64,000 bases of DNA from Candidatus Kerfeldbacteria bacterium (GCA_016182555.1 JACPGJ010000002.1:48040-112039); one strand, 5' to 3'; counted from the first letter of the stretch, positions 1 to 64,000 are shown. Notes: a model not told the origin generated them from the letters alone. A program made the numbers and translations.

Positions 1-2
1 TG

Positions 3-30
3 TGCTCAAGCTGCACGAGCAGATTTTTTA
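3..30 (+). terminator. Putative intrinsic terminator (hairpin TGCTC-N9-GAGCA followed by a T-run)
   Basis: Stem-loop tgctcaagctgcacgagca followed by gattttttag. A near-identical tail gcagattttttagtRactggRaa recurs at 2168-2200. Confidence 0.3.
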
Positions 31-190
31 GTAACTGGGAATACGAAACATTTTCCGATGCAATGGAAAAAAACAAAAATTGTGAACGCCAGGCAACTGA
101 TTATACTCATTATTCCCTTCACGCCAGTAGTTATTCAACATAGATAATTTTTTTATGGAAAAAGTTTCAAAAGAACTTGTTTTCCGCCGC

Positions 191-577
191 TCAGTTAAAT
201 GATAGCTCATTGCCCATTTTCAAAAATGGTATCTTTTTAAAATCTTTTGTATTATAAGTCATCAACGGAATCCCTAATTCAATTGCCGTAGCCGCAATTA
301 ACATGTCCATAGAGCCAATATTGTGCTTGCGTGCAAAAATCGCTGCACGCTCTGCAATCGCTGTATTAACAGGGATAATATTACATATTTCCAGAATAGC
401 TTTTATGGCTTTTTCTTCTTGACGAGTAATAGCTGAATATTGCAATAATTCGAATACCGTGATGGTTGAAACAAATGTGGTATATGGATCAAATTCAATG
501 ACTCGGTCACCATTCACGTGATAAATAATAACATTCGTATCAAGCAATATTTGTTGCATATTATTTTTTACGCCCAC
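191..577 (-). CDS. vapC: PIN-domain ribonuclease toxin (VapC family)
   Basis: 128 aa. N-terminal LLDTNVIIY acidic motif and C-terminal LIAATAIELGIPLMTYNTKDF are typical of the PIN fold. The start overlaps the upstream small ORF by 17 nt, as in TA operons. Confidence 0.8.
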   Translation of the reverse strand: MGVKNNMQQILLDTNVIIYHVNGDRVIEFDPYTTFVSTITVFELLQYSAITRQEEKAIKAILEICNIIPVNTAIAERAAIFARKHNIGSMDMLIAATAIELGIPLMTYNTKDFKKIPFLKMGNELSFN

Positions 578-812
578 GAAGAGTATTGAGTTTTTTTAAA
601 CGTTTATCCGCTGACGCTCGATATTGTTCAATGGATTTGAGCAACTCTTTTCCACGTTTTTTTGACATGATGCCTGCAGTTTTCTGCCACACAGATGTTT
701 TTTGCTGATGTTGCCCTGACCACGTACTTAATTCAATGCGAAGTTCCCCCAGTTCTTTTTGAACGGTTTTCTCCAAGGTGTTAATTTTTATTGCTATGCG
801 ACGAGTATTCAT
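561..812 (-). CDS. Putative antitoxin partner of VapC (small charged coiled-coil protein)
   Basis: 83-aa ORF immediately upstream of, and overlapping, the PIN gene. Lys/Arg/Glu-rich with no other recognisable domain. Homologous to the small ORF at 4111-4281. Confidence 0.55.
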   Translation of the reverse strand: MNTRRIAIKINTLEKTVQKELGELRIELSTWSGQHQQKTSVWQKTAGIMSKKRGKELLKSIEQYRASADKRLKKLNTLRGRKK

Positions 813-863
813 ACTATTTTTGCTTATCTTAGCTATAAAATGGTTATTAAAATAAAAGGTACA

Positions 864-898
864 TTATCAACATACCACACGCCACCTTTATTGACAAG
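864..898. promoter_or_regulatory. Conserved TA-operon upstream element, copy 1 (TTATCAACATACCACACGCCACCyyTATTGACAAG)
   Basis: Near-identical ~35-40-bp sequence at 864-898, 3053-3091 and 4338-4376, each just upstream of a minus-strand TA operon start. Contains TTGACAA/TTGTCAA, which reads as a -35 hexamer on both strands. Confidence 0.5.
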
Positions 899-1003
899 CA
901 ATTTAAATACGAAATTTAAATACGATTTCAGGCTTATCTCGCAGCGGACAAGACTATTTTTTGACAGCTTTTTTACTCCGTAGTATCTTAATATATAAGA
1001 TAT

Positions 1004-2128
1004 ATGAACACATCAATTCTACAACAATTGTACGAATATGCTAGAGAGCGTTGTTTGCAGGAATTTTTAACTCTTGGTTTAACGAAAAAAGATTTTACAC
1101 AGATAGAAAAACGTATACGCGGAGGCGTGCGAGAAGATATGGCGTTATTGGATCTGACTGATCGTATTTTACGCATAGGAAAAGCGCACGCAGAACCGGA
1201 ACACGGTATTGTCGGCATGGATAGCTTGGTGCGCGCATTTCAAATGATGACGAATTATACGCCTCGTGAAGGGGTTCCGGTGGAGGTGGCAACGATATTT
1301 TTAGAGTACATCACTTTTTTTAAACAAGAGGGTGGATATTCAAAACCAGATGATGTAGAGAAATTTGTTCGGTTGGTTTTGTCTGCACACCAATCCATTG
1401 ATGCGTTTGCGAAAAAACATCATGTTGATTCACGAATTTCCTCGATTGCACACCACGTGTTGCATTGGTATTTGCAAGAATCTCCACACCTGGCATGCCG
1501 TAAAACTCCAGAAAAATTGGCGATGATTGCATACGCCATAGTGCGTCGGTTTCAAGAAACGGCAACAGAAAAATATTTTTCTGATTATTCACCAGAAGAC
1601 TTGGTGCGTTGGGGCGGTTTAAAAAATGTGGCCTCTCTGACGTCAAGCACATCCGCAGCATTTCATGATGTGGTGTATGGAGTGTACGATATTGATCTGT
1701 TATTTGTCGACCCGGTGAATCGACCATCTGATTGGCGAGAACGACTCGTGAAGGTTGCTCCAGCATTACAAGAACGTTTTTCACAACCTGCCAGTTTTTT
1801 GGATGATCCAGTGTTACCAGCATTTCCTTTTGATGATATTGAAGAGGTGAAAGAGCGGATGATGAATACGCTCCAGAAATGCGTAACAAATAACGCATTG
1901 ACTCTAGAAAAATTGCAACAGTATGTTTGGGAAGCCAGTGACCATGAAGATCCAGAACAAGCTGCTCAAACATATATGAAGCTCTGTTTACCACATATAT
2001 CTCCACAGATAGAAGATGATACTACTCTCCGAGCTATTATGACTGCATTCCTAGATGCATGGAATATTTTTCCGCATCAACAATTACAAGGAAAATCGCC
2101 ACGCGACATGATGAATGAACAATTGTAG
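1004..2128 (+). CDS. Hypothetical protein (374 aa) embedded between two TA modules
   Basis: Long intact ORF with no motif I can assign. Followed by hairpin plus T-run at 2147-2178. Confidence 0.5.
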   Translation: MNTSILQQLYEYARERCLQEFLTLGLTKKDFTQIEKRIRGGVREDMALLDLTDRILRIGKAHAEPEHGIVGMDSLVRAFQMMTNYTPREGVPVEVATIFLEYITFFKQEGGYSKPDDVEKFVRLVLSAHQSIDAFAKKHHVDSRISSIAHHVLHWYLQESPHLACRKTPEKLAMIAYAIVRRFQETATEKYFSDYSPEDLVRWGGLKNVASLTSSTSAAFHDVVYGVYDIDLLFVDPVNRPSDWRERLVKVAPALQERFSQPASFLDDPVLPAFPFDDIEEVKERMMNTLQKCVTNNALTLEKLQQYVWEASDHEDPEQAAQTYMKLCLPHISPQIEDDTTLRAIMTAFLDAWNIFPHQQLQGKSPRDMMNEQL

Positions 2129-2146
2129 AACTATTTTTTTTGATCC

Positions 2147-2178
2147 TCTGCTTACTACGCGTTCTCTGCAGATTTTTT
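2147..2178 (+). terminator. Putative intrinsic terminator of the 1004-2128 gene
   Basis: TCTGC-N16-GCAGA followed by TTTTTT. The tail sequence is shared with positions 19-50. Confidence 0.3.
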
Positions 2179-2200
2179 AGTGACTGGAAAAAGGAACGAA

Positions 2201-2686
2201 TTATTTCATGGATTCAAGATATGTTTGAATCGTTTGTATATACCTTGGAAATAGTTTCACGCTATTTTGCAGAGCAGCATAAAATTGCATGCTGTTGAGG
2301 TCGTCATATTCGTGAACAAGAATATTTCTTGTTCCAATGCAGGGTTTCGTTGCTTCAGCGAGTTCATGGTCAATGACATTCATTTTTACCAATATGTCAA
2401 AAGAATCTGCATAGCTCGGTGGCGTTTTTTCTCCGGCAGCACGAATAATATGCAAATTGATATCAATACATCGATTAATCACCCGCTCAATCCATCTTTC
2501 CGCAACAGCACTTTTTATATCGTCGTTCATTATGGCTTCATACGAAGATTCTTGGAGTAATTTGTGAATCCGTTCTAGGTCTTCAAGAATGTAGGCGCAC
2601 TTCTGTTCAATAAGCTGCGTGTTCAAATTGGAGGAGTTTTGTTTTGACATATTCATGCGTCGCTTTAAATAATGGTTCAGCATCAA
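2201..2686 (-). CDS. hepT: HepT-like HEPN toxin (DUF86 family)
   Basis: 161 aa with the C-terminal R-x4-H-x-Y motif (RNILVHEYDDL) typical of HepT/DUF86 HEPN RNases. Overlaps the downstream end of the nucleotidyltransferase gene, as in MntA-HepT pairs. Confidence 0.7.
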   Translation of the reverse strand: MMLNHYLKRRMNMSKQNSSNLNTQLIEQKCAYILEDLERIHKLLQESSYEAIMNDDIKSAVAERWIERVINRCIDINLHIIRAAGEKTPPSYADSFDILVKMNVIDHELAEATKPCIGTRNILVHEYDDLNSMQFYAALQNSVKLFPRYIQTIQTYLESMK

Positions 2687-3044
2687 AATATTTCATGAGT
2701 AAACGAATATATTGTTTTTCATCATCGGTTTCAGTGCCAAAGAGTTTGATCCCTTCTGTGGCAATCAGGTAGCCAAGCAGTGGTGGTGCAGTGACCAAGT
2801 TCACACAATCAAATACACTCTCTGAAAGTCCGAGAATATTTTCTATTTTATCATCAAACCCTTGTAAGCTAAAGAATGTTCCACGCGGCATATCACTGCC
2901 ATCATGGCGAAGATAGGCAAGGTCAACATCGCTGTGTTCATTTGCGTCGCCACGCGCATGAGAACCAAACAAATACAACAATTTGAGGTCAAATTCTTTT
3001 GCAACCTCTGCCAGTTGTATTCTTTGTTTTTCAGTAATTTTCAT
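2607..3044 (-). CDS. mntA: MntA-like minimal nucleotidyltransferase antitoxin
   Basis: Motif LFGSHARGDANEHSDVDLAYL (GS-x9-DxD) of the Pol-beta/minimal NTase fold. The start was moved to the internal MKITEKQ methionine. The conserved upstream element lies just 5' of this start. Confidence 0.7.
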   Translation of the reverse strand: MKITEKQRIQLAEVAKEFDLKLLYLFGSHARGDANEHSDVDLAYLRHDGSDMPRGTFFSLQGFDDKIENILGLSESVFDCVNLVTAPPLLGYLIATEGIKLFGTETDDEKQYIRLLMKYFDAEPLFKATHEYVKTKLLQFEHAAY

Positions 3045-3052
3045 ATAGTACC

Positions 3053-3091
3053 TTATCAACATACCACACGAAACCCCTATTGACAAGAATC
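3053..3091. promoter_or_regulatory. Conserved TA-operon upstream element, copy 2
   Basis: ttatcaacataccacacgaaacccctattgacaagaatc, matching copies 1 and 3. Confidence 0.5.
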
Positions 3092-3809
3092 CCACGCATT
3101 GGCCATTTGATTAGGTTGTGTTATATTTCTCTTGGAATGGACACTCCTTGTGAGTCGTTTTTTTATGCAAATATATCAAACCCAAACTCACATCATCAAC
3201 CTATTACCAAAGAGGATCCCAATAGAAAAAATGAACTTTTGCATCGCTTCACAGGAGTAACGCCTAATAATATCCTATTTTCCGTTCAAATAAAAGAAGA
3301 TAAAAAAACGAATGAAAAACGGCTTATCTCTTGTTTTAGTGCTGAAAAATAAAAAGGCTTCCCGCCAGTTTGTGGTGTATAAACCACGGCCGAAAGTCTT
3401 TTCACATACTAGTATATAACACTCATATTTTTCGTCAAACTACTGATGCGGTGGTCTATTACCCAACGTGTGGAGTGGATGTGAGTCCGTCGTCCGGGTT
3501 TCCGAATAGCCGTATGATTTATGCCGAACAAGAAGCTGCGTGTGCTGAAGCGTTCAAGCGCCATCATTTCTTCCCGGCACTCTCGTTTTCCGCCGCTCCA
3601 ACTCGTTACCGTCCAACTTGATTTCACTAAAACAATTTTTCGGTAATCAATTTTTCTACTCGTATTGCTGTTGCTAAAGCCTGTTCTGCATCTGTCCACG
3701 TAAATTCAGGAAATTCTCCTGGATAACGCGTTGTGAAATAAAAATCCGTTTGCCGTTCCGTCACGATGACGGAATATGGATTGTGCATTCAATTCATCAT
3801 CTTCTGCTT

Positions 3810-3890
3810 TCAATAGCCATTCACGCACCGCAAAATGAGTAAATCAATATCGCTGTGTACGGATGGGCTGCCCCAAAATAGGTGAAGCAT
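3810..3890 (-). pseudogene. Nucleotidyltransferase (MntA-like) gene fragment
   Basis: The minus-strand ATG at 3890 translates to MLHLFWGSPSVHSDIDLLILRCVNGY then a stop. It retains the LFGS...HSD[IV]DL NTase signature seen in the intact MntA at 2607-3044. No full-length ORF remains. Confidence 0.4.
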
Positions 3891-3896
3891 ATATTT

Positions 3897-4131
3897 TTAT
3901 AACGCATCTTCCATCGATCCAAAAACGGTTAATCCAGGAATTTTACGAAAATCTTTCTTATTTTTTGTGATTAACGGTATATCCAAAATAAGCGCCGTTG
4001 CGGCAATCAGTAGGTCTGGTAGTTTTGTTTTGCGTGTTCTCCCAAGCATTGCTGCTCGTTCTGCAATAAGCGAATCCACAGAGATAATAGTGGTATAGGA
4101 AAGCCATTTTTTAATTGCCGCTATTTCTTTT
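3897..4131 (-). pseudogene. 5'-truncated PIN (VapC) gene remnant
   Basis: The translation ...KEIAAIKKWLSYTTIISVDSLIAERAAMLGRT...LIAATALILDIPLITKNKKDFRKIP aligns to the C-terminal ~75 residues of the VapC at 191-577. The N-terminal catalytic region and a proper start are missing. Confidence 0.55.
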
Positions 4132-4281
4132 TAAGATACCGCCCATTTTTTTCCATGCTTCTCCGGCTGCGCTTACGTGTTTTTTACTTTCTTGTAGTTC
4201 GATTTTTGCAATATTCAAACGTAGAAGCGTGAGCTCTTTTTCAATATGTTGAATGTGTGTGGTGAGTTGTTGTGTGGTCAT
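4111..4281 (-). CDS. Short VapB-like antitoxin homolog (56 aa) of the decayed TA module
   Basis: ATG at 4281, stop at 4111 (MTTQQLTTHIQHIEKELTLLRLNIAKIELQESKK...). Resembles the N-terminal two-thirds of the 561-812 product. Below the 60-aa cutoff of the ORF track. Confidence 0.45.
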   Translation of the reverse strand: MTTQQLTTHIQHIEKELTLLRLNIAKIELQESKKHVSAAGEAWKKMGGILKRNSGN

Positions 4282-4337
4282 AATATATTATTTACCCTTA
4301 TTTTAGCCATGAAATGGCCGTGGAAGGAGAATCCACT

Positions 4338-4393
4338 TTATCAACATACCACACGCCACCCCTATTGACAAGAATCAAAAAGCGTGCTAATAT
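4338..4393 (+). promoter_or_regulatory. Conserved TA upstream element, copy 3, carrying a canonical sigma70-type promoter (TTGACA-N17-TAATAT) on the + strand
   Basis: TTGACA at 4365-4370, 17-bp spacer, TAATAT at 4388-4393. The same -35/spacer/-10 block recurs at 20351-20379 upstream of the 20406 gene. Confidence 0.5.
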
Positions 4394-4646
4394 GTTCGGT
4401 TCTTTACAATCGAGTTCGCTATTGAAGTGTTTGAGGGAGCTAGGACCCCCAAGAGCATATACACACCCAAGTACGTAAGTAAAAAGGGCATATTGAAAGA
4501 AATCTTTCCACCATTCGTGACTCTACCGCTTATGCAAAGCGTCGCCGAAAGGCACGATGCGCACAAACGGTTAGTGAAGAATGATGGATCCTAGCAGATT
4601 TCCGATGATATGCCTTTTTTACTGCCTTGTATGGTCGTTGGCTCCC

Positions 4647-4671
4647 TGTCATGGTGAGCCTGTCGAACCAT
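4647..4671. repeat. Direct repeat tgtcatggtgagcctgtcgaaccat (copy 1), hairpin-forming
   Basis: Second copy at 4770-4794. Contains the inverted repeat TCATGGT...ACCATGA. Lies at the low-GC/high-GC junction. Confidence 0.5.
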
Positions 4672-4769
4672 AAAAGGTAGCAGTACATTTACAACACATT
4701 AGGTTTGAATAGAAGTATTTTTTCCGAGTCAGAGAGAATGAGATTATTTTGTCATGCCGACTGCCCACT

Positions 4770-4794
4770 TGTCATGGTGAGCCTGTCGAACCAT
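4770..4794. repeat. Direct repeat tgtcatggtgagcctgtcgaaccat (copy 2)
   Basis: Identical 25-mer ~125 bp downstream of copy 1. Immediately precedes the GC-rich segment. Confidence 0.5.
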
Positions 4795-4974
4795 GAGCAC
4801 AACAAATGATTTTACTCTCTCTGGCTTGGAATTATCTACGTCGGAGAACCCCGGGGTCACCCGAAGGTCGAAAGACCAGAAGGAGGCCGCGTGGTCTCTC
4901 CGGGGAGTGTCTTTGTTGTCCGCAACCCATGGCGTCGCGACGTGTCTTACGTGCGGCGCCACTTTGGAGGTTCT

Positions 4975-5856
4975 ATGAATCGGTTTTTCGTCCTCGCCAC
5001 CGCGCTGGTGGCCGTGATGTTTTCGTCGACGGCCGTCGCGACGGCCGTACCTTCCAATCTTCTTGGTGAGGTGCAGAGGTCTGCACTCACCAAGGTCTGG
5101 GAGGTTGGACCCGGCTCCCTGCCGCCAGAGGGTGCCGAGTGCCAACCGGGAGAAATCCCGGTGGTGCGAGGCACCGCCGACGAGATCCCGGGCGGCGACA
5201 CCGCCCAGGTGCAGCTAGATTCGCGGCGGCTGATGGCCGTCGCTCCCGCCGGTTGGGACGGCTCCTGGGGGTGGATCGCCGGGACGACGACGTCCGGCGA
5301 CAGCGCCGGCGTAGTGGGATGTGCGCCGCGGGGCGCCTTCCCAGCCGCCACGGCGGCGCCCTCGGCCGCCGCCCCCCAGTCACCATACCCGGCCATGCCC
5401 GGCCTTGAGCTCCCCAATGGGGTGAGCCTGAATGCTGAGCTGGACCCCGAGCAGGTTGCGACACTGACGTCGCAGCTGCTCTGCCTCCAGGCGGGGCGGG
5501 GTAACGACTGCCTCGGCGCGTACGCCGGGGGGTCCAACCTGGGGAAGTTACTGGAGAACGGCGCCCCGTTCTCCCTCAGGATGCCGGGGCTCGACCTCGT
5601 CGTCCGCCCCGTGGCCGGCAAACGGAGGGCCGCCCCCGTCGAAGAGGGGAACGGAGAGGCCACCCGCAGGACCAGGTGGTTCTGCGGAGACCACCCGGTG
5701 GTCTGCCTGGCGGCGACCACGATCGTCGTGGTGGGCGGAGTCGCGCTCACCTCGGTGGTCATGGGAAACCCCGTCGTCGATATCGGCGGCGGGAGTGCCG
5801 GTGGTAGCGCCTCCGCAGGCGCCACCGCTGGGTTTACGGTGATGCGCTTTCGGTAG
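4975..5856 (+). CDS. Secreted/membrane-anchored hypothetical protein encoded in the GC-rich island
   Basis: Internal start MNRFFVLATALVAVMFSSTAVATA is signal-peptide-like. Ala/Gly/Pro-rich with a C-terminal hydrophobic stretch. The opposite-strand ORFs in this region look like GC-driven artefacts. Confidence 0.4.
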   Translation: MNRFFVLATALVAVMFSSTAVATAVPSNLLGEVQRSALTKVWEVGPGSLPPEGAECQPGEIPVVRGTADEIPGGDTAQVQLDSRRLMAVAPAGWDGSWGWIAGTTTSGDSAGVVGCAPRGAFPAATAAPSAAAPQSPYPAMPGLELPNGVSLNAELDPEQVATLTSQLLCLQAGRGNDCLGAYAGGSNLGKLLENGAPFSLRMPGLDLVVRPVAGKRRAAPVEEGNGEATRRTRWFCGDHPVVCLAATTIVVVGGVALTSVVMGNPVVDIGGGSAGGSASAGATAGFTVMRFR

Positions 5857-6316
5857 GCGCGCCACCAACTTCGACCGTCGCGTGAGGGTCAGCATCGGCT
5901 GAACCCGAACGCGCATCGCTGCTCTCCGCGGCGGCCGACTTCGAATTCAAACTTGTCGTGTTTCGGGAGGGACGCAACGACGCTGTTCATTCGCTGCGTC
6001 TCTCCCCCTTCTTTCCTTTCTCGGAATCATTTCAGAGAAAGAAAAGTGGGAAAACATTTCTCACGTGCACTTTACAAATTTTTTCACTCTTTATTCAACT
6101 CAAGCCAGGAGTATTCGGATGATCACACAGGAAGACCATAGATGATTCGAGTAATCCTGGCTTGTAGATGCGGCGCCAGGAGGTCCGGGGGGTATGCCCA
6201 CGCTGAAAAGCGCGAAGTGTGCCCTCCAGTGGGGCCTCCCGAGGATCGTTGTTAAACCGAGAGTACGGCCGCCACTGTTCCAATCATGGACAATGGGCGG
6301 CCGTAGAGGAGTCAAA

Positions 6317-7672
6317 ATGAAAAAATGTTTTTGCTGGCTCGCCATCGCAATGATGGTGATGGTCAGCACCACTGCATGCCGCATTCGCGGCGGCAGTGTT
6401 TACGATGACTCAGGGCGGGAGACAGCGGATTCCGCCCTGGATGGAGACAACGACGGCGTCCCCTCGGGCGCCGGTGACTGCGACGACAACGACGCGTCGG
6501 TTTATCCCGGCGCGACCGAGCTGTGCGACGGCGTCGACAACAACTGCGACGGCGAGGTCGACGAGGGGTGTTCGGCTGAAACGCCGACCCCCGAAGCAGA
6601 AACCCCGACCCCGGAACCGACGCCCCCCCTTGACGGGGATGGCGACGGCTACTCCGAGGTCGGTGGCGACTGCGACGACACCAGCTCGGCCGTCCATCCG
6701 GGCGCGGTCGAGGGCTGCGACAGCTTCGACAGCGACTGCGATGGCGCGGTAGATGAGGGGTGTGAGGAGGAGAATCCCACACCCGACGATACGCCGGAGC
6801 CGACCGAAACCCCCGAGCCAGACGACCTGGACGGAGACGGCTACACCGAGGTCGGTGGCGACTGCGATGACACTGATGCGACGGTCTACCCGGGGGCAGA
6901 AGAGCTGTGCAATGATGCAACGGATTCGGACTGTGACGGTAATTCGTCTGAGTCAGAATCTGGATGCGTCGTGTACAGCGATGACGCGGACGGAGATGGG
7001 TATTGTGAGAATTCGCCGTGTGTCGTTTCGACGATGCCGGCGGGTGACTGCGATGACACCGACGCCCGCACTTATCCCGGGGCCGCGGAGACCTGCGACG
7101 GCCTGGACAACGATTGCGATGGGGATCGCGACGACATCGCCGAAGGAACGGGTAGCCTCTACTACCAGGACTCCGACGGCGATGGGTATGGAACTGACTC
7201 TGAGGTTATTTCGGCCTGCAGCCGTCCCGCTGGCTATGCGGTTAGCGACGACGACTGCAACGACGGCAACGCGTCAATCCACCCGGGTGCCACCGAGACC
7301 TGCAACAACGTGGACGACGATTGCGACGGCGCCGTGGAAGACGACACCGTCTGCAACCCGGACTGCGCCGCCACCGCCTTCTGGTGGGGCGCAGATTTCA
7401 ACCTCGTGACCTGGGCGAGCGAGGGTCAGCACCTGATTTCCAATCAGGATGACCCGGACTCGTCCAATACGGTCGAGTCGTCGACCCCCTGGACGTACCA
7501 GGGGCAACTCAACATCTGCGCCGGCGCGACCAGCTCGGCCGACGAGGTTATGGCTGCCGTAAACATCGGCAGCAACACCTGCGTCGCCTGGGACACGGCG
7601 AACGCATATGACGACGATGGGGACGGTTTCTGCGTCCCTATCAAAAAGGCTGAGATCGATCACACTCCGTGA
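6317..7672 (+). CDS. Lipoprotein with tandem MopE-type putative metal-binding Cys/Asp-rich repeats
   Basis: Start MKKCFCWLAIAMMVMVSTTAC with a lipobox-like TAC. At least 7 repeats of DGDGY...GGDCDD-x5-PGA-x-E-x-CDG-x-DNDCDG-xx-DEGC, the 'putative metal-binding motif' repeat described for MopE and many myxobacterial proteins. Very high GC. Confidence 0.6.
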   Translation: MKKCFCWLAIAMMVMVSTTACRIRGGSVYDDSGRETADSALDGDNDGVPSGAGDCDDNDASVYPGATELCDGVDNNCDGEVDEGCSAETPTPEAETPTPEPTPPLDGDGDGYSEVGGDCDDTSSAVHPGAVEGCDSFDSDCDGAVDEGCEEENPTPDDTPEPTETPEPDDLDGDGYTEVGGDCDDTDATVYPGAEELCNDATDSDCDGNSSESESGCVVYSDDADGDGYCENSPCVVSTMPAGDCDDTDARTYPGAAETCDGLDNDCDGDRDDIAEGTGSLYYQDSDGDGYGTDSEVISACSRPAGYAVSDDDCNDGNASIHPGATETCNNVDDDCDGAVEDDTVCNPDCAATAFWWGADFNLVTWASEGQHLISNQDDPDSSNTVESSTPWTYQGQLNICAGATSSADEVMAAVNIGSNTCVAWDTANAYDDDGDGFCVPIKKAEIDHTP

Positions 7673-7684
7673 TTTGATCTCCTC

Positions 7685-7710
7685 TGCGCGGTTCACCACT
7701 GCCGCGCGGA
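7685..7710. repeat. GC-rich hairpin ctgcgcggttcaccactgccgcgcgg (copy 1), with the shared flank recurring at 10235-10330
   Basis: The 32-nt stretch ctctgcgcggttcaccactgccgcgcggaagt at 7682-7713 is identical to 10235-10266. Both are followed by cgctcctt...tcttcttttttttt. Confidence 0.5.
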
Positions 7711-8167
7711 AGTTAACACAAGTGGAGGTTCCCGGAGCGCCGCTGCGAAAAGCGATCGCGAGCCGGTGGAGGAGGGAACTGACGTACGGCCGCAAGGCCA
7801 CGAGACCCAAGCCGCGCAAGCGGAACGAAGAGGACCCATGTCCTCCAATCGTCGAGTGCAACACGCGCTCCTTGGGTCTTCTTTTTTTTATTCAAATTTT
7901 TCTATAAATACTTGACGAAAGCAAGGTATACAAGTACAGTGCTCGTAGAATATTGTTTTTTATGTTAAAATATAGACATGATCAATAAATACACCTATCG
8001 ACTATTTAGAGTTCCCACCTTTAAACGGGGCATGGCCAGCTTGATTGATATTACCGGCAAGTTGAACGAAATTCGATTTGATAAAAGTGGCTCTGAAGCT
8101 GACTATAAGGCTTTATCGAGTGACTGGAAAGCCGTGGGGGAAGATTTACAGAATGCTATGAATACTT

Positions 8168-8561
8168 ATGGAAGAAAAAAATCAGCTACAAGACCAAAGT
8201 AAATCACCGACAACAAATAATACGCATCAACTTATTGCTGTTCAGCATTCTTTTTCAGGTCCCATTCCACCGCCAGATGTGTTGAATGATTACGAACGTA
8301 TTGAAAAAGGATTGGCGAGTCGTATTGTAAATATGGCCGAGAAGCAGTCAGGCCATAGGCAAAACATTGAAAGCAGATATATTCGTTCAGCAAATCTTCG
8401 CTCAATTCGCTGGGTTGTTTGTAGGGGCATATTTAGTCATTCAGGGAAACAATGTCATGGGGATATTATTTTCTTCCGGGCCATTGGCAACAATTATTCT
8501 CGCTTTTTTAAATGAATCTAAAAAGGATAGAGCGGTAAAGCAGGAAGAGGAAGTCGAGTAA
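8168..8561 (+). pseudogene. DUF2335-like small membrane protein, apparently frameshifted
   Basis: Frame A (8168-8515) carries SGPIPPPDVLNDYERIEKGLASRIVNMAEKQSGHRQ. Overlapping frame B (8367-8561) carries the hydrophobic tail ...FAGLFVGAYLVIQGNNVMGILFSSGPLATIILAFLNE. Together they resemble one phage-associated DUF2335-type protein split by a +/-1 shift. The family assignment is from memory. Confidence 0.3.
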
Positions 8562-8604
8562 GTCTATGTAATATAAGGATTGGAGTGTTCCAGTTCGGTA
8601 TAAG

Positions 8605-8623
8605 ATCCCGCAAGGGATTTTTT
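8605..8623 (+). terminator. Intrinsic terminator (ATCCC-GCAA-GGGAT + T6)
   Basis: 5-bp stem with a GNRA tetraloop followed by a T-run, downstream of the DUF2335-like ORFs. Confidence 0.5.
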
Positions 8624-8660
8624 ACTTTATGGAAAGCGGTTTTTTTCCAAAATTTGTACA

Positions 8661-8733
8661 TTGACCCAGTACACAACTTTGATATACTAAACACAGTTGG
8701 ACACTACTCACCGTTGCGGAGCAGTGTTTTTTT
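8661..8733 (+). promoter_or_regulatory. Promoter (TTGACC-N16-TATACT) plus 5' leader hairpin/T7 attenuator-like structure upstream of Bro-N gene 1
   Basis: -35 at 8661-8666 and -10 at 8683-8688, then CACTACTC-N9-GAGCAGTG followed by TTTTTTT at 8703-8733. The ~95-bp module is ~90% identical to 10323-10401. Confidence 0.5.
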
Positions 8734-8765
8734 ACTTGATTCAAAAATTAAATTACAATAAAAGT

Positions 8766-9647
8766 ATGAGCAAACCACAAGACTCTAAATCAATCGTTTT
8801 ATTTGAAGACGTACCCGTCCGTCGTATTTGGGTAGAGCAGGAAGAAAAATGGTATTTTGCTATCGTGGATATCATTAAAATACTCACAGATAGCAAAGAT
8901 CCGCAAGGTTATATTAAAGATATGCGCCGTCGTGATTCTGTATTATCTCAAGGGTGGGGGCAAATTGCCACCCCCCTTTTGGTCGAAACCAGAGGAGGTA
9001 AGCAAAAGGTTAATTGTGCCAATGTTCAAGGGGTTTTGCGTATTATTCAAAGTATCCCATCCAAAAAAGCTGAACCGTTTAAACAGTGGTTAGCTAAGGT
9101 GGGCTATGAGCGGCTCCAAGAAACGGTTGACCCAGAACGGGCGTTAAACCGTGCACGCAAGAATTGGAAAGAATTAGGGCGATCTGAAAAGTGGATTGAG
9201 CAACGAATGCGCGGTCAAGAAACCCGTAATAAACTCACGGACTACTGGCAGACCCACGGGGTAAACGAACAGCCTGAATATGCCCAGTTAACAAATATTA
9301 TTCATAAGGAATGGAGTGGGTTGAGTGTTGGTGAGCATAAGAAACTCAAAAAGTTGAAACAGGAAAATTTACGAGATAATATGACCGAAGCTGAACTGAT
9401 CTTTACCGCTCTTGCCGAATTTTCTACTCGTCAGATTGCAAACCATAATCGATCAGAAGGTTTTGTTGAAAATGCTCAATCGGCTAAGCGAGGCGGAAAA
9501 ATTTCTGCTCATGCTCGTCAACAGCTTGAACAAGAGTCAGGAGAAAAAGTAGTCAGTGCTGAAAATTTTTTACCACCTATATCATTAAGCTCAGCGTTAA
9601 AAAAATCAAAAAACGCAAAGAAGCTGAACTCTCGAAACCGAAAATGA
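8766..9647 (+). CDS. Bro-N/KilA-N-like DNA-binding domain protein (phage antirepressor-like), paralog 1
   Basis: N-terminal ...VRRIWVEQEEKWYFAIVDIIKILTDS...QGVLRIIQSIPSKKAEPFKQWLAKVGYERLQE is a Bro-N-like fold signature. Start set at the internal MSKPQDSK. About 60% identical to the 10435-11286 product. Confidence 0.5.
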   Translation: MSKPQDSKSIVLFEDVPVRRIWVEQEEKWYFAIVDIIKILTDSKDPQGYIKDMRRRDSVLSQGWGQIATPLLVETRGGKQKVNCANVQGVLRIIQSIPSKKAEPFKQWLAKVGYERLQETVDPERALNRARKNWKELGRSEKWIEQRMRGQETRNKLTDYWQTHGVNEQPEYAQLTNIIHKEWSGLSVGEHKKLKKLKQENLRDNMTEAELIFTALAEFSTRQIANHNRSEGFVENAQSAKRGGKISAHARQQLEQESGEKVVSAENFLPPISLSSALKKSKNAKKLNSRNRK

Positions 9648-9673
9648 CTATATTTCATTTACCGATATCCTGA

Positions 9674-9705
9674 TTTTAATGTTATGGAATTCCATAACAT
9701 TAAAA
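9674..9705. repeat. 32-bp perfect palindrome TTTTAATGTTATGGAATTCCATAACATTAAAA
   Basis: Exact reverse-complement symmetry about the central GAATTC. Lies in the 9648-9864 intergenic gap between Bro-N gene 1 and the small wHTH gene. Confidence 0.7.
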
Positions 9706-9864
9706 ATGAAGCCGGTTCTCATGGTTTCATTTGAGATCATGGGCCAATAATTCAGGAATGAAAAAATTTGATAATCATGAATGACGATTTCTCAACCCCA
9801 GATAATGCAAATGTAATAAAATGAAGAGTTTCAAAAGTAATTTACAGAAGACCAATGAATACCA

Positions 9865-10059
9865 TTGGGATTGAATGTACGACAATTCAAAGCAGTGGTA
9901 TACGTTAAAAAAAAGAGAAAAATTACTAATAAAGAATATCAGCAATTATGCTTTGTATCCCGAGAAACTGCTTCGCGTGAGTTAGCGCATCTTACAGATA
10001 AAAATATTTTTGTACATTCGGGAAGTAAGGGTGCTGGTTCGTATTTTACATTAAAATAA
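9865..10059 (+). CDS. Small winged-helix DNA-binding protein
   Basis: 64 aa. ...ITNKEYQQLCFVSRETASRELAHLTDKNIFVHSGSKGAGSYFTL resembles the C-terminal wHTH found in Fic/RecG-like regulator families. Confidence 0.4.
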   Translation: MGLNVRQFKAVVYVKKKRKITNKEYQQLCFVSRETASRELAHLTDKNIFVHSGSKGAGSYFTLK

Positions 10060-10237
10060 TTGCGTCAAATAAATAAAATAAGCCCTGTGTAGCTAGGCCC
10101 TTGCGGGCGAACGGCATGAAGCCGACTTTCACATACACAGGACTTACTTATACGTATACAATAGAGATAGAGCAAATATTCAGGAATATCAAACTTACTT
10201 TTTAAAACTGAAAAATAGGCTTTCGTAACAATGGCCT

Positions 10238-10263
10238 CTGCGCGGTTCACCACTGCCGCGCGG
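10238..10263. repeat. GC-rich hairpin ctgcgcggttcaccactgccgcgcgg (copy 2)
   Basis: Identical to 7685-7710. A local GC-rich patch in otherwise AT-rich DNA. Confidence 0.5.
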
Positions 10264-10328
10264 AAGTCCTCCAATCGCCCCCGTGCACACGCGCTCCTTC
10301 TCGTCTTCTTTTTTTTCAAAATTTGTAC

Positions 10329-10401
10329 ATTGACGCTTCATACAAGTTTGATATACTAAACACAGTTGGACACTACTCACCTTTGCGGAGCAGTGTTTTT
10401 T
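10329..10401 (+). promoter_or_regulatory. Promoter (TTGACG-N16-TATACT) plus leader hairpin/T7 upstream of Bro-N gene 2
   Basis: Same module as 8661-8733. Hairpin CACTACTC...GAGCAGTG at 10370-10394, then T7. Confidence 0.5.
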
Positions 10402-10434
10402 TATGTGAAAATGAATTACTATTAAGAAAGGACT

Positions 10435-11286
10435 ATGCCAACACAAACCGTGCGTACACCAGAAACAACACAAATTGTCTTATTCAAAGGCAAGCAAATC
10501 CGGAAAACCATCCATAATAACGAATGGTGGTTTTCGGTGGTCGATGTAGTAGAAGCATTGACTGACAGCGTGAATGCTAATGATTATTGGTATAAAATGA
10601 AGGTTCGAGTACAGGATGAGGAAAAAATTGAACTATCGACAATTTGTCGACAGTTGAAATTGGTAGCTCCAGATGGAAAAATGCGTGAAACCGACTGTGC
10701 AAATACCGAAGGCATTTTCCGCATCATTCAATCTATTCCTTCTCCAAAAGCCGAGCCATTTAAGCGCTGGTTGGCGAAAGTCGGCTATGAGCGTGTACAG
10801 GAAATTGAAAATCCGGAGTTAGCGACGAAACGTACACGTATGCTCTACAAACTGAAAGGGTATAGTGATGGGTGGATAGAAAAACGAATGCGAGGTATTG
10901 CGATTCGTGAAGAGCTGACCGATGAATGGGATAAACGCGGGGCAAAAGAAGAACAAGATTATGAAATTTTGACTGCTGAAATTTCCAAAGCGACGTTTGG
11001 CGTTACACCGAAACAATACAAAAAATTGAAGGGTATCAAGCGAGAGAATTTACGCGATCACATGGAAGAATTAGAACTGATTTTTAATATGCTTGGAGAA
11101 AAAGCAACAACAGAAATTCACCAGAGTGAAAATTCGCAAGGTATGACGAAATTGAAAGCAGATGCTAAGGCCGGTGGAGATATTGCTGGTGGCGCGAGGA
11201 AAAAATTAGAAAAACGGCTTGGTCGTTCAATCGTTTCAAAAAAGAATTTTCTCAAAAACACCGAAGAGCGCAAGAAATTGAAATAA
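10435..11286 (+). CDS. Bro-N/KilA-N-like DNA-binding domain protein, paralog 2
   Basis: ...IRKTIHNNEWWFSVVDVVEALTDS...EGIFRIIQSIPSPKAEPFKRWLAKVGYERVQE, the same architecture as 8766-9647. Confidence 0.5.
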   Translation: MPTQTVRTPETTQIVLFKGKQIRKTIHNNEWWFSVVDVVEALTDSVNANDYWYKMKVRVQDEEKIELSTICRQLKLVAPDGKMRETDCANTEGIFRIIQSIPSPKAEPFKRWLAKVGYERVQEIENPELATKRTRMLYKLKGYSDGWIEKRMRGIAIREELTDEWDKRGAKEEQDYEILTAEISKATFGVTPKQYKKLKGIKRENLRDHMEELELIFNMLGEKATTEIHQSENSQGMTKLKADAKAGGDIAGGARKKLEKRLGRSIVSKKNFLKNTEERKKLK

Positions 11287-11408
11287 TGTAAATGTTTTGC
11301 ATCTGCAAAGCACCTTATAATATAGTTGAGTATCGTGGTTCAGACAGATACAGTGCCTGAATACCGCGCTCTATTTGGTATATTGAAAAGAAGAAGGGGA
11401 AATGCGCG

Positions 11409-11840
11409 ATGAAAAAGTGGGTAAGTCTTTATGTTCTGGGTTTGCTGTGCATGCTCAGTGGTTGCTCGCTTGGTGGAAATACCGAAGCCAGCAGTCGCGA
11501 GACGGCGGTGGAATCAACCCAGACTACCGCCATGACCGAAAACCCAGACTGCTCCGCAGACTGGGTGTGGGTGAAGGTTGACTTCACTCGAGTGCAATGG
11601 GCATGTGAAGGCGAGGATTGTGTGTATCCCACGACCGGCACCAGCGGTATGTGGGTTCCGACGCCATGGTCAGTCGGCACTGAAAAGGTCTCTCCCTGGG
11701 CTGGAGCGCTCACCTCATTCAGCAGCCTCTCAAGCGCGCTGACCTGGAGCAACTTATGCGTTGGATGGAATTCCAGTTCATTCTGGATTCCTTCCGGCAG
11801 CAATGGCGGCTGTGCACATCTGGAGAAAGTGGCGGAGTAG
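11409..11840 (+). CDS. Lipoprotein, hypothetical
   Basis: MKKWVSLYVLGLLCMLSGC signal plus lipobox. Trp/Cys-rich mature part. Moderately GC-enriched. Confidence 0.5.
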   Translation: MKKWVSLYVLGLLCMLSGCSLGGNTEASSRETAVESTQTTAMTENPDCSADWVWVKVDFTRVQWACEGEDCVYPTTGTSGMWVPTPWSVGTEKVSPWAGALTSFSSLSSALTWSNLCVGWNSSSFWIPSGSNGGCAHLEKVAE

Positions 11841-11984
11841 TCGCCACGGGCTCCGGATTATCGCGCGCAGGTAAAAAATTTCACGTCCGTCGGCTTGAAT
11901 AGAGCGGCAGGCGTGGTTTTTTCTGAATGGAGATAGTTATTTTTTACAAAAAACGCTATAATTGGCTGGCGATAAATAACGATT

Positions 11985-13424
11985 ATGCCGCAAGCACCAC
12001 AGCTTCACCAGCCATCTATTTTTGCACCATTGCGTGCGACAGCCCGCACTCGAGTGTTAGCTCTTTTTTTTGCGGCCACGTGGATCGTCGGCGTTGCAAG
12101 TTTGCTTTTTATCCCCGGCGTTCCGCATTGGTTTTTTTATGCGTTTATCGCTTTCACCGCCGCCAGCCTCTTTTTTGCGCAGTACCCACACCTCGCGCTC
12201 TATGGCATGGCCGCTACGTATCCCTTTCTGTACTGGCAAATTATTTTTGGGCCTATTAACGCACCGGTGGTTGACGTTATCGGCGTTTTTGCGGTTGCCG
12301 GTTTGGCAGTGCGTCTCCTCATTTTCGCTATGAGCGACAAAGCAGCATTTCGTGCCACGCATTGGTGGGGAGGTGGATTGTTTTTGGCTTGGGTTGCAGT
12401 TGGTATCATTTCCGCAACACAAACAATAGTATTACCGGTGACCAGCAGCCTTTATTACGTGTTGCGCATGATGAGTTTTTTCTACATTGCGTATATTTTT
12501 TTCCCAATGAACACCATGAGGAATTCGAAGACACTCCATCATATATTGCGTATTCTTTTGGGGGTGGGAGTGATTGTGGCGATCTATGGTCTATACAGTT
12601 TTGGTGTAGCGCTCGCCAACCCAAATATTCCGGACCGTGCTATTCCTGTAGTGATCTTCGGTTTTGCGCCACTTGGCATAAATCATAACTTGATTGCCGA
12701 TATGATGGTGGCGATTATTCCTATTGGGTTGTATTTATTGAGCCAAGAAAAAAACCCGGTTATACAACGCTTTTTTCTGCTTTCCATTTCGTTGATGGCT
12801 ATGGTCAATATGCTTACATTTTCTCGTACTGGCTGGTTAGCGTTTGTATTAGAAATGGTTTTGCTTGTGGTGTTCCAATACCGTCACCATATAAAACGTT
12901 TCTTCAAATATATGGTGTTGACCAGTCTCATTGCTTTTCCCATTATTGCGTATATGCTCTATTTCACCTTCACCAGCGATATCGTTCGCAGTTCCAACCA
13001 AAGCCGCTTATTTTTGAATGATATTGCACTGCAAATGTTTGAAGACCACCCGTTCATTGGCAATGGGCCAAACGCGTTTGTGTACCAGTTGTCATACAAC
13101 AAATTGTATACCTTAGAATATGGTGAACCGATTGATGCGCATGGGTTTATTCAAAAAGTAGGCAGTGAATTGGGTATTCTTGGTTTGCTTATTTATAATG
13201 CGCTGGTGATTTATGCCATATTCACTGCATATAGAGCTTATAGTCGTTACGCAAAAAATGCGCAAGAATCATATTTGCTCTTTTGCTTATTCCTCCTCGT
13301 GTGTGGTAGTATTTTTTCTCAGTTATTTCAAACGTCATATTATTCACCAAAAATGTGGTTTCCGATTGGTGTAGCGCTTGCCGCCGCATCACTGGCGAAG
13401 AAAAAAGAATCGTTGAGTATATGA
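11985..13424 (+). CDS. O-antigen ligase/polymerase-like membrane protein (Wzy_C family)
   Basis: Polytopic. Carries the LTFSRTGWLAFVLE and EPIDAHGFIQKVGSELGILGLL loop motifs characteristic of WaaL/Wzy-type proteins. The exact start is uncertain. Confidence 0.6.
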   Translation: MPQAPQLHQPSIFAPLRATARTRVLALFFAATWIVGVASLLFIPGVPHWFFYAFIAFTAASLFFAQYPHLALYGMAATYPFLYWQIIFGPINAPVVDVIGVFAVAGLAVRLLIFAMSDKAAFRATHWWGGGLFLAWVAVGIISATQTIVLPVTSSLYYVLRMMSFFYIAYIFFPMNTMRNSKTLHHILRILLGVGVIVAIYGLYSFGVALANPNIPDRAIPVVIFGFAPLGINHNLIADMMVAIIPIGLYLLSQEKNPVIQRFFLLSISLMAMVNMLTFSRTGWLAFVLEMVLLVVFQYRHHIKRFFKYMVLTSLIAFPIIAYMLYFTFTSDIVRSSNQSRLFLNDIALQMFEDHPFIGNGPNAFVYQLSYNKLYTLEYGEPIDAHGFIQKVGSELGILGLLIYNALVIYAIFTAYRAYSRYAKNAQESYLLFCLFLLVCGSIFSQLFQTSYYSPKMWFPIGVALAAASLAKKKESLSI

Positions 13425-14494
13425 AACAGATTGTCCATATCATTGATAGTCTCCGCTGCGATGGTGCTCAGCGTATGTTGACTGAATTGTTAACGCGTTT
13501 GGATTCGCAGCAATTTGAAGCACGGGTGATTGCGCTCACCGGTTCAGGTAACGATTATATCTACCAACAACTGCAGGCTGCGGGAATAGAGGTAGAAATT
13601 ATTCAAGAACGGGGAGTGGGGATGCGATCATTTTTTCAACTGATGCGGTTATTGAAACGCTGGCGGCCAGATATTGTGCATACACATTTATTTTTTTCAG
13701 ATGTGTGGGGTGCGGCCGCATGCAAGCTGGCTGGAGTGCCAGTATTGGTGTCAACTGAACATAATATCAACAGAGATTTTAACCGAACAAAATTAGTGTT
13801 CAAGCGAAAAGCATACAGAAAATGTGATGCGATTATAGCGATTTCACAGGCGGTGAAAGAATATATCGTCGAGCTTGATTCAAAGAACCAATGCAAGGTT
13901 CGATTGATTTATAATGGCATCGATCTTTCCCGTTTTTCTGCAAAGAAAACGCCAACAATGCTACACCAACCGCCCGTCATTTCTATTATTGGTCGTTTAG
14001 AAGAGCAGAAAGGACATGCCCAGGCGATAGCTGCGTTTGCGCAGGTGAAAGGAGCGGTTGATTTACATATTATTGGGCAGGGGAGTTTACAGCTTGCCTT
14101 AGAACAACAGGTACAGCAAATTGGGTTGAAAAACCGTGTGCAATTTTTGGGGCAACGAATAGATATTGAACAGGTGTATGCTGATTCGGATATTATTTTT
14201 ATCCCATCCCGTTTTGAAGGGTTCGGATTAGTCGCGGTTGAAGCCATGGCCGCTGGGAAACCCATTGTGGCTTCACGTGTTGATGGTTTGGCAGAAATTT
14301 TGCAACACGAAAAAACAGCGTTGTTGGTTGACATGCAACAACCCAAAACAGTGGCCCAGCAGATAGATCGTTTACTGGCTGAGCCGACATTGCGCGCCCA
14401 CCTTGGTGCAACAGCGAAACAAGATGCGCAACGTTTTGATATTGCAAAAACGGTGGAACAATACCAGCAGCTCTACAAAGAATTAACCACATGA
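13421..14494 (+). CDS. Glycosyltransferase family 4
   Basis: C-terminal EGFGLVAVEAMAAGKPIVASRVDG (the E-x7-E GT4 signature region). Start at the internal MKQIVHI. Confidence 0.8.
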   Translation: MKQIVHIIDSLRCDGAQRMLTELLTRLDSQQFEARVIALTGSGNDYIYQQLQAAGIEVEIIQERGVGMRSFFQLMRLLKRWRPDIVHTHLFFSDVWGAAACKLAGVPVLVSTEHNINRDFNRTKLVFKRKAYRKCDAIIAISQAVKEYIVELDSKNQCKVRLIYNGIDLSRFSAKKTPTMLHQPPVISIIGRLEEQKGHAQAIAAFAQVKGAVDLHIIGQGSLQLALEQQVQQIGLKNRVQFLGQRIDIEQVYADSDIIFIPSRFEGFGLVAVEAMAAGKPIVASRVDGLAEILQHEKTALLVDMQQPKTVAQQIDRLLAEPTLRAHLGATAKQDAQRFDIAKTVEQYQQLYKELTT

Positions 14495-14498
14495 GTGT

Positions 14499-15164
14499 AT
14501 GAAATTGACTGCACGGTTTTCTACGTATTTTCGTGATAAAAAATGGCAATTGTTTGAACAACATTTTTCGCTTCATCCGCAAACCACCATACTCGATATT
14601 GGTTATCAAAATAAGGAATACCAAGCGGCAGATAATTATTTAGAAAAACACTATCCGTTTCCAGCACAGATTACCGCACTCGGTATTGATCCACCGGAGG
14701 AGTTTCAACAACGGTATCCGCAAGTGAAAACGGTGCATTACGACGGCCGCGTTTTTCCATTCGCTGACAACACATTTGATATCGCCTGGTCCAACGCTAC
14801 TATTGAGCATGTGGGTCCATTCGACCGTCAACTCGTATTTATAAAAGAGATGGCACGCACGTCACGTAATCTTTTTTTCACCACTCCGAACCGTTGGTTT
14901 CCCATTGAAGTACACACCCGTTTTCCTTTTATTCACTGGTTGCCACGTCACTGGTTTAATGGCATAGTGAAGTTGTTCGGCAAAGATTGGGCCGCAGGCG
15001 ACTATATGTTTTTATTAAGCAGCCGGCAGCTGAAACGTTTACTCGCCGCTTCCGGTATTGAGCGCTATACGCTTATTCGTCAACGCTTCTGCGGTTTTAC
15101 TCTTCAGTTTATTGTTATTGTGCATCACTCATCAGCAACACATGAAGATACTCCAAATCAATAA
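14499..15164 (+). CDS. Class I SAM-dependent methyltransferase (Methyltransf_11-like)
   Basis: ILDIGYQ (motif I) and FPFADNTFDIAWSNATIEHV (motif II/post II). Confidence 0.6.
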   Translation: MKLTARFSTYFRDKKWQLFEQHFSLHPQTTILDIGYQNKEYQAADNYLEKHYPFPAQITALGIDPPEEFQQRYPQVKTVHYDGRVFPFADNTFDIAWSNATIEHVGPFDRQLVFIKEMARTSRNLFFTTPNRWFPIEVHTRFPFIHWLPRHWFNGIVKLFGKDWAAGDYMFLLSSRQLKRLLAASGIERYTLIRQRFCGFTLQFIVIVHHSSATHEDTPNQ

Positions 15165-16338
15165 ATTTTTTTACCGCCGTGCTGGTGCAGAGAATTATTT
15201 TTTAGATGTGAGCCGTGCGCTGGAACAGGCTGGTCACGAGATGGCGTTTTTTTCCATGCACCATCCGCAGAATGTACCGAGCCCGTACGCAAAATATTTT
15301 ATTGACGAAATTGATTTTGGGAGCGGTGCGCAGCGGTCAATACAAAAAGCCGCCCATTTTATTTATTCTACAGAAGCCGCAAAAAAATTAGAGCAGCTGA
15401 TTACCGATCACCGCCCAGACATTGCCCATGTGCATAATATTGCTCATCAGCTGACGCCATCAGTACTGGATACCCTTCGGAAACACCATATTCCTGTCGT
15501 GATGACGCTGCACGATTATCAAGTGCTTTGCCCGAATTACAAACTATTTACCCAAGGCAGCCCGTGCGAACGCTGTAAAGTGCATCAATATTGGAATGCC
15601 ATCAAATTCAACTGCGTGCAAGATGCGAAATTGCCCTCTGCACTTTCTGCAGTAGAAATGGCGGTGCAGAATGTGTTCAAAAAAACGTATGCTAAAGGAG
15701 TGAATATATTTATTGCACCATCACAGTTTATGTATACCAAAATGAATGAGTGGGGCTGGCCAGAAAGCCAACTGCACTACTTGCCAAACTTCATTGATCG
15801 CATTCGTGATACACGCATCAAAAAAAAGAATCAATTTGCCTATATTGGACGACTCACCAAAGAGAAGGGGGTGCACCTTGTGTTGGAAGCTGCTCGTCGC
15901 ATGCAAGATACCACATTTATTTTTGCCGGTTCTGGGGAAGAGGAATCAAACATGAAAGCAACGATTCAAAAAGAAGGTTTGAAAAATTGTGTCATGCTGG
16001 GTTTCCAACCTGAACACAAAATTGATACACTCATTCAAGAATCACAAGCGGTATTGGTACCGTCATTGTGGTGGGAGAACGCACCCTTGTCTGTATATGA
16101 AGCATTGGCGTTAGGCACGCCCGTTATTGCATCCAACCGTGGTGGCTTACCAGAATTGATAAAAAAAGGAAAAAATGGTATAATATTTAATCCAGAAAAA
16201 TCAAACGCCCTGGCTGAAGCCATTCAGCAAATGCTCGCTATGCCACCTTTACAAATTCCTAAAAATACGTATACTGTAGGGTCTCATGTCGAGGCACTCA
16301 CCGCACTTTATGAAAAAACTATTCGCCAAAAAAAATAG
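15142..16338 (+). CDS. Glycosyltransferase family 4
   Basis: MKILQINKFFYRRAGAE N-terminus. C-terminal SLWWENAPLSVYEALALGTPVIASNRGGLPE. Confidence 0.75.
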   Translation: MKILQINKFFYRRAGAENYFLDVSRALEQAGHEMAFFSMHHPQNVPSPYAKYFIDEIDFGSGAQRSIQKAAHFIYSTEAAKKLEQLITDHRPDIAHVHNIAHQLTPSVLDTLRKHHIPVVMTLHDYQVLCPNYKLFTQGSPCERCKVHQYWNAIKFNCVQDAKLPSALSAVEMAVQNVFKKTYAKGVNIFIAPSQFMYTKMNEWGWPESQLHYLPNFIDRIRDTRIKKKNQFAYIGRLTKEKGVHLVLEAARRMQDTTFIFAGSGEEESNMKATIQKEGLKNCVMLGFQPEHKIDTLIQESQAVLVPSLWWENAPLSVYEALALGTPVIASNRGGLPELIKKGKNGIIFNPEKSNALAEAIQQMLAMPPLQIPKNTYTVGSHVEALTALYEKTIRQKK

Positions 16339-18412
16339 GAATTCTCCGTTTGCGGCGTTGTTGTTTTTATCTTTGTGTATCTTCGCTGCCCCGCACCAAG
16401 CAGATGCGGCAAACAATAAACGGTTGATTGTGGGAAACATCAATGGAGATGGTACACCACTTATTGCTAATTGGAATTTTAAATGGAGTATTGATTCCGA
16501 TGAAGAGATGCAAGAATTGGCGCAATGGGATTTGATTATTGCCGATGTCGAGCAAGAAGCGTATTCGCGAGAGCGGTTGGAAAAGCTGAAAAAATTAAAC
16601 CCAGATATTATTTTGCTGGCCTATATTTCCATGACCGATATTCGGCCAGATGCTGCTACGCTGGATCAAGGAACCATGCGCCGGTATATTGGTGAATTGC
16701 TCGATGAACACCCGGAATGGATTTTGCGTGATCGTGCAGGAAAACCGGTGCACTGGTGGGAAGACTACTCTATTTTTAATATGAGCAATAGTGCGCCAGT
16801 GAGTGATACTGGTGAACGTTTCAATACCGTATTTCCCAAAATAATTCGCGATGCCATTATTAAAGATAATCTTTGGAATGGGGTTTTTTACGACAATCTG
16901 TGGGAAGATGTGTCTTTTGTGAATACCCATATTGATGAAAATATGGATGGCGTTGCTGAGAGCAAAAGTGATATGGATACGTCTTGGTTTAAGGGAATGA
17001 AAAAAGTGCTCATCCAGACACGCAAATACGCAAAAAAATATAGAAAAAACAAATTTATTATTACCGGAAATGGTGGGATGGGATATTATAAAGATGTGAA
17101 TGGCGTCGGGTTTGAACATTTTCCGAATACGAAATATGGGCAGTGGGTCGATTCAATGCAAGATTATAATTTCATTTTACAACATGCATTGCCACGCCAG
17201 TATGCAGTGATTAACACGAATACCGCCAACTCTGGTAACCGTACAGATTATAAGAAATTTCGTTTTGGTTTAACCTCGACTCTTCTGAATGATGGCTATT
17301 ACAGTTTTGATAATGGCGACCAAAGCCATGCTGAACGTTGGTTTTATGATGAATATAAAACGTGGCTGGGGACGCCGGTGAGCGGTGCCTATAACGTGCT
17401 GGATAAAAATGAACCACGCAAAATTCAACCAGGGCTCTGGCGACGTGATTATGAACAGGCCATTGTATTAGTGAATTCGATGAGCAGCGCACAGACCATT
17501 CGTTTAGAATCTGGGTTTGAAAAAATTCAAGGCGAACAAGACCCGGTAACGAATTCTGGTGATGTGATTGGTCAAATTACTATTCCCGCTGAAGATGGTA
17601 TTATTTTATTGAAGCGTCTCAGCACCGTGCGTGACACGAATTTTTTGAATGGGGGATATGCGAAAGTGTTTAACGCCCGTGGTAAACAGGTGCGTAAAAG
17701 TTTCTTTGCCTACGACGGCAGTTTTACGGGTGGTGCAGAGATTCATAAAATTTCGAAGAAAAATTATACTGTGGTTGCGGATGATACCAGTGTGCGAGTG
17801 TATAATAACCGCAATGATGAAATTGCTGCGTTTGCGCCCTATGGCACCGGGTATGCGTCTGGTGTAAATGTGGCCGTGGGAAATTTATATGGTAAGAAAA
17901 AACAATATATTGTTACTGGTAGTGCAAAAAAAAGTGGACATGTGCGTATATATACGTTGAAAGGTCGGCTGGTGAACTCTGGGTGTTTTCCGTATGGTAA
18001 TAGTTATAACTCTGGTGTGAGCGTGGCCATGGGAGATTTGAATGGCGATGGCAAAATGGAAATTGTTACCGGAACGGGGCCTGGTGGTGGCCCGCAAGTG
18101 CGGGTGCTCAATCGCTATTGTGAAGTGATTAACCCTGGTTTTCTGGCTTTTTCTAAAGATTTGCGTAGTGGAATAAATATCGCCGTTGGTGATGTCGATG
18201 GAAATGGCAAAGACGAAATTATTGCAGCCCCTGGGGCCGGTGGTGGCCCACAGGTGAGAATTTTCCGAAAAAGCGGTAAACTAGTAGGTGGAGGTTTCTT
18301 TGCCTATAAAGAGTCAGACCATAGTGGGATTTATGTTTCCACTGCCGATGTGAATAATGATGGCATTGATGAGATTATGACGAGTACATTCTCGATATTT
18401 AATTTATTTTAA
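16310..18412 (+). CDS. Secreted protein: N-terminal glycoside-hydrolase-like TIM-barrel region plus C-terminal FG-GAP/VCBS repeats
   Basis: Signal peptide MKKLFAKK...AAPHQADA. GH114-like segment DLIIADVEQ...ILLAYISMTD. At least 4 repeats of GDxNGDGKxEIvtGtGPGGGPQVRv. Confidence 0.5.
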   Translation: MKKLFAKKNRNSPFAALLFLSLCIFAAPHQADAANNKRLIVGNINGDGTPLIANWNFKWSIDSDEEMQELAQWDLIIADVEQEAYSRERLEKLKKLNPDIILLAYISMTDIRPDAATLDQGTMRRYIGELLDEHPEWILRDRAGKPVHWWEDYSIFNMSNSAPVSDTGERFNTVFPKIIRDAIIKDNLWNGVFYDNLWEDVSFVNTHIDENMDGVAESKSDMDTSWFKGMKKVLIQTRKYAKKYRKNKFIITGNGGMGYYKDVNGVGFEHFPNTKYGQWVDSMQDYNFILQHALPRQYAVINTNTANSGNRTDYKKFRFGLTSTLLNDGYYSFDNGDQSHAERWFYDEYKTWLGTPVSGAYNVLDKNEPRKIQPGLWRRDYEQAIVLVNSMSSAQTIRLESGFEKIQGEQDPVTNSGDVIGQITIPAEDGIILLKRLSTVRDTNFLNGGYAKVFNARGKQVRKSFFAYDGSFTGGAEIHKISKKNYTVVADDTSVRVYNNRNDEIAAFAPYGTGYASGVNVAVGNLYGKKKQYIVTGSAKKSGHVRIYTLKGRLVNSGCFPYGNSYNSGVSVAMGDLNGDGKMEIVTGTGPGGGPQVRVLNRYCEVINPGFLAFSKDLRSGINIAVGDVDGNGKDEIIAAPGAGGGPQVRIFRKSGKLVGGGFFAYKESDHSGIYVSTADVNNDGIDEIMTSTFSIFNLF

Positions 18413-18418
18413 AATTGC

Positions 18419-20275
18419 ATGCCTGAAGAACGCATTCCATTTCATCATAAGCATCTGCCTAGTCTGACTAAATGGACGCGTGCAGCATGTTGGAAATTGA
18501 GTCATTTGTATTTCCCGATTGTTATTCACTACATGACAGATAAATATACAGGTCGTTTGCACCATTTTGTGGTGGATATGATTTATGTGGTATTTACGGT
18601 TATTTTTGCGGCAGCAAATATTGGCCTAGCGATGTGGTTTTATTTGTATTTTACTCCAGCGGATATTGATGTGCATGCTGTTACCACAGCACATATTGTT
18701 AGTGGGAACGACACGGTCGTTTCCGTCGTGTATAAAAATGATAGCCGCGCTATTGATGATGTCGCGATTGAAGTATTTTTACCAGATGGGTTTATTCCGG
18801 CTGCGAGCACGAATGGCAACAATACCGGACAGCCGACCTATGTGAGCCTGGGGCATCTAGAACCATACGCGCAAGGATTGATTGAAATTCCAGGAGCGAT
18901 GTTTGGAGATGTTGATCATACCTATGCTGTTCGTGCGATGACGTCTTATACCTCCTTCAAACAACGCCATGAACAATTTACTACCCAACATTTTACTGTT
19001 GAAGGTACGTCGTTTGATGTGCGTGTGCAATTTCCTGATACCGTAACGTACGATACCGCTATTGAAGGCACCGTGCACTATACCAATAATAGTCATTATG
19101 ATTTAGATACGGCTACATTTACTTTGAATTTTCCAACCAATTTTGCGATAGATTCTATTGACTATAATACGACGAATGGAGCATTTGATGCAGCGCATCC
19201 GGAATTGACTATTACTGGTATTGCCGCGAATGAAGAAGGAGATTTGGTTGTGCATGGGCGGTTTATCAGAACCGATATTGCCCTAAGCGGAGACCAACAA
19301 AGTGAATTTTTGGTCAGCGTGCGTATCACTGTTGGTGGTGAAACGAGTGCTGTATCGAACCAAGTGGTGTTTGCCTCACCAGACGAACATACCGGTATTC
19401 GAGTAATCACCCCGCGATTAAGCGCTTCGATAACCGGAACGAGTATTGCCCGATTTGGGGATACAATTAGTGCGACAATCGTTGTAAATAATATTGGCGA
19501 TAGCCCCATTGAACAGATTGCTCTTTTTGGCGATATGCATGGGTCACCATTGCTTACCCATTCAGCAACCGTTCACTTAAACGATAATGGGGTGAATAGT
19601 CAGGTGACTGGCGCACAAACTGCTGGAGCAAACCGTATTCCGTTTCCAGTGCTTAGCCAATTGCCAGTGGGAGAAAGCCGAACCTTTACTATCAGTATTC
19701 CAACCAGTGCAGTAGATGCACAACAAGTCTCATCAAGTTTGTCCGTTTTTGGCAGCGGCTATTCACCCGAATTAGATGTGCAGATTGGTTTGCCGAGTAT
19801 GGCTATTGCGACCAAATATGATTCACAGGTCGACCTGTCATCTGCACTCTATTATTATGGGCCAAATGGGGAAGAGCTGGGATATGGCCCGTATCCACCA
19901 CAAGCTTGGCAGCCAACGGCGATGCGCGTCGTATTGAAAGTAGAAAATGTGAATAACCCATTGCGGAATGTGGTGATTCGAGCAACACTTCCTGGCCAAG
20001 TAGAATGGACAAATTTGTATAGCGTTACGGCTGGTTCAGAATTGCTTTGGAACTCCGCCACACGCACCATAGAATGGCATATTGATACCCTGGATCCACA
20101 AAGTAGCGGTTACGGCGCGCAATTTGAGGTCGTTCTTACGCCAAATCATTTGCAAATTGGGCTAACGCCTCACCTGGCTGACAATATACAACTCACGGCA
20201 ACGGACCAATATACTGGGCGTGTTATTAGTGCCCCGGGTGGTGCTGTGGTTTTGCCTGTGGCTGTTGTTCAATAA
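18419..20275 (+). CDS. Membrane-anchored repeat-domain surface protein (DUF11-like beta-sandwich repeats), hypothetical
   Basis: N-terminal TM helix (IYVVFTVIFAAANIGLAMWFYLYF), then Thr/Asn-rich repeated ~100-aa units. No catalytic motif. Confidence 0.4.
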   Translation: MPEERIPFHHKHLPSLTKWTRAACWKLSHLYFPIVIHYMTDKYTGRLHHFVVDMIYVVFTVIFAAANIGLAMWFYLYFTPADIDVHAVTTAHIVSGNDTVVSVVYKNDSRAIDDVAIEVFLPDGFIPAASTNGNNTGQPTYVSLGHLEPYAQGLIEIPGAMFGDVDHTYAVRAMTSYTSFKQRHEQFTTQHFTVEGTSFDVRVQFPDTVTYDTAIEGTVHYTNNSHYDLDTATFTLNFPTNFAIDSIDYNTTNGAFDAAHPELTITGIAANEEGDLVVHGRFIRTDIALSGDQQSEFLVSVRITVGGETSAVSNQVVFASPDEHTGIRVITPRLSASITGTSIARFGDTISATIVVNNIGDSPIEQIALFGDMHGSPLLTHSATVHLNDNGVNSQVTGAQTAGANRIPFPVLSQLPVGESRTFTISIPTSAVDAQQVSSSLSVFGSGYSPELDVQIGLPSMAIATKYDSQVDLSSALYYYGPNGEELGYGPYPPQAWQPTAMRVVLKVENVNNPLRNVVIRATLPGQVEWTNLYSVTAGSELLWNSATRTIEWHIDTLDPQSSGYGAQFEVVLTPNHLQIGLTPHLADNIQLTATDQYTGRVISAPGGAVVLPVAVVQ

Positions 20276-20350
20276 ATTTTCCTTACATTAGCAATTTTTT
20301 ATAGGACAAACTGGTCTTTTTTTTGTGGGTTCTTTGGCCCATTTTACCTA

Positions 20351-20379
20351 TTGACAAAAATCAAAAGTTGTGCTAAGTT
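20351..20379 (+). promoter_or_regulatory. Promoter TTGACA-N17-TAAGTT, a re-use of the 4365-4393 promoter block
   Basis: cctattgacaaaaatcaaaagttgtgctaagtt versus cctattgacaagaatcaaaaagcgtgctaatat at 4361-4393. Confidence 0.5.
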
Positions 20380-20405
20380 CTAGGGTCTTTTAAAACAGAC
20401 ACCCT

Positions 20406-23400
20406 ATGAAAATAGCTATGATTGGCCAAAAAGGAATACCCGCAACCTGGGGTGGCGTCGAACAACACGTCGACCATCTTAGCCAGGAATTGCGTGCGCT
20501 CGGGCACGAAATTTTTGTCTATTCTCGGGAGTATTATGTGAGTCCAAGCTTTGTTGCTGCCTATAATAAACAGCAGGCTGGTATTCAGGTGATCTCTTTA
20601 CCCACCATTCAATCCAAAAATATTGATACGATTGTCCATACGTTTCTAGCGACCATGCACGCCATTCTTTTTGTGAAGCCAGATATCTATCATTTCCATA
20701 GCGTTGGACCGTCGTTATTATCGTGGTTGCCTCGGGTGTTGCGCCCACGAGCGAAAGTGATTGTGACATTTCATTGCGAAGATCGATTGCACCAAAAATG
20801 GGGGCGTTTTGCGCGTTTTATGCTTACGCTTGGTGAATGGACGGCTACACACTTTCCACACCAAACGATTACCGTTTCCAAAACATTGACAGCCTATGCA
20901 TTGGAGAAATACGGGTGCACCGGAGTATATATCCCAAACGGCGTAGATATTGTGGCGCCATTGGCTCCGGCACAAATTACTGAACAGTGGGGTTTAACGC
21001 AAGGAAATTATATGTTGACCGTTGCGCGTTTAGTTCGCCATAAAGGAGTGCATCATTTAATTGAAGCGTTCAAGAAAACAACCACGGATAAAAAATTAGT
21101 GATCGTTGGTGGTTCAACGCATACAGATGAATACGTTCAATATTTGCACAAACTCGCTGGCGATGACCGTCGTATTATCTTCACTGGTTTTCAACGTGGC
21201 ACGGTATTAAATGAATTATTTGCAAATGCCTATCTGTATATACAGCCGTCTGAATCAGAAGGCTTGTCTGTAGCCGTATTGGAAGCTGCCAGTTTTGCTC
21301 GCCCGATTGTGGCTAGTGATATTCCAGCCAATGCAGAGATTGTCGCAGGTAACGGATTGCTCTTCCGTAACATGGATACGACAGATCTACAGAAGCAGCT
21401 CCTATTTGGCTTAGAACACACAGCGCAGATGAGAGAGGCTGGTAAGCAATTGCAGCGCCATATTCAGAAAGAGTATAATTGGCAGGCTATTGCGAAAGAG
21501 GTGAATACCGTATATAATCATTTATCTATAAATAAGCAAAAAATTATGTCGTATGCTATCCCAGTTCGTCATATGAAACGCATCATTCCATTTCTATTCT
21601 TCGCCGTGGTGAGTATTGGATTCTTTATGGTGTCTACACGTGCGGTTTCCGCCGCAACATTTACCGTGAATGGTACGGTAGATGATTATGATAATAGTCC
21701 TGCTGATGAAGAATGTATGGGGGAAAAAACCAACCTGTGTACATTGCGTGCGGCTATTATGGAAGCAAATGAACTTCCTGGAGAAGATACAGTATATCTT
21801 CCTGCTGGTACCTATCTGTTGGGTATTCCTGGTGCAGATGAAGACTCTGGATTTATGGGAGACTTGGATATAAAAGATGAGTTGGTGATTATCGGTGATG
21901 GTTCAGGAACAACCGTCATTCAACCACAAGAGATGTCCGGATTTGATGATCGTGTGTTTGACATATTAGAAACCGGTCAGTTGACCCTTCAGGGTATTAT
22001 GGTGACGGGTATGGCATATACGAATGATTATTGTAGTGGAATGATTATTCAGAATTATAGCGAGGCACCGTTAGTGATCGATGATGTGCGTGTGGAAAAT
22101 GTGACCTGTGAAGCACCAACGATATATGGTGGATTGATTGCCAGTTGGAGTGATGCCCAGATGACCATATCCAATAGCGTTTTTGATCAAGCGACGTTAA
22201 TTATTTCTGGTAATTATGCCGGAGTCATTGGTGGAGGAATATTGACGTATGGAAATGTACAATTGAATAATACGACCATTAGTAATATTTCCGTTCAAGG
22301 TTCCGGAACTCAGTTAACCTATGTGTATGGGCTTGGTGTGTATGCGAGTACCGTAGAGATGGATCATTCACGTATTGTCAATAACACGGCTTCTACGGAT
22401 GGATATGGAGAAATGCGTGGTGCTGGTATGATGACCTCTGTCGGAACTATTCAGCATAGTACCGTGAATGGTAATAGTTTTTCTGCCAATGAAGGATTGG
22501 TTGGTGGTGCTGGTATTCATGGTTATGAATTTACGCTTCTGAATAGTACGATCACTGATAATAGCGCTTTGGTAACGAATGGAGAAAGTTATGGTGCAGG
22601 TATCATGACTGAAGGCGGTGGTCGTGTAACGATTATGCATAGCACGATCAGTAATAATGTTTCTCATCAATCCGGTAGTCAAATTTATAATTTTTCTTCC
22701 ACTCCGATCATGATGAGCGGTTCTATTGTCAACAGCGAAGAATCGGTGGAGAATTGTGATATCTATGATTCCACGATATCCGTTACGGATTCTGGGGGGT
22801 ATAACATAGATAACGGAAATAGTTGCGGATTTTCTGAAAGCACTGACCAGGTGAATACCGACCCATTGCTGGATGAGAATGGTTTGGCAGATAACGGTGG
22901 TTCTACACTCACGATTGCATTGCAGGCTGCTTCTCCAGCAATCAATGTTGTTCCAGAAACGGCGTGTCTTAATTTGGTTGATCAACGTGACGTCGCGCGA
23001 GATTCACTCTGTGATGTTGGTGCATATGAATATGTGGATACGTCTGCTCCGGTGGTCACGGTGATTGGTTCGAATGCAATGGATATAGAGTGTCGAGTGA
23101 CATACACAGATTTAGGAGCGACAGCAACAGATGATGTTGATGGTGATTTGACGAACACGATTAGCACAACGAATCCTGTGGATGTGAATACCACTGGTGC
23201 ATATACAGTCAATTATGCTGTTGTAGATTTTGCGAATAATGCTCATTCCGCTACACGAACCGTGAACGTTCTTGATACCCTTGCTCCAAGCATGGTCATG
23301 AACGGCGCATCTTCTGTCGAAATTGCGCAAGGTGAAACGTATGTCGATAGTGGTGTAACAGCAACAGATGGTTGTGACAGTACGGTGGAGGTGACGACAA

Positions 23401-24116
23401 CGAATGCCGTGAATACGGCGGTGGCTGGTACGTACACCGTTACGTATACGGCGACGGATGATTCTGGCAATAGTAGTGATACACTGAATCGTACGGTGGT
23501 TGTGGTAGCGGCTGCTGTGACAGAAACTCCAGATAATAATGGAGAAGACAATGGAGGAGATGATGTTGAGGAGGTCGTGGATGAAACACCTGATGCAGAA
23601 GAAGAGGTGCGTTCGATCATTTCTGTTTCACCGACAGAGGATGGCACACTCGTGATTACTTATGAAGATGGAAGCAGTGCAGTTATTACGCCTTTTGATG
23701 GCAATGCGGATTTCCAGTATGTCATGAGCGGCGTTGCAGATCGTGTTATTGTCACGAATGGCAAGTTCGTGCGTTTATATGTGCATGGTGAACGTGTTGC
23801 GCAACAGCGTATCAATAAGAAAAAGCCAAAATTTGTGCAATTGACACTCGCACAGATGTTTGATGGTTATGAATCCATTGTCCTATTGACCAAGCGACAG
23901 GGAAAATTGAAGACCACGGCAGTACGCGTCACCAGTGATAATGATTTTACGAAACACAAACGTCGTGTACAGCAATTAACGGATGGACAATCTTCAAAAG
24001 AACTTGGGTTGACAGTGAAAGAAGATAAGCATCGCATTCTCGTGAGTATTGGTAAAAAAGAAATGATATACAAACTGACGAAAAAAGGAATATTGAAAGA
24101 GATTGTAAACGAATAA
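20406..24116 (+). CDS. 1236-codon ORF: GT4 glycosyltransferase (aa 1-~375) read through, without a stop, into a secreted CSLREA/parallel-beta-helix protein with DUF5011-type Ig-like domains (internal start ATG 21546)
   Basis: N-terminal GT4 motifs (...ESEGLSVAVLEAASFARPIVASD). At aa 381 a typical signal peptide MSYAIPVRHMKRIIPFLFFAVVSIGFFMVSTRAVSAA, then CTLRAAIMEAN (CSLREA-like), beta-helix repeats, ...DQRDVARDSLCDVGAYEY, and two P-x-I-x-L-x-G...Y-x-D-x-G-A-x-A-x-D Ig-like modules. Confidence 0.6.
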   Translation: MKIAMIGQKGIPATWGGVEQHVDHLSQELRALGHEIFVYSREYYVSPSFVAAYNKQQAGIQVISLPTIQSKNIDTIVHTFLATMHAILFVKPDIYHFHSVGPSLLSWLPRVLRPRAKVIVTFHCEDRLHQKWGRFARFMLTLGEWTATHFPHQTITVSKTLTAYALEKYGCTGVYIPNGVDIVAPLAPAQITEQWGLTQGNYMLTVARLVRHKGVHHLIEAFKKTTTDKKLVIVGGSTHTDEYVQYLHKLAGDDRRIIFTGFQRGTVLNELFANAYLYIQPSESEGLSVAVLEAASFARPIVASDIPANAEIVAGNGLLFRNMDTTDLQKQLLFGLEHTAQMREAGKQLQRHIQKEYNWQAIAKEVNTVYNHLSINKQKIMSYAIPVRHMKRIIPFLFFAVVSIGFFMVSTRAVSAATFTVNGTVDDYDNSPADEECMGEKTNLCTLRAAIMEANELPGEDTVYLPAGTYLLGIPGADEDSGFMGDLDIKDELVIIGDGSGTTVIQPQEMSGFDDRVFDILETGQLTLQGIMVTGMAYTNDYCSGMIIQNYSEAPLVIDDVRVENVTCEAPTIYGGLIASWSDAQMTISNSVFDQATLIISGNYAGVIGGGILTYGNVQLNNTTISNISVQGSGTQLTYVYGLGVYASTVEMDHSRIVNNTASTDGYGEMRGAGMMTSVGTIQHSTVNGNSFSANEGLVGGAGIHGYEFTLLNSTITDNSALVTNGESYGAGIMTEGGGRVTIMHSTISNNVSHQSGSQIYNFSSTPIMMSGSIVNSEESVENCDIYDSTISVTDSGGYNIDNGNSCGFSESTDQVNTDPLLDENGLADNGGSTLTIALQAASPAINVVPETACLNLVDQRDVARDSLCDVGAYEYVDTSAPVVTVIGSNAMDIECRVTYTDLGATATDDVDGDLTNTISTTNPVDVNTTGAYTVNYAVVDFANNAHSATRTVNVLDTLAPSMVMNGASSVEIAQGETYVDSGVTATDGCDSTVEVTTTNAVNTAVAGTYTVTYTATDDSGNSSDTLNRTVVVVAAAVTETPDNNGEDNGGDDVEEVVDETPDAEEEVRSIISVSPTEDGTLVITYEDGSSAVITPFDGNADFQYVMSGVADRVIVTNGKFVRLYVHGERVAQQRINKKKPKFVQLTLAQMFDGYESIVLLTKRQGKLKTTAVRVTSDNDFTKHKRRVQQLTDGQSSKELGLTVKEDKHRILVSIGKKEMIYKLTKKGILKEIVNE

Positions 24117-24127
24117 GAGATTCTTGA

Positions 24128-24161
24128 GACCGCCTCTTCACAGGGGCGGTCTTTTGTTTTT
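24128..24161 (+). terminator. Rho-independent terminator (GACCGCC-loop-GGCGGTC + T-run)
   Basis: gaccgcctcttcacaggggcggtcttttgttttt directly after the 24116 stop. Confidence 0.7.
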
Positions 24162-24193
24162 CATGATTTTTTGATAGAGTAGATGGTGTTGAT

Positions 24194-24643
24194 ATGAAAG
24201 TGACCGTTTTTCAATTTATGCGTTTTACCATCGTCGGTGCAACCAATACTGTTCTTGATGCGTTCATCTATATTGCATTGACGCGGAGTACAGATTTTTT
24301 TCACCGTTGGTACTTACTTGCGGCCGCAATCGCTTTTTTTCTTTCCAGCGCAAACAGTTTTTTTTGGAATAAGCATTGGACGTTTAAAGATGGTATACAC
24401 TATTCCCATGCTCAGCTGATGCGTTTTTTTATGGTGGCAGGCGTGGCATTTTTTCTTAATGAAATTTTACTGTGGTTGTGTGTAGAGTTTTTTCATGTAC
24501 ATGACATTGTTGCAAAATTACTCGCATCTATTGGCGCGGGTGGAATTAATTTTTTGATGCAGAAATTTTGGACATTTCCTATTGTTGATTATGAGGGTGG
24601 AGTTGGCGACGAGGAAAAAAGCGAGTATACTAGTCATATATGA
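24194..24643 (+). CDS. GtrA-like family membrane protein (polyprenyl-phosphate-sugar flippase-like)
   Basis: 149 aa with 4 TM helices. MRFTIVGATNTVLDAFIY and FFWNKHWTF match the GtrA family pattern. Confidence 0.65.
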   Translation: MKVTVFQFMRFTIVGATNTVLDAFIYIALTRSTDFFHRWYLLAAAIAFFLSSANSFFWNKHWTFKDGIHYSHAQLMRFFMVAGVAFFLNEILLWLCVEFFHVHDIVAKLLASIGAGGINFLMQKFWTFPIVDYEGGVGDEEKSEYTSHI

Positions 24644-25665
24644 ACGGCAAACAAACTATTTTTGATAAAAAAAATGTTTTAGTCATTGGTGGTGCAGGGT
24701 TTATTGGTTCGCATTTGTGTGACGCACTGGTGAAAACAGCAAAGGTTATTTGTATTGATAATTATGCTAGTGGCGGGGTAGAGAATATCTCTCATTTATT
24801 GCAGAATCCGAATTTCACGTTTATTCGTCATGATATGAGCGAACCGATTGATTTAGAATTGTTACCAGAGTCTGAATTATTCCAGGTCAAATTTCAAGGT
24901 ATTCAGGAAATATATTATTTAGCCTGCCCAACCATTCAACTGGGTTTTGAAGAGTATGCTGTGGCGACAGCGCGTGCCAATTCCCTCGGTGTCGTGAATG
25001 CTCTCGGTATTGCGAAACGGTATCATGCAAAATTTTTGTTTGGCTCCAGCCGTGCGGTGTACGGTGACCCATTACAAGGCCAAGAAAGTTTTTCTGAAGA
25101 TTATTGGGGCTTTGTTGATTTTTTGAACGAACGTGCCTGTTACAATTCTGGAAAGCGTTTTGCCGAAACACTCACCATGACCTATCATCGGTCATATAAA
25201 TTAGATACAAAAATTGCTCGCATTTTTAATATTTATGGTCCGCGCATGCGTTTGAATTCCGGCCGCATGATTCCTGATTTTGTTCGCGCAGCCATTGACC
25301 GGCAAGATTTGAAAATGTATGGCGATGGTTCATCGACGGAAAGTTTTTGTTATGTGGATGATTTGGTTCAAGGGTTGATGATTTTAATGCAATCGAACGT
25401 CAATGAGCCGGTGAATTTAGGGAGTGCGGAGACACACCAAATGATTGAAGTGGCCAAAATGATTATTGAATTGGTTGATTCCAAGTCGAACATTTTGTTT
25501 GAAGATGCGATTGCTGGTTTGGTAAAACCCGCATTGCCAGATATTAGCCGTGCAAAACATTTGCTGGGCTGGTTTCCCGTGACGGATATTCATACTGGCT
25601 TGCAGCGTACGGTTGAGAATATGCTTGGTTCTCGTGTGCTGACCTATACACCACCGACATCTTGA
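24640..25665 (+). CDS. NAD-dependent epimerase/dehydratase, UDP-glucuronate decarboxylase (UXS)-like
   Basis: VLVIGGAGFIGSHLCDAL Rossmann motif. ...AVYGDP...ERACYNSGKRFAE (YxxxK) closely parallels UXS/ArnA-type decarboxylases. Confidence 0.7.
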   Translation: MNGKQTIFDKKNVLVIGGAGFIGSHLCDALVKTAKVICIDNYASGGVENISHLLQNPNFTFIRHDMSEPIDLELLPESELFQVKFQGIQEIYYLACPTIQLGFEEYAVATARANSLGVVNALGIAKRYHAKFLFGSSRAVYGDPLQGQESFSEDYWGFVDFLNERACYNSGKRFAETLTMTYHRSYKLDTKIARIFNIYGPRMRLNSGRMIPDFVRAAIDRQDLKMYGDGSSTESFCYVDDLVQGLMILMQSNVNEPVNLGSAETHQMIEVAKMIIELVDSKSNILFEDAIAGLVKPALPDISRAKHLLGWFPVTDIHTGLQRTVENMLGSRVLTYTPPTS

Positions 25666-25738
25666 CTTGCGGCAGTATTTTTCCTATGATATTTGGGCGA
25701 AAGAGCTATTTTTTTATTATATAAATTTTGAGCATGTT

Positions 25739-27052
25739 ATGAATATTATTGTTGTTGGTACCGGGTATGTGGGGTTGGTGAGTGGTGCGTGTTTGGCAGA
25801 AATTGGACACACGGTAACTTGTGTTGATATTGACCAGAAAAAAATTGACGCACTCAAAAATGGAAAAATTCCCATTTTTGAACCCGGCCTCGAAACCATG
25901 GTAATGAACAATGTGCAATCTGGTCACCTGCGTTTTACTACAAAGTTAGCCGAGAATTTCGCTGATGCTGAAGTTGTGGTGATCGCGGTAGGAACGCCAT
26001 CGCGTCCAGATGGCCATGCCGATTTACAATATGTGTATGCCGTTGCCGAAGAAATTGGTGCGCAGATAACAGATTATACAGTTGTGGTGAATAAGAGCAC
26101 GGTGCCGGTGGGAACGGGTCGCGCTGTTGAAGATATTATTCGGAAAACCTATAGCGGTGAATTTGCAGTAGTGTCTTGCCCAGAGTTTTTACGTGAAGGT
26201 TCTGCGGTGGATGATTTTATGCACCCGGACCGTATTGTGATTGGTACACGCAATGACCGCGCCGCGAAAGTGATGCTGGATTTGTTTGCCAAAATTAAAG
26301 GAGAGAAGTTAGTGACGACTGTAGAAAGCGCCGAAATTATCAAATATGCTTCAAATGCCTTCCTTGCCACAAAGATTTCTTTCATCAATGAAATTGCCCA
26401 TTTGTGTGAACGTGCGGGTGGAGATATTGAAGAAGTGGCGTATGGTATTGGTTTAGACCAACGTATTGGGCCGAAATTTTTGAGTGCCGGTATTGGATGG
26501 GGTGGATCATGCTTTCCAAAAGATGTGCGTGCGTTGGAACAAATTGGTGGTTTGCACGGATATGATTTTCGTTTGTTGAAAGCGGTGATTGAAGTGAATA
26601 ATCATCAACGCATGCATTTTGTAGAAAAAATGAAAGAACATTTTGGTGGCAGTGTGAATGGTAAACGTATCGCCGTGCTTGGTTTGGCATTTAAAGGCAA
26701 CACCGATGATGTTCGTGAATCTGCCGCGATTGATATTATTTCTGCGCTCGTGAAAGAAGGTGCGACAGTGAGCGCGTTTGATTATGAAGCCGTCACAAAT
26801 ACAAAACAAGTATTAGCCGATGTGCCGGTGGACTATGCTGTTGACCCCTATGCCGCTGTTGCTGGTGCAGATGCGGTGGTCATTGCCACAGATTGGCCCC
26901 AATTTAAAGATTTGGATTGGAAGCGTATCAGTCAAACAGTGGGAACGCCGGTGGTGTTTGATGGTCGAAATATGTTTAATCCACAACGTATGCGCAGCGA
27001 ATATGGCTTTACTTATTATTCGATTGGACGGCCGAGCGCTACTGTAGCATAA
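25739..27052 (+). CDS. ugd: UDP-glucose 6-dehydrogenase
   Basis: MNIIVVGTGYVGLVSGACLAEIGH, GWGGSCFPKDV catalytic Cys motif, and a C-terminal UDP-binding domain. Confidence 0.85.
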   Translation: MNIIVVGTGYVGLVSGACLAEIGHTVTCVDIDQKKIDALKNGKIPIFEPGLETMVMNNVQSGHLRFTTKLAENFADAEVVVIAVGTPSRPDGHADLQYVYAVAEEIGAQITDYTVVVNKSTVPVGTGRAVEDIIRKTYSGEFAVVSCPEFLREGSAVDDFMHPDRIVIGTRNDRAAKVMLDLFAKIKGEKLVTTVESAEIIKYASNAFLATKISFINEIAHLCERAGGDIEEVAYGIGLDQRIGPKFLSAGIGWGGSCFPKDVRALEQIGGLHGYDFRLLKAVIEVNNHQRMHFVEKMKEHFGGSVNGKRIAVLGLAFKGNTDDVRESAAIDIISALVKEGATVSAFDYEAVTNTKQVLADVPVDYAVDPYAAVAGADAVVIATDWPQFKDLDWKRISQTVGTPVVFDGRNMFNPQRMRSEYGFTYYSIGRPSATVA

Positions 27053-27059
27053 TGAATGT

Positions 27060-28031
27060 ATGAAAAAGCTTATTGTCACGATTCCCGCATTCAATGAAGA
27101 GGAAAATATTGCCGAAGTGATTCGTGAAATTCCACGAACGATTCCGGGTATCGATTGTGTAGAAGTATTGGTTTTTGATGATGGGTCTACTGACCGAACA
27201 TGTGAACTTGCTCGTGCTGCTGGTGCTGAACATATTCGTACACATGCACGTAATAAAGGTTTGGCGATTACGTTTAAAGAATCGTTGTGGGAAGCATTAC
27301 AATTGGGCGCAGACATTATTGTGAACACCGATGGCGACAATCATTATGACCAATCACGCATTCCGGAGCTCGTTGCACCGATTTTGGCTGGAGCTGCTGA
27401 TATTACGATCGGTTCTCGGAAAGTCGCAGAGCTCGAGCACATGCCATTTCTGAATAAACATTTGAATAGAATTGGGAGTTATGTGTTGACGAAGTGGGTG
27501 GGCATGCCGCGGATGGATGTGTCCACTGGCTACCGTGGCTATTCACGCACTGCCGCGATTCAACTGGGCGTCTATTCGTTACATACATACGTGCATACTA
27601 CGCTGCTTTCCGCGCAAGATTTGCATTTGAATATTTTGGAAGTGCCGATTAAAGCCCGCAAAGTGACGCGTCGTTCGCGGTTGATTAAGAGTATTCCGAG
27701 TCATTTGTGGAAGGCGAGTGTGAATATTGTTCGTAATGTGGTGTTATTTCGACCGTTGCGTTTTTTCGGTATTTGTTCTGTAGTGTTGTTTGGCGTTGGA
27801 GCCGCAGCCATCAGTCGGTTCCTCTATTTTTATTTTATTGATGGTGGTCGTGGCCATGTGCAATCATTGATTCTTGCTGGAGTATTGATCATTCTCAGTT
27901 TCAATAGCTTGATGCTTGGGTTCTTGGGGTCTTCTATGGGGTGGTCGCGTAAAATTAGTGAAGAGATATTATTTTTTATTAAGAAAAGAGAATTAGAACA
28001 ATACACACATGACAAAGTTGATCACAATTAG
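27060..28031 (+). CDS. GT2 polyprenyl-phosphate glycosyltransferase (GtrB/DPM1-like) with C-terminal TM helices
   Basis: IVTIPAFNEEENI, VLVFDDGSTDRT, DGDNHYD (DxD), and two C-terminal TM segments. Confidence 0.75.
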   Translation: MKKLIVTIPAFNEEENIAEVIREIPRTIPGIDCVEVLVFDDGSTDRTCELARAAGAEHIRTHARNKGLAITFKESLWEALQLGADIIVNTDGDNHYDQSRIPELVAPILAGAADITIGSRKVAELEHMPFLNKHLNRIGSYVLTKWVGMPRMDVSTGYRGYSRTAAIQLGVYSLHTYVHTTLLSAQDLHLNILEVPIKARKVTRRSRLIKSIPSHLWKASVNIVRNVVLFRPLRFFGICSVVLFGVGAAAISRFLYFYFIDGGRGHVQSLILAGVLIILSFNSLMLGFLGSSMGWSRKISEEILFFIKKRELEQYTHDKVDHN

Positions 28032-28212
28032 CGACCAGCTCTTTTTAGAGCTTGAAGGAGTGCTCAAAAAAAAAGGAGGCGCTGCAGATATTCATGCCTA
28101 CGTGGAGGAATTGTTGCAAAAAGCCTTGCTTGCCGAAACCGATGGCATTTATAAGCCACACGATGAAGCAGAGATTCGTGATCGGTTGAAATCGCTTGGG
28201 TACATTGATTAA
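28009..28212 (+). CDS. Ribbon-helix-helix (CopG/Arc-like) small protein, paralog A
   Basis: 67 aa. The N-terminal beta-strand/helix pattern and the C-terminal ...EAEIRDRLKSLGYID are shared with the 38832-39038 product (...EADVKKRLEDLGYLD). Confidence 0.45.
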   Translation: MTKLITISDQLFLELEGVLKKKGGAADIHAYVEELLQKALLAETDGIYKPHDEAEIRDRLKSLGYID

Positions 28213-28241
28213 ACGTATTGGTGTGCTACGACCTTCACGCC

Positions 28242-28293
28242 AATTCTTCGAGAGCTTCGTTTTGCTTCGCAAATACGTGCTCTCTCCAGAATT
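28242..28293. repeat. Palindromic intergenic repeat, copy A (reverse orientation) of AATTCTGGAGAGAGCACGTATTTGCGAAGCAAAACGAAGCTCTCGAAGAATT
   Basis: 52-bp core with internal inverted repeats AATTCT/AGAATT and GAGAGC/GCTCTC. Other copies at 34444-34495, 36275-36326 and 43921-43972. Confidence 0.75.
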
Positions 28294-28334
28294 GTCGTTA
28301 CGGTCGTACATATAACCACTAACTTATTATATTT

Positions 28335-29501
28335 ATGGAACATGTTTTAATCCCTCCTCATGGTAACGTATTAGTCAATCGCGTATTATCTCCGGAGCAC
28401 GCGAAGGTGGCAAAAGAAAAAGCTGCTTCATTAGTACAAATCACGATTGACGAAGAACAGATTAAAGATATTAAAAATATTGCGCGTGGTGTATTGAGCC
28501 CATTGACTGGCCTGATGAACGAAGCCGATTTTGTGCGTGTGGTGAATGAAATGCGCTTAGCGAATGGTATACTCTGGTCGATGCCAATGGTATTAGATGT
28601 GAGTGAAGAAGAAGCTGGCCGCATGAAAACTGGTGACGAAGTGGCGTTGATAGACGAGCAAAAAAATGTGATTGCGATTCTTCATGTTGGCGATATCTAT
28701 TCTTATGATGCTATGCATGTAACGCGGCAAGTCTATGGAACAAATGACCAGGCGCATCCGGGCGTGGACCGTTGGATGAAAATGAAACCGCTCCTTGTGG
28801 GTGGGTTGATCGACTTGGTGGATAACTCCAAGGAACCGTATTATGAATTTAACCTTGATCCATTAGAAACTCGTTTTTTGTTTAAGACTCGTGGGTGGAA
28901 AACCGTAGTGGGTTTTCAAACGCGTAATGCACCGCACCGAGCTCATGAATATTTACAACGTATCGGTTTAGAATTATGTGATGGGCTGTTTATCAACCCA
29001 ATTATTGGTATGAAAAAAGTTGGTGATTTCAAAGATGAGATGATCATGAAAACATACGATTACATGGCGAAGCAAGTATATGCGAAAGACCGCGTGGTTT
29101 GTTCTATTTTACCGTCGCGCATGAATTATGCTGGTCCTCGGGACGCTATTTACCACGCCATTATTCGCAAAAACTTTGGTTGTACGCATTTCATTGTTGG
29201 CCGTGACCATGCCGGCGTTGGTGATTATTATGGCACATACGCTGCGCAAGAAATTTTTGAAAACATTGCCGCAGAAGATATTGGCATCACCATTTTGAAG
29301 CTCGAAAATTCGTTTATGTGTAAGAAGTGTGAAACGGTTTCGACCTCGAAAACTTGTGGCCATCAGGACTCCGACCGTGTTCCACCTTCCGGCACCAAAA
29401 TTCGTAACTTGTTGACTGAGAAAAAACCAGTGCCATGGGAAATTATGCGCCCCGAAGTAGTAGAAATTTTGTTGTCGGTCGATAATCCGTTTGTGGAATA
29501 A
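28335..29501 (+). CDS. sat: Sulfate adenylyltransferase (ATP sulfurylase)
   Basis: GFQTRNAPHRAHEYLQ (the QTRN/HRAHE active-site motifs), preceded by a PUA-like N-domain. Confidence 0.85.
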   Translation: MEHVLIPPHGNVLVNRVLSPEHAKVAKEKAASLVQITIDEEQIKDIKNIARGVLSPLTGLMNEADFVRVVNEMRLANGILWSMPMVLDVSEEEAGRMKTGDEVALIDEQKNVIAILHVGDIYSYDAMHVTRQVYGTNDQAHPGVDRWMKMKPLLVGGLIDLVDNSKEPYYEFNLDPLETRFLFKTRGWKTVVGFQTRNAPHRAHEYLQRIGLELCDGLFINPIIGMKKVGDFKDEMIMKTYDYMAKQVYAKDRVVCSILPSRMNYAGPRDAIYHAIIRKNFGCTHFIVGRDHAGVGDYYGTYAAQEIFENIAAEDIGITILKLENSFMCKKCETVSTSKTCGHQDSDRVPPSGTKIRNLLTEKKPVPWEIMRPEVVEILLSVDNPFVE

Positions 29502-29511
29502 TGTCATTGGT

Positions 29512-29603
29512 TTGATCCTCTCGAGGCATCTGTTCGTTGCTAGCGTCCACCCCTTCGGGGATGGCCGACAAATCGCATCTTCACAGATGCCTCTGCGGAT
29601 CAA
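29512..29603 (+). ncRNA. Structured GC-enriched intergenic element (nested stems, including a CCCC-UUCG-GGGG tetraloop hairpin)
   Basis: Outer stems TTGATCC/GGATCAA and AGGCATCTG/CAGATGCCT enclose gtccaccccttcggggatggc. Not followed by a U-run on either strand. Confidence 0.3.
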
Positions 29604-29666
29604 AAAATAGATACACCACTACGGATTTCAATATCAAGCTATAATAAATACTATTGGCAATTATCC

Positions 29667-30683
29667 ATGTCCTTATCTATAGATTTTCAAGAATATATAG
29701 AAGAGCAGCAGCCAAATAAATTGTTGTTGTTGTACCATTGGGATACCGACGGTTTGGCGTGTGCGGCGTTATTTTTGAATTATTTGGATGTCGCAAGTCC
29801 GAATACTGAAGTGGTGTTGATGCACCCAACAATTAACAATTATTTTTTGCTTCCGCGGGAGTATGCGCAGATTGCCGCGATGAATGTAGATGCCATTCTC
29901 ACGACCGATATTAATTTCCCACCCGATGTGTTTACTCGGTTGGAGCAAATCGTGCAGCCCGTATTTGTGTTTGACCATCATTCGCAAACCGCGGGCATTG
30001 GAAAGCCTGGTGTGCAAAATCCAAATTATCCTGGCTGTTCGATGCTGGTGAATGATTATTTAATGCAGCCGTTGTCTTTGGTCTCCGTGTTGGGTATGGT
30101 GGGTGATCAAGAAGAACGTATCCGAGAGTTCACCGCTTTTTATCCGCAAGTGGAAGAGATGATGAAAGAACATGGATTGTCGTTTGAAGAAATATTACGT
30201 CTGACGAAATTGATTGACACGATGTATATTGTGGGCGACACGGAAGGATTAGAATATGCGATTGCATTGTTGCGCCGTAATCCTATTGATGCGCTGACTG
30301 ACCAACGCTTGTTGAGCGCGGAAAAAGAGATCGCCGCAGAATTAGCGCGTGAATGTGCAAAAGAAATGAAACCGATGGGCGAGCATGTGTTGTACCAGCC
30401 GATTGATTCGCGGATGAGTTTAATTTCCGAAGTTACCCGTGCTCGTGCCCGCGAATTTCCAGAGAGCATTATCATGACCGATCACGTGCGTGGCGATGAT
30501 GCTAGCCTGTATCTTCGGCGCCGCAATGCACCAATTGACTTGGGCTGCGTGGTTGATTTGGCGCGAAAACTCGGTTACAATGCTGGAGGAAAGCCGGAAG
30601 TGGCAGGCGTCGTGTTGCCCGCAAAAGCGCTTGTCGATTTCCGTGCACAAGTGATTCAATTATTAGAACAACTTTATGGATAA
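29667..30683 (+). CDS. DHH-family phosphoesterase (NrnA-like pAp phosphatase/nanoRNase)
   Basis: LLLYHWDTDGLACAA (DHH motif I/II region), VFVFDHH (DHH motif III) and a DHHA1-like C-terminus. Sits between sat and cysC. Confidence 0.65.
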   Translation: MSLSIDFQEYIEEQQPNKLLLLYHWDTDGLACAALFLNYLDVASPNTEVVLMHPTINNYFLLPREYAQIAAMNVDAILTTDINFPPDVFTRLEQIVQPVFVFDHHSQTAGIGKPGVQNPNYPGCSMLVNDYLMQPLSLVSVLGMVGDQEERIREFTAFYPQVEEMMKEHGLSFEEILRLTKLIDTMYIVGDTEGLEYAIALLRRNPIDALTDQRLLSAEKEIAAELARECAKEMKPMGEHVLYQPIDSRMSLISEVTRARAREFPESIIMTDHVRGDDASLYLRRRNAPIDLGCVVDLARKLGYNAGGKPEVAGVVLPAKALVDFRAQVIQLLEQLYG

Positions 30684-32073
30684 ACGAAAAGTGATGGTGA
30701 TTGGTTTAGATTGTGCCACACCGCAATTATTATTCGAACGGTATAAAAAAGATTTACCGAATATTTCGCGTTTGATGGAACAGGGGACATGGGGAAAGTT
30801 ACGCAGTACCACCCCACCTATTACGGTTCCGGCATGGGCAGCGATGACCACTTCGAAACACGCTGGTGATTTAGGCGTGTATGGTTTTCGTTCACGGAAA
30901 GCTGGGGCGGCGTATGACGATATGGATATTGCGCATGGCGGCATGATTACTGAAAAACGTGTGTGGGACTATTTGGGTGATGCCGGGTACAAAGTGGGCA
31001 TGCTTGGTGTTCCACAAACCTACCCCATCACGAAGCCGGTCAATGGCATGCAAGTGACGTGTTTTCTCACTCCAAGCACAAAAGATGAATTCACCTGGCC
31101 GCGTGAACTCAAAAAAGAAATTGTAGATATGGTCGCGCCCGATGACTATATTTTTGATTTTGCGAATCGTTCACAAGAGCCACCGGAAAAGGCGCTCGAA
31201 ATTATTATCAAAATGACGAAACAGCGTCAGAAAATTTTTCGCCATTGGGTGCAAAATAAGAACTGGGATTTTTTGATGATGGTAGAAATGGGGGTAGATC
31301 GCATTCACCATTACCTGTGGCATTTTATGGATCCACAGCATAAAGATTATCTACCGGGTAACCCATTTGAAGGAAAGATTTTAGATTATTACCGCGATAT
31401 CGATGCGTTTATTGGCGAGATGCAGCAATTGGCGCCAAAAGATACGGTATTGTATGTTGTCTCTGACCACGGCGCAAAACGGATGGAAGGAATGTTTGTG
31501 ATTAACGAATGGTTAATCGACCATGGATATTTAGTATTGAAATCATTTCCATCAACACCAACGACTATTGAAAAATGTGATGTGGATTGGAGCCGTACCA
31601 AAGCGTGGGCGTGGGGTGGGTTCTATTCTCGATTGTTTGTGAATGTAGCTGGCCGCGAACCACAGGGATGCGTTCCACCAGAAGAAGTTGATGCGTTGCT
31701 GGAAGAGATTCGCACCAAGCTTATGGAAGAGCGCGTGGGACCAAATGGTGAAGAGATGCCGCCGCACCAAATTTATCGCTCGCAGGAGTTATATGATGTC
31801 ACGAATGGTGATTCACCTGATTTGTTGATTTTTTGGGGAGACCTGTTTTGGAAAGTAGCGGGAACCGTTGGGTATCACACCCACTACATTGAACACGATG
31901 ACAAAGGGTTGGATTATGGCGTGCATGATTGGAATGGAGTGTTTGTGAAATATGATCCTGCGCATCCTGGGAAGGGCGAACGCCCTGACTTGAATATTTT
32001 GGATGTCACCCCAACTATTTTACATGATTTTGGTATAACCATTCCGAGTGGCTTGCGAGGGAAAGTAATATAA
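30676..32073 (+). CDS. Alkaline-phosphatase-superfamily protein (type I phosphodiesterase/nucleotide pyrophosphatase-like)
   Basis: VIGLDCATPQLL...TPPITVPAWAAMTTSKHAGDLGVYGF matches the NPP/Phosphodiest metal-site and nucleophile-Thr region. Paralogous to 36350-37963. Confidence 0.6.
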   Translation: MDKRKVMVIGLDCATPQLLFERYKKDLPNISRLMEQGTWGKLRSTTPPITVPAWAAMTTSKHAGDLGVYGFRSRKAGAAYDDMDIAHGGMITEKRVWDYLGDAGYKVGMLGVPQTYPITKPVNGMQVTCFLTPSTKDEFTWPRELKKEIVDMVAPDDYIFDFANRSQEPPEKALEIIIKMTKQRQKIFRHWVQNKNWDFLMMVEMGVDRIHHYLWHFMDPQHKDYLPGNPFEGKILDYYRDIDAFIGEMQQLAPKDTVLYVVSDHGAKRMEGMFVINEWLIDHGYLVLKSFPSTPTTIEKCDVDWSRTKAWAWGGFYSRLFVNVAGREPQGCVPPEEVDALLEEIRTKLMEERVGPNGEEMPPHQIYRSQELYDVTNGDSPDLLIFWGDLFWKVAGTVGYHTHYIEHDDKGLDYGVHDWNGVFVKYDPAHPGKGERPDLNILDVTPTILHDFGITIPSGLRGKVI

Positions 32074-32077
32074 GGCA

Positions 32078-33757
32078 GTGAACCATAGTATCCGACAGTT
32101 GACTGTATACCGATTTCGCATCGCATTAGTTGTTATTTTGTTTGGTGCGGCCTGGTTACGGCTCTATGATATTGCAGAAGTGAAGAATGTGGATGAGCCG
32201 AACATTATTCATCGTGCGGTGAGTGTGGCGAATGGGCAGATGCATATTCACTGGTACAACTGGCCAGGGCAATCATTGATTCGTATTGATGGGGTAGTGT
32301 TTAAAATGGTGCAGATGACACGCGCAGTGAGCAATTCAGATTGGCGTCAGCCCATGACTGTGTTATATCAAGAACAAAAAAATTATTTTGAAACCATTGC
32401 TCATATAGTCACAGTTCTATTTGGGTTGATTTCTATTACGTTGGTCTTTTTCATCGCCGAACGATTATATTCTTCATTCGCTGGTACCCTTGCGGCACTT
32501 TTTCTATCCGTGAGTTATTTACATGTACGCCACTCGCGGTTTGCCACGCCAGATGTGCCGATGACCACGGCATTGTTAGCAAATATTTTGATTGCTCTTT
32601 TGTTATGGAATGAACAGCGTGCAAAGCGTGTACAACTTCTGTACCTGTTGGCGGGTATCGTAGTTGGTTTTGCTATTGCGACAAAATACACTGGTGCACT
32701 TGCGTTGATACCGATTATTTTCGTTCATATCATTCGATTTTTTGAACAGTATCACTGGCAGTGGAAAAAAATTATTCGTTCGAGTTGGCGTCTAATCAAT
32801 CTACCCGTACTGTTATTCTTCTTAGGCGCATTGGCTATGCATACCGTATTGAATCCATTTTTCTTTGTAGATATTCAAGCAATTCTGAAGCAATTATTGT
32901 ATGAAGCTCAACCGATCCGTATGGGGGTTGATTGGTCGGGTCAGAAGTATATTTTTTTGAAGAATCTACTCTTTTATCTCCGCGGGCCATTTGCTTGGAG
33001 TGGAACAGCCATTACCGGTATTGCCTATACAACTATTCTGTATAGTCTTTGGCGTTTTCATCGCACACGTTGGCGACCATTCACAGTGTTGAGTATTTTT
33101 TTTGTTATGACATTAGTTGGATTATCGTCCTTGGGTCTGCATTGGAGTCGTTGGGCTGTGCCATTTTCACCACTCATTGCAATTGCTGCTGGCGTTGGGA
33201 TTGCCGCTATTGTGGTCAAGATTCAGCAGCGCTGCAGACAACAGTTTCTCGTAGCGAGCATCACGACGTTTTTTTTAGTGATGATTATTTTTCCTCAAGC
33301 GTTGGTGAGCTTTGTCGCTGTGCATAGTTTTGAAGATCAAAGTACCTCACGGCAAATGGGTAAGTATATTCGTCAACATCTACCCACGGGAAGTACGATT
33401 GTCGCTGACACCTATTATCTTGAAACGGGTAAAGATTATCGCCTAGAAACTCCTCGCATGAAATTATATGCGCGCCTGCCAGAAGACTATCGCCAACAAG
33501 GAGTGGATTATTTGGTGATTAAAACGCAGCGTCATTCCTACGCCCGAAAACAGCCAGAGCTGTATCCAGAGATATTGACATTTTTTGATCAGCTGGACTA
33601 TTCAGCAAAAAAGATTGTCAGAGTTGTGCCAACGGATGATTCTTTGTTGAACCATAAGCGCGATATAGGGGTATATACATGGCTAGCGCAGCATGGATTT
33701 TCCAATCTCTTTTCTATTGAAAATGGAGGTGCGTTGACGCTGTATCAATTGCCATAA
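32078..33757 (+). CDS. Polytopic membrane protein, GT-C-fold glycosyltransferase-like (PMT/ArnT-like), uncertain
   Basis: About 12 predicted TM helices with an N-terminal hydrophilic loop containing DEP. Architecture similar to 46578 and 48547. Confidence 0.4.
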   Translation: MNHSIRQLTVYRFRIALVVILFGAAWLRLYDIAEVKNVDEPNIIHRAVSVANGQMHIHWYNWPGQSLIRIDGVVFKMVQMTRAVSNSDWRQPMTVLYQEQKNYFETIAHIVTVLFGLISITLVFFIAERLYSSFAGTLAALFLSVSYLHVRHSRFATPDVPMTTALLANILIALLLWNEQRAKRVQLLYLLAGIVVGFAIATKYTGALALIPIIFVHIIRFFEQYHWQWKKIIRSSWRLINLPVLLFFLGALAMHTVLNPFFFVDIQAILKQLLYEAQPIRMGVDWSGQKYIFLKNLLFYLRGPFAWSGTAITGIAYTTILYSLWRFHRTRWRPFTVLSIFFVMTLVGLSSLGLHWSRWAVPFSPLIAIAAGVGIAAIVVKIQQRCRQQFLVASITTFFLVMIIFPQALVSFVAVHSFEDQSTSRQMGKYIRQHLPTGSTIVADTYYLETGKDYRLETPRMKLYARLPEDYRQQGVDYLVIKTQRHSYARKQPELYPEILTFFDQLDYSAKKIVRVVPTDDSLLNHKRDIGVYTWLAQHGFSNLFSIENGGALTLYQLP

Positions 33758-33812
33758 GGGATCAATTTCTGTATACTTAAATATGTATATTACCAGGTGA
33801 ATTTTTTATTTT

Positions 33813-34418
33813 ATGCAACAAAAAGCAACAAATATTACGTGGCACGATGGCGAGGTAACCAAAACTCACCGCGAAGGTTTGCTGAAACAACAAGGGGTTA
33901 TTTTGTGGTTTACGGGTTTATCCGGTTCAGGGAAATCCACGATTACCGTGGCGTTGGAACAGGCGCTATATCAACATGGCCACGCCAGTTACCGGTTAGA
34001 TGGCGACAATATTAGGCATGGGTTGAATAAAGATTTAGGGTTTTCACCTGAAGACCGGACAGAAAATATCCGTCGGATTGGGGAAGTCGCAAAACTCATG
34101 ATGGACGCTGGTTTAGTAGTGATGACTTCATTTATTTCTCCATACCGCGCAGATCGTGATTTAGCTCGCAGCCTCGTCGCGCCAGGAGAATTTTTGGAAA
34201 TATACGTAAAATGTTCGTTGGAAAAATGTGAAGAGCGTGACCCGAAAGGCTTGTACAAAAAAGCCCGTGCAGGTGAGATTCCAGAATTTACAGGTATTAG
34301 CGCTCCGTATGAAGAACCAGAAGAACCGGAACTGGTGTTGGATACCGCCACGCTGAGTGTGGATGAAGCTGTGCAAACGATTCTTGAATACTTGAAACAG
34401 CATAACTACATTCATTAG
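33813..34418 (+). CDS. cysC: Adenylyl-sulfate kinase
   Basis: [18 protein letters not shown]-loop and ...[34 protein letters not shown], the canonical APS kinase. Confidence 0.9.
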
Positions 34419-34443
34419 TATTATTTCATTTGGCCGTAACGGC

Positions 34444-34495
34444 AATTCTGGAGAGAGCACGTATTTGCGAAGCAAAACGAAGCTCTCGAAGAATT
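34444..34495. repeat. Palindromic intergenic repeat, copy B
   Basis: Core identical to copy A (reverse-complemented). The flanks ccgtaacggc / ggcgtgaagg also match copy A. Confidence 0.75.
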
Positions 34496-34529
34496 GGCGT
34501 GAAGGACCAAATGTAGAGATGTATCATCC

Positions 34530-36245
34530 ATGAAGAAACATTTTTTCAAAATAATTATTATACTCGCAATCTGTATTGGTATTGGTGTGGGTTCGGGTGT
34601 TGTCTATTTTAATGATCACGCATGGGGTGCGTGGGGAGATGATTCGGCGGGGTATATCTATCTTGCTGGTCGCATGTATTCTGGAAAACCATTAATTTAC
34701 ACAGATGACTTAGCGTTGTCTGGTTTCAATTTTTTTGGAGATGAAAAATTGGCACGATGGTTACTGCCTACTCATCATCAATTTATTAACACGCACGGGG
34801 TTGCCGCATCCAAATATCCAGTGGGGCTATCGCTGTTGATGGTGCTTGCTGCAAAAATAATGCATTCCTCTTTTGGTTTTTATTTGTTGAATCCGTTGCT
34901 TGCCGCCGTGAACCTTGCACTCATCTACCTGTTAGCCCTCGTACTCTTTCCAAAATATCGATACCGGCATGCCATTGGCGTGCTTGCGTCATTCTTTCTT
35001 GGTATTTCGCACTTATACTACGACCATGCTCTTGCACAGCCAATGCGTGAAATTCCCTCTATAACGTTTTTATTATTGATGGCCATTCCACTCGTAAGAG
35101 TATTGGATCGTTTTCAAGAAAAACATATTTCAGCAAGAGATCGGTTGTTGAATTATGCGTTGTTGGCGCTTGCCGGTCTTGCCTATGGTATAGCGATTGA
35201 TGTTCGGGAGACGAGTATTATGTTATTTCCCGGAATCGTTCTTGCTGTATTGATGGTGTTGCGAAAACAATGGCGCGCAGTGATCATCAATGGAGCAGTA
35301 TTTATATTCATGATGGCGATTGCCCTCACTCCAACGATTCTCAACTCCATTCATCTCTCGGAGGATAAGGAAGTATTCAAAGCACGCGATAAAAGTTCAG
35401 TGGTGATTTTGTCGAATATCAACCACTTGGATACCATTAGTACCGATAATGTTTTTGACAATGAAGGACGTTTTCGTCCAGGAAAAGGTTCATTGCCGCA
35501 TTATTGGGACATTATGCAACAAGCCTCTCCGGTGCCATATTTTCTGGCATTTGTATTGCTCGGAATTATTTTTCTCTGGCGTATGAACAAGCCCAAGACG
35601 ATATTTTTATTGCTTTGGTGTCTTGGTACGCTCACCATTTTTGCTTTATGGATCAACCCATACTCTCGGTATATTTTACCAATGTTTCCACCACTCATGT
35701 TGTTTGCCAGTTTTGGTATTTGTTCATTTTTTCAAGAGTTTCTTCCTCGTGTTGTTCCAGAGCGGCGTGTCGTCCGTGTGCTGGCGTTTGTGGTCGTTGC
35801 TATTACATTTGGTTATGGGTATCAACCATTATTTGCAGAAGTGAAAGAGAATTTGCATAGCGATGTCTATATATTCAAAGCGATATCCAAAACTGATTTA
35901 GAAACGTTGATCGACTTGGGTGGCCAGTTGAAAACGTATCAGAAACCGGTATTGATGTTTTCCGGTTCGTGGCAATATGGAACGAGTGAAACATTAGAAG
36001 CCCATACGGGTTTGAAAGCTATTCGGTTTCCACTAGAGCAGCGTTTCGATTTTAGTAAAGACGAAGTATATACTTTTTTTAACCAGATGCTCGGAGATGG
36101 ATATACATTGTTCGTTTGGATTGATGCCACGTCATCACCTGAAGCCTTAGATTTTGTGAATCAATATAACGGTGAAGAAATTAAAACACTTCAATTTACT
36201 TTTCAGCCGGATGTTCATATTTATTCTGTTTCTTTGCAACGATAA
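34530..36245 (+). CDS. Polytopic membrane protein, probable GT-C-type glycosyltransferase, uncertain
   Basis: 571 aa with many TM helices. No soluble catalytic domain recognised. Confidence 0.4.
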   Translation: MKKHFFKIIIILAICIGIGVGSGVVYFNDHAWGAWGDDSAGYIYLAGRMYSGKPLIYTDDLALSGFNFFGDEKLARWLLPTHHQFINTHGVAASKYPVGLSLLMVLAAKIMHSSFGFYLLNPLLAAVNLALIYLLALVLFPKYRYRHAIGVLASFFLGISHLYYDHALAQPMREIPSITFLLLMAIPLVRVLDRFQEKHISARDRLLNYALLALAGLAYGIAIDVRETSIMLFPGIVLAVLMVLRKQWRAVIINGAVFIFMMAIALTPTILNSIHLSEDKEVFKARDKSSVVILSNINHLDTISTDNVFDNEGRFRPGKGSLPHYWDIMQQASPVPYFLAFVLLGIIFLWRMNKPKTIFLLLWCLGTLTIFALWINPYSRYILPMFPPLMLFASFGICSFFQEFLPRVVPERRVVRVLAFVVVAITFGYGYQPLFAEVKENLHSDVYIFKAISKTDLETLIDLGGQLKTYQKPVLMFSGSWQYGTSETLEAHTGLKAIRFPLEQRFDFSKDEVYTFFNQMLGDGYTLFVWIDATSSPEALDFVNQYNGEEIKTLQFTFQPDVHIYSVSLQR

Positions 36246-36274
36246 CAGGTAAATGTTTTTTGAGCTGTAGAGAA

Positions 36275-36326
36275 AATTCTGGAGAGAGCACGTATTTGCG
36301 AAGCAAAACGAAGCTCTCGAAGAATT
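36275..36326. repeat. Palindromic intergenic repeat, copy C (between convergent genes)
   Basis: Extended palindrome gagaaaattctgg...ccagaattttctc. Confidence 0.75.
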
Positions 36327-36349
36327 TTCTCGAAAGGCTAAAAAGAGGA

Positions 36350-37963
36350 TTACAACTTTATCTTTCCGAGAGCCTGATGAATAGATGACTTCTCACTGAT
36401 GAGTTTAGACGAAGGACCTTTCTCTACATCACGTATATATGCTTCTGCAGAGGTTTTGAATACAGATTTCTCTACGTGGCCATCGCAATCAGACGGTACA
36501 GGTAAATTCAACAAATGAAGTAATAGGGGAGTAATATCTTGCATTTTTAATCCTTCCACAGTTTTGTTTTCGGCAAAATCTGGCCCGAGCGCCATGAATA
36601 TCCCAAATTGATCGTGTTTGTTCTGAATTTCCTCTGCAAATAATTTCCCAGATTGAAATTGTCCTACTAACCAATAGTCACCAAGTTCAAAAAAGATATC
36701 TGGTGCTTGGTCTGGTGCATCATTTCCATAGACTTCTTCACGCGTCATAATGCGGGAAATAATTGGCCGGCCAGCATCATCGCGAATGGCACGCATTTTT
36801 TCAATCACCTCTGCACGAAGCGCAGGATATTCTTCTTTTGAAACTGTACCGTCTTTATATACCCATGCTTTGTTGATATACGCGCTGGTGATATAGCTCC
36901 CTTTTGGAAAACACACTTTCGTTTTACTAAAATCAATGCCCACATTCACTTTCAAGTTCACCGGTAAATATCGTTTTACCACTTTATGATAGGTAAATTT
37001 TGCGGCGCGTTCGAGCATAGGGAATTTGCTCAAAAATTCAAACACGCCAGAATTGATATTGATTCGTTTCTTTTGAGCACGGACTTTATCGGCTTCTTTC
37101 GCGCGGCGAGTTGCTGCACCACGAAATTGGTCAGCGTTCGTGTTGGTGGTTAAATATCCTTCCTTTTCTAACCAACGGTTAAAGTAAAATATTTTTTTAA
37201 ATGATTGAAACCCATGGTCGGAAACGATAATCAGGTTCGCGTCTTTTGGAAGGTGTTCCAAAAACCATGCCAGGTGCTCATCTACTTTTTCAAAAACACG
37301 CCGCGCTGATGCTTCTTCTTTTTCTTCTAGCTCGGTATAGGCCAAATGTGAAATCCAATCTGTATGCGAGAAGAGGTAAAAGAAAAAATCCCAGGGTTTT
37401 TTTTCAAATAGCCAACGCACACATGTGGTTTGTTCTTCCAAGTGCTTCAACAAATCTTCAATATATTCCTGCCGGCGTTCTTGCAGGCGCACACTTTCAT
37501 CGGGTGTAAGCCGATAATTTTTAAACGGCGGAAATTCTTCTTTTAGTGATTCAGGGTAAATCCATTTGTCGCCTTGGGTAAGCAAATCGGTAATCGTAAT
37601 ACTGTTCTTTAATTTTGGTGGGTAACTACCCGGCAGGTTCACGAGAATGGTTTTCATACCTTGCTCGTGCAGCATTTCATAAATCGTTTTATCACGAAAG
37701 TCGCTGCTTGTTGGAAATTTCATGTTGCCGAGTGAATCTGTGGGTAGCATGAAATCAAAAATACCGTGCTTACCCGGGTGTTTGCCAGTGGCAAATGTTC
37801 CCCACGATGCGGCGGTCATTGCTGGAATTGTGGATTCCAATTTTCCGCTGACACCCTGTTCCATGATCTTTTTCACCGTGGGCATGTAGCCTTTTTCGGC
37901 AAATGGTTTGAGGAGTTTCCAGGTGGCTCCATCGAGCCCGAGAACAACCGTTTTTTTCTTCAT
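36350..37963 (-). CDS. Alkaline-phosphatase-superfamily protein (NPP/phosphodiesterase-like), paralog 2
   Basis: Start at the internal MKKKTVVLGLDGATWKLL. ...STIPAMTAASWGTFATGKHPGKHGIFDF aligns to the 30676 protein. Confidence 0.6.
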   Translation of the reverse strand: MKKKTVVLGLDGATWKLLKPFAEKGYMPTVKKIMEQGVSGKLESTIPAMTAASWGTFATGKHPGKHGIFDFMLPTDSLGNMKFPTSSDFRDKTIYEMLHEQGMKTILVNLPGSYPPKLKNSITITDLLTQGDKWIYPESLKEEFPPFKNYRLTPDESVRLQERRQEYIEDLLKHLEEQTTCVRWLFEKKPWDFFFYLFSHTDWISHLAYTELEEKEEASARRVFEKVDEHLAWFLEHLPKDANLIIVSDHGFQSFKKIFYFNRWLEKEGYLTTNTNADQFRGAATRRAKEADKVRAQKKRININSGVFEFLSKFPMLERAAKFTYHKVVKRYLPVNLKVNVGIDFSKTKVCFPKGSYITSAYINKAWVYKDGTVSKEEYPALRAEVIEKMRAIRDDAGRPIISRIMTREEVYGNDAPDQAPDIFFELGDYWLVGQFQSGKLFAEEIQNKHDQFGIFMALGPDFAENKTVEGLKMQDITPLLLHLLNLPVPSDCDGHVEKSVFKTSAEAYIRDVEKGPSSKLISEKSSIHQALGKIKL

Positions 37964-38147
37964 AGATAGCGTTTTATTATGGATGAGCTTGAATTGTTGA
38001 GCAATATGAACAATAATAATAGTATTGGAGATTGGCCATTCTGGCAAGCACAGAGCAGAAAGCGGAGGATGCTTTTATTTTCTGTGTTTGCCGGAGGGGG
38101 CTGATTCTTTCTCCTTATTAAAGGGGGGACGAAAGGAAAGGCCATTT

Positions 38148-38678
38148 ATGTCGTCGACACAAGTTTTTAATGCGGCGGTGGAGTGGCTCGAAGCGCGCGA
38201 AGCTCTCTATCGCTCGGCGGTTCTCGCTGGGCAAGAGGGTGAGCTCCATGCCAGCCGGCAAGTCGAGTGGTTTGCCGGGTTGGTGGCGCAGTTTCGTGAT
38301 CTCGAGCTGCTCTGGCTCGAGGCAGGTCTTGATGATAAAGCTGTGCGATATTTGTGCACGGCGTTTCATCAGTCCTGCCGGCCACCCACGCGAAGCTCGG
38401 AAGAGTCGTTGGAGGTACGCACCCGCCGACGCGAGTGCTACTTCCTTCGCCAGGCTCTACGAGCTTCTGGTCTGCGACCGAATGGCAAGCTCCTTGAAAC
38501 CCAGGAGCTTTGCCTACAGCTCGCTGGAGTGGCTGAGCGATTCGCTGCGCGAGCAGGGGGTGCTCGTCAAAACCAACGGGCTGAGGAGTTGTCTCAGCTC
38601 GCTGACCACTTTCGCCGCGAAGCGAGAGAGGTCTATGAGCTCGCAATCATGCGCGGGCTCCTGAGCAAAGCGGCGTAG
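38148..38678 (+). CDS. Hypothetical protein encoded in a short GC-rich islet
   Basis: Start MSSTQVFNAAVEW. Ala/Arg/Leu/Glu-rich and predicted helical. GC visibly higher than the flanks. The opposite-strand ORFs are judged to be artefacts. Confidence 0.35.
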   Translation: MSSTQVFNAAVEWLEAREALYRSAVLAGQEGELHASRQVEWFAGLVAQFRDLELLWLEAGLDDKAVRYLCTAFHQSCRPPTRSSEESLEVRTRRRECYFLRQALRASGLRPNGKLLETQELCLQLAGVAERFAARAGGARQNQRAEELSQLADHFRREAREVYELAIMRGLLSKAA

Positions 38679-38775
38679 GTTTTTTTTCATGGCGCTGCCA
38701 GAGCGCTACTCACCATCCGTTCGTTTTCTGGACATCAATACGCGCCCGCTTCAAAGCGTGTTGATAAAACGAACT

Positions 38776-38815
38776 CCTTCCAGTATACAGTGCATGAGCA
38801 GTGTCTACTGGAAGG
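38776..38815 (-). terminator. Hairpin CCTTCCAGTA-N20-TACTGGAAGG followed by a U-rich tract on the minus strand
   Basis: 10-bp perfect stem directly 3' of the RHH gene 38832-39038. Confidence 0.45.
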
Positions 38816-38831
38816 ATATGTCTGAAAAAAA

Positions 38832-39038
38832 TTAATCTAAATAACCCAAATCTTCCAAGCGTTTTTTTACATCTGCTTCTTGCGCTGCCGTATAGCCCGT
38901 CGCGGTATCGTTTGCTGTTTGTTTTAACACCTCTTCTAAAATGTAGCACACATACTGCTCAACGGATTGAAATTCGCCAGAGGCTTTTACGCGTTCTTCC
39001 AATTGTTTTGCCAACGTTTCCGGTAATGTAATGTTCAT
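38832..39038 (-). CDS. Ribbon-helix-helix (CopG/Arc-like) small protein, paralog B
   Basis: MNITLPETLAKQLEERVKASGEFQSVEQYVCYILEEVL is a classic RHH N-terminus. C-terminal tail shared with 28009-28212. Confidence 0.5.
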   Translation of the reverse strand: MNITLPETLAKQLEERVKASGEFQSVEQYVCYILEEVLKQTANDTATGYTAAQEADVKKRLEDLGYLD

Positions 39039-39200
39039 GGGAGTCTATAATTAGTTCACTTTATTCGTGCAATTATAGTATACATTTTCGTTCTCATCGT
39101 CAACTATTCAGCAACCATTGTTATTTAAAATTGAAAAGTGGACTGCAACCATTGCTTTTTTCATTTATTTCGATATGATGTGTATATTATTTATAACTGT

Positions 39201-40133
39201 ATGGAATTAACTCAACATCGCATTTCATCGTTTGGCGATCTCCTCGATTTATGGAAACAAGGGAGCAAAACCGGCCTACAAAGTATTGAATTTGATTTGA
39301 GCGTTGGGCATCGGTCGGACGCCAGCACTCATCTTGATATCGGTCATCCCTTGGATTTGCTGCAGAGAGAAAAAAGAAACCAAACACCCATTCCCGCAGA
39401 AGAATTTTTTGACCAATTATCAACAGTAGGCATCAATGAAATTGTTATTGATATCAAAGCGCGTGGTTTTAACAAAGCGAAGTTCCAGAATGATGCCGGG
39501 CAACCAATAGCGGATGCAGAGTTTTTTGTTGGAGATCAGGAAAAATTATATCAAGAATTACCCGCGTTGTTGAAAACATATCAAGAGCAAGCACGTGAGA
39601 GGACTGGTAGAGAATCACGTATTGTTATCGCTTCAGTATTTCCAGAATTTTTTCTTCCAGAAGGAGAGGTGGCGGCTCATTCAGCAGCGTTTTTTCAAGA
39701 CTTATTGAAGTTGGGTGTCGCTACACGTTTTTTTGCCAGAACATTTGATGCGAAAGATTCAGAAAAAGATGTGAGTAAAAAAAGAAAAATCGATCCATTT
39801 GCTGAAGCAAACCGTTTAGGAGTTACGCAAATCGGTATCGAATTGCCAAAGCAGAATCTTGGAGAATATTTACGTTGGTTGAAGACATTACCACAGTATG
39901 AGCAGTATAGAGAATTCATTTCATTTTACACTGTTGATGATAAAACAGATTTAACAGAGATTCAAAAAGAGTTTCCCCGTGCAGAGGTTATTACCAATAA
40001 ATCATTTGCGTTAGAAGAAATTTCAAATAACAGTACAGAACAAGAAAAACGCAGAGAGGATGACGCGGTTCGTCAGAAAGAAGTAGCGCCATTCACTGTG
40101 AAAAACCCAGAATGGAAAACAAGATTTAATTAA
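39201..40133 (+). CDS. Hypothetical protein
   Basis: Intact ORF with no assignable motif. Divergent from the RHH gene. Confidence 0.4.
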   Translation: MELTQHRISSFGDLLDLWKQGSKTGLQSIEFDLSVGHRSDASTHLDIGHPLDLLQREKRNQTPIPAEEFFDQLSTVGINEIVIDIKARGFNKAKFQNDAGQPIADAEFFVGDQEKLYQELPALLKTYQEQARERTGRESRIVIASVFPEFFLPEGEVAAHSAAFFQDLLKLGVATRFFARTFDAKDSEKDVSKKRKIDPFAEANRLGVTQIGIELPKQNLGEYLRWLKTLPQYEQYREFISFYTVDDKTDLTEIQKEFPRAEVITNKSFALEEISNNSTEQEKRREDDAVRQKEVAPFTVKNPEWKTRFN

Positions 40134-40141
40134 CTATACGT

Positions 40142-40819
40142 ATGGCTGAAATAAAAACAATTGCAGACGTTATTCCGTTTCAAAAACCGCAAGATTCGAT
40201 TTTTTCGAAATTGATCAATCGGAAATTTTCACGCATCATCACCTTTTATTTGGTGAGAAATGTGAAGGGGATTCACCCCACACATATTAACATTGCTTCA
40301 CTCATTATTAGTCTTGCGGGGTGTGCCATGTTTTGGCACCCAAGTTACTGGGTACGATTCGCCGGTATTTTTGTGTTGCAACTTGGGTTCACGCTGGACT
40401 GCTGCGATGGGGAAATTGCGCGTATTAAAAATGTGGCCAGCCCTTTCGGAGCGTGGTTCGATTCTGTACTAGACCGCTTCAAAGAATTTGCGATGCTCGC
40501 TTCACTCATGGCGTTTTCGTATTTTCACCAACCGTATGGCGTGCATGTACTGGTCGTTGGCTTCCTGGCAATTATTGGTTTGCAACTTGTTTCCTATTTG
40601 CGTGAGGCAAAAAAGAGTTCTTGGCCATCGACGCGCACTGCCGAAGTGGCGATTAGCAAAAATATCTATATTGGAACGGTAGACGTAACCATTTACCTTG
40701 TCTGTTTTGCTGTTTTTCTTAACGCTCAGTATTATATGCTTTGGTTTTTCTTAACGCTCAGTTTACCGATGATTGCTAAGCAACTTCGCTCTGCGTTTCG
40801 TTTAGCTAAAAAATCATAA
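40142..40819 (+). CDS. CDP-alcohol phosphatidyltransferase family protein
   Basis: LDCCDGEIARIKNVASPFGAWFDSVLDR, the D-G-x2-A-R-x8-G-x3-D-x3-D signature. Polytopic. Confidence 0.7.
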   Translation: MAEIKTIADVIPFQKPQDSIFSKLINRKFSRIITFYLVRNVKGIHPTHINIASLIISLAGCAMFWHPSYWVRFAGIFVLQLGFTLDCCDGEIARIKNVASPFGAWFDSVLDRFKEFAMLASLMAFSYFHQPYGVHVLVVGFLAIIGLQLVSYLREAKKSSWPSTRTAEVAISKNIYIGTVDVTIYLVCFAVFLNAQYYMLWFFLTLSLPMIAKQLRSAFRLAKKS

Positions 40820-40830
40820 TATGCATTCCC

Positions 40831-41316
40831 ATGAATGAATATACACATCCAGTGGTGAAAAAATTACAGAATGAATCATATACGCCACAACAAGAGTACT
40901 GTGTGACTCGAGCCTTGCGTACGGTGTTTGCTCCAGAATTACGCCGCTATACTATTCAACACATTCCAAAATATGATAGTTTAAAAGGTCAGTCATTGGA
41001 GTCAATTGACCAAAAAAAATTTGCTGATATTGATTTTGAGATTGCAATTGAGATCCAGACTAATGCTAAAATGAAAGAGCTTTTATGGCGACTATTAGAA
41101 ACGCAAATGAGTGCACCAACAGACGTCGCCATAAAATCAGAAGTCGAATTATTTGCGGAATATATGTATCGGCAATCTGATGCGACAAAACAAAATGAAG
41201 TAATCCAAGCATTTCCTGAATACAAAGAACATATCATTTCTGAATATATGAGGCGTTCTGCTTTGCATAATGCTCAAACAATGCGTGAGCAAAAACGATC
41301 GATTGTTTTTCACTAA
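40831..41316 (+). CDS. Hypothetical protein
   Basis: 161-aa soluble ORF with no motif recognised. Confidence 0.35.
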   Translation: MNEYTHPVVKKLQNESYTPQQEYCVTRALRTVFAPELRRYTIQHIPKYDSLKGQSLESIDQKKFADIDFEIAIEIQTNAKMKELLWRLLETQMSAPTDVAIKSEVELFAEYMYRQSDATKQNEVIQAFPEYKEHIISEYMRRSALHNAQTMREQKRSIVFH

Positions 41317-41322
41317 TAACAA

Positions 41323-42111
41323 TTATTTTTTGTTTTGATTGCTATCGTATTCCATGAACACTTTGTAGTTCAACAGGCCAGAAATAGTGGAAAAGAAGAA
41401 GGCGAGAGCGGCGTAGAGAACAATACCAAAAGCAGCGTGATTTGTGAGCCCAAAAATAGTATAGAGTAATACGCGGTCAGAAAGTTTAAATAGGGAAGAG
41501 TGTTTGAGTGTGCGAAGCAACTGATTTCCTTTATCATTTTTAATAAACATGCGCGGAGTGTCTTTTTTGCCACTCGTTTCGAGTGTGAACATATCGCGGT
41601 TGAGCGCGCAGATATTTCGCAAGAATTGAAAGAAGATGCCGAAGAAAGCAAGGAGCAATACCCACACGAGTTGGTCACCAGAAGCGGTGTATGCACCCCA
41701 AGCGAAGCCGATAAGAATACATCCGTCTTTGATTTTATCTGAATGATAATCAAACCATGCGCCGGCTTGAATTTTTAACCCCATCAAGCGCGCGAGTTGA
41801 CCATCGCAACAATCGAAGATAAATGAGATGTGCAGAATAATGACGCCCCATATCAACGATTGATAATCGCCGCGAGAAAAAAGATACGCGGTGAGAAGCC
41901 CCAGCATCAGCGAACTGCTCGTGAAAAAATTCGGTGTTACACGAGGCAAAAAACGAAACGTAAACCAAACAATTCGATTTGCCACTTGCGCGGAAAAATA
42001 ATACGCCAAAAATCCGTCTTCTTTTTTAATAACATCATGTGGAGCAGTATAGGGTGCGGCGATCGGGCGTTGGTTAGACATACTTCGAGATAAATATATT
42101 ATATTGTTCAA
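41323..42111 (-). CDS. CDP-alcohol phosphatidyltransferase family protein (second copy)
   Basis: FDCCDGQLARLMGLKIQAGAWFDYHSDKIKD signature. Overlaps the 3' end of the G1PDH-like gene. Confidence 0.7.
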   Translation of the reverse strand: MNNIIYLSRSMSNQRPIAAPYTAPHDVIKKEDGFLAYYFSAQVANRIVWFTFRFLPRVTPNFFTSSSLMLGLLTAYLFSRGDYQSLIWGVIILHISFIFDCCDGQLARLMGLKIQAGAWFDYHSDKIKDGCILIGFAWGAYTASGDQLVWVLLLAFFGIFFQFLRNICALNRDMFTLETSGKKDTPRMFIKNDKGNQLLRTLKHSSLFKLSDRVLLYTIFGLTNHAAFGIVLYAALAFFFSTISGLLNYKVFMEYDSNQNKK

Positions 42112-43144
42112 TACAGGCTATTGCTTTTTTTCGATCCAGATTCAGTTGTTCAAAAATGGTGTAGCGTTCCGAACGAGTTTCAGGTGCGCGGAGCAATACT
42201 TCAACCATTTGTTCGTCAGTTAACCCGAGGGCAGTATGCGTTAGTGGTAAATGAACGCTTTTGAAAAAATCAATCAAATGTTCGATAGATTCTCCACGCA
42301 TCATGCCGGTCAATAGCATGCCATACGCTACTTGCAGGCCATGCATAGAAGTTTTTGGATATAACAAATCAATGGCATGTGAAATTTTATGTTCAGAACC
42401 CGAACATGGTCGAGAACTGCCAGCAATATTCATGGCAATGCCAGATAAAATTAACCCATGCACCAGCTTTTGTAAAAATGTTTCTTCTTGTAAATCCATT
42501 TTGCCCCCGCGGCAAGTTTCATAAATGAGTTGTGCCGCAGAGTAGGCGATAGACGCTGCAAAATCATCCATCGATTCTTTTCCAGCAGCGTAGGCTAAAC
42601 GCCAATCCGCAATGGCAGACATGTTTGAGATTAAATCGCCAACACCCGAACGAATATTTTCTATTGGCGCGCTGGTAAGCATTTTTGTGTCTACTAAAAT
42701 ACCAACGGGCATATTTACTGGAATGCTTTCCGTGAGCCCTTCTTCATTGATTAACACAGCGACGGGAGATGAAATACCATCATTTGAAGGAGAAGTTGGG
42801 ATAGAGATGTAGTTCACGCCAGCTTTCGTTGCAATATATTTCCCCAAATCCAGCACCCGACCGCCACCAATATTGACCAATACATCATTCCGTTTTTCGC
42901 GAATTTCACGAATAATTTCTTTTGCACGAGCAAGAGAGTTTTCATTTGTCAGAATTGTTGCTGGGTCGTTCAGCGCATGCACGACATCGTTTCCACCCAT
43001 TTCTAAAATATGTTTTTCAGAAATAATTAACGGTTTTTGAAAATGGATATGCTGTTCATCTAAAATTTTTCGAATATTTCTGAGACAGCCGGTTTCTATT
43101 TTAATAAACAAAGGAATTTGAATGTTGCGTAGAATGACTGACAT
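42074..43144 (-). CDS. Glycerol-1-phosphate dehydrogenase-like enzyme (Fe-ADH_2/AraM/EgsA family)
   Basis: NIGGGRVLDLGKYIATKAG (GGGxxxDxxK) and SIPTSPSNDGISSPVAVL (the PT-x-S-x-DG-x-SP motif of G1PDH/glycerol dehydrogenase-type enzymes). Confidence 0.6.
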   Translation of the reverse strand: MSVILRNIQIPLFIKIETGCLRNIRKILDEQHIHFQKPLIISEKHILEMGGNDVVHALNDPATILTNENSLARAKEIIREIREKRNDVLVNIGGGRVLDLGKYIATKAGVNYISIPTSPSNDGISSPVAVLINEEGLTESIPVNMPVGILVDTKMLTSAPIENIRSGVGDLISNMSAIADWRLAYAAGKESMDDFAASIAYSAAQLIYETCRGGKMDLQEETFLQKLVHGLILSGIAMNIAGSSRPCSGSEHKISHAIDLLYPKTSMHGLQVAYGMLLTGMMRGESIEHLIDFFKSVHLPLTHTALGLTDEQMVEVLLRAPETRSERYTIFEQLNLDRKKAIACIEQYNIFISKYV

Positions 43145-43145
43145 A

Positions 43146-43880
43146 TTATTGTCGTATCTGTTTAATCAGTTCTTTCGCCGCTTCCAAATCTTCGTGTGTG
43201 TCAATTTCCATGACGGGCAATCCTTCGGTGGATATTTTTTTAATTTGTGTTCCGTAGTCGTCAATCATTTGCTGAATAGCATCTTCATAGTACACTAACG
43301 GGTCTTCACCCATCTTTTTTTCCGCGGCCGCCAGTAGCGCATCTTTTGTGGGTTTTGAAAAACGGAGAATACCGACATATTCGCCATGTGCTGTTGCTGG
43401 GTCGAGTGTTTTGTGAATGCGTTGAATGTATCCGTTCTCATCAGCAAGGACTTTCATTTCTTCTTCGCCGAGCGTTTTTACATCATCTACCATCATCGCA
43501 TTTGCTTCCGGTGAAGCCAATAATTTTTTCAAAATATCGGTATGAAAAATAGTATCGGAATTGATCCAAACAAAATCGTCATCGAACAAATGTTCCGCGG
43601 AAGGGATGCCAATGATATTTCCGGTTGTGGCATATTCGGGAATAAAATGCAGATCAATACTCACGTCATTGGCATCGGCATACCGTGAGGTAAATTCTTC
43701 AACGAATTCATGCCCGTGACCCGTGAGAATATCAAAGTGCTCCATGCCAGCATGCCGTGCATTATCTAAAATATGCTCTAAAATGATTTTTTCATCTACA
43801 GGAAGTAATGTCTTTGGAATAGTATCAGTTTTTGGACGAAGTCGTTTGGAAACTCCACCGGCTAAAATAATACAGCGCAT
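43146..43880 (-). CDS. Sugar/polyol-phosphate nucleotidyltransferase (NTP_transferase family)
   Basis: Start MRCIILAGGVSKRLRPKTDTIPKTLLPV, a G-x-G-x-R-L signature. The ORF-track N-terminal extension runs through the palindromic repeat and is rejected. Confidence 0.6.
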   Translation of the reverse strand: MRCIILAGGVSKRLRPKTDTIPKTLLPVDEKIILEHILDNARHAGMEHFDILTGHGHEFVEEFTSRYADANDVSIDLHFIPEYATTGNIIGIPSAEHLFDDDFVWINSDTIFHTDILKKLLASPEANAMMVDDVKTLGEEEMKVLADENGYIQRIHKTLDPATAHGEYVGILRFSKPTKDALLAAAEKKMGEDPLVYYEDAIQQMIDDYGTQIKKISTEGLPVMEIDTHEDLEAAKELIKQIRQ

Positions 43881-43920
43881 AAAATATATTAATGGAAAAG
43901 TATTTGAGAGCCAGAGCGGC

Positions 43921-43972
43921 AATTCCGGAGAGAGCACGTATTTGCGAAGCAAAACGAAGCTCTCGAGGAATT
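43921..43972. repeat. Palindromic intergenic repeat, copy D
   Basis: aattccggagagagcacgtatttgcgaagcaaaacgaagctctcgaggaatt. Its flanks cggc / gtcgctacgg partly mirror copy A. Confidence 0.7.
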
Positions 43973-43993
43973 GTCGCTACGGCTCTCTACAGC

Positions 43994-45460
43994 TTATAAA
44001 TCATTTGTATTCTTTTCGATTTTTCTTGTGAGAATCTGTTTCATAATAATTTTATCTTCCTCACTAAAGAATCGGAATATCCATAAGGCGAATAGATACA
44101 CAAAAGCTCCAAGAATAACCAAAACTATAACAGGAAGTGTTCCTTTTGACAAGTATAAAACACTGAACATCACGACGGTTGCACCGATAATGGGCAATAG
44201 TGATGCGAGGTCGCGGAGATTCGATTGACGCAAGAAATGATTCGAGAGATAAATAGACGAAACCGTAATCGTGATTTCCGTAATGAGCGTAGCAATCGCT
44301 GCACCAGTAGCTCCATAATTTCGCACCAAAAAAATATCGAGCACGACATTTAAAACCAACGTTGCCAATTGAATGCCGGCACGCAGCCCCTGATGATCGG
44401 TTGTGGTTAACGAATTTCCATGACCAATGCCCACAAAGCGAATAGCCAGAAACCACCCGAAGACTTGTAACACTGGAACGGCCGCCAAAAATTCCGGTTT
44501 ATGGTAGACCAGTGGAATAATCGCTGGTGCCAAAAACCATAATCCAATACCCGCAGGAATACCAATGGCAGCAAGATATCGATTCGTTAAATTTTGTGCA
44601 CGGGTATATTTTTCCATATTGTTCTTGCTGTAGCGATACATAATTGGCATCGTCACCTGGAATAACATGAGCGGCACAAATAAGAACATCGACACTAACT
44701 TCGCTGCCGCAGAATAAATACCCACTTCTCCTTGATCACGAATAATCGAAATAATAATTTGATCGATTTGAAAATAGAGCATGAAGAACATATTGTACAA
44801 GGTGAACACATACGCTTGTTTGATCATGGGTAGAATCAATTTCGTGTCGAATTGTGGCTTCACTAGTTTTCGTGTATAGGCAAATAACAGCACGATACAA
44901 AATAGATCAACCCATAAACTAGTGTGCGCAATACCAAGCAAACCGCGGTCTGGATTTTTCACCAACCAAATAATGCCAAAAGTAAAGAAACAAAAGAGCG
45001 TGCCGTTGATTACTTCCACCACGCCGATAATTTTTAGGTTCAGTGCTACACGAAAGACGCCACGCATCACTTTTCGGAATTCAAATATGAGGTTTGATGC
45101 ACCAAGAAGGGCCATGAGCACAATGGTGGTATGCGAATAACCAATGCCAACTCCAATACCAATAATGATAAAAAAGAGTATCACGGATAACACCGTTTCA
45201 ACTAACAATGTATTCCCAAAATAAATCGCCATCTTTTTTTCATCCCGTGCTCCTTCACGCACAATTAAGGTGCTCATTCCTAAATCATTGAGCGCCAAAA
45301 ACATATTTGCCCACGCTGTTGCGGTTTCAAACATGCCGTAGCGTTCTTTGCCCAGATAGTTGGCGGCGTAAATTAACGCAATCGCGGTCAGAAATCGAAA
45401 TGCGGTTCGCGCAATCAACAAGTACGATACATTTTTAAATACCGATTTGGCAGTGCTCAT
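43994..45460 (-). CDS. Wzx-like polysaccharide flippase (MOP superfamily, Polysacc_synt family)
   Basis: 488 aa with ~12-14 TM helices. N-terminal ...NVSYLLIARTAFRFLTAIALIYAANYLGKERYG is typical of Wzx/RfbX proteins. Confidence 0.65.
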   Translation of the reverse strand: MSTAKSVFKNVSYLLIARTAFRFLTAIALIYAANYLGKERYGMFETATAWANMFLALNDLGMSTLIVREGARDEKKMAIYFGNTLLVETVLSVILFFIIIGIGVGIGYSHTTIVLMALLGASNLIFEFRKVMRGVFRVALNLKIIGVVEVINGTLFCFFTFGIIWLVKNPDRGLLGIAHTSLWVDLFCIVLLFAYTRKLVKPQFDTKLILPMIKQAYVFTLYNMFFMLYFQIDQIIISIIRDQGEVGIYSAAAKLVSMFLFVPLMLFQVTMPIMYRYSKNNMEKYTRAQNLTNRYLAAIGIPAGIGLWFLAPAIIPLVYHKPEFLAAVPVLQVFGWFLAIRFVGIGHGNSLTTTDHQGLRAGIQLATLVLNVVLDIFLVRNYGATGAAIATLITEITITVSSIYLSNHFLRQSNLRDLASLLPIIGATVVMFSVLYLSKGTLPVIVLVILGAFVYLFALWIFRFFSEEDKIIMKQILTRKIEKNTNDL

Positions 45461-45463
45461 ATA

Positions 45464-46531
45464 TTACAGACGTTCAAATAATTTTTTATATTGTGCCGCA
45501 ACATCTTCCCAGCGAGAATGTTCACGGGTGTATGCGGCTGCCGTTTTTCCAAATGTCTGGCGTTGCGCCGGATGGTTGAGCCATGTCAATACCGCATTGG
45601 TGTATGCTTCTGTATCGCCTGGAGTAATCAATATACCGTTGTGTTGATCGGCAATAGCAGAGGGAATTCCGTCAATACGCGAAGCAATGACCGGCAAACC
45701 GTATGCGGCGGCTTCAATGGCAACAAAACCGAATCCTTCCGCATCACCATCAACATTGATATTCGGCATAACAAATAGATCAGCGGCAGAGTAGAGGAAC
45801 CGTAATTCTTCATCAGTCACTTTGCCGAGCAGACGGACATGGTGCGCTAGATTCAACTGTTGAATCAATGATTCAATCTGTTCTTTTTCTGGTCCAGTGG
45901 AAACAATGAGGTATATTGGTAGTGGCTGTGGAAGCTTTGCAAATACGTGCTCAATGAACCATGCCACGCCTTTGCGGCGCACAAGCCGGCCAACAGTGAG
46001 GAGCCATGGTTTTTCTGTAGGGAGAGAAAAACGTGCTGCCAATTTTTTTCGTGCTTGCGTTCTATCAATGACTGGTGGTTGAACCACGCCGTGTGTAATA
46101 ATAGAAATTTTTTCTGCGGGAATACCATTTTTCTTGAGAAGATCTGCGGTGAAATCACTCACAGCGACAAAATGATTGATAGAGCGGAGTGATCGGCGGA
46201 TCAGCCATTGATAGCCGGGGATACTGTTGAACGTAAGTTCCAGAGCATGCACCGTTACCACGATCGGTTTTTGCATGAACCATTTCAATATGATCGCAAT
46301 GGGACCCAACACTAAATCTCCAAGATGAATCAGGTCAACGCGACGAGATAGAAACAACGCGCGCACGCAGAGCAGAGGAGCTGCCCAAAGAATATCCAAT
46401 TTCCGCTGTCCATAATGGATGATTGTTTTGGGGCCAGCATAATTTTCTGTGAGCTCCCAACTAAATGTTTCCATACCACCTTTTTGTGGTGGAAATTTTC
46501 GTGTCAAAAAAAGAATACGCATATGATTCAT
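45464..46531 (-). CDS. Glycosyltransferase family 4
   Basis: Start at MNHMRILFLTRKFPPQKGGME. C-terminal EGFGFVAIEAAAYGLPVIASRIDGIPS. The 46532-47134 part of the ORF-track call overlaps the + strand gene and is rejected. Confidence 0.75.
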   Translation of the reverse strand: MNHMRILFLTRKFPPQKGGMETFSWELTENYAGPKTIIHYGQRKLDILWAAPLLCVRALFLSRRVDLIHLGDLVLGPIAIILKWFMQKPIVVTVHALELTFNSIPGYQWLIRRSLRSINHFVAVSDFTADLLKKNGIPAEKISIITHGVVQPPVIDRTQARKKLAARFSLPTEKPWLLTVGRLVRRKGVAWFIEHVFAKLPQPLPIYLIVSTGPEKEQIESLIQQLNLAHHVRLLGKVTDEELRFLYSAADLFVMPNINVDGDAEGFGFVAIEAAAYGLPVIASRIDGIPSAIADQHNGILITPGDTEAYTNAVLTWLNHPAQRQTFGKTAAAYTREHSRWEDVAAQYKKLFERL

Positions 46532-46577
46532 TCTATTGTAGCAGACGGGCAGAAATAATTGAATAATTGAACAAGAA

Positions 46578-48545
46578 ATGATAGTATTTGTCAATATGAA
46601 AGAGCTTGTAAATTTTATGAGCCTCCCGTGGTGGACGTTGCAATGGATATCCGCCATTGTGCTTCTTTTTGCCATGTATCGCGCTACACGTTCGCAGTCA
46701 GAACGTTTTCCGTTTTTTACTGCACTCGCTTTTTTCCCTGGGCTGACATTGTATGAAGCGTTGATATTATGGCACGAACCCCTGTTGCAGAGCCAACATT
46801 TTCTGTTGACGGTTGCATGGGCAGCGTGTATTGCACAAATAGTATTTTCCGCAAAACCAGAGTGGCGTTTTTCAGTAAAGCAGTGGCGCTGGTTCGCCGC
46901 CGTTTTGCTGTGTATAACGGCCGTGCTGGCTGGAGTTATTCGCTTCTTCCCTACGCTTTTTCTGACATCCAGCCTGTTCGTATTATTCATCGTATTGTGG
47001 ATGCTCATCCTTCGTTTTGTTCCGTTGAATATGTTAGAACATGTTGCCGGCGAGACGCCAAAGCCGTTGCGACAGCAGTGGTATTGGGTTATCGCTATTG
47101 GCATTATCATTCTATGTGCGGGGTGGGTGCGCATCGCCAGTTTGAATGCATTTCCATTTCAAAACGATGAATTTTTTCACCTGGAAACCGCGAAAGGATA
47201 TGTGGAAACTGGTCGCTACGTTCAGTGGAATTTTTTAACGCAGCAGCCACAAGAGGTGTATACACGTGCCTGGCCGTATACGTGGCAGGTTGCGCAGAGT
47301 GCAAAGTTTTTTGGTTTTTCAGAATGGTCGCTACGGTTGCCAGCATTGGTGTGGGGGATGCTATTTCTGATCCTTGTTCCTTTCGTCGCTTATTCTTGGA
47401 CACGGCGTGCTTCGGTTGCTTTCACGGCCACACTCATTGCTGCTTTTGACCCCAGCCTCATTTGGTCTTCAAGTTATACTCGCATGTACTCCATGTTTTG
47501 GACATTGTCGTTATTCACTGTGTGGTGTTTTTGGAAAGCCGTGCATGAAAAAGAAATATCGGTAAAATCTCAGCACTCTGCGCAGCGTTGGGTATGGTTA
47601 TTCGTTTCGGGTGTAGCTGCCTGCGCCAGTGCGTTTATTCATGAAGCCGGGTTATTGTTATTTGCTGGCATGGGTGTAACCATAGTCGTATTGTGGCTGC
47701 GTGAACCAAAGAATAGGTATTATCGTGTATTAACTTTTTGTTTCTGTGCCGGCGTTGTGGCAGTATTCACGGCTCACGTGATTCACCCTTTTCTTCCATT
47801 GGGATTTATTACCCTGCGTCAACATCCAGCATTTAGCTATATGGATTATTTATTTGGAGAATTTTTATTACCTTGGTTTGCATTACTCATTACTGTGGCG
47901 TTTCTTTTTTTCACTCGCGCAAAACGATTACCATATTGGGTAATCATCGCTTCTAGCTTTGGCATTTCTCTCACAGGGTATTTTGTGTATTTTGCTAACC
48001 GGTATGCGGTACGTAAATATAGTTTCTTTTTCATCATGCCCGTATTCATCGTATTTGCCTATGCATGGGAGCAATATATGCAGTATTTGTTTCCTCAATC
48101 AGCCAAGCCGTGGCTGCGTCGAACGCTGAGTATTCTGCTATTCGTGTGGTTGGCTATTCCATTATCCTTTCCTGGCATTCCGGAGTCTTTCTTGTTTACG
48201 ACGGCACGTGCTGATAAATCATATACAGAGATTGAGTATTATAATTATCCGGTGGCCTATGCATATTTGGAAGAGCACGCAGAACCGAATGCAACAGTGT
48301 TGATGCTTTCTCCTCAAACTTACTATCTTCACCGAACAGATTTACATATTCAACGTTTGCCACTCGAACGTGCGCTCACGGTTGAAGAACTAAAATCGAT
48401 GCTGGCTGCTTCACACAGTGGCTGGATGGTGTTACCAAAATACAAACAATATCATCTTAACCCAGCGGTAAAAAATTACATTCAGAAACATCTACGTTTA
48501 GTGAATGATGATCCCAATACGAATATGTTGATCTATCAATGGTAG
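46578..48545 (+). CDS. GT-C-fold membrane glycosyltransferase, PMT/ArnT-like (PMT_2 family), paralog 1
   Basis: Polytopic. DEFFHLETAKGY periplasmic-loop acidic motif and the RLPALVWGMLFLILV helix are typical of ArnT/PMT-type GT39/GT83 enzymes. Confidence 0.55.
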   Translation: MIVFVNMKELVNFMSLPWWTLQWISAIVLLFAMYRATRSQSERFPFFTALAFFPGLTLYEALILWHEPLLQSQHFLLTVAWAACIAQIVFSAKPEWRFSVKQWRWFAAVLLCITAVLAGVIRFFPTLFLTSSLFVLFIVLWMLILRFVPLNMLEHVAGETPKPLRQQWYWVIAIGIIILCAGWVRIASLNAFPFQNDEFFHLETAKGYVETGRYVQWNFLTQQPQEVYTRAWPYTWQVAQSAKFFGFSEWSLRLPALVWGMLFLILVPFVAYSWTRRASVAFTATLIAAFDPSLIWSSSYTRMYSMFWTLSLFTVWCFWKAVHEKEISVKSQHSAQRWVWLFVSGVAACASAFIHEAGLLLFAGMGVTIVVLWLREPKNRYYRVLTFCFCAGVVAVFTAHVIHPFLPLGFITLRQHPAFSYMDYLFGEFLLPWFALLITVAFLFFTRAKRLPYWVIIASSFGISLTGYFVYFANRYAVRKYSFFFIMPVFIVFAYAWEQYMQYLFPQSAKPWLRRTLSILLFVWLAIPLSFPGIPESFLFTTARADKSYTEIEYYNYPVAYAYLEEHAEPNATVLMLSPQTYYLHRTDLHIQRLPLERALTVEELKSMLAASHSGWMVLPKYKQYHLNPAVKNYIQKHLRLVNDDPNTNMLIYQW

Positions 48546-48546
48546 T

Positions 48547-50130
48547 ATGAAGGGTACACAGAAATTGATCACAGATCGGCGTGCACACTCTATACTCGTT
48601 GGTATTGTCTCGTTTGCCTGTCTATTCAATTTTATGCTTGGGTTTTTCCGTCTCGGTCAGCATGATTTTCGTGAAGATGAATTTCAAGTGGTGGATACGG
48701 CGGTGAATTATGTCCACAACGGAGAATGGTATAAATGGGACTGGGTGCAAGACCAATCAGGGAAATTCACTGATTGCATTACTCAAGATCCGCGGTGTCA
48801 TTATACGCGTGCGTGGCCACATACCTGGCTTGTTGCGCAGTCATTCCGCTTGTTTGGCATTTCCCCATGGGCCGCTCGGTTAGTCTCTGTGTTGTTTGGT
48901 GTATTGGCTACCGCAGTGGTCTTTTTTGTGGCGCGTTTTTTTACACACAATCGTTTGATTGCGGTGTTGAGTTCGTTCAGTTTTGCTCTTTCGCCGGAGC
49001 TATTGGCTCTGTTTCGCCTTACACGTATGTATGCGCTTTTACTGCCGTTGTTTTTGCTGGCGGCATATTTTTTATATCGTGGAATAACAGAGACGCAGCG
49101 TGTGAATACAGGTAGCCGACGCTTGAACACATTTTTTGAACGCTATCTGCATGTTCATTATGGTTATCTGGGGCTTGGTATTCTCTGTTTATTTTTGGCC
49201 ACACTCCTCCATGTGAACGCGCTTATTCTGTTGCCTGTGTTATTTGTCTATATGATCTATTTGGCGCTGATGTATCGTCACCCTACAGCTATCCTTTCTT
49301 GTGTGGTGGGTATAATTGGTATTACGCTCGCAACGTATTTTATTCGATACACAGATGTGCTTTTTTCTATAGAAGGATTTTTTGCACCGTTGACGTTGCG
49401 CCATTTTATTTATCTTCGCTTTATCGCGGGCTATCCGTTCCCCGTGTGGCTTGGAACCGTGGCATTGATTGGAACCATGTTTGGTTGCTGGATGATTCGT
49501 CGCCGGCAAGCACGGGATAAAATGGTGTATCTATCTACGCTGGTTGCTGTTGCACTATTCTTTTTTATTTTTGTTGCTGATCGCTATACAACATTTACCT
49601 ATATTTCCCATATTGTGCCGTTCGGTCTCATGCTCATACTCTACGGTATGGTGGTGTTTCCTTCCTTACTATTGAAAAGTTTCCCACGCGCCGTGCGTGT
49701 ATGGAAAATTGTTGTTACTGTGTTGGTGTTGAGTTTCTGCATAGCAGCAGTATATTCACACCGCGGAGTATTGTATGGAGAAGAATATGCGTATGGTCGT
49801 TTTTCTGAAGCATACCAAGTTATTGTTGAGGATTATCAACCAGAACAGGCCGTATTTGCTCAATATTTACGTGGAATATATGTAGACGGCTTACCAGCGA
49901 ATACGCATGTGGTGAATATGCTGAAAAATAAAGCCTATACCGAGCAACAATTTTTTGCGGATTTGCATGCCTATCCTTCTGGTTGGATAACGTGGGAAAC
50001 TCGAAAGGCATATCATTTGAGGCAATCGATCCGATTATATATTCGTCAGCATTTTCGCCATGTGCATGGGGTTGGGGTGGATAATACCCATGTTGAAGTG
50101 TATTATTTTGATCAATCGATGGTGAAATAA
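48547..50130 (+). CDS. GT-C-fold membrane glycosyltransferase, PMT/ArnT-like, paralog 2 (tandem)
   Basis: DEFQVVDTAVNY and ARLVSVLFGVLATAVVFF. Alignable with the 46578 product (YTRAWP[YH]TW[QL]VAQS). Confidence 0.55.
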   Translation: MKGTQKLITDRRAHSILVGIVSFACLFNFMLGFFRLGQHDFREDEFQVVDTAVNYVHNGEWYKWDWVQDQSGKFTDCITQDPRCHYTRAWPHTWLVAQSFRLFGISPWAARLVSVLFGVLATAVVFFVARFFTHNRLIAVLSSFSFALSPELLALFRLTRMYALLLPLFLLAAYFLYRGITETQRVNTGSRRLNTFFERYLHVHYGYLGLGILCLFLATLLHVNALILLPVLFVYMIYLALMYRHPTAILSCVVGIIGITLATYFIRYTDVLFSIEGFFAPLTLRHFIYLRFIAGYPFPVWLGTVALIGTMFGCWMIRRRQARDKMVYLSTLVAVALFFFIFVADRYTTFTYISHIVPFGLMLILYGMVVFPSLLLKSFPRAVRVWKIVVTVLVLSFCIAAVYSHRGVLYGEEYAYGRFSEAYQVIVEDYQPEQAVFAQYLRGIYVDGLPANTHVVNMLKNKAYTEQQFFADLHAYPSGWITWETRKAYHLRQSIRLYIRQHFRHVHGVGVDNTHVEVYYFDQSMVK

Positions 50131-50134
50131 TGGT

Positions 50135-51085
50135 ATGGTGAAACCCAATACATGGATATCATTTGTGCTGAAGTTGACGGGTACACTGCTGTTGTGCGCT
50201 GTGATTCTTGCGCGCATGGATCTGTCACAAGTTGGACACTTGCTTGTGAATGTGCAGCCTGAGCCGGTAGTCATCATGCTGGTGATTTGGTTTATGGCCT
50301 TGGTGGTCAGTGCACTCCGATGGCAGAGTGTGTTAACGGGCTATGGTCTACGGCAAACGTTGTGGCAAACAATTTCGCTCTATTGGATTGGATCCTTTTT
50401 CAATAATTTTTTGCCAACGAGTATTGGTGGCGATTCATATAAATTTCTCCATGTACGAAAAATATTTCCAGGGAAAGATGCGGCAATTCTTTCATCGCTC
50501 ATTGTTGAACGTGGGTGTGGTCTTATTGCTATTCTGGTATTTGCTGCGGCATTCGGTGGGTATTTTTTTGATGTCATAAAAAACAACGCTCCCTTTGCTT
50601 GGTGTTATGCCTTTGTTATTGCATCGATTATTGTTATTCCTATTGTGCTCTGGTTGATTCAACAACATCTCGTACACAAATCAGTTCGCAGTGGTTTGTT
50701 GCAAAAATTGATTACTGGCTTAGAAACATTTTTCTCTCTGCAGCATCATCGTTCTCTCGTACTATTTCGTGCACTAGGCTTATCTATTTTTTTTCTGATA
50801 TTGAATATTGTTGCTTATTGGTATGGTTTCCGGGCGATAGGGGAGCACATGCCGCTGTTGGTGTTATGTGCCATCGTTCCCTGTATTCAATTATCACGCA
50901 TGATACCGCTGACCCTCAATTCCATCGGTATTGCCGAAGGAGCTGGCATCTATTTTTTTTCTTTATTTGGTGTCAGTTACGAAGTGGCGTTATCTGTGTT
51001 ATTACTCAATCGCGTTGTTGGCCTCTTTGCTACGTTCACCGGTGGCTTCCGCTACCTAAGCTGGAATGCTAAAAAGACCACCTGA
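50135..51085 (+). CDS. Flippase-like domain membrane protein (UPF0104/LPG-synthase-TM-like)
   Basis: 8 TM helices. FNNFLPTSIGGDSYKF motif. Confidence 0.5.
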   Translation: MVKPNTWISFVLKLTGTLLLCAVILARMDLSQVGHLLVNVQPEPVVIMLVIWFMALVVSALRWQSVLTGYGLRQTLWQTISLYWIGSFFNNFLPTSIGGDSYKFLHVRKIFPGKDAAILSSLIVERGCGLIAILVFAAAFGGYFFDVIKNNAPFAWCYAFVIASIIVIPIVLWLIQQHLVHKSVRSGLLQKLITGLETFFSLQHHRSLVLFRALGLSIFFLILNIVAYWYGFRAIGEHMPLLVLCAIVPCIQLSRMIPLTLNSIGIAEGAGIYFFSLFGVSYEVALSVLLLNRVVGLFATFTGGFRYLSWNAKKTT

Positions 51086-51149
51086 TTATTTGACAAAAGT
51101 GGTAATTTTTAGTTGAATTCAAGCTGTATTTTATGATGATTGACCTTCA

Positions 51150-52337
51150 ATGAAGATCCTTTTTATTGCGCCGACGCCATTTTTTGCAGATCGGGGTACC
51201 CATATTCGCATATTTGAAGAAGCTCGCGCACTGGAAAAACGCCAGCATCACATTATCATTGCGACATACCATGTTGGACGAAATATTGCCCAAGAAGTGG
51301 GAAGCACGATTGATATTCGTCGTATCAATCGGTGGCTCTTTTGGTATAAAAAATTAGAAGCCGGACCGGATTGGCAAAAAATTATTTTAGATCTTTTTTT
51401 GTTGCGAAAAGTCTTGTGGCTGACGTGGCGTCAGCGGCCAGATGTTATTCATGGTCACTTGCATGAAGGCGTACTGCTGGGGTGGCTCACACAGAAAGTA
51501 TTTTTTTGGCGCCATATTCCTTTGGTTGCTGATTTTCATGGAAGTCTTACTGGTGAAATGGTTTCTCACCAGTATCTGCGTATTGGATTCATGCAAAAAA
51601 TATTTCAATACATCGAACGCAAGATTGACAATTTGGGCGATGCCGCGGTTGCCAGTTCTGTTGAAAATAAACAGATCATTGATGCAATGCGCAAAAAAAA
51701 TGCGGTGCATGTGGTTCTCGATGGTGTGCACGTAGATGAAAAAAAGTCACCGCAAGAAATTGTACAAACAAAAATGGCACTTCAACTTCCCCTTACTCAA
51801 CCCATTGTCGTTTATGCAGGCGCGTTGCTACCGAACAAGGGTATCCACTATTTATTGGAAGCTATTCCTCTTGTGCTTGCTAAAAAACCGGAAACCTATT
51901 TTGTTATCGCGGGTTCTCCAAAAGAATTAATTGTACATGCGATTGCCTCATACCAGCTTGCTCATTCGGTAAAGCTCATTTCACCAATCACGCATATTAA
52001 TGTGCCCGCCGTGCTTTCGGTTGCGGATATTGCGGTTGATCCTAAGGATTCTCAAACTAATCAAGCGAGTGGAAAGATATTGCAGTACATGGGTGCTGGG
52101 TTACCCGTTGTCTGTTTTGATCGCACGAATAACCGCTCATATCTTGGTTCAGCAGCACATTACGCCACGCCGATGAGCGCACAAGGAATTGCCGATGCTC
52201 TGTTGTATTACCTAGACCACCCGCAAGAACGAATAGCACACGCAGCGGCAAATCGTGAACGAGCTGTGGCATTCAGTTGGGATGTTGCTGGAAAACAGTT
52301 AGAAGAGCTTTATAGACATCTATGCCAGAGCAGGTAA
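51150..52337 (+). CDS. Glycosyltransferase family 4
   Basis: MKILFIAPTPFFADRGTHIR... GT-B architecture. Confidence 0.7.
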   Translation: MKILFIAPTPFFADRGTHIRIFEEARALEKRQHHIIIATYHVGRNIAQEVGSTIDIRRINRWLFWYKKLEAGPDWQKIILDLFLLRKVLWLTWRQRPDVIHGHLHEGVLLGWLTQKVFFWRHIPLVADFHGSLTGEMVSHQYLRIGFMQKIFQYIERKIDNLGDAAVASSVENKQIIDAMRKKNAVHVVLDGVHVDEKKSPQEIVQTKMALQLPLTQPIVVYAGALLPNKGIHYLLEAIPLVLAKKPETYFVIAGSPKELIVHAIASYQLAHSVKLISPITHINVPAVLSVADIAVDPKDSQTNQASGKILQYMGAGLPVVCFDRTNNRSYLGSAAHYATPMSAQGIADALLYYLDHPQERIAHAAANRERAVAFSWDVAGKQLEELYRHLCQSR

Positions 52338-53374
52338 ACACCATCGCTATTATTGTGTTGAATTGGAATGGCAAATCACTAGTAGAGCACTGTTTGCCAT
52401 CGGTGCTTGGACAAACATACAAACACATACGTCTATTGTTTGTCGATAATGGTTCCACAGACGGTTCGGTGGAATATGTGCGCGAACATTTTTCGGCGGT
52501 AGAAATTATTGCACTCGACCATAATACTGGTTTTGCCTACGCCAACAATGTCGCGATCGCGCAAGCTTTGAAGGATTCGTCTGTGAGCGCTGTGGTCACA
52601 TTGAATAACGACACAGAACTTGCTCCAACTTGTATTGAAGAGTTATTCGCAGCCACTCAGCGTCACCCTGAAGCCGGTGCTGTGCAAGGCAAGGTTCGTA
52701 ATTTTTATAAACGCCAACAAATAGATAGTGCCGGTATTTTAATTTACCCAGACATGAGCGCCATCAACCGTGGGCAGAAAGAACAAGACCATGGCCAATT
52801 CGACACCGAAGAAGAAGTATTTGGTGTCAGCGCTAGCGCGGCGTTGTATACCCGCGCCGCACTCGAAGCGACCAAACTCTCTACTGATGAATTTTTTGAT
52901 AACAGTTATTTTGCCTATTATGAAGATGTCGACCTTGCTTGGCGCATTCGTTTAGCTGGATTGAGCGCGTATTTGGCACCCAAAGCGTTGGTCTACCATG
53001 TGCATAGTGCAACAGCCGTAAGCCACTCGCCATTCAAAGCATTTCACATTCACCGCAATCAATACTATAATATCATCAAAGATCTACCACTGAGGTTTCT
53101 GTTGCTGGCATTGCTCCGAATGCCAGTGCGGTATTTCTTGCTTCTTTCCAGTGTGTTTCGCAAACGTGGTGCATCCGCAGAACTAAAAAAGAAAACGAGC
53201 GGTGGGGGAATAGTGAAATTAGTGCTTGGCTCATGGAAAGATATTATTATTCACTTTCCATCATTACTTCGCAAACGATGGCAGATTCAACAGCAGCGCC
53301 GAGTACCTGTGCGCCAAGTCGGCCACTGGTTCCGCGATTACCGAGCAGATATCAATAAAATTATTTATGGCTAA
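52322..53374 (+). CDS. Glycosyltransferase family 2 (rhamnosyl/galactosyltransferase-like)
   Basis: IAIIVLNWNGKSLVEHCLPSVLGQTY, FVDNGSTDGS, YYEDVDLAWR (DxD). Confidence 0.75.
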   Translation: MPEQVNTIAIIVLNWNGKSLVEHCLPSVLGQTYKHIRLLFVDNGSTDGSVEYVREHFSAVEIIALDHNTGFAYANNVAIAQALKDSSVSAVVTLNNDTELAPTCIEELFAATQRHPEAGAVQGKVRNFYKRQQIDSAGILIYPDMSAINRGQKEQDHGQFDTEEEVFGVSASAALYTRAALEATKLSTDEFFDNSYFAYYEDVDLAWRIRLAGLSAYLAPKALVYHVHSATAVSHSPFKAFHIHRNQYYNIIKDLPLRFLLLALLRMPVRYFLLLSSVFRKRGASAELKKKTSGGGIVKLVLGSWKDIIIHFPSLLRKRWQIQQQRRVPVRQVGHWFRDYRADINKIIYG

Positions 53375-54146
53375 ACAACACGAAAATTACCGCGAATTGA
53401 TTTGGCGCCTCGCAAAAACTGATTTTACTTTGCGTTATCATGGGTCGGTGTTGGGGTATGTATGGGCTATTCTCAAGCCATTATTTATTTTCACTATTTT
53501 GAATTTTGTTTTTTCTTCTATTTTTAATCCGCGTGGGCAGGGCAATGAATATTATTCGTTGGAATTGATTGTGGCCATCATGGTGTTTAATTTTTTTGCA
53601 GAAGGGACCACGGCGGGAATGAATGCTTTGCTTTCGAAATCAGAACTGGTGAAGAAAATTTATGTTCCACGATGGACCATTATTGTTGCTGCTACGGTAA
53701 ATTCTGCATTGGTTTTTTTAATGAACTTAGGGGTGGTTATTATTTTTTTCGGTGTGAAAGAGTTTGTCCCGAGTATCGCCGGTGTAGCGGTTTTTTTGCT
53801 CTACATTTGTTTGCTGTATATTATTATTGTTACTTTTGGCTTGTTTACCGCACCGCTCTATGTGTATTTCCGCGACCTCATGCTCATTTGGGAAGTGTTA
53901 TTAACAGCACTGTTTTATGCAACTCCCGTATTCTATTCACTCACGATGATGCCTGATTATATTCAACGTGTCTTGTTGCTGAGCCCGATTGCTTTTATTA
54001 TTCATTTCACCAAAGAATCATTAATTCACCACCATTTTGCCGATGTTTGGCAAAATCTCGGTTTCATGGCATTGGTTGCCGTAGCATTTGGGTTGAGTAC
54101 CGTTTTTTACCGCAAGGTATCACCAAGTATTGCTGAAAAGTTATAG
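53367..54146 (+). CDS. ABC-2 type polysaccharide/teichoic-acid export permease (Wzm/TagG-like)
   Basis: Start MAKQHENYRELIWRLAKTDFTLRYHGSVLGYVWAILKPL, 6 TM helices. No cognate ATPase gene is adjacent. Confidence 0.6.
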   Translation: MAKQHENYRELIWRLAKTDFTLRYHGSVLGYVWAILKPLFIFTILNFVFSSIFNPRGQGNEYYSLELIVAIMVFNFFAEGTTAGMNALLSKSELVKKIYVPRWTIIVAATVNSALVFLMNLGVVIIFFGVKEFVPSIAGVAVFLLYICLLYIIIVTFGLFTAPLYVYFRDLMLIWEVLLTALFYATPVFYSLTMMPDYIQRVLLLSPIAFIIHFTKESLIHHHFADVWQNLGFMALVAVAFGLSTVFYRKVSPSIAEKL

Positions 54147-54347
54147 GTCGATACGTTCCACACGGGTCCTTGTGTGCTTGCGCTTGACTATTTTTTCTTA
54201 TCCTGGTAGATTCCAAGGTACTATAAATCGACTGTTGTTTCCTCGTGCATCTATACATATAGTTGCATTTGTCCATGTTCACTTGCTTGCGCGCTGTAAA
54301 AAGCGAGAAGCGTTTGGGTGAATGAAACAGCACCAATAACCATTATT

Positions 54348-54992
54348 ATGGAACAAGAACAGATGAGTCAAAGTGTAGAAGAGATTTTTGAATTTCTTCC
54401 TAAAGAAGAACACCAAGAGCATTACGAATTATTGCTCTTAGTGGCTGGCAGCCAAACAGAGGAAGAGGTCGCCAGTATTGTGCTCTCCGTGAAAGATCAA
54501 GTAGTCACATTCGGTGGGCAGATTACTCGTGAAGAAAATTTAGGCCGCCGAAATTTAGCCTATACGGTTGCAGGCACACAGAGTGGTGTGTATTCGCTGA
54601 TGGAATTTGATTTAGTCACCCTGCGGTTGCCAGAACTGAATGAAAAGTTGCGTATTCGTAAAGATATTACGCGTTTCTTGATTATCAAAAAACGTGTGAA
54701 AAGCGAAGCTGAGTTGGCAGAAGAAGAGCGCGTTCGGCAAAAAATTGACACTCGTAAAAAAGCCAAAATGCAGAAAGATATTTCGGCATTAGAAGATGAG
54801 GCAACAGCGGAACGTAAACCGGCAGCAGTTCGGAAAGAAACACCGGCTGTGACAACGAGCACTTCTCTTCCAACGCCGGAAGCAACTGAAGAGGTGAAAC
54901 CAGCGAAATCAACCAAGAAAAAAGAAGCGAGTACATTAGAAAACATTGACCAAGAGATTGAAAAACTCTTGAGCGATGATATTGATGTTTAA
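54348..54992 (+). CDS. rpsF: 30S ribosomal protein S6 with long Lys/Glu-rich C-terminal extension
   Basis: [62 protein letters not shown] is the S6 fold core. Conserved rpsF-ssb-rpsR order. Start choice (54318, 54348 or 54363) is uncertain. Confidence 0.75.
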
Positions 54993-55003
54993 TACAAAAT
55001 TAT

Positions 55004-55447
55004 ATGGACCTCAATAAAGTCATGTTAATTGGTCGCCTTACACGCGACCCAGAAATGCGCACGATTCCTTCTGGCGAAAATGTGGCAACATTTTCTATCG
55101 CCACTGGCCGCCAATGGACGGATAAATCGAGTGGTGAAAAAAAATCGGTTACTGAATTTCATAATGTGGTAGCGTGGCGTCGTTTAGCAGATATTTGTGG
55201 GCAGTATTTAAAGAAGGGTCGACAGGTATATATAGAAGGTCGTTTGCAAACGCGTTCATGGGATGACCCGAGCGGCAACAAACGTTACCGTACAGAGATT
55301 GTAGCCGAGAATTTGATCATGCTTGGCAGTAAAGATGGTGGTGGTTCCACTGCGTCACCAGCAATGGATACAAGCATGCCACAAACGCCTCCACCACCAG
55401 CAGGAAATGATGAAGAAACGATCTCCATCGAAGACATTCCTTTTTAA
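55004..55447 (+). CDS. ssb: Single-stranded DNA-binding protein
   Basis: OB-fold [19 protein letters not shown]...[37 protein letters not shown] and acidic DIPF tail. Confidence 0.85.
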
Positions 55448-55475
55448 TCAATGAGCGAAACTGAGAATTATCTAT

Positions 55476-55724
55476 ATGCCAAAACCAACGGCGAAGAAAA
55501 AACAATCACGCACACGAAAACACTATTGTTATTTTTGTGTCAATAACATTTCGGATATTGATTATATCAATACCACAATCTTGCAGAAGTTTACTTCGAA
55601 TTATCAGAAAATTTTACCACGATCTCGCATGGGTTCGTGCGCAAAACACCAACGTCAATTAGGCCAAGCGGTAAAACGAGCACGGTTTATGGCACTTATT
55701 CCATACGTGAACGAACAACGATAA
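55476..55724 (+). CDS. rpsR: 30S ribosomal protein S18
   Basis: CYFCVNNISDIDYINTTILQKFTS...GSCAKHQRQLGQAVKRARFMALIPY. Confidence 0.85.
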   Translation: MPKPTAKKKQSRTRKHYCYFCVNNISDIDYINTTILQKFTSNYQKILPRSRMGSCAKHQRQLGQAVKRARFMALIPYVNEQR

Positions 55725-55736
55725 ACACCACTGCGT

Positions 55737-56294
55737 ATGTATAGCATGTCTGATTTAAAAGTTGGTACAACGATCACTCACGAAGGCGCACCGTATCAAA
55801 TTATTCGAGCCGAGCATTCAAAGCAAGCACGCAGCGCTGCGGTATTACGCACCAAAATGCGTCATGTGATTACGGGTCAAGTATTGGAAAAAACATTTCA
55901 ATCTGGAGATACGCTGCAACCTGCAGATTTAGAACGCGCGAAAGCGAACTATTTATATAAAGATGATGAAGGGCTCACCTTCATGAATAATCAAACGTTT
56001 GATCAATTTTTGTTGCCACACAGCGCTGTGGGTGAAGTTGCCAATTACGTAAAAGAAGGGGAAGATGTCGATGTGTTGTATTTTGAAGGCAAGCCGGTGA
56101 GTGTTGCTGTCCCCGCAAAAGTGACATTAACTGTTGTTGAATCACCGCCAGGTGTGAAAGGCGATTCTGCTTCTAATGTAACCAAAAAAGTTAAACTGGA
56201 AACGGGGCATGAGGTGTCTGTTCCATTATTTGTCAATCAAGGCGATAAAATTCGTATCAATACCTCCACGGGTGAGTACGTAGAACGAGCTTAG
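55737..56294 (+). CDS. efp: Elongation factor P (Arg-type modification loop)
   Basis: KVGTTITHEGAPYQIIRAEHSKQARSAAVLRTKMRHVITGQV. The loop reads K-Q-A-R-S-A-A, with Arg where beta-lysylated EF-Ps have Lys, like EarP-type EF-P (K-S-G-R-N-A-A). Confidence 0.8.
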   Translation: MYSMSDLKVGTTITHEGAPYQIIRAEHSKQARSAAVLRTKMRHVITGQVLEKTFQSGDTLQPADLERAKANYLYKDDEGLTFMNNQTFDQFLLPHSAVGEVANYVKEGEDVDVLYFEGKPVSVAVPAKVTLTVVESPPGVKGDSASNVTKKVKLETGHEVSVPLFVNQGDKIRINTSTGEYVERA

Positions 56295-56298
56295 TGCA

Positions 56299-59200
56299 CT
56301 ATTCAACTTGATTCGTTTCTTTTGTGGCATTAAGTGTGACTCGTGTGAGGTAATCCAGCACGCCAGTTTGTTGTAAGCCATGATTCAGTTGGAAACGTAG
56401 GAGTGCATGTTCGGTGGTTTCATCAAATACCTGGTCAGCTTCACGTTTTAAGAGATACAAACCGTGTAATCGTTTTTCCAAATAGAGTACGGCAGCATTC
56501 GAAATTCCCTGAGAGAGTTCTTCGGTAAACCCGAAACGAACACGAATTTTTTTATGAAGTGACCCACGCAAACCCGAAGGATTTTTTACATGAACGCGAT
56601 ATCGCTGTGGGGTGAATCCAGCCGGGATAGTGACTGTCATTTGATATGGATTCATAAACACCACGTTATCCATTCGTTTTTTGCCAAAGAATACACGGGA
56701 GCGTGGTTTAAAATTTTGTCCATTCATTTGGACGGTCCGATCAATATTATTTGATATCGATTGTACCGAAAGATTAGAGATGATTGGTCCGCCTTTTTGA
56801 ATATGTACTTTTTTTGCTGCCGTGAGTGTCGTGCCATCAGGCATCACCAACGAAAATGTGTACCGTCCGGTGGGTAAACCAGCAGGAACCGTGGCGGTGA
56901 TATGTTCGCGGTCGACAACAGTGACGGTGGAGAGTTCCATACCATTCAGGTACGCATGGGTTGTGCCGGTGAGTAAGAAATTTGTGCCACGTACCCGTAC
57001 GGTTTCATCTGTATTATTATTCACAAACCGATTTTTGACTTTCGTAATATGCGCACCATTTCCCAACAACCAAGTTGTGAGTGTATCGAGAACACTTGCT
57101 TTCGTTGTGTCACCGTCATCATTGATAGATTCAATACCGAAGGTGAGATAGACCAACCGGTAGGTGCTATTGTCTACACGTAAGCCCGCAATTTTTTCTG
57201 TGCTGTTCCCATTGGTGTAGGCAAATAGTGTATCTACACTATCATCAGCATTGATAGCAATTTCTTCTGCAGAAAAATTTGTATGTGCACTATCACCATT
57301 CAAATCGAAGTAATTGGTATTGAGCGTTACCCCATCAAAAGCACCACCGGTTGTGCCGAGCACGGTTTCCGGGTGGAAGAGAGTAGAGATGTACCGCGCA
57401 TGCGCATAGTTCCAAAGAAAGTCACTGGGCGTTTCCCATGTTTCAGCGGAAGCGAGTGATTCAGAAGAGAGCAAGAGGTTTCCGCCTTGATCCAAGTAGG
57501 ATTGCAGTACGCTGCTATCAGCTTCATTGAAGGCCGTGTCTAGCCAGATGACGGCAGGAAACAGGAGCAAGTCGGTATCTAGGGGTTCATATAATTGTGC
57601 AGAATTCCAAAGCATAACGGAGTACCCAAGGCTGGTGAGTGTATCCGCCACCGTATGCCCGGCCGTGCTGCAGGTGGAAACGCCGCCAGCACTCCATCCA
57701 TAGATGGTGGTGTCTCCGCAATATGAATTATCGACCACAAGAATGGTGGGTAATTCGCCGATCCAAAAATTTGTTGAACGTGTTGCGGTTTCTTCGCTAT
57801 CGATATCAGTGATAGTCACGTTCAGGGTATATTCACCGTTTGCCGCATCGGTCGGAATAGTGAGTGGAGCGGAATTGATTTGTTGTTGCATTCCACTATA
57901 CCAGTCAGTAGACAGATCAATTGTTTCAGTGGTACCGGTGAGTGCATCAATACTTGTTCCGCTGGGATCAGTTACCGTATAGGATATTTGTACATGGTGA
58001 TTTTCCCCATCGACCGTTGTTGCCTCTGCCCAAATGGTTATTTCATCGCCAGCCGCAAACAGATTATTAGATAGGCTGGTATTTTGCTGCATAAATGCAT
58101 TGATATCATCGGGGCCTGGATAAGATTGAGTGTGCATATCACTGAAATCTGTACCAGCTTCGTCATTGTTTTCGCCATAGTGATTCACGCCAATATTGTC
58201 TGGGGTAACGGTGTCTGGAAGAACAGCTATTGCTATCGTATTTCCCGTTGTGCTCGTTGGTGTTGCGGTAATTGTTGCCAGTCCTTCCGTGTCATCAGCA
58301 GTAAACGTGACGCTTGTGGTGCCATCTACACCCGTGGTTGAGTTACTGGCGGACAACGTACCAGTACTTGTCGACCATGTCACGTTATCACCGTTGACGG
58401 CATTGCCGCTGCTATCACGAACAGAAACGGTGACGATGATATCATCAGAACCATCTGCCAGGATAAACCCACCATCTGCATAGAGATAGGAAGAGGCATT
58501 AAGTGTACCGGTCGCTGCCAGTGCATTGACCGACCCGTACCCAGATACATAATCTGATCCGGTCATATTGCCGAAATCATCGGCGGTGGTTTCTAACACT
58601 TGGCGTATCGCTGCCGCTGTCGTAAGTGCGTGGGTTTGTGCGACTAATGCAGCAACACCCGCCACAAACGGCGATGCCATACTGGTTCCGGAATAGGAAG
58701 TGTAGGTATCGCCAGGAGTTGTAGAAAGAATATCATCGCCCGGTGCCATGATATCGACTTTCCCCCAATTGGAGAAATAGGCTTTTTCTCCATCTTCAGT
58801 GAGTGCGCCAACAGAAACAACACCAGCATAATTGGCTGGGTATGATGGGAGCGTAAAACTATTTTCATTTCCTGCTGCAGCAACCACTAATACGCCTGCC
58901 GCAACGGCGTAATCTACAGCTTCTTTTAAGGTATTCGAAGCTAAGCTACTCCCAAGGCTTAAGTTGATAATATCTGCGCCATTGTCTACCGCGTAGCGAA
59001 TACCATCAGCGATGTTGCTGTCATAGCCATAGCCTTCGGAATCTAATACTTTCACCGCCATCACTGCCGCCGACGGTGCAACCCCGCGCACACCAATACT
59101 ATTATCTTCTGCAGCGATAATGCCGGCGACATGTGTTCCATGTCCGAATTCATCTTGCGGCTCACTATCTGGTGCCACACTCGTATACAGGCTGCCAATA

Positions 59201-59709
59201 AAATCATAACCATACACATCATCCACATACCCATTGCTGTCGTTATCAATGCCATCATCAGCGGTTTCACCAATGTTTATCCAACGATTAGCGTTTAAAT
59301 CTTCATGTGCATAATCCACGCCGGAATCCACCACGGCAACAATCATTCCTAATCCAGTGGCGCCATTCGTGCTCGCTGCTTCCACGGCTTGTACGTTATC
59401 CGTGCCCCAGGATGTTTCTTGCCCATACGCGTGAACAAGCGGGTCACATTCGGCATAGGCCGTAGACGCTTGTGCATCCCATTCGTTCACCGCATCATCC
59501 ACTTGATCTGCTGAATCTACTGGAACGCTGATTCGTTGTCCATTTGTTTGTTTCACAATAATGTGGTTGGTGGCACAACCGGCATTGGTTGGTGTGTTTC
59601 CCGAATTCCATAACTCATCAGCACTTGTTGTGCTGGCGGCGAGGGGGTGCACAGGAAGAAGCAAAAGAGATGCAGCAACAAACCAGAAACGAATAGAGAA
59701 ATTGGTCAT
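56299..59709 (-). CDS. Secreted subtilisin-like serine protease (peptidase S8) with large C-terminal Ig-like/Thr-rich extension and terminal peptidoglycan-binding-like domain
   Basis: Signal peptide, then VAVVDSGVDYAHEDL (Asp), HGTHVAGIIAA (His), GTSMASPFVAGVAALV (Ser). C-terminal ALLRFQLNHGLQQTGVLDYLTRVTL is PG_binding_1-like. Confidence 0.8.
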   Translation of the reverse strand: MTNFSIRFWFVAASLLLLPVHPLAASTTSADELWNSGNTPTNAGCATNHIIVKQTNGQRISVPVDSADQVDDAVNEWDAQASTAYAECDPLVHAYGQETSWGTDNVQAVEAASTNGATGLGMIVAVVDSGVDYAHEDLNANRWINIGETADDGIDNDSNGYVDDVYGYDFIGSLYTSVAPDSEPQDEFGHGTHVAGIIAAEDNSIGVRGVAPSAAVMAVKVLDSEGYGYDSNIADGIRYAVDNGADIINLSLGSSLASNTLKEAVDYAVAAGVLVVAAAGNENSFTLPSYPANYAGVVSVGALTEDGEKAYFSNWGKVDIMAPGDDILSTTPGDTYTSYSGTSMASPFVAGVAALVAQTHALTTAAAIRQVLETTADDFGNMTGSDYVSGYGSVNALAATGTLNASSYLYADGGFILADGSDDIIVTVSVRDSSGNAVNGDNVTWSTSTGTLSASNSTTGVDGTTSVTFTADDTEGLATITATPTSTTGNTIAIAVLPDTVTPDNIGVNHYGENNDEAGTDFSDMHTQSYPGPDDINAFMQQNTSLSNNLFAAGDEITIWAEATTVDGENHHVQISYTVTDPSGTSIDALTGTTETIDLSTDWYSGMQQQINSAPLTIPTDAANGEYTLNVTITDIDSEETATRSTNFWIGELPTILVVDNSYCGDTTIYGWSAGGVSTCSTAGHTVADTLTSLGYSVMLWNSAQLYEPLDTDLLLFPAVIWLDTAFNEADSSVLQSYLDQGGNLLLSSESLASAETWETPSDFLWNYAHARYISTLFHPETVLGTTGGAFDGVTLNTNYFDLNGDSAHTNFSAEEIAINADDSVDTLFAYTNGNSTEKIAGLRVDNSTYRLVYLTFGIESINDDGDTTKASVLDTLTTWLLGNGAHITKVKNRFVNNNTDETVRVRGTNFLLTGTTHAYLNGMELSTVTVVDREHITATVPAGLPTGRYTFSLVMPDGTTLTAAKKVHIQKGGPIISNLSVQSISNNIDRTVQMNGQNFKPRSRVFFGKKRMDNVVFMNPYQMTVTIPAGFTPQRYRVHVKNPSGLRGSLHKKIRVRFGFTEELSQGISNAAVLYLEKRLHGLYLLKREADQVFDETTEHALLRFQLNHGLQQTGVLDYLTRVTLNATKETNQVE

Positions 59710-59781
59710 ACAATAGGCTAATGAATAAATATATTATTCATCATACTAGTAAATAAAAAAAAATTCCAGTACAATAGAGTT

Positions 59782-61101
59782 ATGAAATATACAAAAATTA
59801 TTTGTACGATTGGCCCAGCTTCACATACCAAAACACGATTGAAGCAAATGATTCGTGCGGGAATGAATGTGGCACGTTTGAATTTTTCTCATGGTGATTA
59901 TGCAGACCATGCAAAATTGATTCGCACCATTCGCCGTGCAGCGCAAGAATGTGGTCGACCAATAGCCCTGCTTCAAGATTTACAAGGGCCGCGTATTCGT
60001 ATTGGTGTTGTGCCGCGGGAGGGGATAATGATTCATAAAAAAGATTCCATTGTTTTAGTTTCACAAACGGAATATGCACGCGCAGCAACACCACGCGTAA
60101 AAGCAGCTATTTCGATCCCTATTCAATATGCCAAACTATACACTGTGGTGAAACCAGGCGGACGTATTTTGATTCAAGATGGGTTGATAGAATTGCAGGT
60201 GGAACGTATTGCAGAGAAAAATGTGTATTGTCGAGTAGTGCAAGGTGGTGTGGTATTTTCGCACAAGGGGCTTAATGCACCGGGCGTGACTATCCCTGCT
60301 AAAGTGATTACGGCTAAGGACGAAGCAGATTTGAAATTTGGGCTCTCTCAAGGAATAGATTATGTCGCGCTTTCGTTTGTGAAAGATGCAAAAGATATTC
60401 TCGATTTACGTAAACGTATTCCCGCGAAGAAGCGTGTAAAAATTATTGCCAAAATTGAACGCGCTGAAGCGGTGAAAAATTTCGATCGTATTGTCAACGC
60501 CGCAGATGGAATCATGGTGGCGCGTGGGGATTTGGGAATTGAAATTGGTTCAGCAAGCGTGCCGGTGCGGCAAAAAGAAATGATAGAGCAGTGTATACGT
60601 CTGGGCAAACCGGTCATTGTGGCAACGCAAATGTTAGAATCGATGACTCAGCAACCAAGGCCCACACGCGCCGAAGCTTCCGATGTTGCCAATGCCGTCA
60701 TCGATCATACAGATGCGGTGATGTTGTCCGCTGAAACGGCCAGTGGAAAATTTCCGGTAGAGACCGTGCGGATGATGGCAGAAATTATTCAACAAACTGA
60801 AGCTTCTCGTTTTGATGACATGTCTGAGGGTGTTCAAAGAAAAATGGTTCACCCGGTGTTTGACCTGTTTGGTCGCGACAGCATAGAAAAAGCACAATCT
60901 ATGCGTGCAAAAAAAATTATACTCTCTAGTGAATATGGTGAAGAAGCATTAGCACTCAGTCAACTACGTTCACAACAGGTTCGCGTTATTGTTCGTACTT
61001 CTCGTGCACAAACGCAGCGACATCTGGCATTGGTTTGGGGGATAGAAACTCAGCGGGTCAAGAAATTAAACAGATCTTCTCGGGTGTTGTTTCTTCGTTG
61101 A
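59782..61101 (+). CDS. pyk: Pyruvate kinase
   Basis: MKYTKIICTIGPASHT...ARLNFSHGDYADHAKLI...MVARGDLGIEIGSASVPVRQKEMIEQC...VIVATQMLESM. Confidence 0.85.
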   Translation: MKYTKIICTIGPASHTKTRLKQMIRAGMNVARLNFSHGDYADHAKLIRTIRRAAQECGRPIALLQDLQGPRIRIGVVPREGIMIHKKDSIVLVSQTEYARAATPRVKAAISIPIQYAKLYTVVKPGGRILIQDGLIELQVERIAEKNVYCRVVQGGVVFSHKGLNAPGVTIPAKVITAKDEADLKFGLSQGIDYVALSFVKDAKDILDLRKRIPAKKRVKIIAKIERAEAVKNFDRIVNAADGIMVARGDLGIEIGSASVPVRQKEMIEQCIRLGKPVIVATQMLESMTQQPRPTRAEASDVANAVIDHTDAVMLSAETASGKFPVETVRMMAEIIQQTEASRFDDMSEGVQRKMVHPVFDLFGRDSIEKAQSMRAKKIILSSEYGEEALALSQLRSQQVRVIVRTSRAQTQRHLALVWGIETQRVKKLNRSSRVLFLR

Positions 61102-62316
61102 TTTTCGACGTTTCACCCAAAAATAGAGTATCAATAATACAATACACAGACCAATGATACTCCCAAAACGTATCCCTGTTGATTTTTGTTTACCGATATC
61201 CGCAATCCGAAAAGAAAAATTTGTGCTGGGTGATTCTCCTCCAGGATATCGAAGGAATACGGCCAGGGTATATCTTCCTTCATCAATAATCGTTAGCGTG
61301 TCTGTAACGGGAGTGTCTGTTTGTGGTGGTAGCGCGTATGGCATTTCTCGAGTCTGTACAACCCGGTCTCCATCTCTGAGCTCGATAATCAGATGGGTTG
61401 GAATCCATGATGATGTGTTATTGATCGCTGCTGCGGCAATCGTGAGAGGAGTATTGTTTTGGTAGAATGCACTTGTCTCTTCCCGCTGTTCACCTTGCAG
61501 TGTCACCAATGCGAATGCAGGCGTGAATGCAATGGATTCCGGTGGCAGAATTTCTAATAATAACTGACGTTCCGCACTCACTGCATCTGCTGCATCAGTG
61601 ATTGATATATTCATCAAATAGTTTCCGACATCCAAAGAATTGGATAACAGATAAAATTGTGTTTGATCAGAAAAAGCGGAAACGGGGGCTTGCTGCATTG
61701 CTGCATCGTGGGTCATAAAGATGTGTTCATTCTCCATATCCGTGACGACAATGGAGATATGCGTAGGCGCAGCAGGAACATTGCCCGTATTACGCACTGT
61801 ATAAAAAATAGGTATTTCCCACCCAGATTCTTGTGGAGTAGTCATAATATCAGTCACCGTATATGCGGTAACGGAGTGTTGTTGTATCGTGAGTTCAACC
61901 GGAATGGCAAGCGTTTCCATAAGGGTTGCTATGGTATTAGAGTCATTGTGAGTAGGCGCAGCTGATGGTTGTTTGGAAATGTATATGTTTCCAGAAAATT
62001 GTTGGTCAACTATTTCTGCAGGCACTTGAATATGCACATGGAAGGGTATGCTTGAGCTATCGGCCGGTAAGGTGATTGTTGTTCCTTCTTCAATAGACAC
62101 AATAGAAGCGATGGTATCATCAATCACCAATTGATATGTACTTTCCTCTGTGTTCCCGCTATCACTGAGTGCAAATTGTACGGTATAGGAAGAATCAGAC
62201 ACCAATAGATCATTTTTTATTTGAGAAGGACTGATCCCTATACCAACACACCTATTCGGAATAGACCACGCAATGGTGATGAGGGTGATACTACACAATA
62301 GAGAGAAAAATTTCAT
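61066..62316 (-). CDS. Hypothetical cell-surface protein (signal peptide, beta-rich, C-terminal TM anchor plus basic tail)
   Basis: MKFFSLLCSITLITIAWSIPN signal. C-terminal GIRFGSIIGLCIVLLILYFWVKRRKSTKKQ anchor. Convergent with, and overlapping, the pyk 3' end. Confidence 0.4.
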   Translation of the reverse strand: MKFFSLLCSITLITIAWSIPNRCVGIGISPSQIKNDLLVSDSSYTVQFALSDSGNTEESTYQLVIDDTIASIVSIEEGTTITLPADSSSIPFHVHIQVPAEIVDQQFSGNIYISKQPSAAPTHNDSNTIATLMETLAIPVELTIQQHSVTAYTVTDIMTTPQESGWEIPIFYTVRNTGNVPAAPTHISIVVTDMENEHIFMTHDAAMQQAPVSAFSDQTQFYLLSNSLDVGNYLMNISITDAADAVSAERQLLLEILPPESIAFTPAFALVTLQGEQREETSAFYQNNTPLTIAAAAINNTSSWIPTHLIIELRDGDRVVQTREMPYALPPQTDTPVTDTLTIIDEGRYTLAVFLRYPGGESPSTNFSFRIADIGKQKSTGIRFGSIIGLCIVLLILYFWVKRRKSTKKQHPRRSV

Positions 62317-62322
62317 ACATGC

Positions 62323-64000
62323 TTAATCAATATTCGGATCAGAAACAGCGGTAAAGGTAATCGTTCCAGAACAAGAACCATCGACGCCCGTTGTCGGCAT
62401 TCCCATCCCCCAATACAGTGTTCCTGTTGTTGAAGCATCAGTGCGTTGCGCAATATCGAGATCAATTTCTGTCGCAGAACCGGTTAATGCTGTTCCCGCT
62501 AAATCATAATCAAATGTGCTGGTACTATACTCTTCATTTCCAATCGACACTTTGCCAATAGTACACGAAAGCGCATATCCATCAGCCGGGGAAGAACCAT
62601 AACCAGAAACCGAAACATCAATACCTTCATTGCCCGTATTCGTAATGGTCGTGCTTTGGTTAGTGGTATCCGTATTCGCACCTAGTGCCAGTGTTCCATA
62701 ACTCACGCTCGATGTCACATTTAATGCTGTTAATGTATTCATTTCAATGGTATCACTATCTGTTGTCCCAGATTCTGTCGCGTCACTTGGGGTAATAAGT
62801 GCCGTCCAATTATCTGTTGAATTGACACTAGCAGCATCCGTGGGGTCAGCAAAATATTGTGTGTTAATAGTACAGGTATACGTTGCGGTATTATCACCTC
62901 CGCCACCGCAACTCCCACCATCTTGTGTACAGGAAACCGTGTAATGATTGTTATCATCATCCGCCGCACCGCTCCCCACTGAAGTTCGATAAAATTTTGC
63001 CTGGGCACTGGCAATATCACTACAACCATTCGTATCAGTGACAGTCGTCGTTACCGTCACCGCGGTTGTGGTATTTTCTGTCAGAGTCACTGATGCAGCA
63101 GCGGTATTAATGCTGGTGCTGGAAGCCACCGGAACAGCATTGCTGACAGCAGTAGTGGTAAATGTGATGCTTGATGACCAACTGGAATTGCCGCTGCTGT
63201 TGGTGTGGCGTACACGAATATAATAGGTCGTGTTTGTGGCTAATTGTGTTTGACCAACCAGTGCATTTTGAAACGTACCATTTGTTGTATCGACCGTGAT
63301 ACTCGTTTTATTTGTATTATCACTCATTTTGCACCACACAATATTGGTATCAGAACAATCGCTGTCAGAAAACGTATTATTATCAGAAATTTGCCAATCA
63401 GAAGTATTATGAGCGCCAATACCAGCGTAGGTAGATGACGTGGTGGTCGGATTTCGACTCACCCCAGTTTGACTCGCTGTTGGTGAAGTAATAGAAGGAG
63501 TATTTGGTATGCCATATACTGTACAATCATTCCCCGCTGTTGCTGTACTGGTTGCACTACCTCCGGTACAGCTGGTTGTTCCAGAAAAATTATAAGTGCC
63601 ACTTAACGCAATTAATCCGCCGCCGCCGCCGCCGCCTTTGGTTGTTGCGCCGTTTCCACCAGTGCCACCATTGGCGGTTAAAGAACCGATGCCACTTAAT
63701 GTGCCGTATGTTAAATAAATAGATCCACCAGCGCCACCACCGGCACCATAACCACCACCGGCTGCGCCATTTGAACCATTAGAAGTAATACTACCGTTAA
63801 TAGTCATGGTACCGGAAGCGGAAATTTCCACTGCTCCACCGCCATCACCACCGGTTGAACCACTGTTGTTACTACCTCCGCCACCTGATCCTAAATCAAC
63901 CGGTGCAGCAGCCGTATCATACGTACCACCACCAATACCGGTTGGAGACGAAGCACTACTGCCATTCCCTCCGGCTCCGCCATGGCCAGCGCCACCACCA
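62323..64000 (-). CDS. Large Gly/Thr/Ser-rich secreted repeat protein, 5' end outside the window
   Basis: The frame stays open to the window edge, with GGxGGxG runs continuing upstream of the annotated Met. Low complexity; likely an adhesin or S-layer-like protein. Confidence 0.4.
   Translation of the reverse strand, partial: GGGAGHGGAGGNGSSASSPTGIGGGTYDTAAAPVDLGSGGGGSNNSGSTGGDGGGAVEISASGTMTINGSITSNGSNGAAGGGYGAGGGAGGSIYLTYGTLSGIGSLTANGGTGGNGATTKGGGGGGGLIALSGTYNFSGTTSCTGGSATSTATAGNDCTVYGIPNTPSITSPTASQTGVSRNPTTTSSTYAGIGAHNTSDWQISDNNTFSDSDCSDTNIVWCKMSDNTNKTSITVDTTNGTFQNALVGQTQLATNTTYYIRVRHTNSSGNSSWSSSITFTTTAVSNAVPVASSTSINTAAASVTLTENTTTAVTVTTTVTDTNGCSDIASAQAKFYRTSVGSGAADDDNNHYTVSCTQDGGSCGGGGDNTATYTCTINTQYFADPTDAASVNSTDNWTALITPSDATESGTTDSDTIEMNTLTALNVTSSVSYGTLALGANTDTTNQSTTITNTGNEGIDVSVSGYGSSPADGYALSCTIGKVSIGNEEYSTSTFDYDLAGTALTGSATEIDLDIAQRTDASTTGTLYWGMGMPTTGVDGSCSGTITFTAVSDPNID

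Follow-up and report, generated by a model that had tools for sequence, protein, structure and literature searches.

The window analysed here is a 64,000-nucleotide stretch of a Candidatus Kerfeldbacteria metagenome-assembled genome (GCA_016182555.1 JACPGJ010000002.1:48040-112039). Seven open reading frames between positions 40142 and 46531 were confirmed, at the positions given in an earlier note on this DNA or a few codons away, and their family assignments hold in Pfam and NCBIfam. These seven, followed by three further genes on the transferase B side, are:

45464–46531, minus strand: GT4 glycosyltransferase, first of a five-gene run (Pfam Glycos_transf_1, 123 bits; Glyco_transf_4, 57 bits)
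43994–45460, minus strand: Wzx-type (Polysacc_synt) lipid-linked oligosaccharide flippase (PF01943, 82.9 bits; ~12 hydrophobic segments)
43146–43880, minus strand: NTP-transferase, presumed CTP:glycerol-1-phosphate cytidylyltransferase (PF00483, solved relatives, linkage)
42074–43144, minus strand: G1PDH-like (EgsA/AraM-like) Fe-ADH_2 enzyme (NCBIfam, solved structures, motifs)
41323–42081, minus strand: CDP-alcohol phosphotransferase A (PF01066, 47.8 bits; full motif)
40831–41316, plus strand: 161-amino acid hypothetical protein, in a variable slot between the transferases (open reading frame)
40142–40819, plus strand: CDP-alcohol phosphotransferase B (PF01066, 47.4 bits; full motif, predicted fold)
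39201–40133, plus strand: 310-amino acid near-orphan protein, 8 nt upstream of transferase B (predicted fold)
36350–37963, minus strand: cytoplasmic alkaline phosphatase (AP)-superfamily protein, NPP/PhnA-like ‘Phosphodiest’ (PF01663, 137.6 bits)
34530–36245, plus strand: 571-amino acid polytopic membrane protein, weakly PMT_2/GT-C-like (PMT_2, 21 bits, below cut-off)

Organization of the locus

The five minus-strand genes follow one another closely. The GT4 and Wzx genes are separated by 3 nt, the Wzx and NTP-transferase genes by 41 nt or 113 nt (according to which start codon is taken), and the NTP-transferase and dehydrogenase genes by 1 nt, while the dehydrogenase and transferase A genes overlap by 8 nt. 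The reading frames and their spacing bear out the tight run that the earlier note had described, and transferase B, intact on the opposite strand, is the second CDP-alcohol transferase that it had reported as converging on this run. Only the ATG at 46531 is compatible, as a start for the GT4, with a divergent gene at 46578. The longest reading frame for transferase A spans 41323–42111 (minus strand); its start is likely the ATG at 42081, as also annotated on the public contig. For the NTP-transferase, the longest frame (43146–43952, minus strand) begins with a TTG at 43952, and the true start is likely the ATG at 43880, which gives a protein of 244 amino acids, as long as its relatives. No protein of this gene set (hereafter, the module) is named by any curated model or reaches a curated equivalog cut-off, and no characterization of the module was found in the literature searched.

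The best NCBIfam matches of the GT4 are BshA (99 bits) and MshA (91 bits), both under cut-off. The glycosyltransferase slot varies in relatives, being filled by a GT4 in loci L002 and L082 and by a GT2 in L083 and L084. The Wzx gene lies directly upstream of the NTP-transferase gene in all Patescibacteria relatives examined (L002, L082, L083, L084, and L086), and a MurJ/Wzx-type gene takes this position in Thermincolia (L085). The 161-amino acid hypothetical protein has no Pfam or NCBIfam match and no transmembrane segment, and tblastn returned 0 matches to it in related loci. Its slot holds an AP-superfamily gene in L082–L084 and two RimK-like ATP-grasp genes in L003, and the protein probably lies outside the conserved system.

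The AP-superfamily protein of the window has no transmembrane segment and is remotely matched to NPP and PhnA structures. Its gene directly follows that of transferase A in L082, L083, and L084 and is also a cluster member in L002 and L086; L020 and L067 have NTP-transferase/dehydrogenase/AP-protein trios without a CDP-alcohol transferase. The protein may be a phosphatase or phosphodiesterase of the pathway. Orthologues of the 571-amino acid membrane protein (563–585 amino acids) are encoded just ahead of transferase B, in the same orientation, in L082, L083, L084, and L086. The 310-amino acid protein has no Pfam, NCBIfam, or PDB sequence match, and just two homologues among 5.8 billion proteins, neither close to a CDP-alcohol transferase. 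Its conserved residues are H6-R7, E30/D32, and H49. The predicted model (pLDDT 71) has GDPD and spider PLD as its best folds (TM ~0.46–0.5, E ~2e-6), and we tentatively regard the protein as a divergent GDPD-like (glycerophosphodiesterase/PLD) TIM barrel. It accompanies the module as an accessory in this genome only.

Enzymes of the module

The dehydrogenase groups with G1PDH, by far its best profile match, as opposed to GldA, DHQS, or sugar-phosphate cyclases. It scores 278.8 bits on the NCBIfam G1PDH model NF002022, versus 89.8 bits for GldA and 45.6 bits for AroB. Its substrate could differ, as 279 bits stays below the curated 413-bit cut-off of the G1PDH model. Among solved structures, its matches are the G1PDHs of M. 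jannaschii (143 bits) and P. calidifontis (133 bits), followed by GldA (~65 bits) and DHQS (~24 bits). The metal ligands D170/H252/H268 are common to this protein and archaeal EgsA, as are the motifs SRPxSGxEHxxSHAxD and RxxRYT (83 sequences compared). The presumed reaction, judged from these sequence features, is DHAP + NAD(P)H to sn-glycerol-1-phosphate.

The NTP-transferase belongs to the PF00483 superfamily (PF00483 and PF12804, ~39 bits). Its closest solved relatives, PntC (6PD1, 66.7 bits) and then LicC (1JYK, 36 bits), are cytidylyltransferases for small phospho-compounds, and it scores 43 bits against the IPCT half of the NCBIfam IPCT/DIPPS model. We infer its use of CTP solely from its partner enzymes; these are regularly CDP-alcohol phosphotransferases, a family using CDP-linked donors only.

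Transferases A and B both carry the full catalytic motif DxxDGxxAR(x8)GxxxDxxxD, and neither is of the phospholipid synthase (PgsA/PssA) type, with scores of 16–28 bits against cut-offs above 100 (for A, 23 and 16 bits on the PgsA and PssA models versus 109 and 107). The nearest solved relative of both is Af2299. For transferase A (43.8 bits), mycobacterial PIP synthase comes next, and for transferase B, DIPPS. In a subfamily tree, transferase A forms a conserved Patescibacteria subfamily, encoded directly after the dehydrogenase every time. The subfamily of transferase B is confined to Patescibacteria (~76 close clusters, 45–74% identity), beyond which scores drop from 201 to 86 bits. Its AlphaFold model (pLDDT 89.6) has an Af2299-like helical-bundle architecture, with Af2299 (TM 0.76, E 2e-8) and IPCT-DIPPS (TM 0.72) as best folds; PgsA, PSS, and CPT1 give TM scores of 0.47 or below (0.45 for CPT1). 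Af2299, which binds CDP-glycerol, and DIPPS are the two structurally characterized family members that take CDP-glycerol or CDP-inositol as a soluble substrate (PMC4634129). Six-transmembrane CDP-alcohol enzymes have been associated with soluble acceptors (PMC4634129), which fits the hydrophilic terminus of a glycan and, equally, a small soluble acceptor.

Linkage across bacterial lineages

As the earlier note had proposed to check, we looked at synteny in relatives and found the NTP-transferase, dehydrogenase, and CDP-alcohol transferase genes linked across phyla. Of 76 bacterial loci, 66 have the NTP-transferase gene no more than 400 bp from the dehydrogenase gene, and 58 have a CDP-alcohol transferase gene within 3.5 kb; these counts are inflated by many Streptomyces species and stem from only ~6–7 independent lineages. 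The linkage occurs in Patescibacteria, Streptomyces, Streptosporangiales, and Thermoactinomycetaceae, and the trio was also seen in separately fetched loci, including Thermincolia. In archaeal loci, the dehydrogenase gene stands alone in six of seven.

In Patescibacteria the order Wzx/NTP-transferase/dehydrogenase/transferase A is invariant, with a variable glycosyltransferase upstream. In Thermincolia, the same four genes belong to a cluster that also encodes Wzy, GT4s, a pyruvyl transferase, an SLH protein, and an LCP ligase. Seven genes follow one another in Marininema (GT2, CDP-alcohol transferase, NTP-transferase, dehydrogenase, ABC permease, ABC ATPase, CDP-alcohol transferase), and Streptomyces has an equivalent set with a GT2 and a TagGH-like exporter. 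The neighbours are export and glycan genes throughout (Wzx, Wzy, LCP, TagGH-like ABC transporters, and glycosyltransferases). Sarcina and Bacilli have dehydrogenase/NTP-transferase pairs without a CDP-alcohol transferase. The five-gene arrangement is not due to chance, because its order recurs in Patescibacteria whose dehydrogenases are just 44–69% identical and because the dehydrogenase/NTP-transferase/CDP-alcohol transferase trio recurs in unrelated phyla.

Proposed pathway and its alternatives

The module probably serves an envelope glycoconjugate pathway, for which it would make and transfer glycerol phosphate in CDP-activated form. The G1PDH-like enzyme, going by its family, would reduce DHAP to sn-glycerol-1-phosphate, and the LicC/PntC/IPCT-like NTP-transferase would convert this and CTP to CDP-(sn-1)-glycerol. 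No kinase would be needed, since reduction of DHAP yields an alcohol that is already phosphorylated. The membrane-embedded transferases A and B would then join phosphoglycerol to a hydroxyl as a phosphodiester, releasing CMP. The acceptor would be held on the cytoplasmic side of the membrane; most likely, the neighbouring GT4 or GT2 would build it, as a lipid-linked oligosaccharide or growing polymer. Finally, Wzx would flip the decorated lipid-linked unit outward, a role that a TagGH-like ABC exporter would fill in Streptomyces and Thermoactinomycetaceae. Families, folds, and linkage support this logic of reduction, CTP activation, phospho-alcohol transfer, and flipping, which the earlier note had put forward, and none of the outcomes that the note had named as refuting it turned up (a firm GldA or DHQS assignment with unlinked genes, or ordinary PgsA/PssA enzymes); the activities, nucleotide, stereochemistry, and acceptor are predicted. 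Two further observations count against the proposal. No initiating phosphoglycosyl-transferase was detected among ~45 window proteins scanned, which makes the lipid-linked acceptor a putative one, and the conserved cytoplasmic AP-superfamily protein has no assigned part in the four steps. Of the three products that the earlier note had considered, a decorated glycan or polymer is favoured and a lipid head group is possible, whereas the export and glycan setting speaks against a cytoplasmic compatible solute.

The route to wall teichoic acid and capsule (GpsA/GlpK, TagD/Gct, and TagB/TagF, with TagGH or Wzx export) likewise uses CDP-activated glycerol phosphate for an exported lipid-linked polymer, and the Streptomyces and Marininema versions of the module carry TagG/TagH-like ABC genes. 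However, each enzyme family differs: the module has a G1PDH-like dehydrogenase in place of G3P supply, PF00483 in place of TagD-type PF01467, and integral-membrane CDP-alcohol phosphotransferases in place of the peripheral TagB/TagF (PF04464), which were not found among the window proteins scanned. The predicted stereochemistry is also sn-1, not sn-3; CDP-1-glycerol was considered likely absent from bacteria in a 2021 paper (PMC8262930).

Phosphoglycerol might instead pass from CDP-(sn-1)-glycerol straight onto a lipid alcohol (diacylglycerol or, for example, polyprenol) in a Kennedy-type head-group route, although we think this unlikely. The product would be PG whose head group has its natural sn-1' configuration, or else a polyprenyl-phosphoglycerol that, once flipped, would serve GT-C-like partners as a donor outside. 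This would agree with the pairing of transferase B with a GT-C-like polytopic protein in relatives and with the lack of an initiating phosphoglycosyl-transferase among the window proteins scanned, and would suit a lipid-scavenging candidate-phylum bacterium. The bacterial CDP-choline route has such a logic, combining LicC-like activation with a CDP-alcohol phosphotransferase (CDP-choline:DAG phosphotransferase), as does the module, but its alcohol is choline and its acceptor diacylglycerol. The head group of PG has sn-1 stereochemistry, so that a head-group-activated route needs G1P rather than G3P (PMC8262930). However, members with lipid acceptors, such as CPT1, have additional transmembrane helices, and CPT1 poorly matches the transferase B model, while the six-transmembrane form is linked to soluble acceptors (PMC4634129). 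Moreover, Streptomyces, which has conventional PG synthesis, still keeps the module along with a polymer-type ABC exporter and GT2, and the Thermincolia module lies in a Wzy/LCP wall-polymer cluster.

More doubtful is that the alcohol is other than sn-glycerol-1-phosphate, namely glycerol-2-phosphate or another small polyol phosphate, with the dehydrogenase acting on a different ketone. In pneumococcus, the reductase Gtp1 is of the Fe-ADH type, and Gtp2 belongs to the NTP-transferases. The pneumococcal loci for CDP-2-glycerol (serotypes 15 and 23), compared here by gene layout, are ordered wzx-wchX-gtp1-gtp2-gtp3 and share with the module a flippase, phosphoglycerol transferase, reductase, and nucleotidyl-transferase, set in a Wzx/Wzy capsule locus (PMC5581491, PMC1391919). 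The position of every module protein below curated cut-offs and the Sarcina and Bacilli pairs would also accord with a different alcohol. Nevertheless, the glycerol-2-phosphate route needs a third enzyme (gene gtp3) to phosphorylate glycerol, whereas the conserved core of the module has no such gene and no kinase or phosphotransferase candidate. In addition, the archaeal G1PDH residues, including SRPxSG and RxxRYT, are all kept, and G1PDH is the best profile match by a wide margin.

It is very improbable that the module makes a compatible solute for the cytoplasm, akin to diglycerol phosphate, glycerophosphoinositol, or DIP. In that case CDP-glycerol would react with a polyol phosphate, and the AP-superfamily protein would dephosphorylate the resulting phosphorylated diester. 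The synthesis of di-myo-inositol phosphate in Archaeoglobus and Thermococcales (MIPS, IPCT, DIPPS) follows the same three-step logic as the module: a polyol phosphate from a central metabolite, PF00483-type activation by CTP, and a six-transmembrane transferase with a soluble CDP-alcohol donor. In favour of such a solute, DIPPS, PIPS, and AIPS, the nearest characterized transferase relatives, take polyol-phosphate acceptors and need a later phosphatase, and a cytoplasmic AP-superfamily protein is conserved beside transferase A. The module differs in that its polyol would come from a G1PDH-like enzyme with no MIPS gene, its NTP-transferase is a separate, unfused gene, and it has two transferases, which score far under the DIPPS, AIPS, and PIPS cut-offs. 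The hosts belong to mesophilic lineages of groundwater and soil, whereas such solutes are known from (hyper)thermophiles. Genes for flippase, ABC exporter, Wzy, LCP, and glycosyltransferases surround the module in every case, and it is never found alone; this setting is one of glycan export and not of osmolyte synthesis.

Least probable of all is an archaeal-type ether lipid with G1P as its backbone, as in Bacillus AraM/PcrB or the mixed membranes of the FCB group, for although G1PDH sets archaeal lipid stereochemistry and Firmicutes and Actinobacteria homologues have been discussed in that light (PMC6431249), GGGPS/PcrB, DGGGPS/UbiA-type prenyltransferase, and CarS did not turn up in scans of window proteins and module neighbours, that pathway has no use for the soluble-substrate NTP-transferase that is the constant partner here, and the archaeal dehydrogenase gene mostly stands alone. 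B. subtilis AraM is, like the module dehydrogenase, a bacterial G1PDH-family member, and makes sn-G1P (cited in PMC6431249, PMC8262930), but it supplies a prenyl-ether lipid via PcrB from an arabinose operon, whereas the module dehydrogenase is partnered by an NTP-transferase and CDP-alcohol phosphotransferases, with no prenyltransferase among the proteins scanned.

If the module does feed an envelope glycoconjugate pathway, an “archaeal-handed” glycerol phosphate would be made, activated with CTP, and put on a membrane-bound envelope sugar chain in a candidate-phylum bacterium, by a predicted core that is conserved in Streptomyces and other bacteria as well.

Gene content and enzyme families of the module

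The window belongs to a metagenome-assembled genome of Candidatus Kerfeldbacteria (Patescibacteria); an NCBI protein from a genome of this group matches the dehydrogenase at 100% identity. The module comprises five closely spaced minus-strand genes, with a second CDP-alcohol phosphotransferase (B) and a hypothetical gene on the opposite strand. ORF listing, Pfam, and NCBIfam bear out all seven genes as the earlier note had described them.

Genes of the module and its convergent neighbors in the window
45464-46531, minus strand: GT4
43994-45460, minus strand: Wzx flippase
43146-43952, minus strand: NTP-transferase (likely true start 43880)
42074-43144, minus strand: Fe-ADH_2/G1PDH-like dehydrogenase
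41323-42111, minus strand: CDP-alcohol phosphotransferase A (likely start 42081, as in the gene call of the public contig)
40142-40819, plus strand: CDP-alcohol phosphotransferase B, convergent on the minus-strand run
40831-41316, plus strand: 161-amino acid hypothetical gene

Successive genes of the minus-strand run are separated by 3 nt, 41–113 nt, and 1 nt, and the last two overlap by 8 nt. A scan of 38600-47000 for promoters and terminators gave the same counts as shuffled sequence and does not inform operon boundaries, and neither an Rfam scan at gathering thresholds nor a tRNA scan had a match in the whole window. The Wzx protein belongs to the flippase family (PF01943, 82.9 bits vs. a cut-off of 28.2) and is polytopic, with ~12 hydrophobic segments.

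The dehydrogenase matches PF13685 (106.5 bits, Pfam) and, over its full length, the NCBIfam model for glycerol-1-phosphate dehydrogenase (G1PDH; NF002022, 278.8 bits vs. 89.8 for GldA, 45.6 for AroB, and 29 for an AroB-related cyclase). G1PDH is thus its best-scoring family, clearly above GldA, DHQS, and the cyclases, within the Fe-ADH_2/DHQS-like fold. Solved structures give the same order (archaeal G1PDHs, 133–143 bits; GldA, ~65; DHQS, ~24), and on these two sets of scores we rejected the GldA and DHQS readings; the likeness to G1PDH claimed in the earlier note holds. The top solved match is 3CE9 (155 bits), a Clostridium structural-genomics protein labeled by its depositors as a glycerol dehydrogenase. 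In an 83-sequence alignment of homologues from the fetched loci, the dehydrogenase and archaeal EgsA share the motifs GGGxxxDxxK, SxDGxxSPxA, GxGD, DWxL, SRPxSGxEHxxSHAxD, HG, and RxxRYT. Across 28 relatives, residues D170, H252, and H268 do not vary, and we take these to be Asp/His/His metal ligands by analogy to the structures of GldA and G1PDH. The 278.8-bit score falls below the curated equivalog cut-off of NF002022 (413 bits), as do the scores of the module dehydrogenases of Streptomyces (243 bits) and Marininema (276 bits), and the protein is therefore placed as a divergent representative of a bacterial G1PDH clan. This clan, itself divergent from the archaeal model, has been noted before in the phylogenetic literature (PMC6431249). 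The dehydrogenase would reduce DHAP with NAD(P)H, and its predicted product is sn-glycerol-1-phosphate (G1P).

Transferases A and B both belong to the CDP-alcohol phosphotransferase family (PF01066, 47.8 and 47.4 bits, respectively, vs. a cut-off of 22), and both carry the complete eight-residue signature, DxxDGxxAR(x8)GxxxDxxxD (DCCDGQLARLMGLKIQAGAWFDYHSD and DCCDGEIARIKNVASPFGAWFDSVLD). B and A lie far under the equivalog cut-offs for PgsA (24.7 and 22.9 bits, respectively; cut-off 109), PssA (27.9 and 16.3; 107), PIPS (56 and 42; 170), AIPS (76 and 51; 180), and DIPPS (88 and 44; 580), as well as that for ClsA. By sequence, Af2299 is the solved protein closest to each of them (B, 68 bits; A, 44 bits); the next closest to B is DIPPS, and the next closest to A is the PIP synthase of mycobacteria. 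A structure model of B built from a 44-sequence alignment (pLDDT 89.6) is a helical bundle of Af2299-like architecture. It matches Af2299 (TM 0.76, E 2e-8), IPCT-DIPPS (TM 0.72), and PIP synthases (TM 0.65–0.77), as compared with TM ≤0.47 for CPT1, PSS, and PgsA. The low profile scores of both proteins, together with these last values for B, led us to reject an ordinary PgsA/PssA phospholipid synthase. Membership in the six-TM Af2299/DIPPS/PIPS class is supported by the model for B, and for A by sequence, which is closest to Af2299. Af2299 and DIPPS use soluble donors (CDP-glycerol and CDP-inositol) held in a small hydrophilic pocket rather than a lipid groove, and the six-TM form of the family is tied to soluble acceptors (PMC4634129).

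B defines a tight subfamily confined to Patescibacteria (~76 clusters at 45–74% identity, beyond which scores fall from 201 bits to 86). Transferase A is part of another subfamily, which groups loosely with the active actinobacterial enzymes in a neighbor-joining tree; the deep nodes of this tree and that of the dehydrogenases are unresolved, and both trees serve to define subfamilies only, not ancestry. In Actinobacteria and Thermoactinomycetaceae, the second of the two transferase paralogues forms its own clade and lacks the final Asp of the signature (DxxDGxxAR...GxxLD followed by RVG or TLI; loci L030, 11040-11819; L023, 11037-11804; L034, 10986-11795; L013, 8422-9195; and L081, 8440-9201), whereas both Patescibacteria paralogues keep it. 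The Asp-less paralogue may be catalytically inactive and serve as a partner to the active enzyme. In Streptomyces, the active transferase carries a C-terminal DUF5941 fusion (323 bits; L030, 7600-9279; L034, 6639-8198), a domain of which we found no mention in the literature searched.

The NTP-transferase is a PF00483/PF12804 protein (Pfam) and not of the TagD type. Among solved structures its closest relatives are two cytidylyltransferases, in line with the activation by CTP proposed in the earlier note: PntC, which acts on phosphonates (6PD1, 66.7 bits), and LicC, which acts on phosphocholine (36 bits). Against the IPCT half of the IPCT/DIPPS model (NCBIfam) it scores 43 bits. The enzyme probably uses CTP, since its constant partners belong to a family that has CDP-linked donors only.

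Linkage of the module in other genomes

We scanned a single genome for each species, obtained 80 loci, and searched these by tblastn with the window proteins. In 66 of the 76 bacterial loci the dehydrogenase has an NTP-transferase no more than 400 bp away, and in 58 of the 76 a CDP-alcohol transferase lies within 3.5 kb, counts in which Streptomyces species predominate. The dehydrogenase stands alone in six of seven archaeal loci. The trio of dehydrogenase, NTP-transferase, and CDP-alcohol transferase recurs in ~6–7 separate lineages, so that the linkage seen in the window extends to other genomes.

Occurrence of the trio by lineage
Patescibacteria (L002, L003, L082-L084, L086): dehydrogenases of 44–69% identity; invariant run of Wzx, NTP-transferase, dehydrogenase, and transferase A, with an alkaline phosphatase (AP)-superfamily protein nearby
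Streptomyces: DUF5941-fused CDP-alcohol transferase, NTP-transferase, dehydrogenase, second transferase, GT2, TagG/TagH-like ABC exporter
Streptosporangiales: trio present
Thermoactinomycetaceae, Marininema: GT2, transferase, NTP-transferase, dehydrogenase, ABC permease, ABC ATPase, transferase
Thermincolia: Wzy, GT4, GT4, flippase, NTP-transferase, dehydrogenase, transferase
Uncultured lineages (L006, L007, L087): trio present

In Patescibacteria, transferase B is paired with a ~570-amino acid GT-C-like membrane protein. The Streptomyces run adjoins squalene-synthase-like genes, and the Thermincolia run has a pyruvyl transferase, an SLH protein, and an LCP ligase close by. No NCBIfam model claims any protein of the module. 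In Streptomyces, these genes appear in a synteny survey from 2026, with no function assigned, among orphan clusters described as "associated with teichoic acid biosynthesis" (PMC13118837).

Several loci carry variants without a CDP-alcohol transferase. Two of these, from a Nitrosopumilales MAG (L020) and an Actinomycetota MAG (L067), have the NTP-transferase, dehydrogenase, and AP-superfamily protein, and a third, from another Actinomycetota MAG (L022), has the dehydrogenase and AP-superfamily protein. Among the archaeal loci of the set, L020 alone has an NTP-transferase next to the dehydrogenase. These variants suggest that the AP-superfamily protein may itself act on activated glycerol phosphate.

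Genes surrounding the module

The two genes beside transferase B are not core parts of the module, as neither occurs in the related loci. The 161-amino acid gene has no relatives detectable there by tblastn, and its slot is variable, being occupied in other genomes by ATP-grasp genes or the AP-superfamily gene. In another Kerfeldbacteria genome (L003, 1559-3786), two RimK-like ATP-grasp genes sit between transferases A and B; these could decorate the same product with amino acids. The second gene encodes a 310-amino acid protein (39201-40133) 8 nt upstream of transferase B. It has no Pfam match and only two homologues in 5.8 billion proteins, both unlinked to the module and neither near a CDP-alcohol transferase. 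The best folds for its model, which is of moderate confidence (pLDDT 71), are the TIM barrels of GDPD and PLD (TM ~0.46–0.5, E ~2e-6). A His-Arg/Glu-x-Asp/His set (H6-R7, E30, D32, and H49) is invariant in the three known sequences. The model and this set tentatively suggest a glycerophosphodiesterase-like accessory enzyme.

The module is enclosed by an envelope-glycan island of ~42 kb (11985-54146). This contains Wzy_C, at least six GT4 genes, two GT2 genes, four PMT/PMT_2-like GT-C proteins, GtrA, an epimerase, and UDP-glucose dehydrogenase. One of the GT4 genes encodes a 1236-amino acid fusion that includes surface Ig-like domains, and one of the GT2 genes is AglJ/Dpm-like. Also present are a flippase-like protein (LPG_synthase_TM) and an ABC-2 permease without an adjacent ATPase; no initiating phosphoglycosyl-transferase was seen in the island. 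Genes for PAPS synthesis, a DHH phosphoesterase, and AP-superfamily proteins also lie beside the module.

PAPS-synthesis and phosphoesterase genes of the window
28335-29501: ATP sulfurylase (PAPS synthesis)
33813-34418: APS kinase (PAPS synthesis)
29667-30683: DHH phosphoesterase
30676-32073 and 36350-37963: two cytoplasmic AP-superfamily "Phosphodiest" proteins

The same set occurs beside the module in every Patescibacteria relative examined (L082, L083, L084, and L086), and in L086 the genes of this set are interleaved with those of the module. We saw no canonical sulfotransferase family. Sulfation of the envelope product is one possible explanation, and an unrecognized role of the AP-superfamily proteins is another.

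At 38100-38700, in a genome of ~40% GC, a 600-nt island of 57–60% GC contains a plausible plus-strand ORF of 176–217 amino acids with no family match. The island has no Rfam match even at E≤1, and both of its strands are predicted to fold with unusual stability (z −4.6 and −6.1); a foreign gene and a structured RNA are both possible readings. The region 4000-8000 is 57–59% GC, with overlapping ORFs on both strands; among these are a 492-amino acid ORF (6194-7672) with five MopE-type putative metal-binding repeats (185 bits) and a 321-amino acid ORF (4891-5856) of no family. Genes of mobile-element type lie upstream of the glycan island, namely a HepT-like RNase/nucleotidyltransferase (MNT) toxin-antitoxin pair (2201-3095, minus strand) and two Bro-N domain proteins (8697-9647 and 10435-11286, plus strand).

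Predicted pathway and its alternatives

We consider it probable that the module makes and transfers an activated glycerol phosphate. In this route the G1PDH-like enzyme would reduce DHAP to G1P, and the NTP-transferase would turn G1P into CDP-glycerol. The membrane transferases would then put phosphoglycerol on a hydroxyl of a membrane-held acceptor at the cytoplasmic face, and the product would be exported by Wzx, or by the ABC exporter in other phyla. We infer the model in its entirety; the module it describes is coherent and conserved across phyla. DHAP reduction already gives a phosphorylated alcohol, making a kinase unnecessary, and this fits the conserved core, which in the Patescibacteria and Thermincolia loci has no extra kinase or phosphotransferase gene.

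The module is alike in logic to both MIPS/IPCT/DIPPS and the TagD/TagF CDP-glycerol pathway. In IPCT/DIPPS, however, the NTP-transferase and CDP-alcohol transferase are fused, whereas they are separate genes here; a weak N-terminal NTP_transf_3 signal (17.8 bits) occurs in one actinobacterial homologue only. No inositol-1-phosphate synthase (MIPS) gene was found in the window or related loci. As the earlier note had argued, the module stands apart from the standard bacterial teichoic-acid pathway, differing at every step in its enzyme families and also in predicted stereochemistry. TagD-type PF01467 and TagB/F-type PF04464 are absent among the ~45 window proteins scanned and from the annotated neighborhoods of the relatives.

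The neighboring genes favor a lipid-linked glycan or polymer as the acceptor, since they include Wzy, LCP, SLH, and pyruvylation genes and TagGH-like exporters, and since a variable glycosyltransferase precedes the invariant flippase. The acceptor is the weakest part of the model because no initiating phosphoglycosyl-transferase was found among the ~45 window proteins scanned. In a bolder and tentative form, for which we see some chance at best, the module would be a widespread bacterial CDP-sn-1-glycerol route, in which the membrane transferases prime or polymerize poly(sn-glycerol-1-phosphate) or phosphoglycerol-glycan polymers at the cytoplasmic face for export. Such a route would allow Streptomyces and other actinomycetes to make polymers of the lipoteichoic acid type independently of LtaS, and it would yield a teichoic-like polymer in bacteria of candidate phyla.

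A Kennedy-type head-group route, joining CDP-sn-1-glycerol to diacylglycerol or polyprenol, would be stereochemically attractive because the head group of phosphatidylglycerol is sn-1, and it would suit lipid-scavenging bacteria. We think it unlikely, as B poorly resembles the lipid-acceptor enzyme CPT1 and Streptomyces retains the module beside a polymer exporter. It is more doubtful still that a different alcohol is activated, either another polyol phosphate or glycerol-2-phosphate as in pneumococcal Gtp1-3. That system, compared here by gene content only, has a third gene (the glycerol-2-phosphotransferase Gtp3), whereas the module has no third phosphotransferase gene and its dehydrogenase retains the G1PDH signature. 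Among the products put forward in the earlier note, the decorated glycan or polymer is the one favored by the neighbors, whereas a compatible solute is very improbable, given that the module lies among export and glycan genes, has two transferases, and occurs in mesophilic hosts. An archaeal-type ether lipid is hardly credible, and we rejected it, because neither a prenyltransferase nor CarS was found among the window proteins and module neighbors scanned.

Glycerol phosphate of bacterial envelopes is thought to come either from CDP-sn-3-glycerol, for wall teichoic acids and capsules, or from phosphatidylglycerol, for lipoteichoic acid, rhamnose polysaccharides, and OPGs. If correct, the model would add a third route, by way of sn-G1P and CDP-sn-1-glycerol, and enzymes of the CDP-alcohol phosphotransferase family would act as phosphotransferases on glycans or polymers. 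Work on capsule polymerases published in 2021 considered CDP-1-glycerol likely to be absent from bacteria, the known bacterial Gro1P moieties all deriving from other donors (PMC8262930). The enzymes of the module would provide a means of producing enantiopure CDP-1-glycerol. Bacterial G1PDH homologues would gain a function apart from archaeal-type lipids, which bears on arguments about the "lipid divide" (PMC6431249). How actinomycetes, which have no LtaS orthologue, make lipoteichoic acid has long been in question (PMC3196553), and the module would be a candidate answer. Streptomyces and Marininema are cultivable, making the hypothesis directly testable there. In Patescibacteria, whose envelopes are almost unknown, the module would point to an anionic surface polymer.
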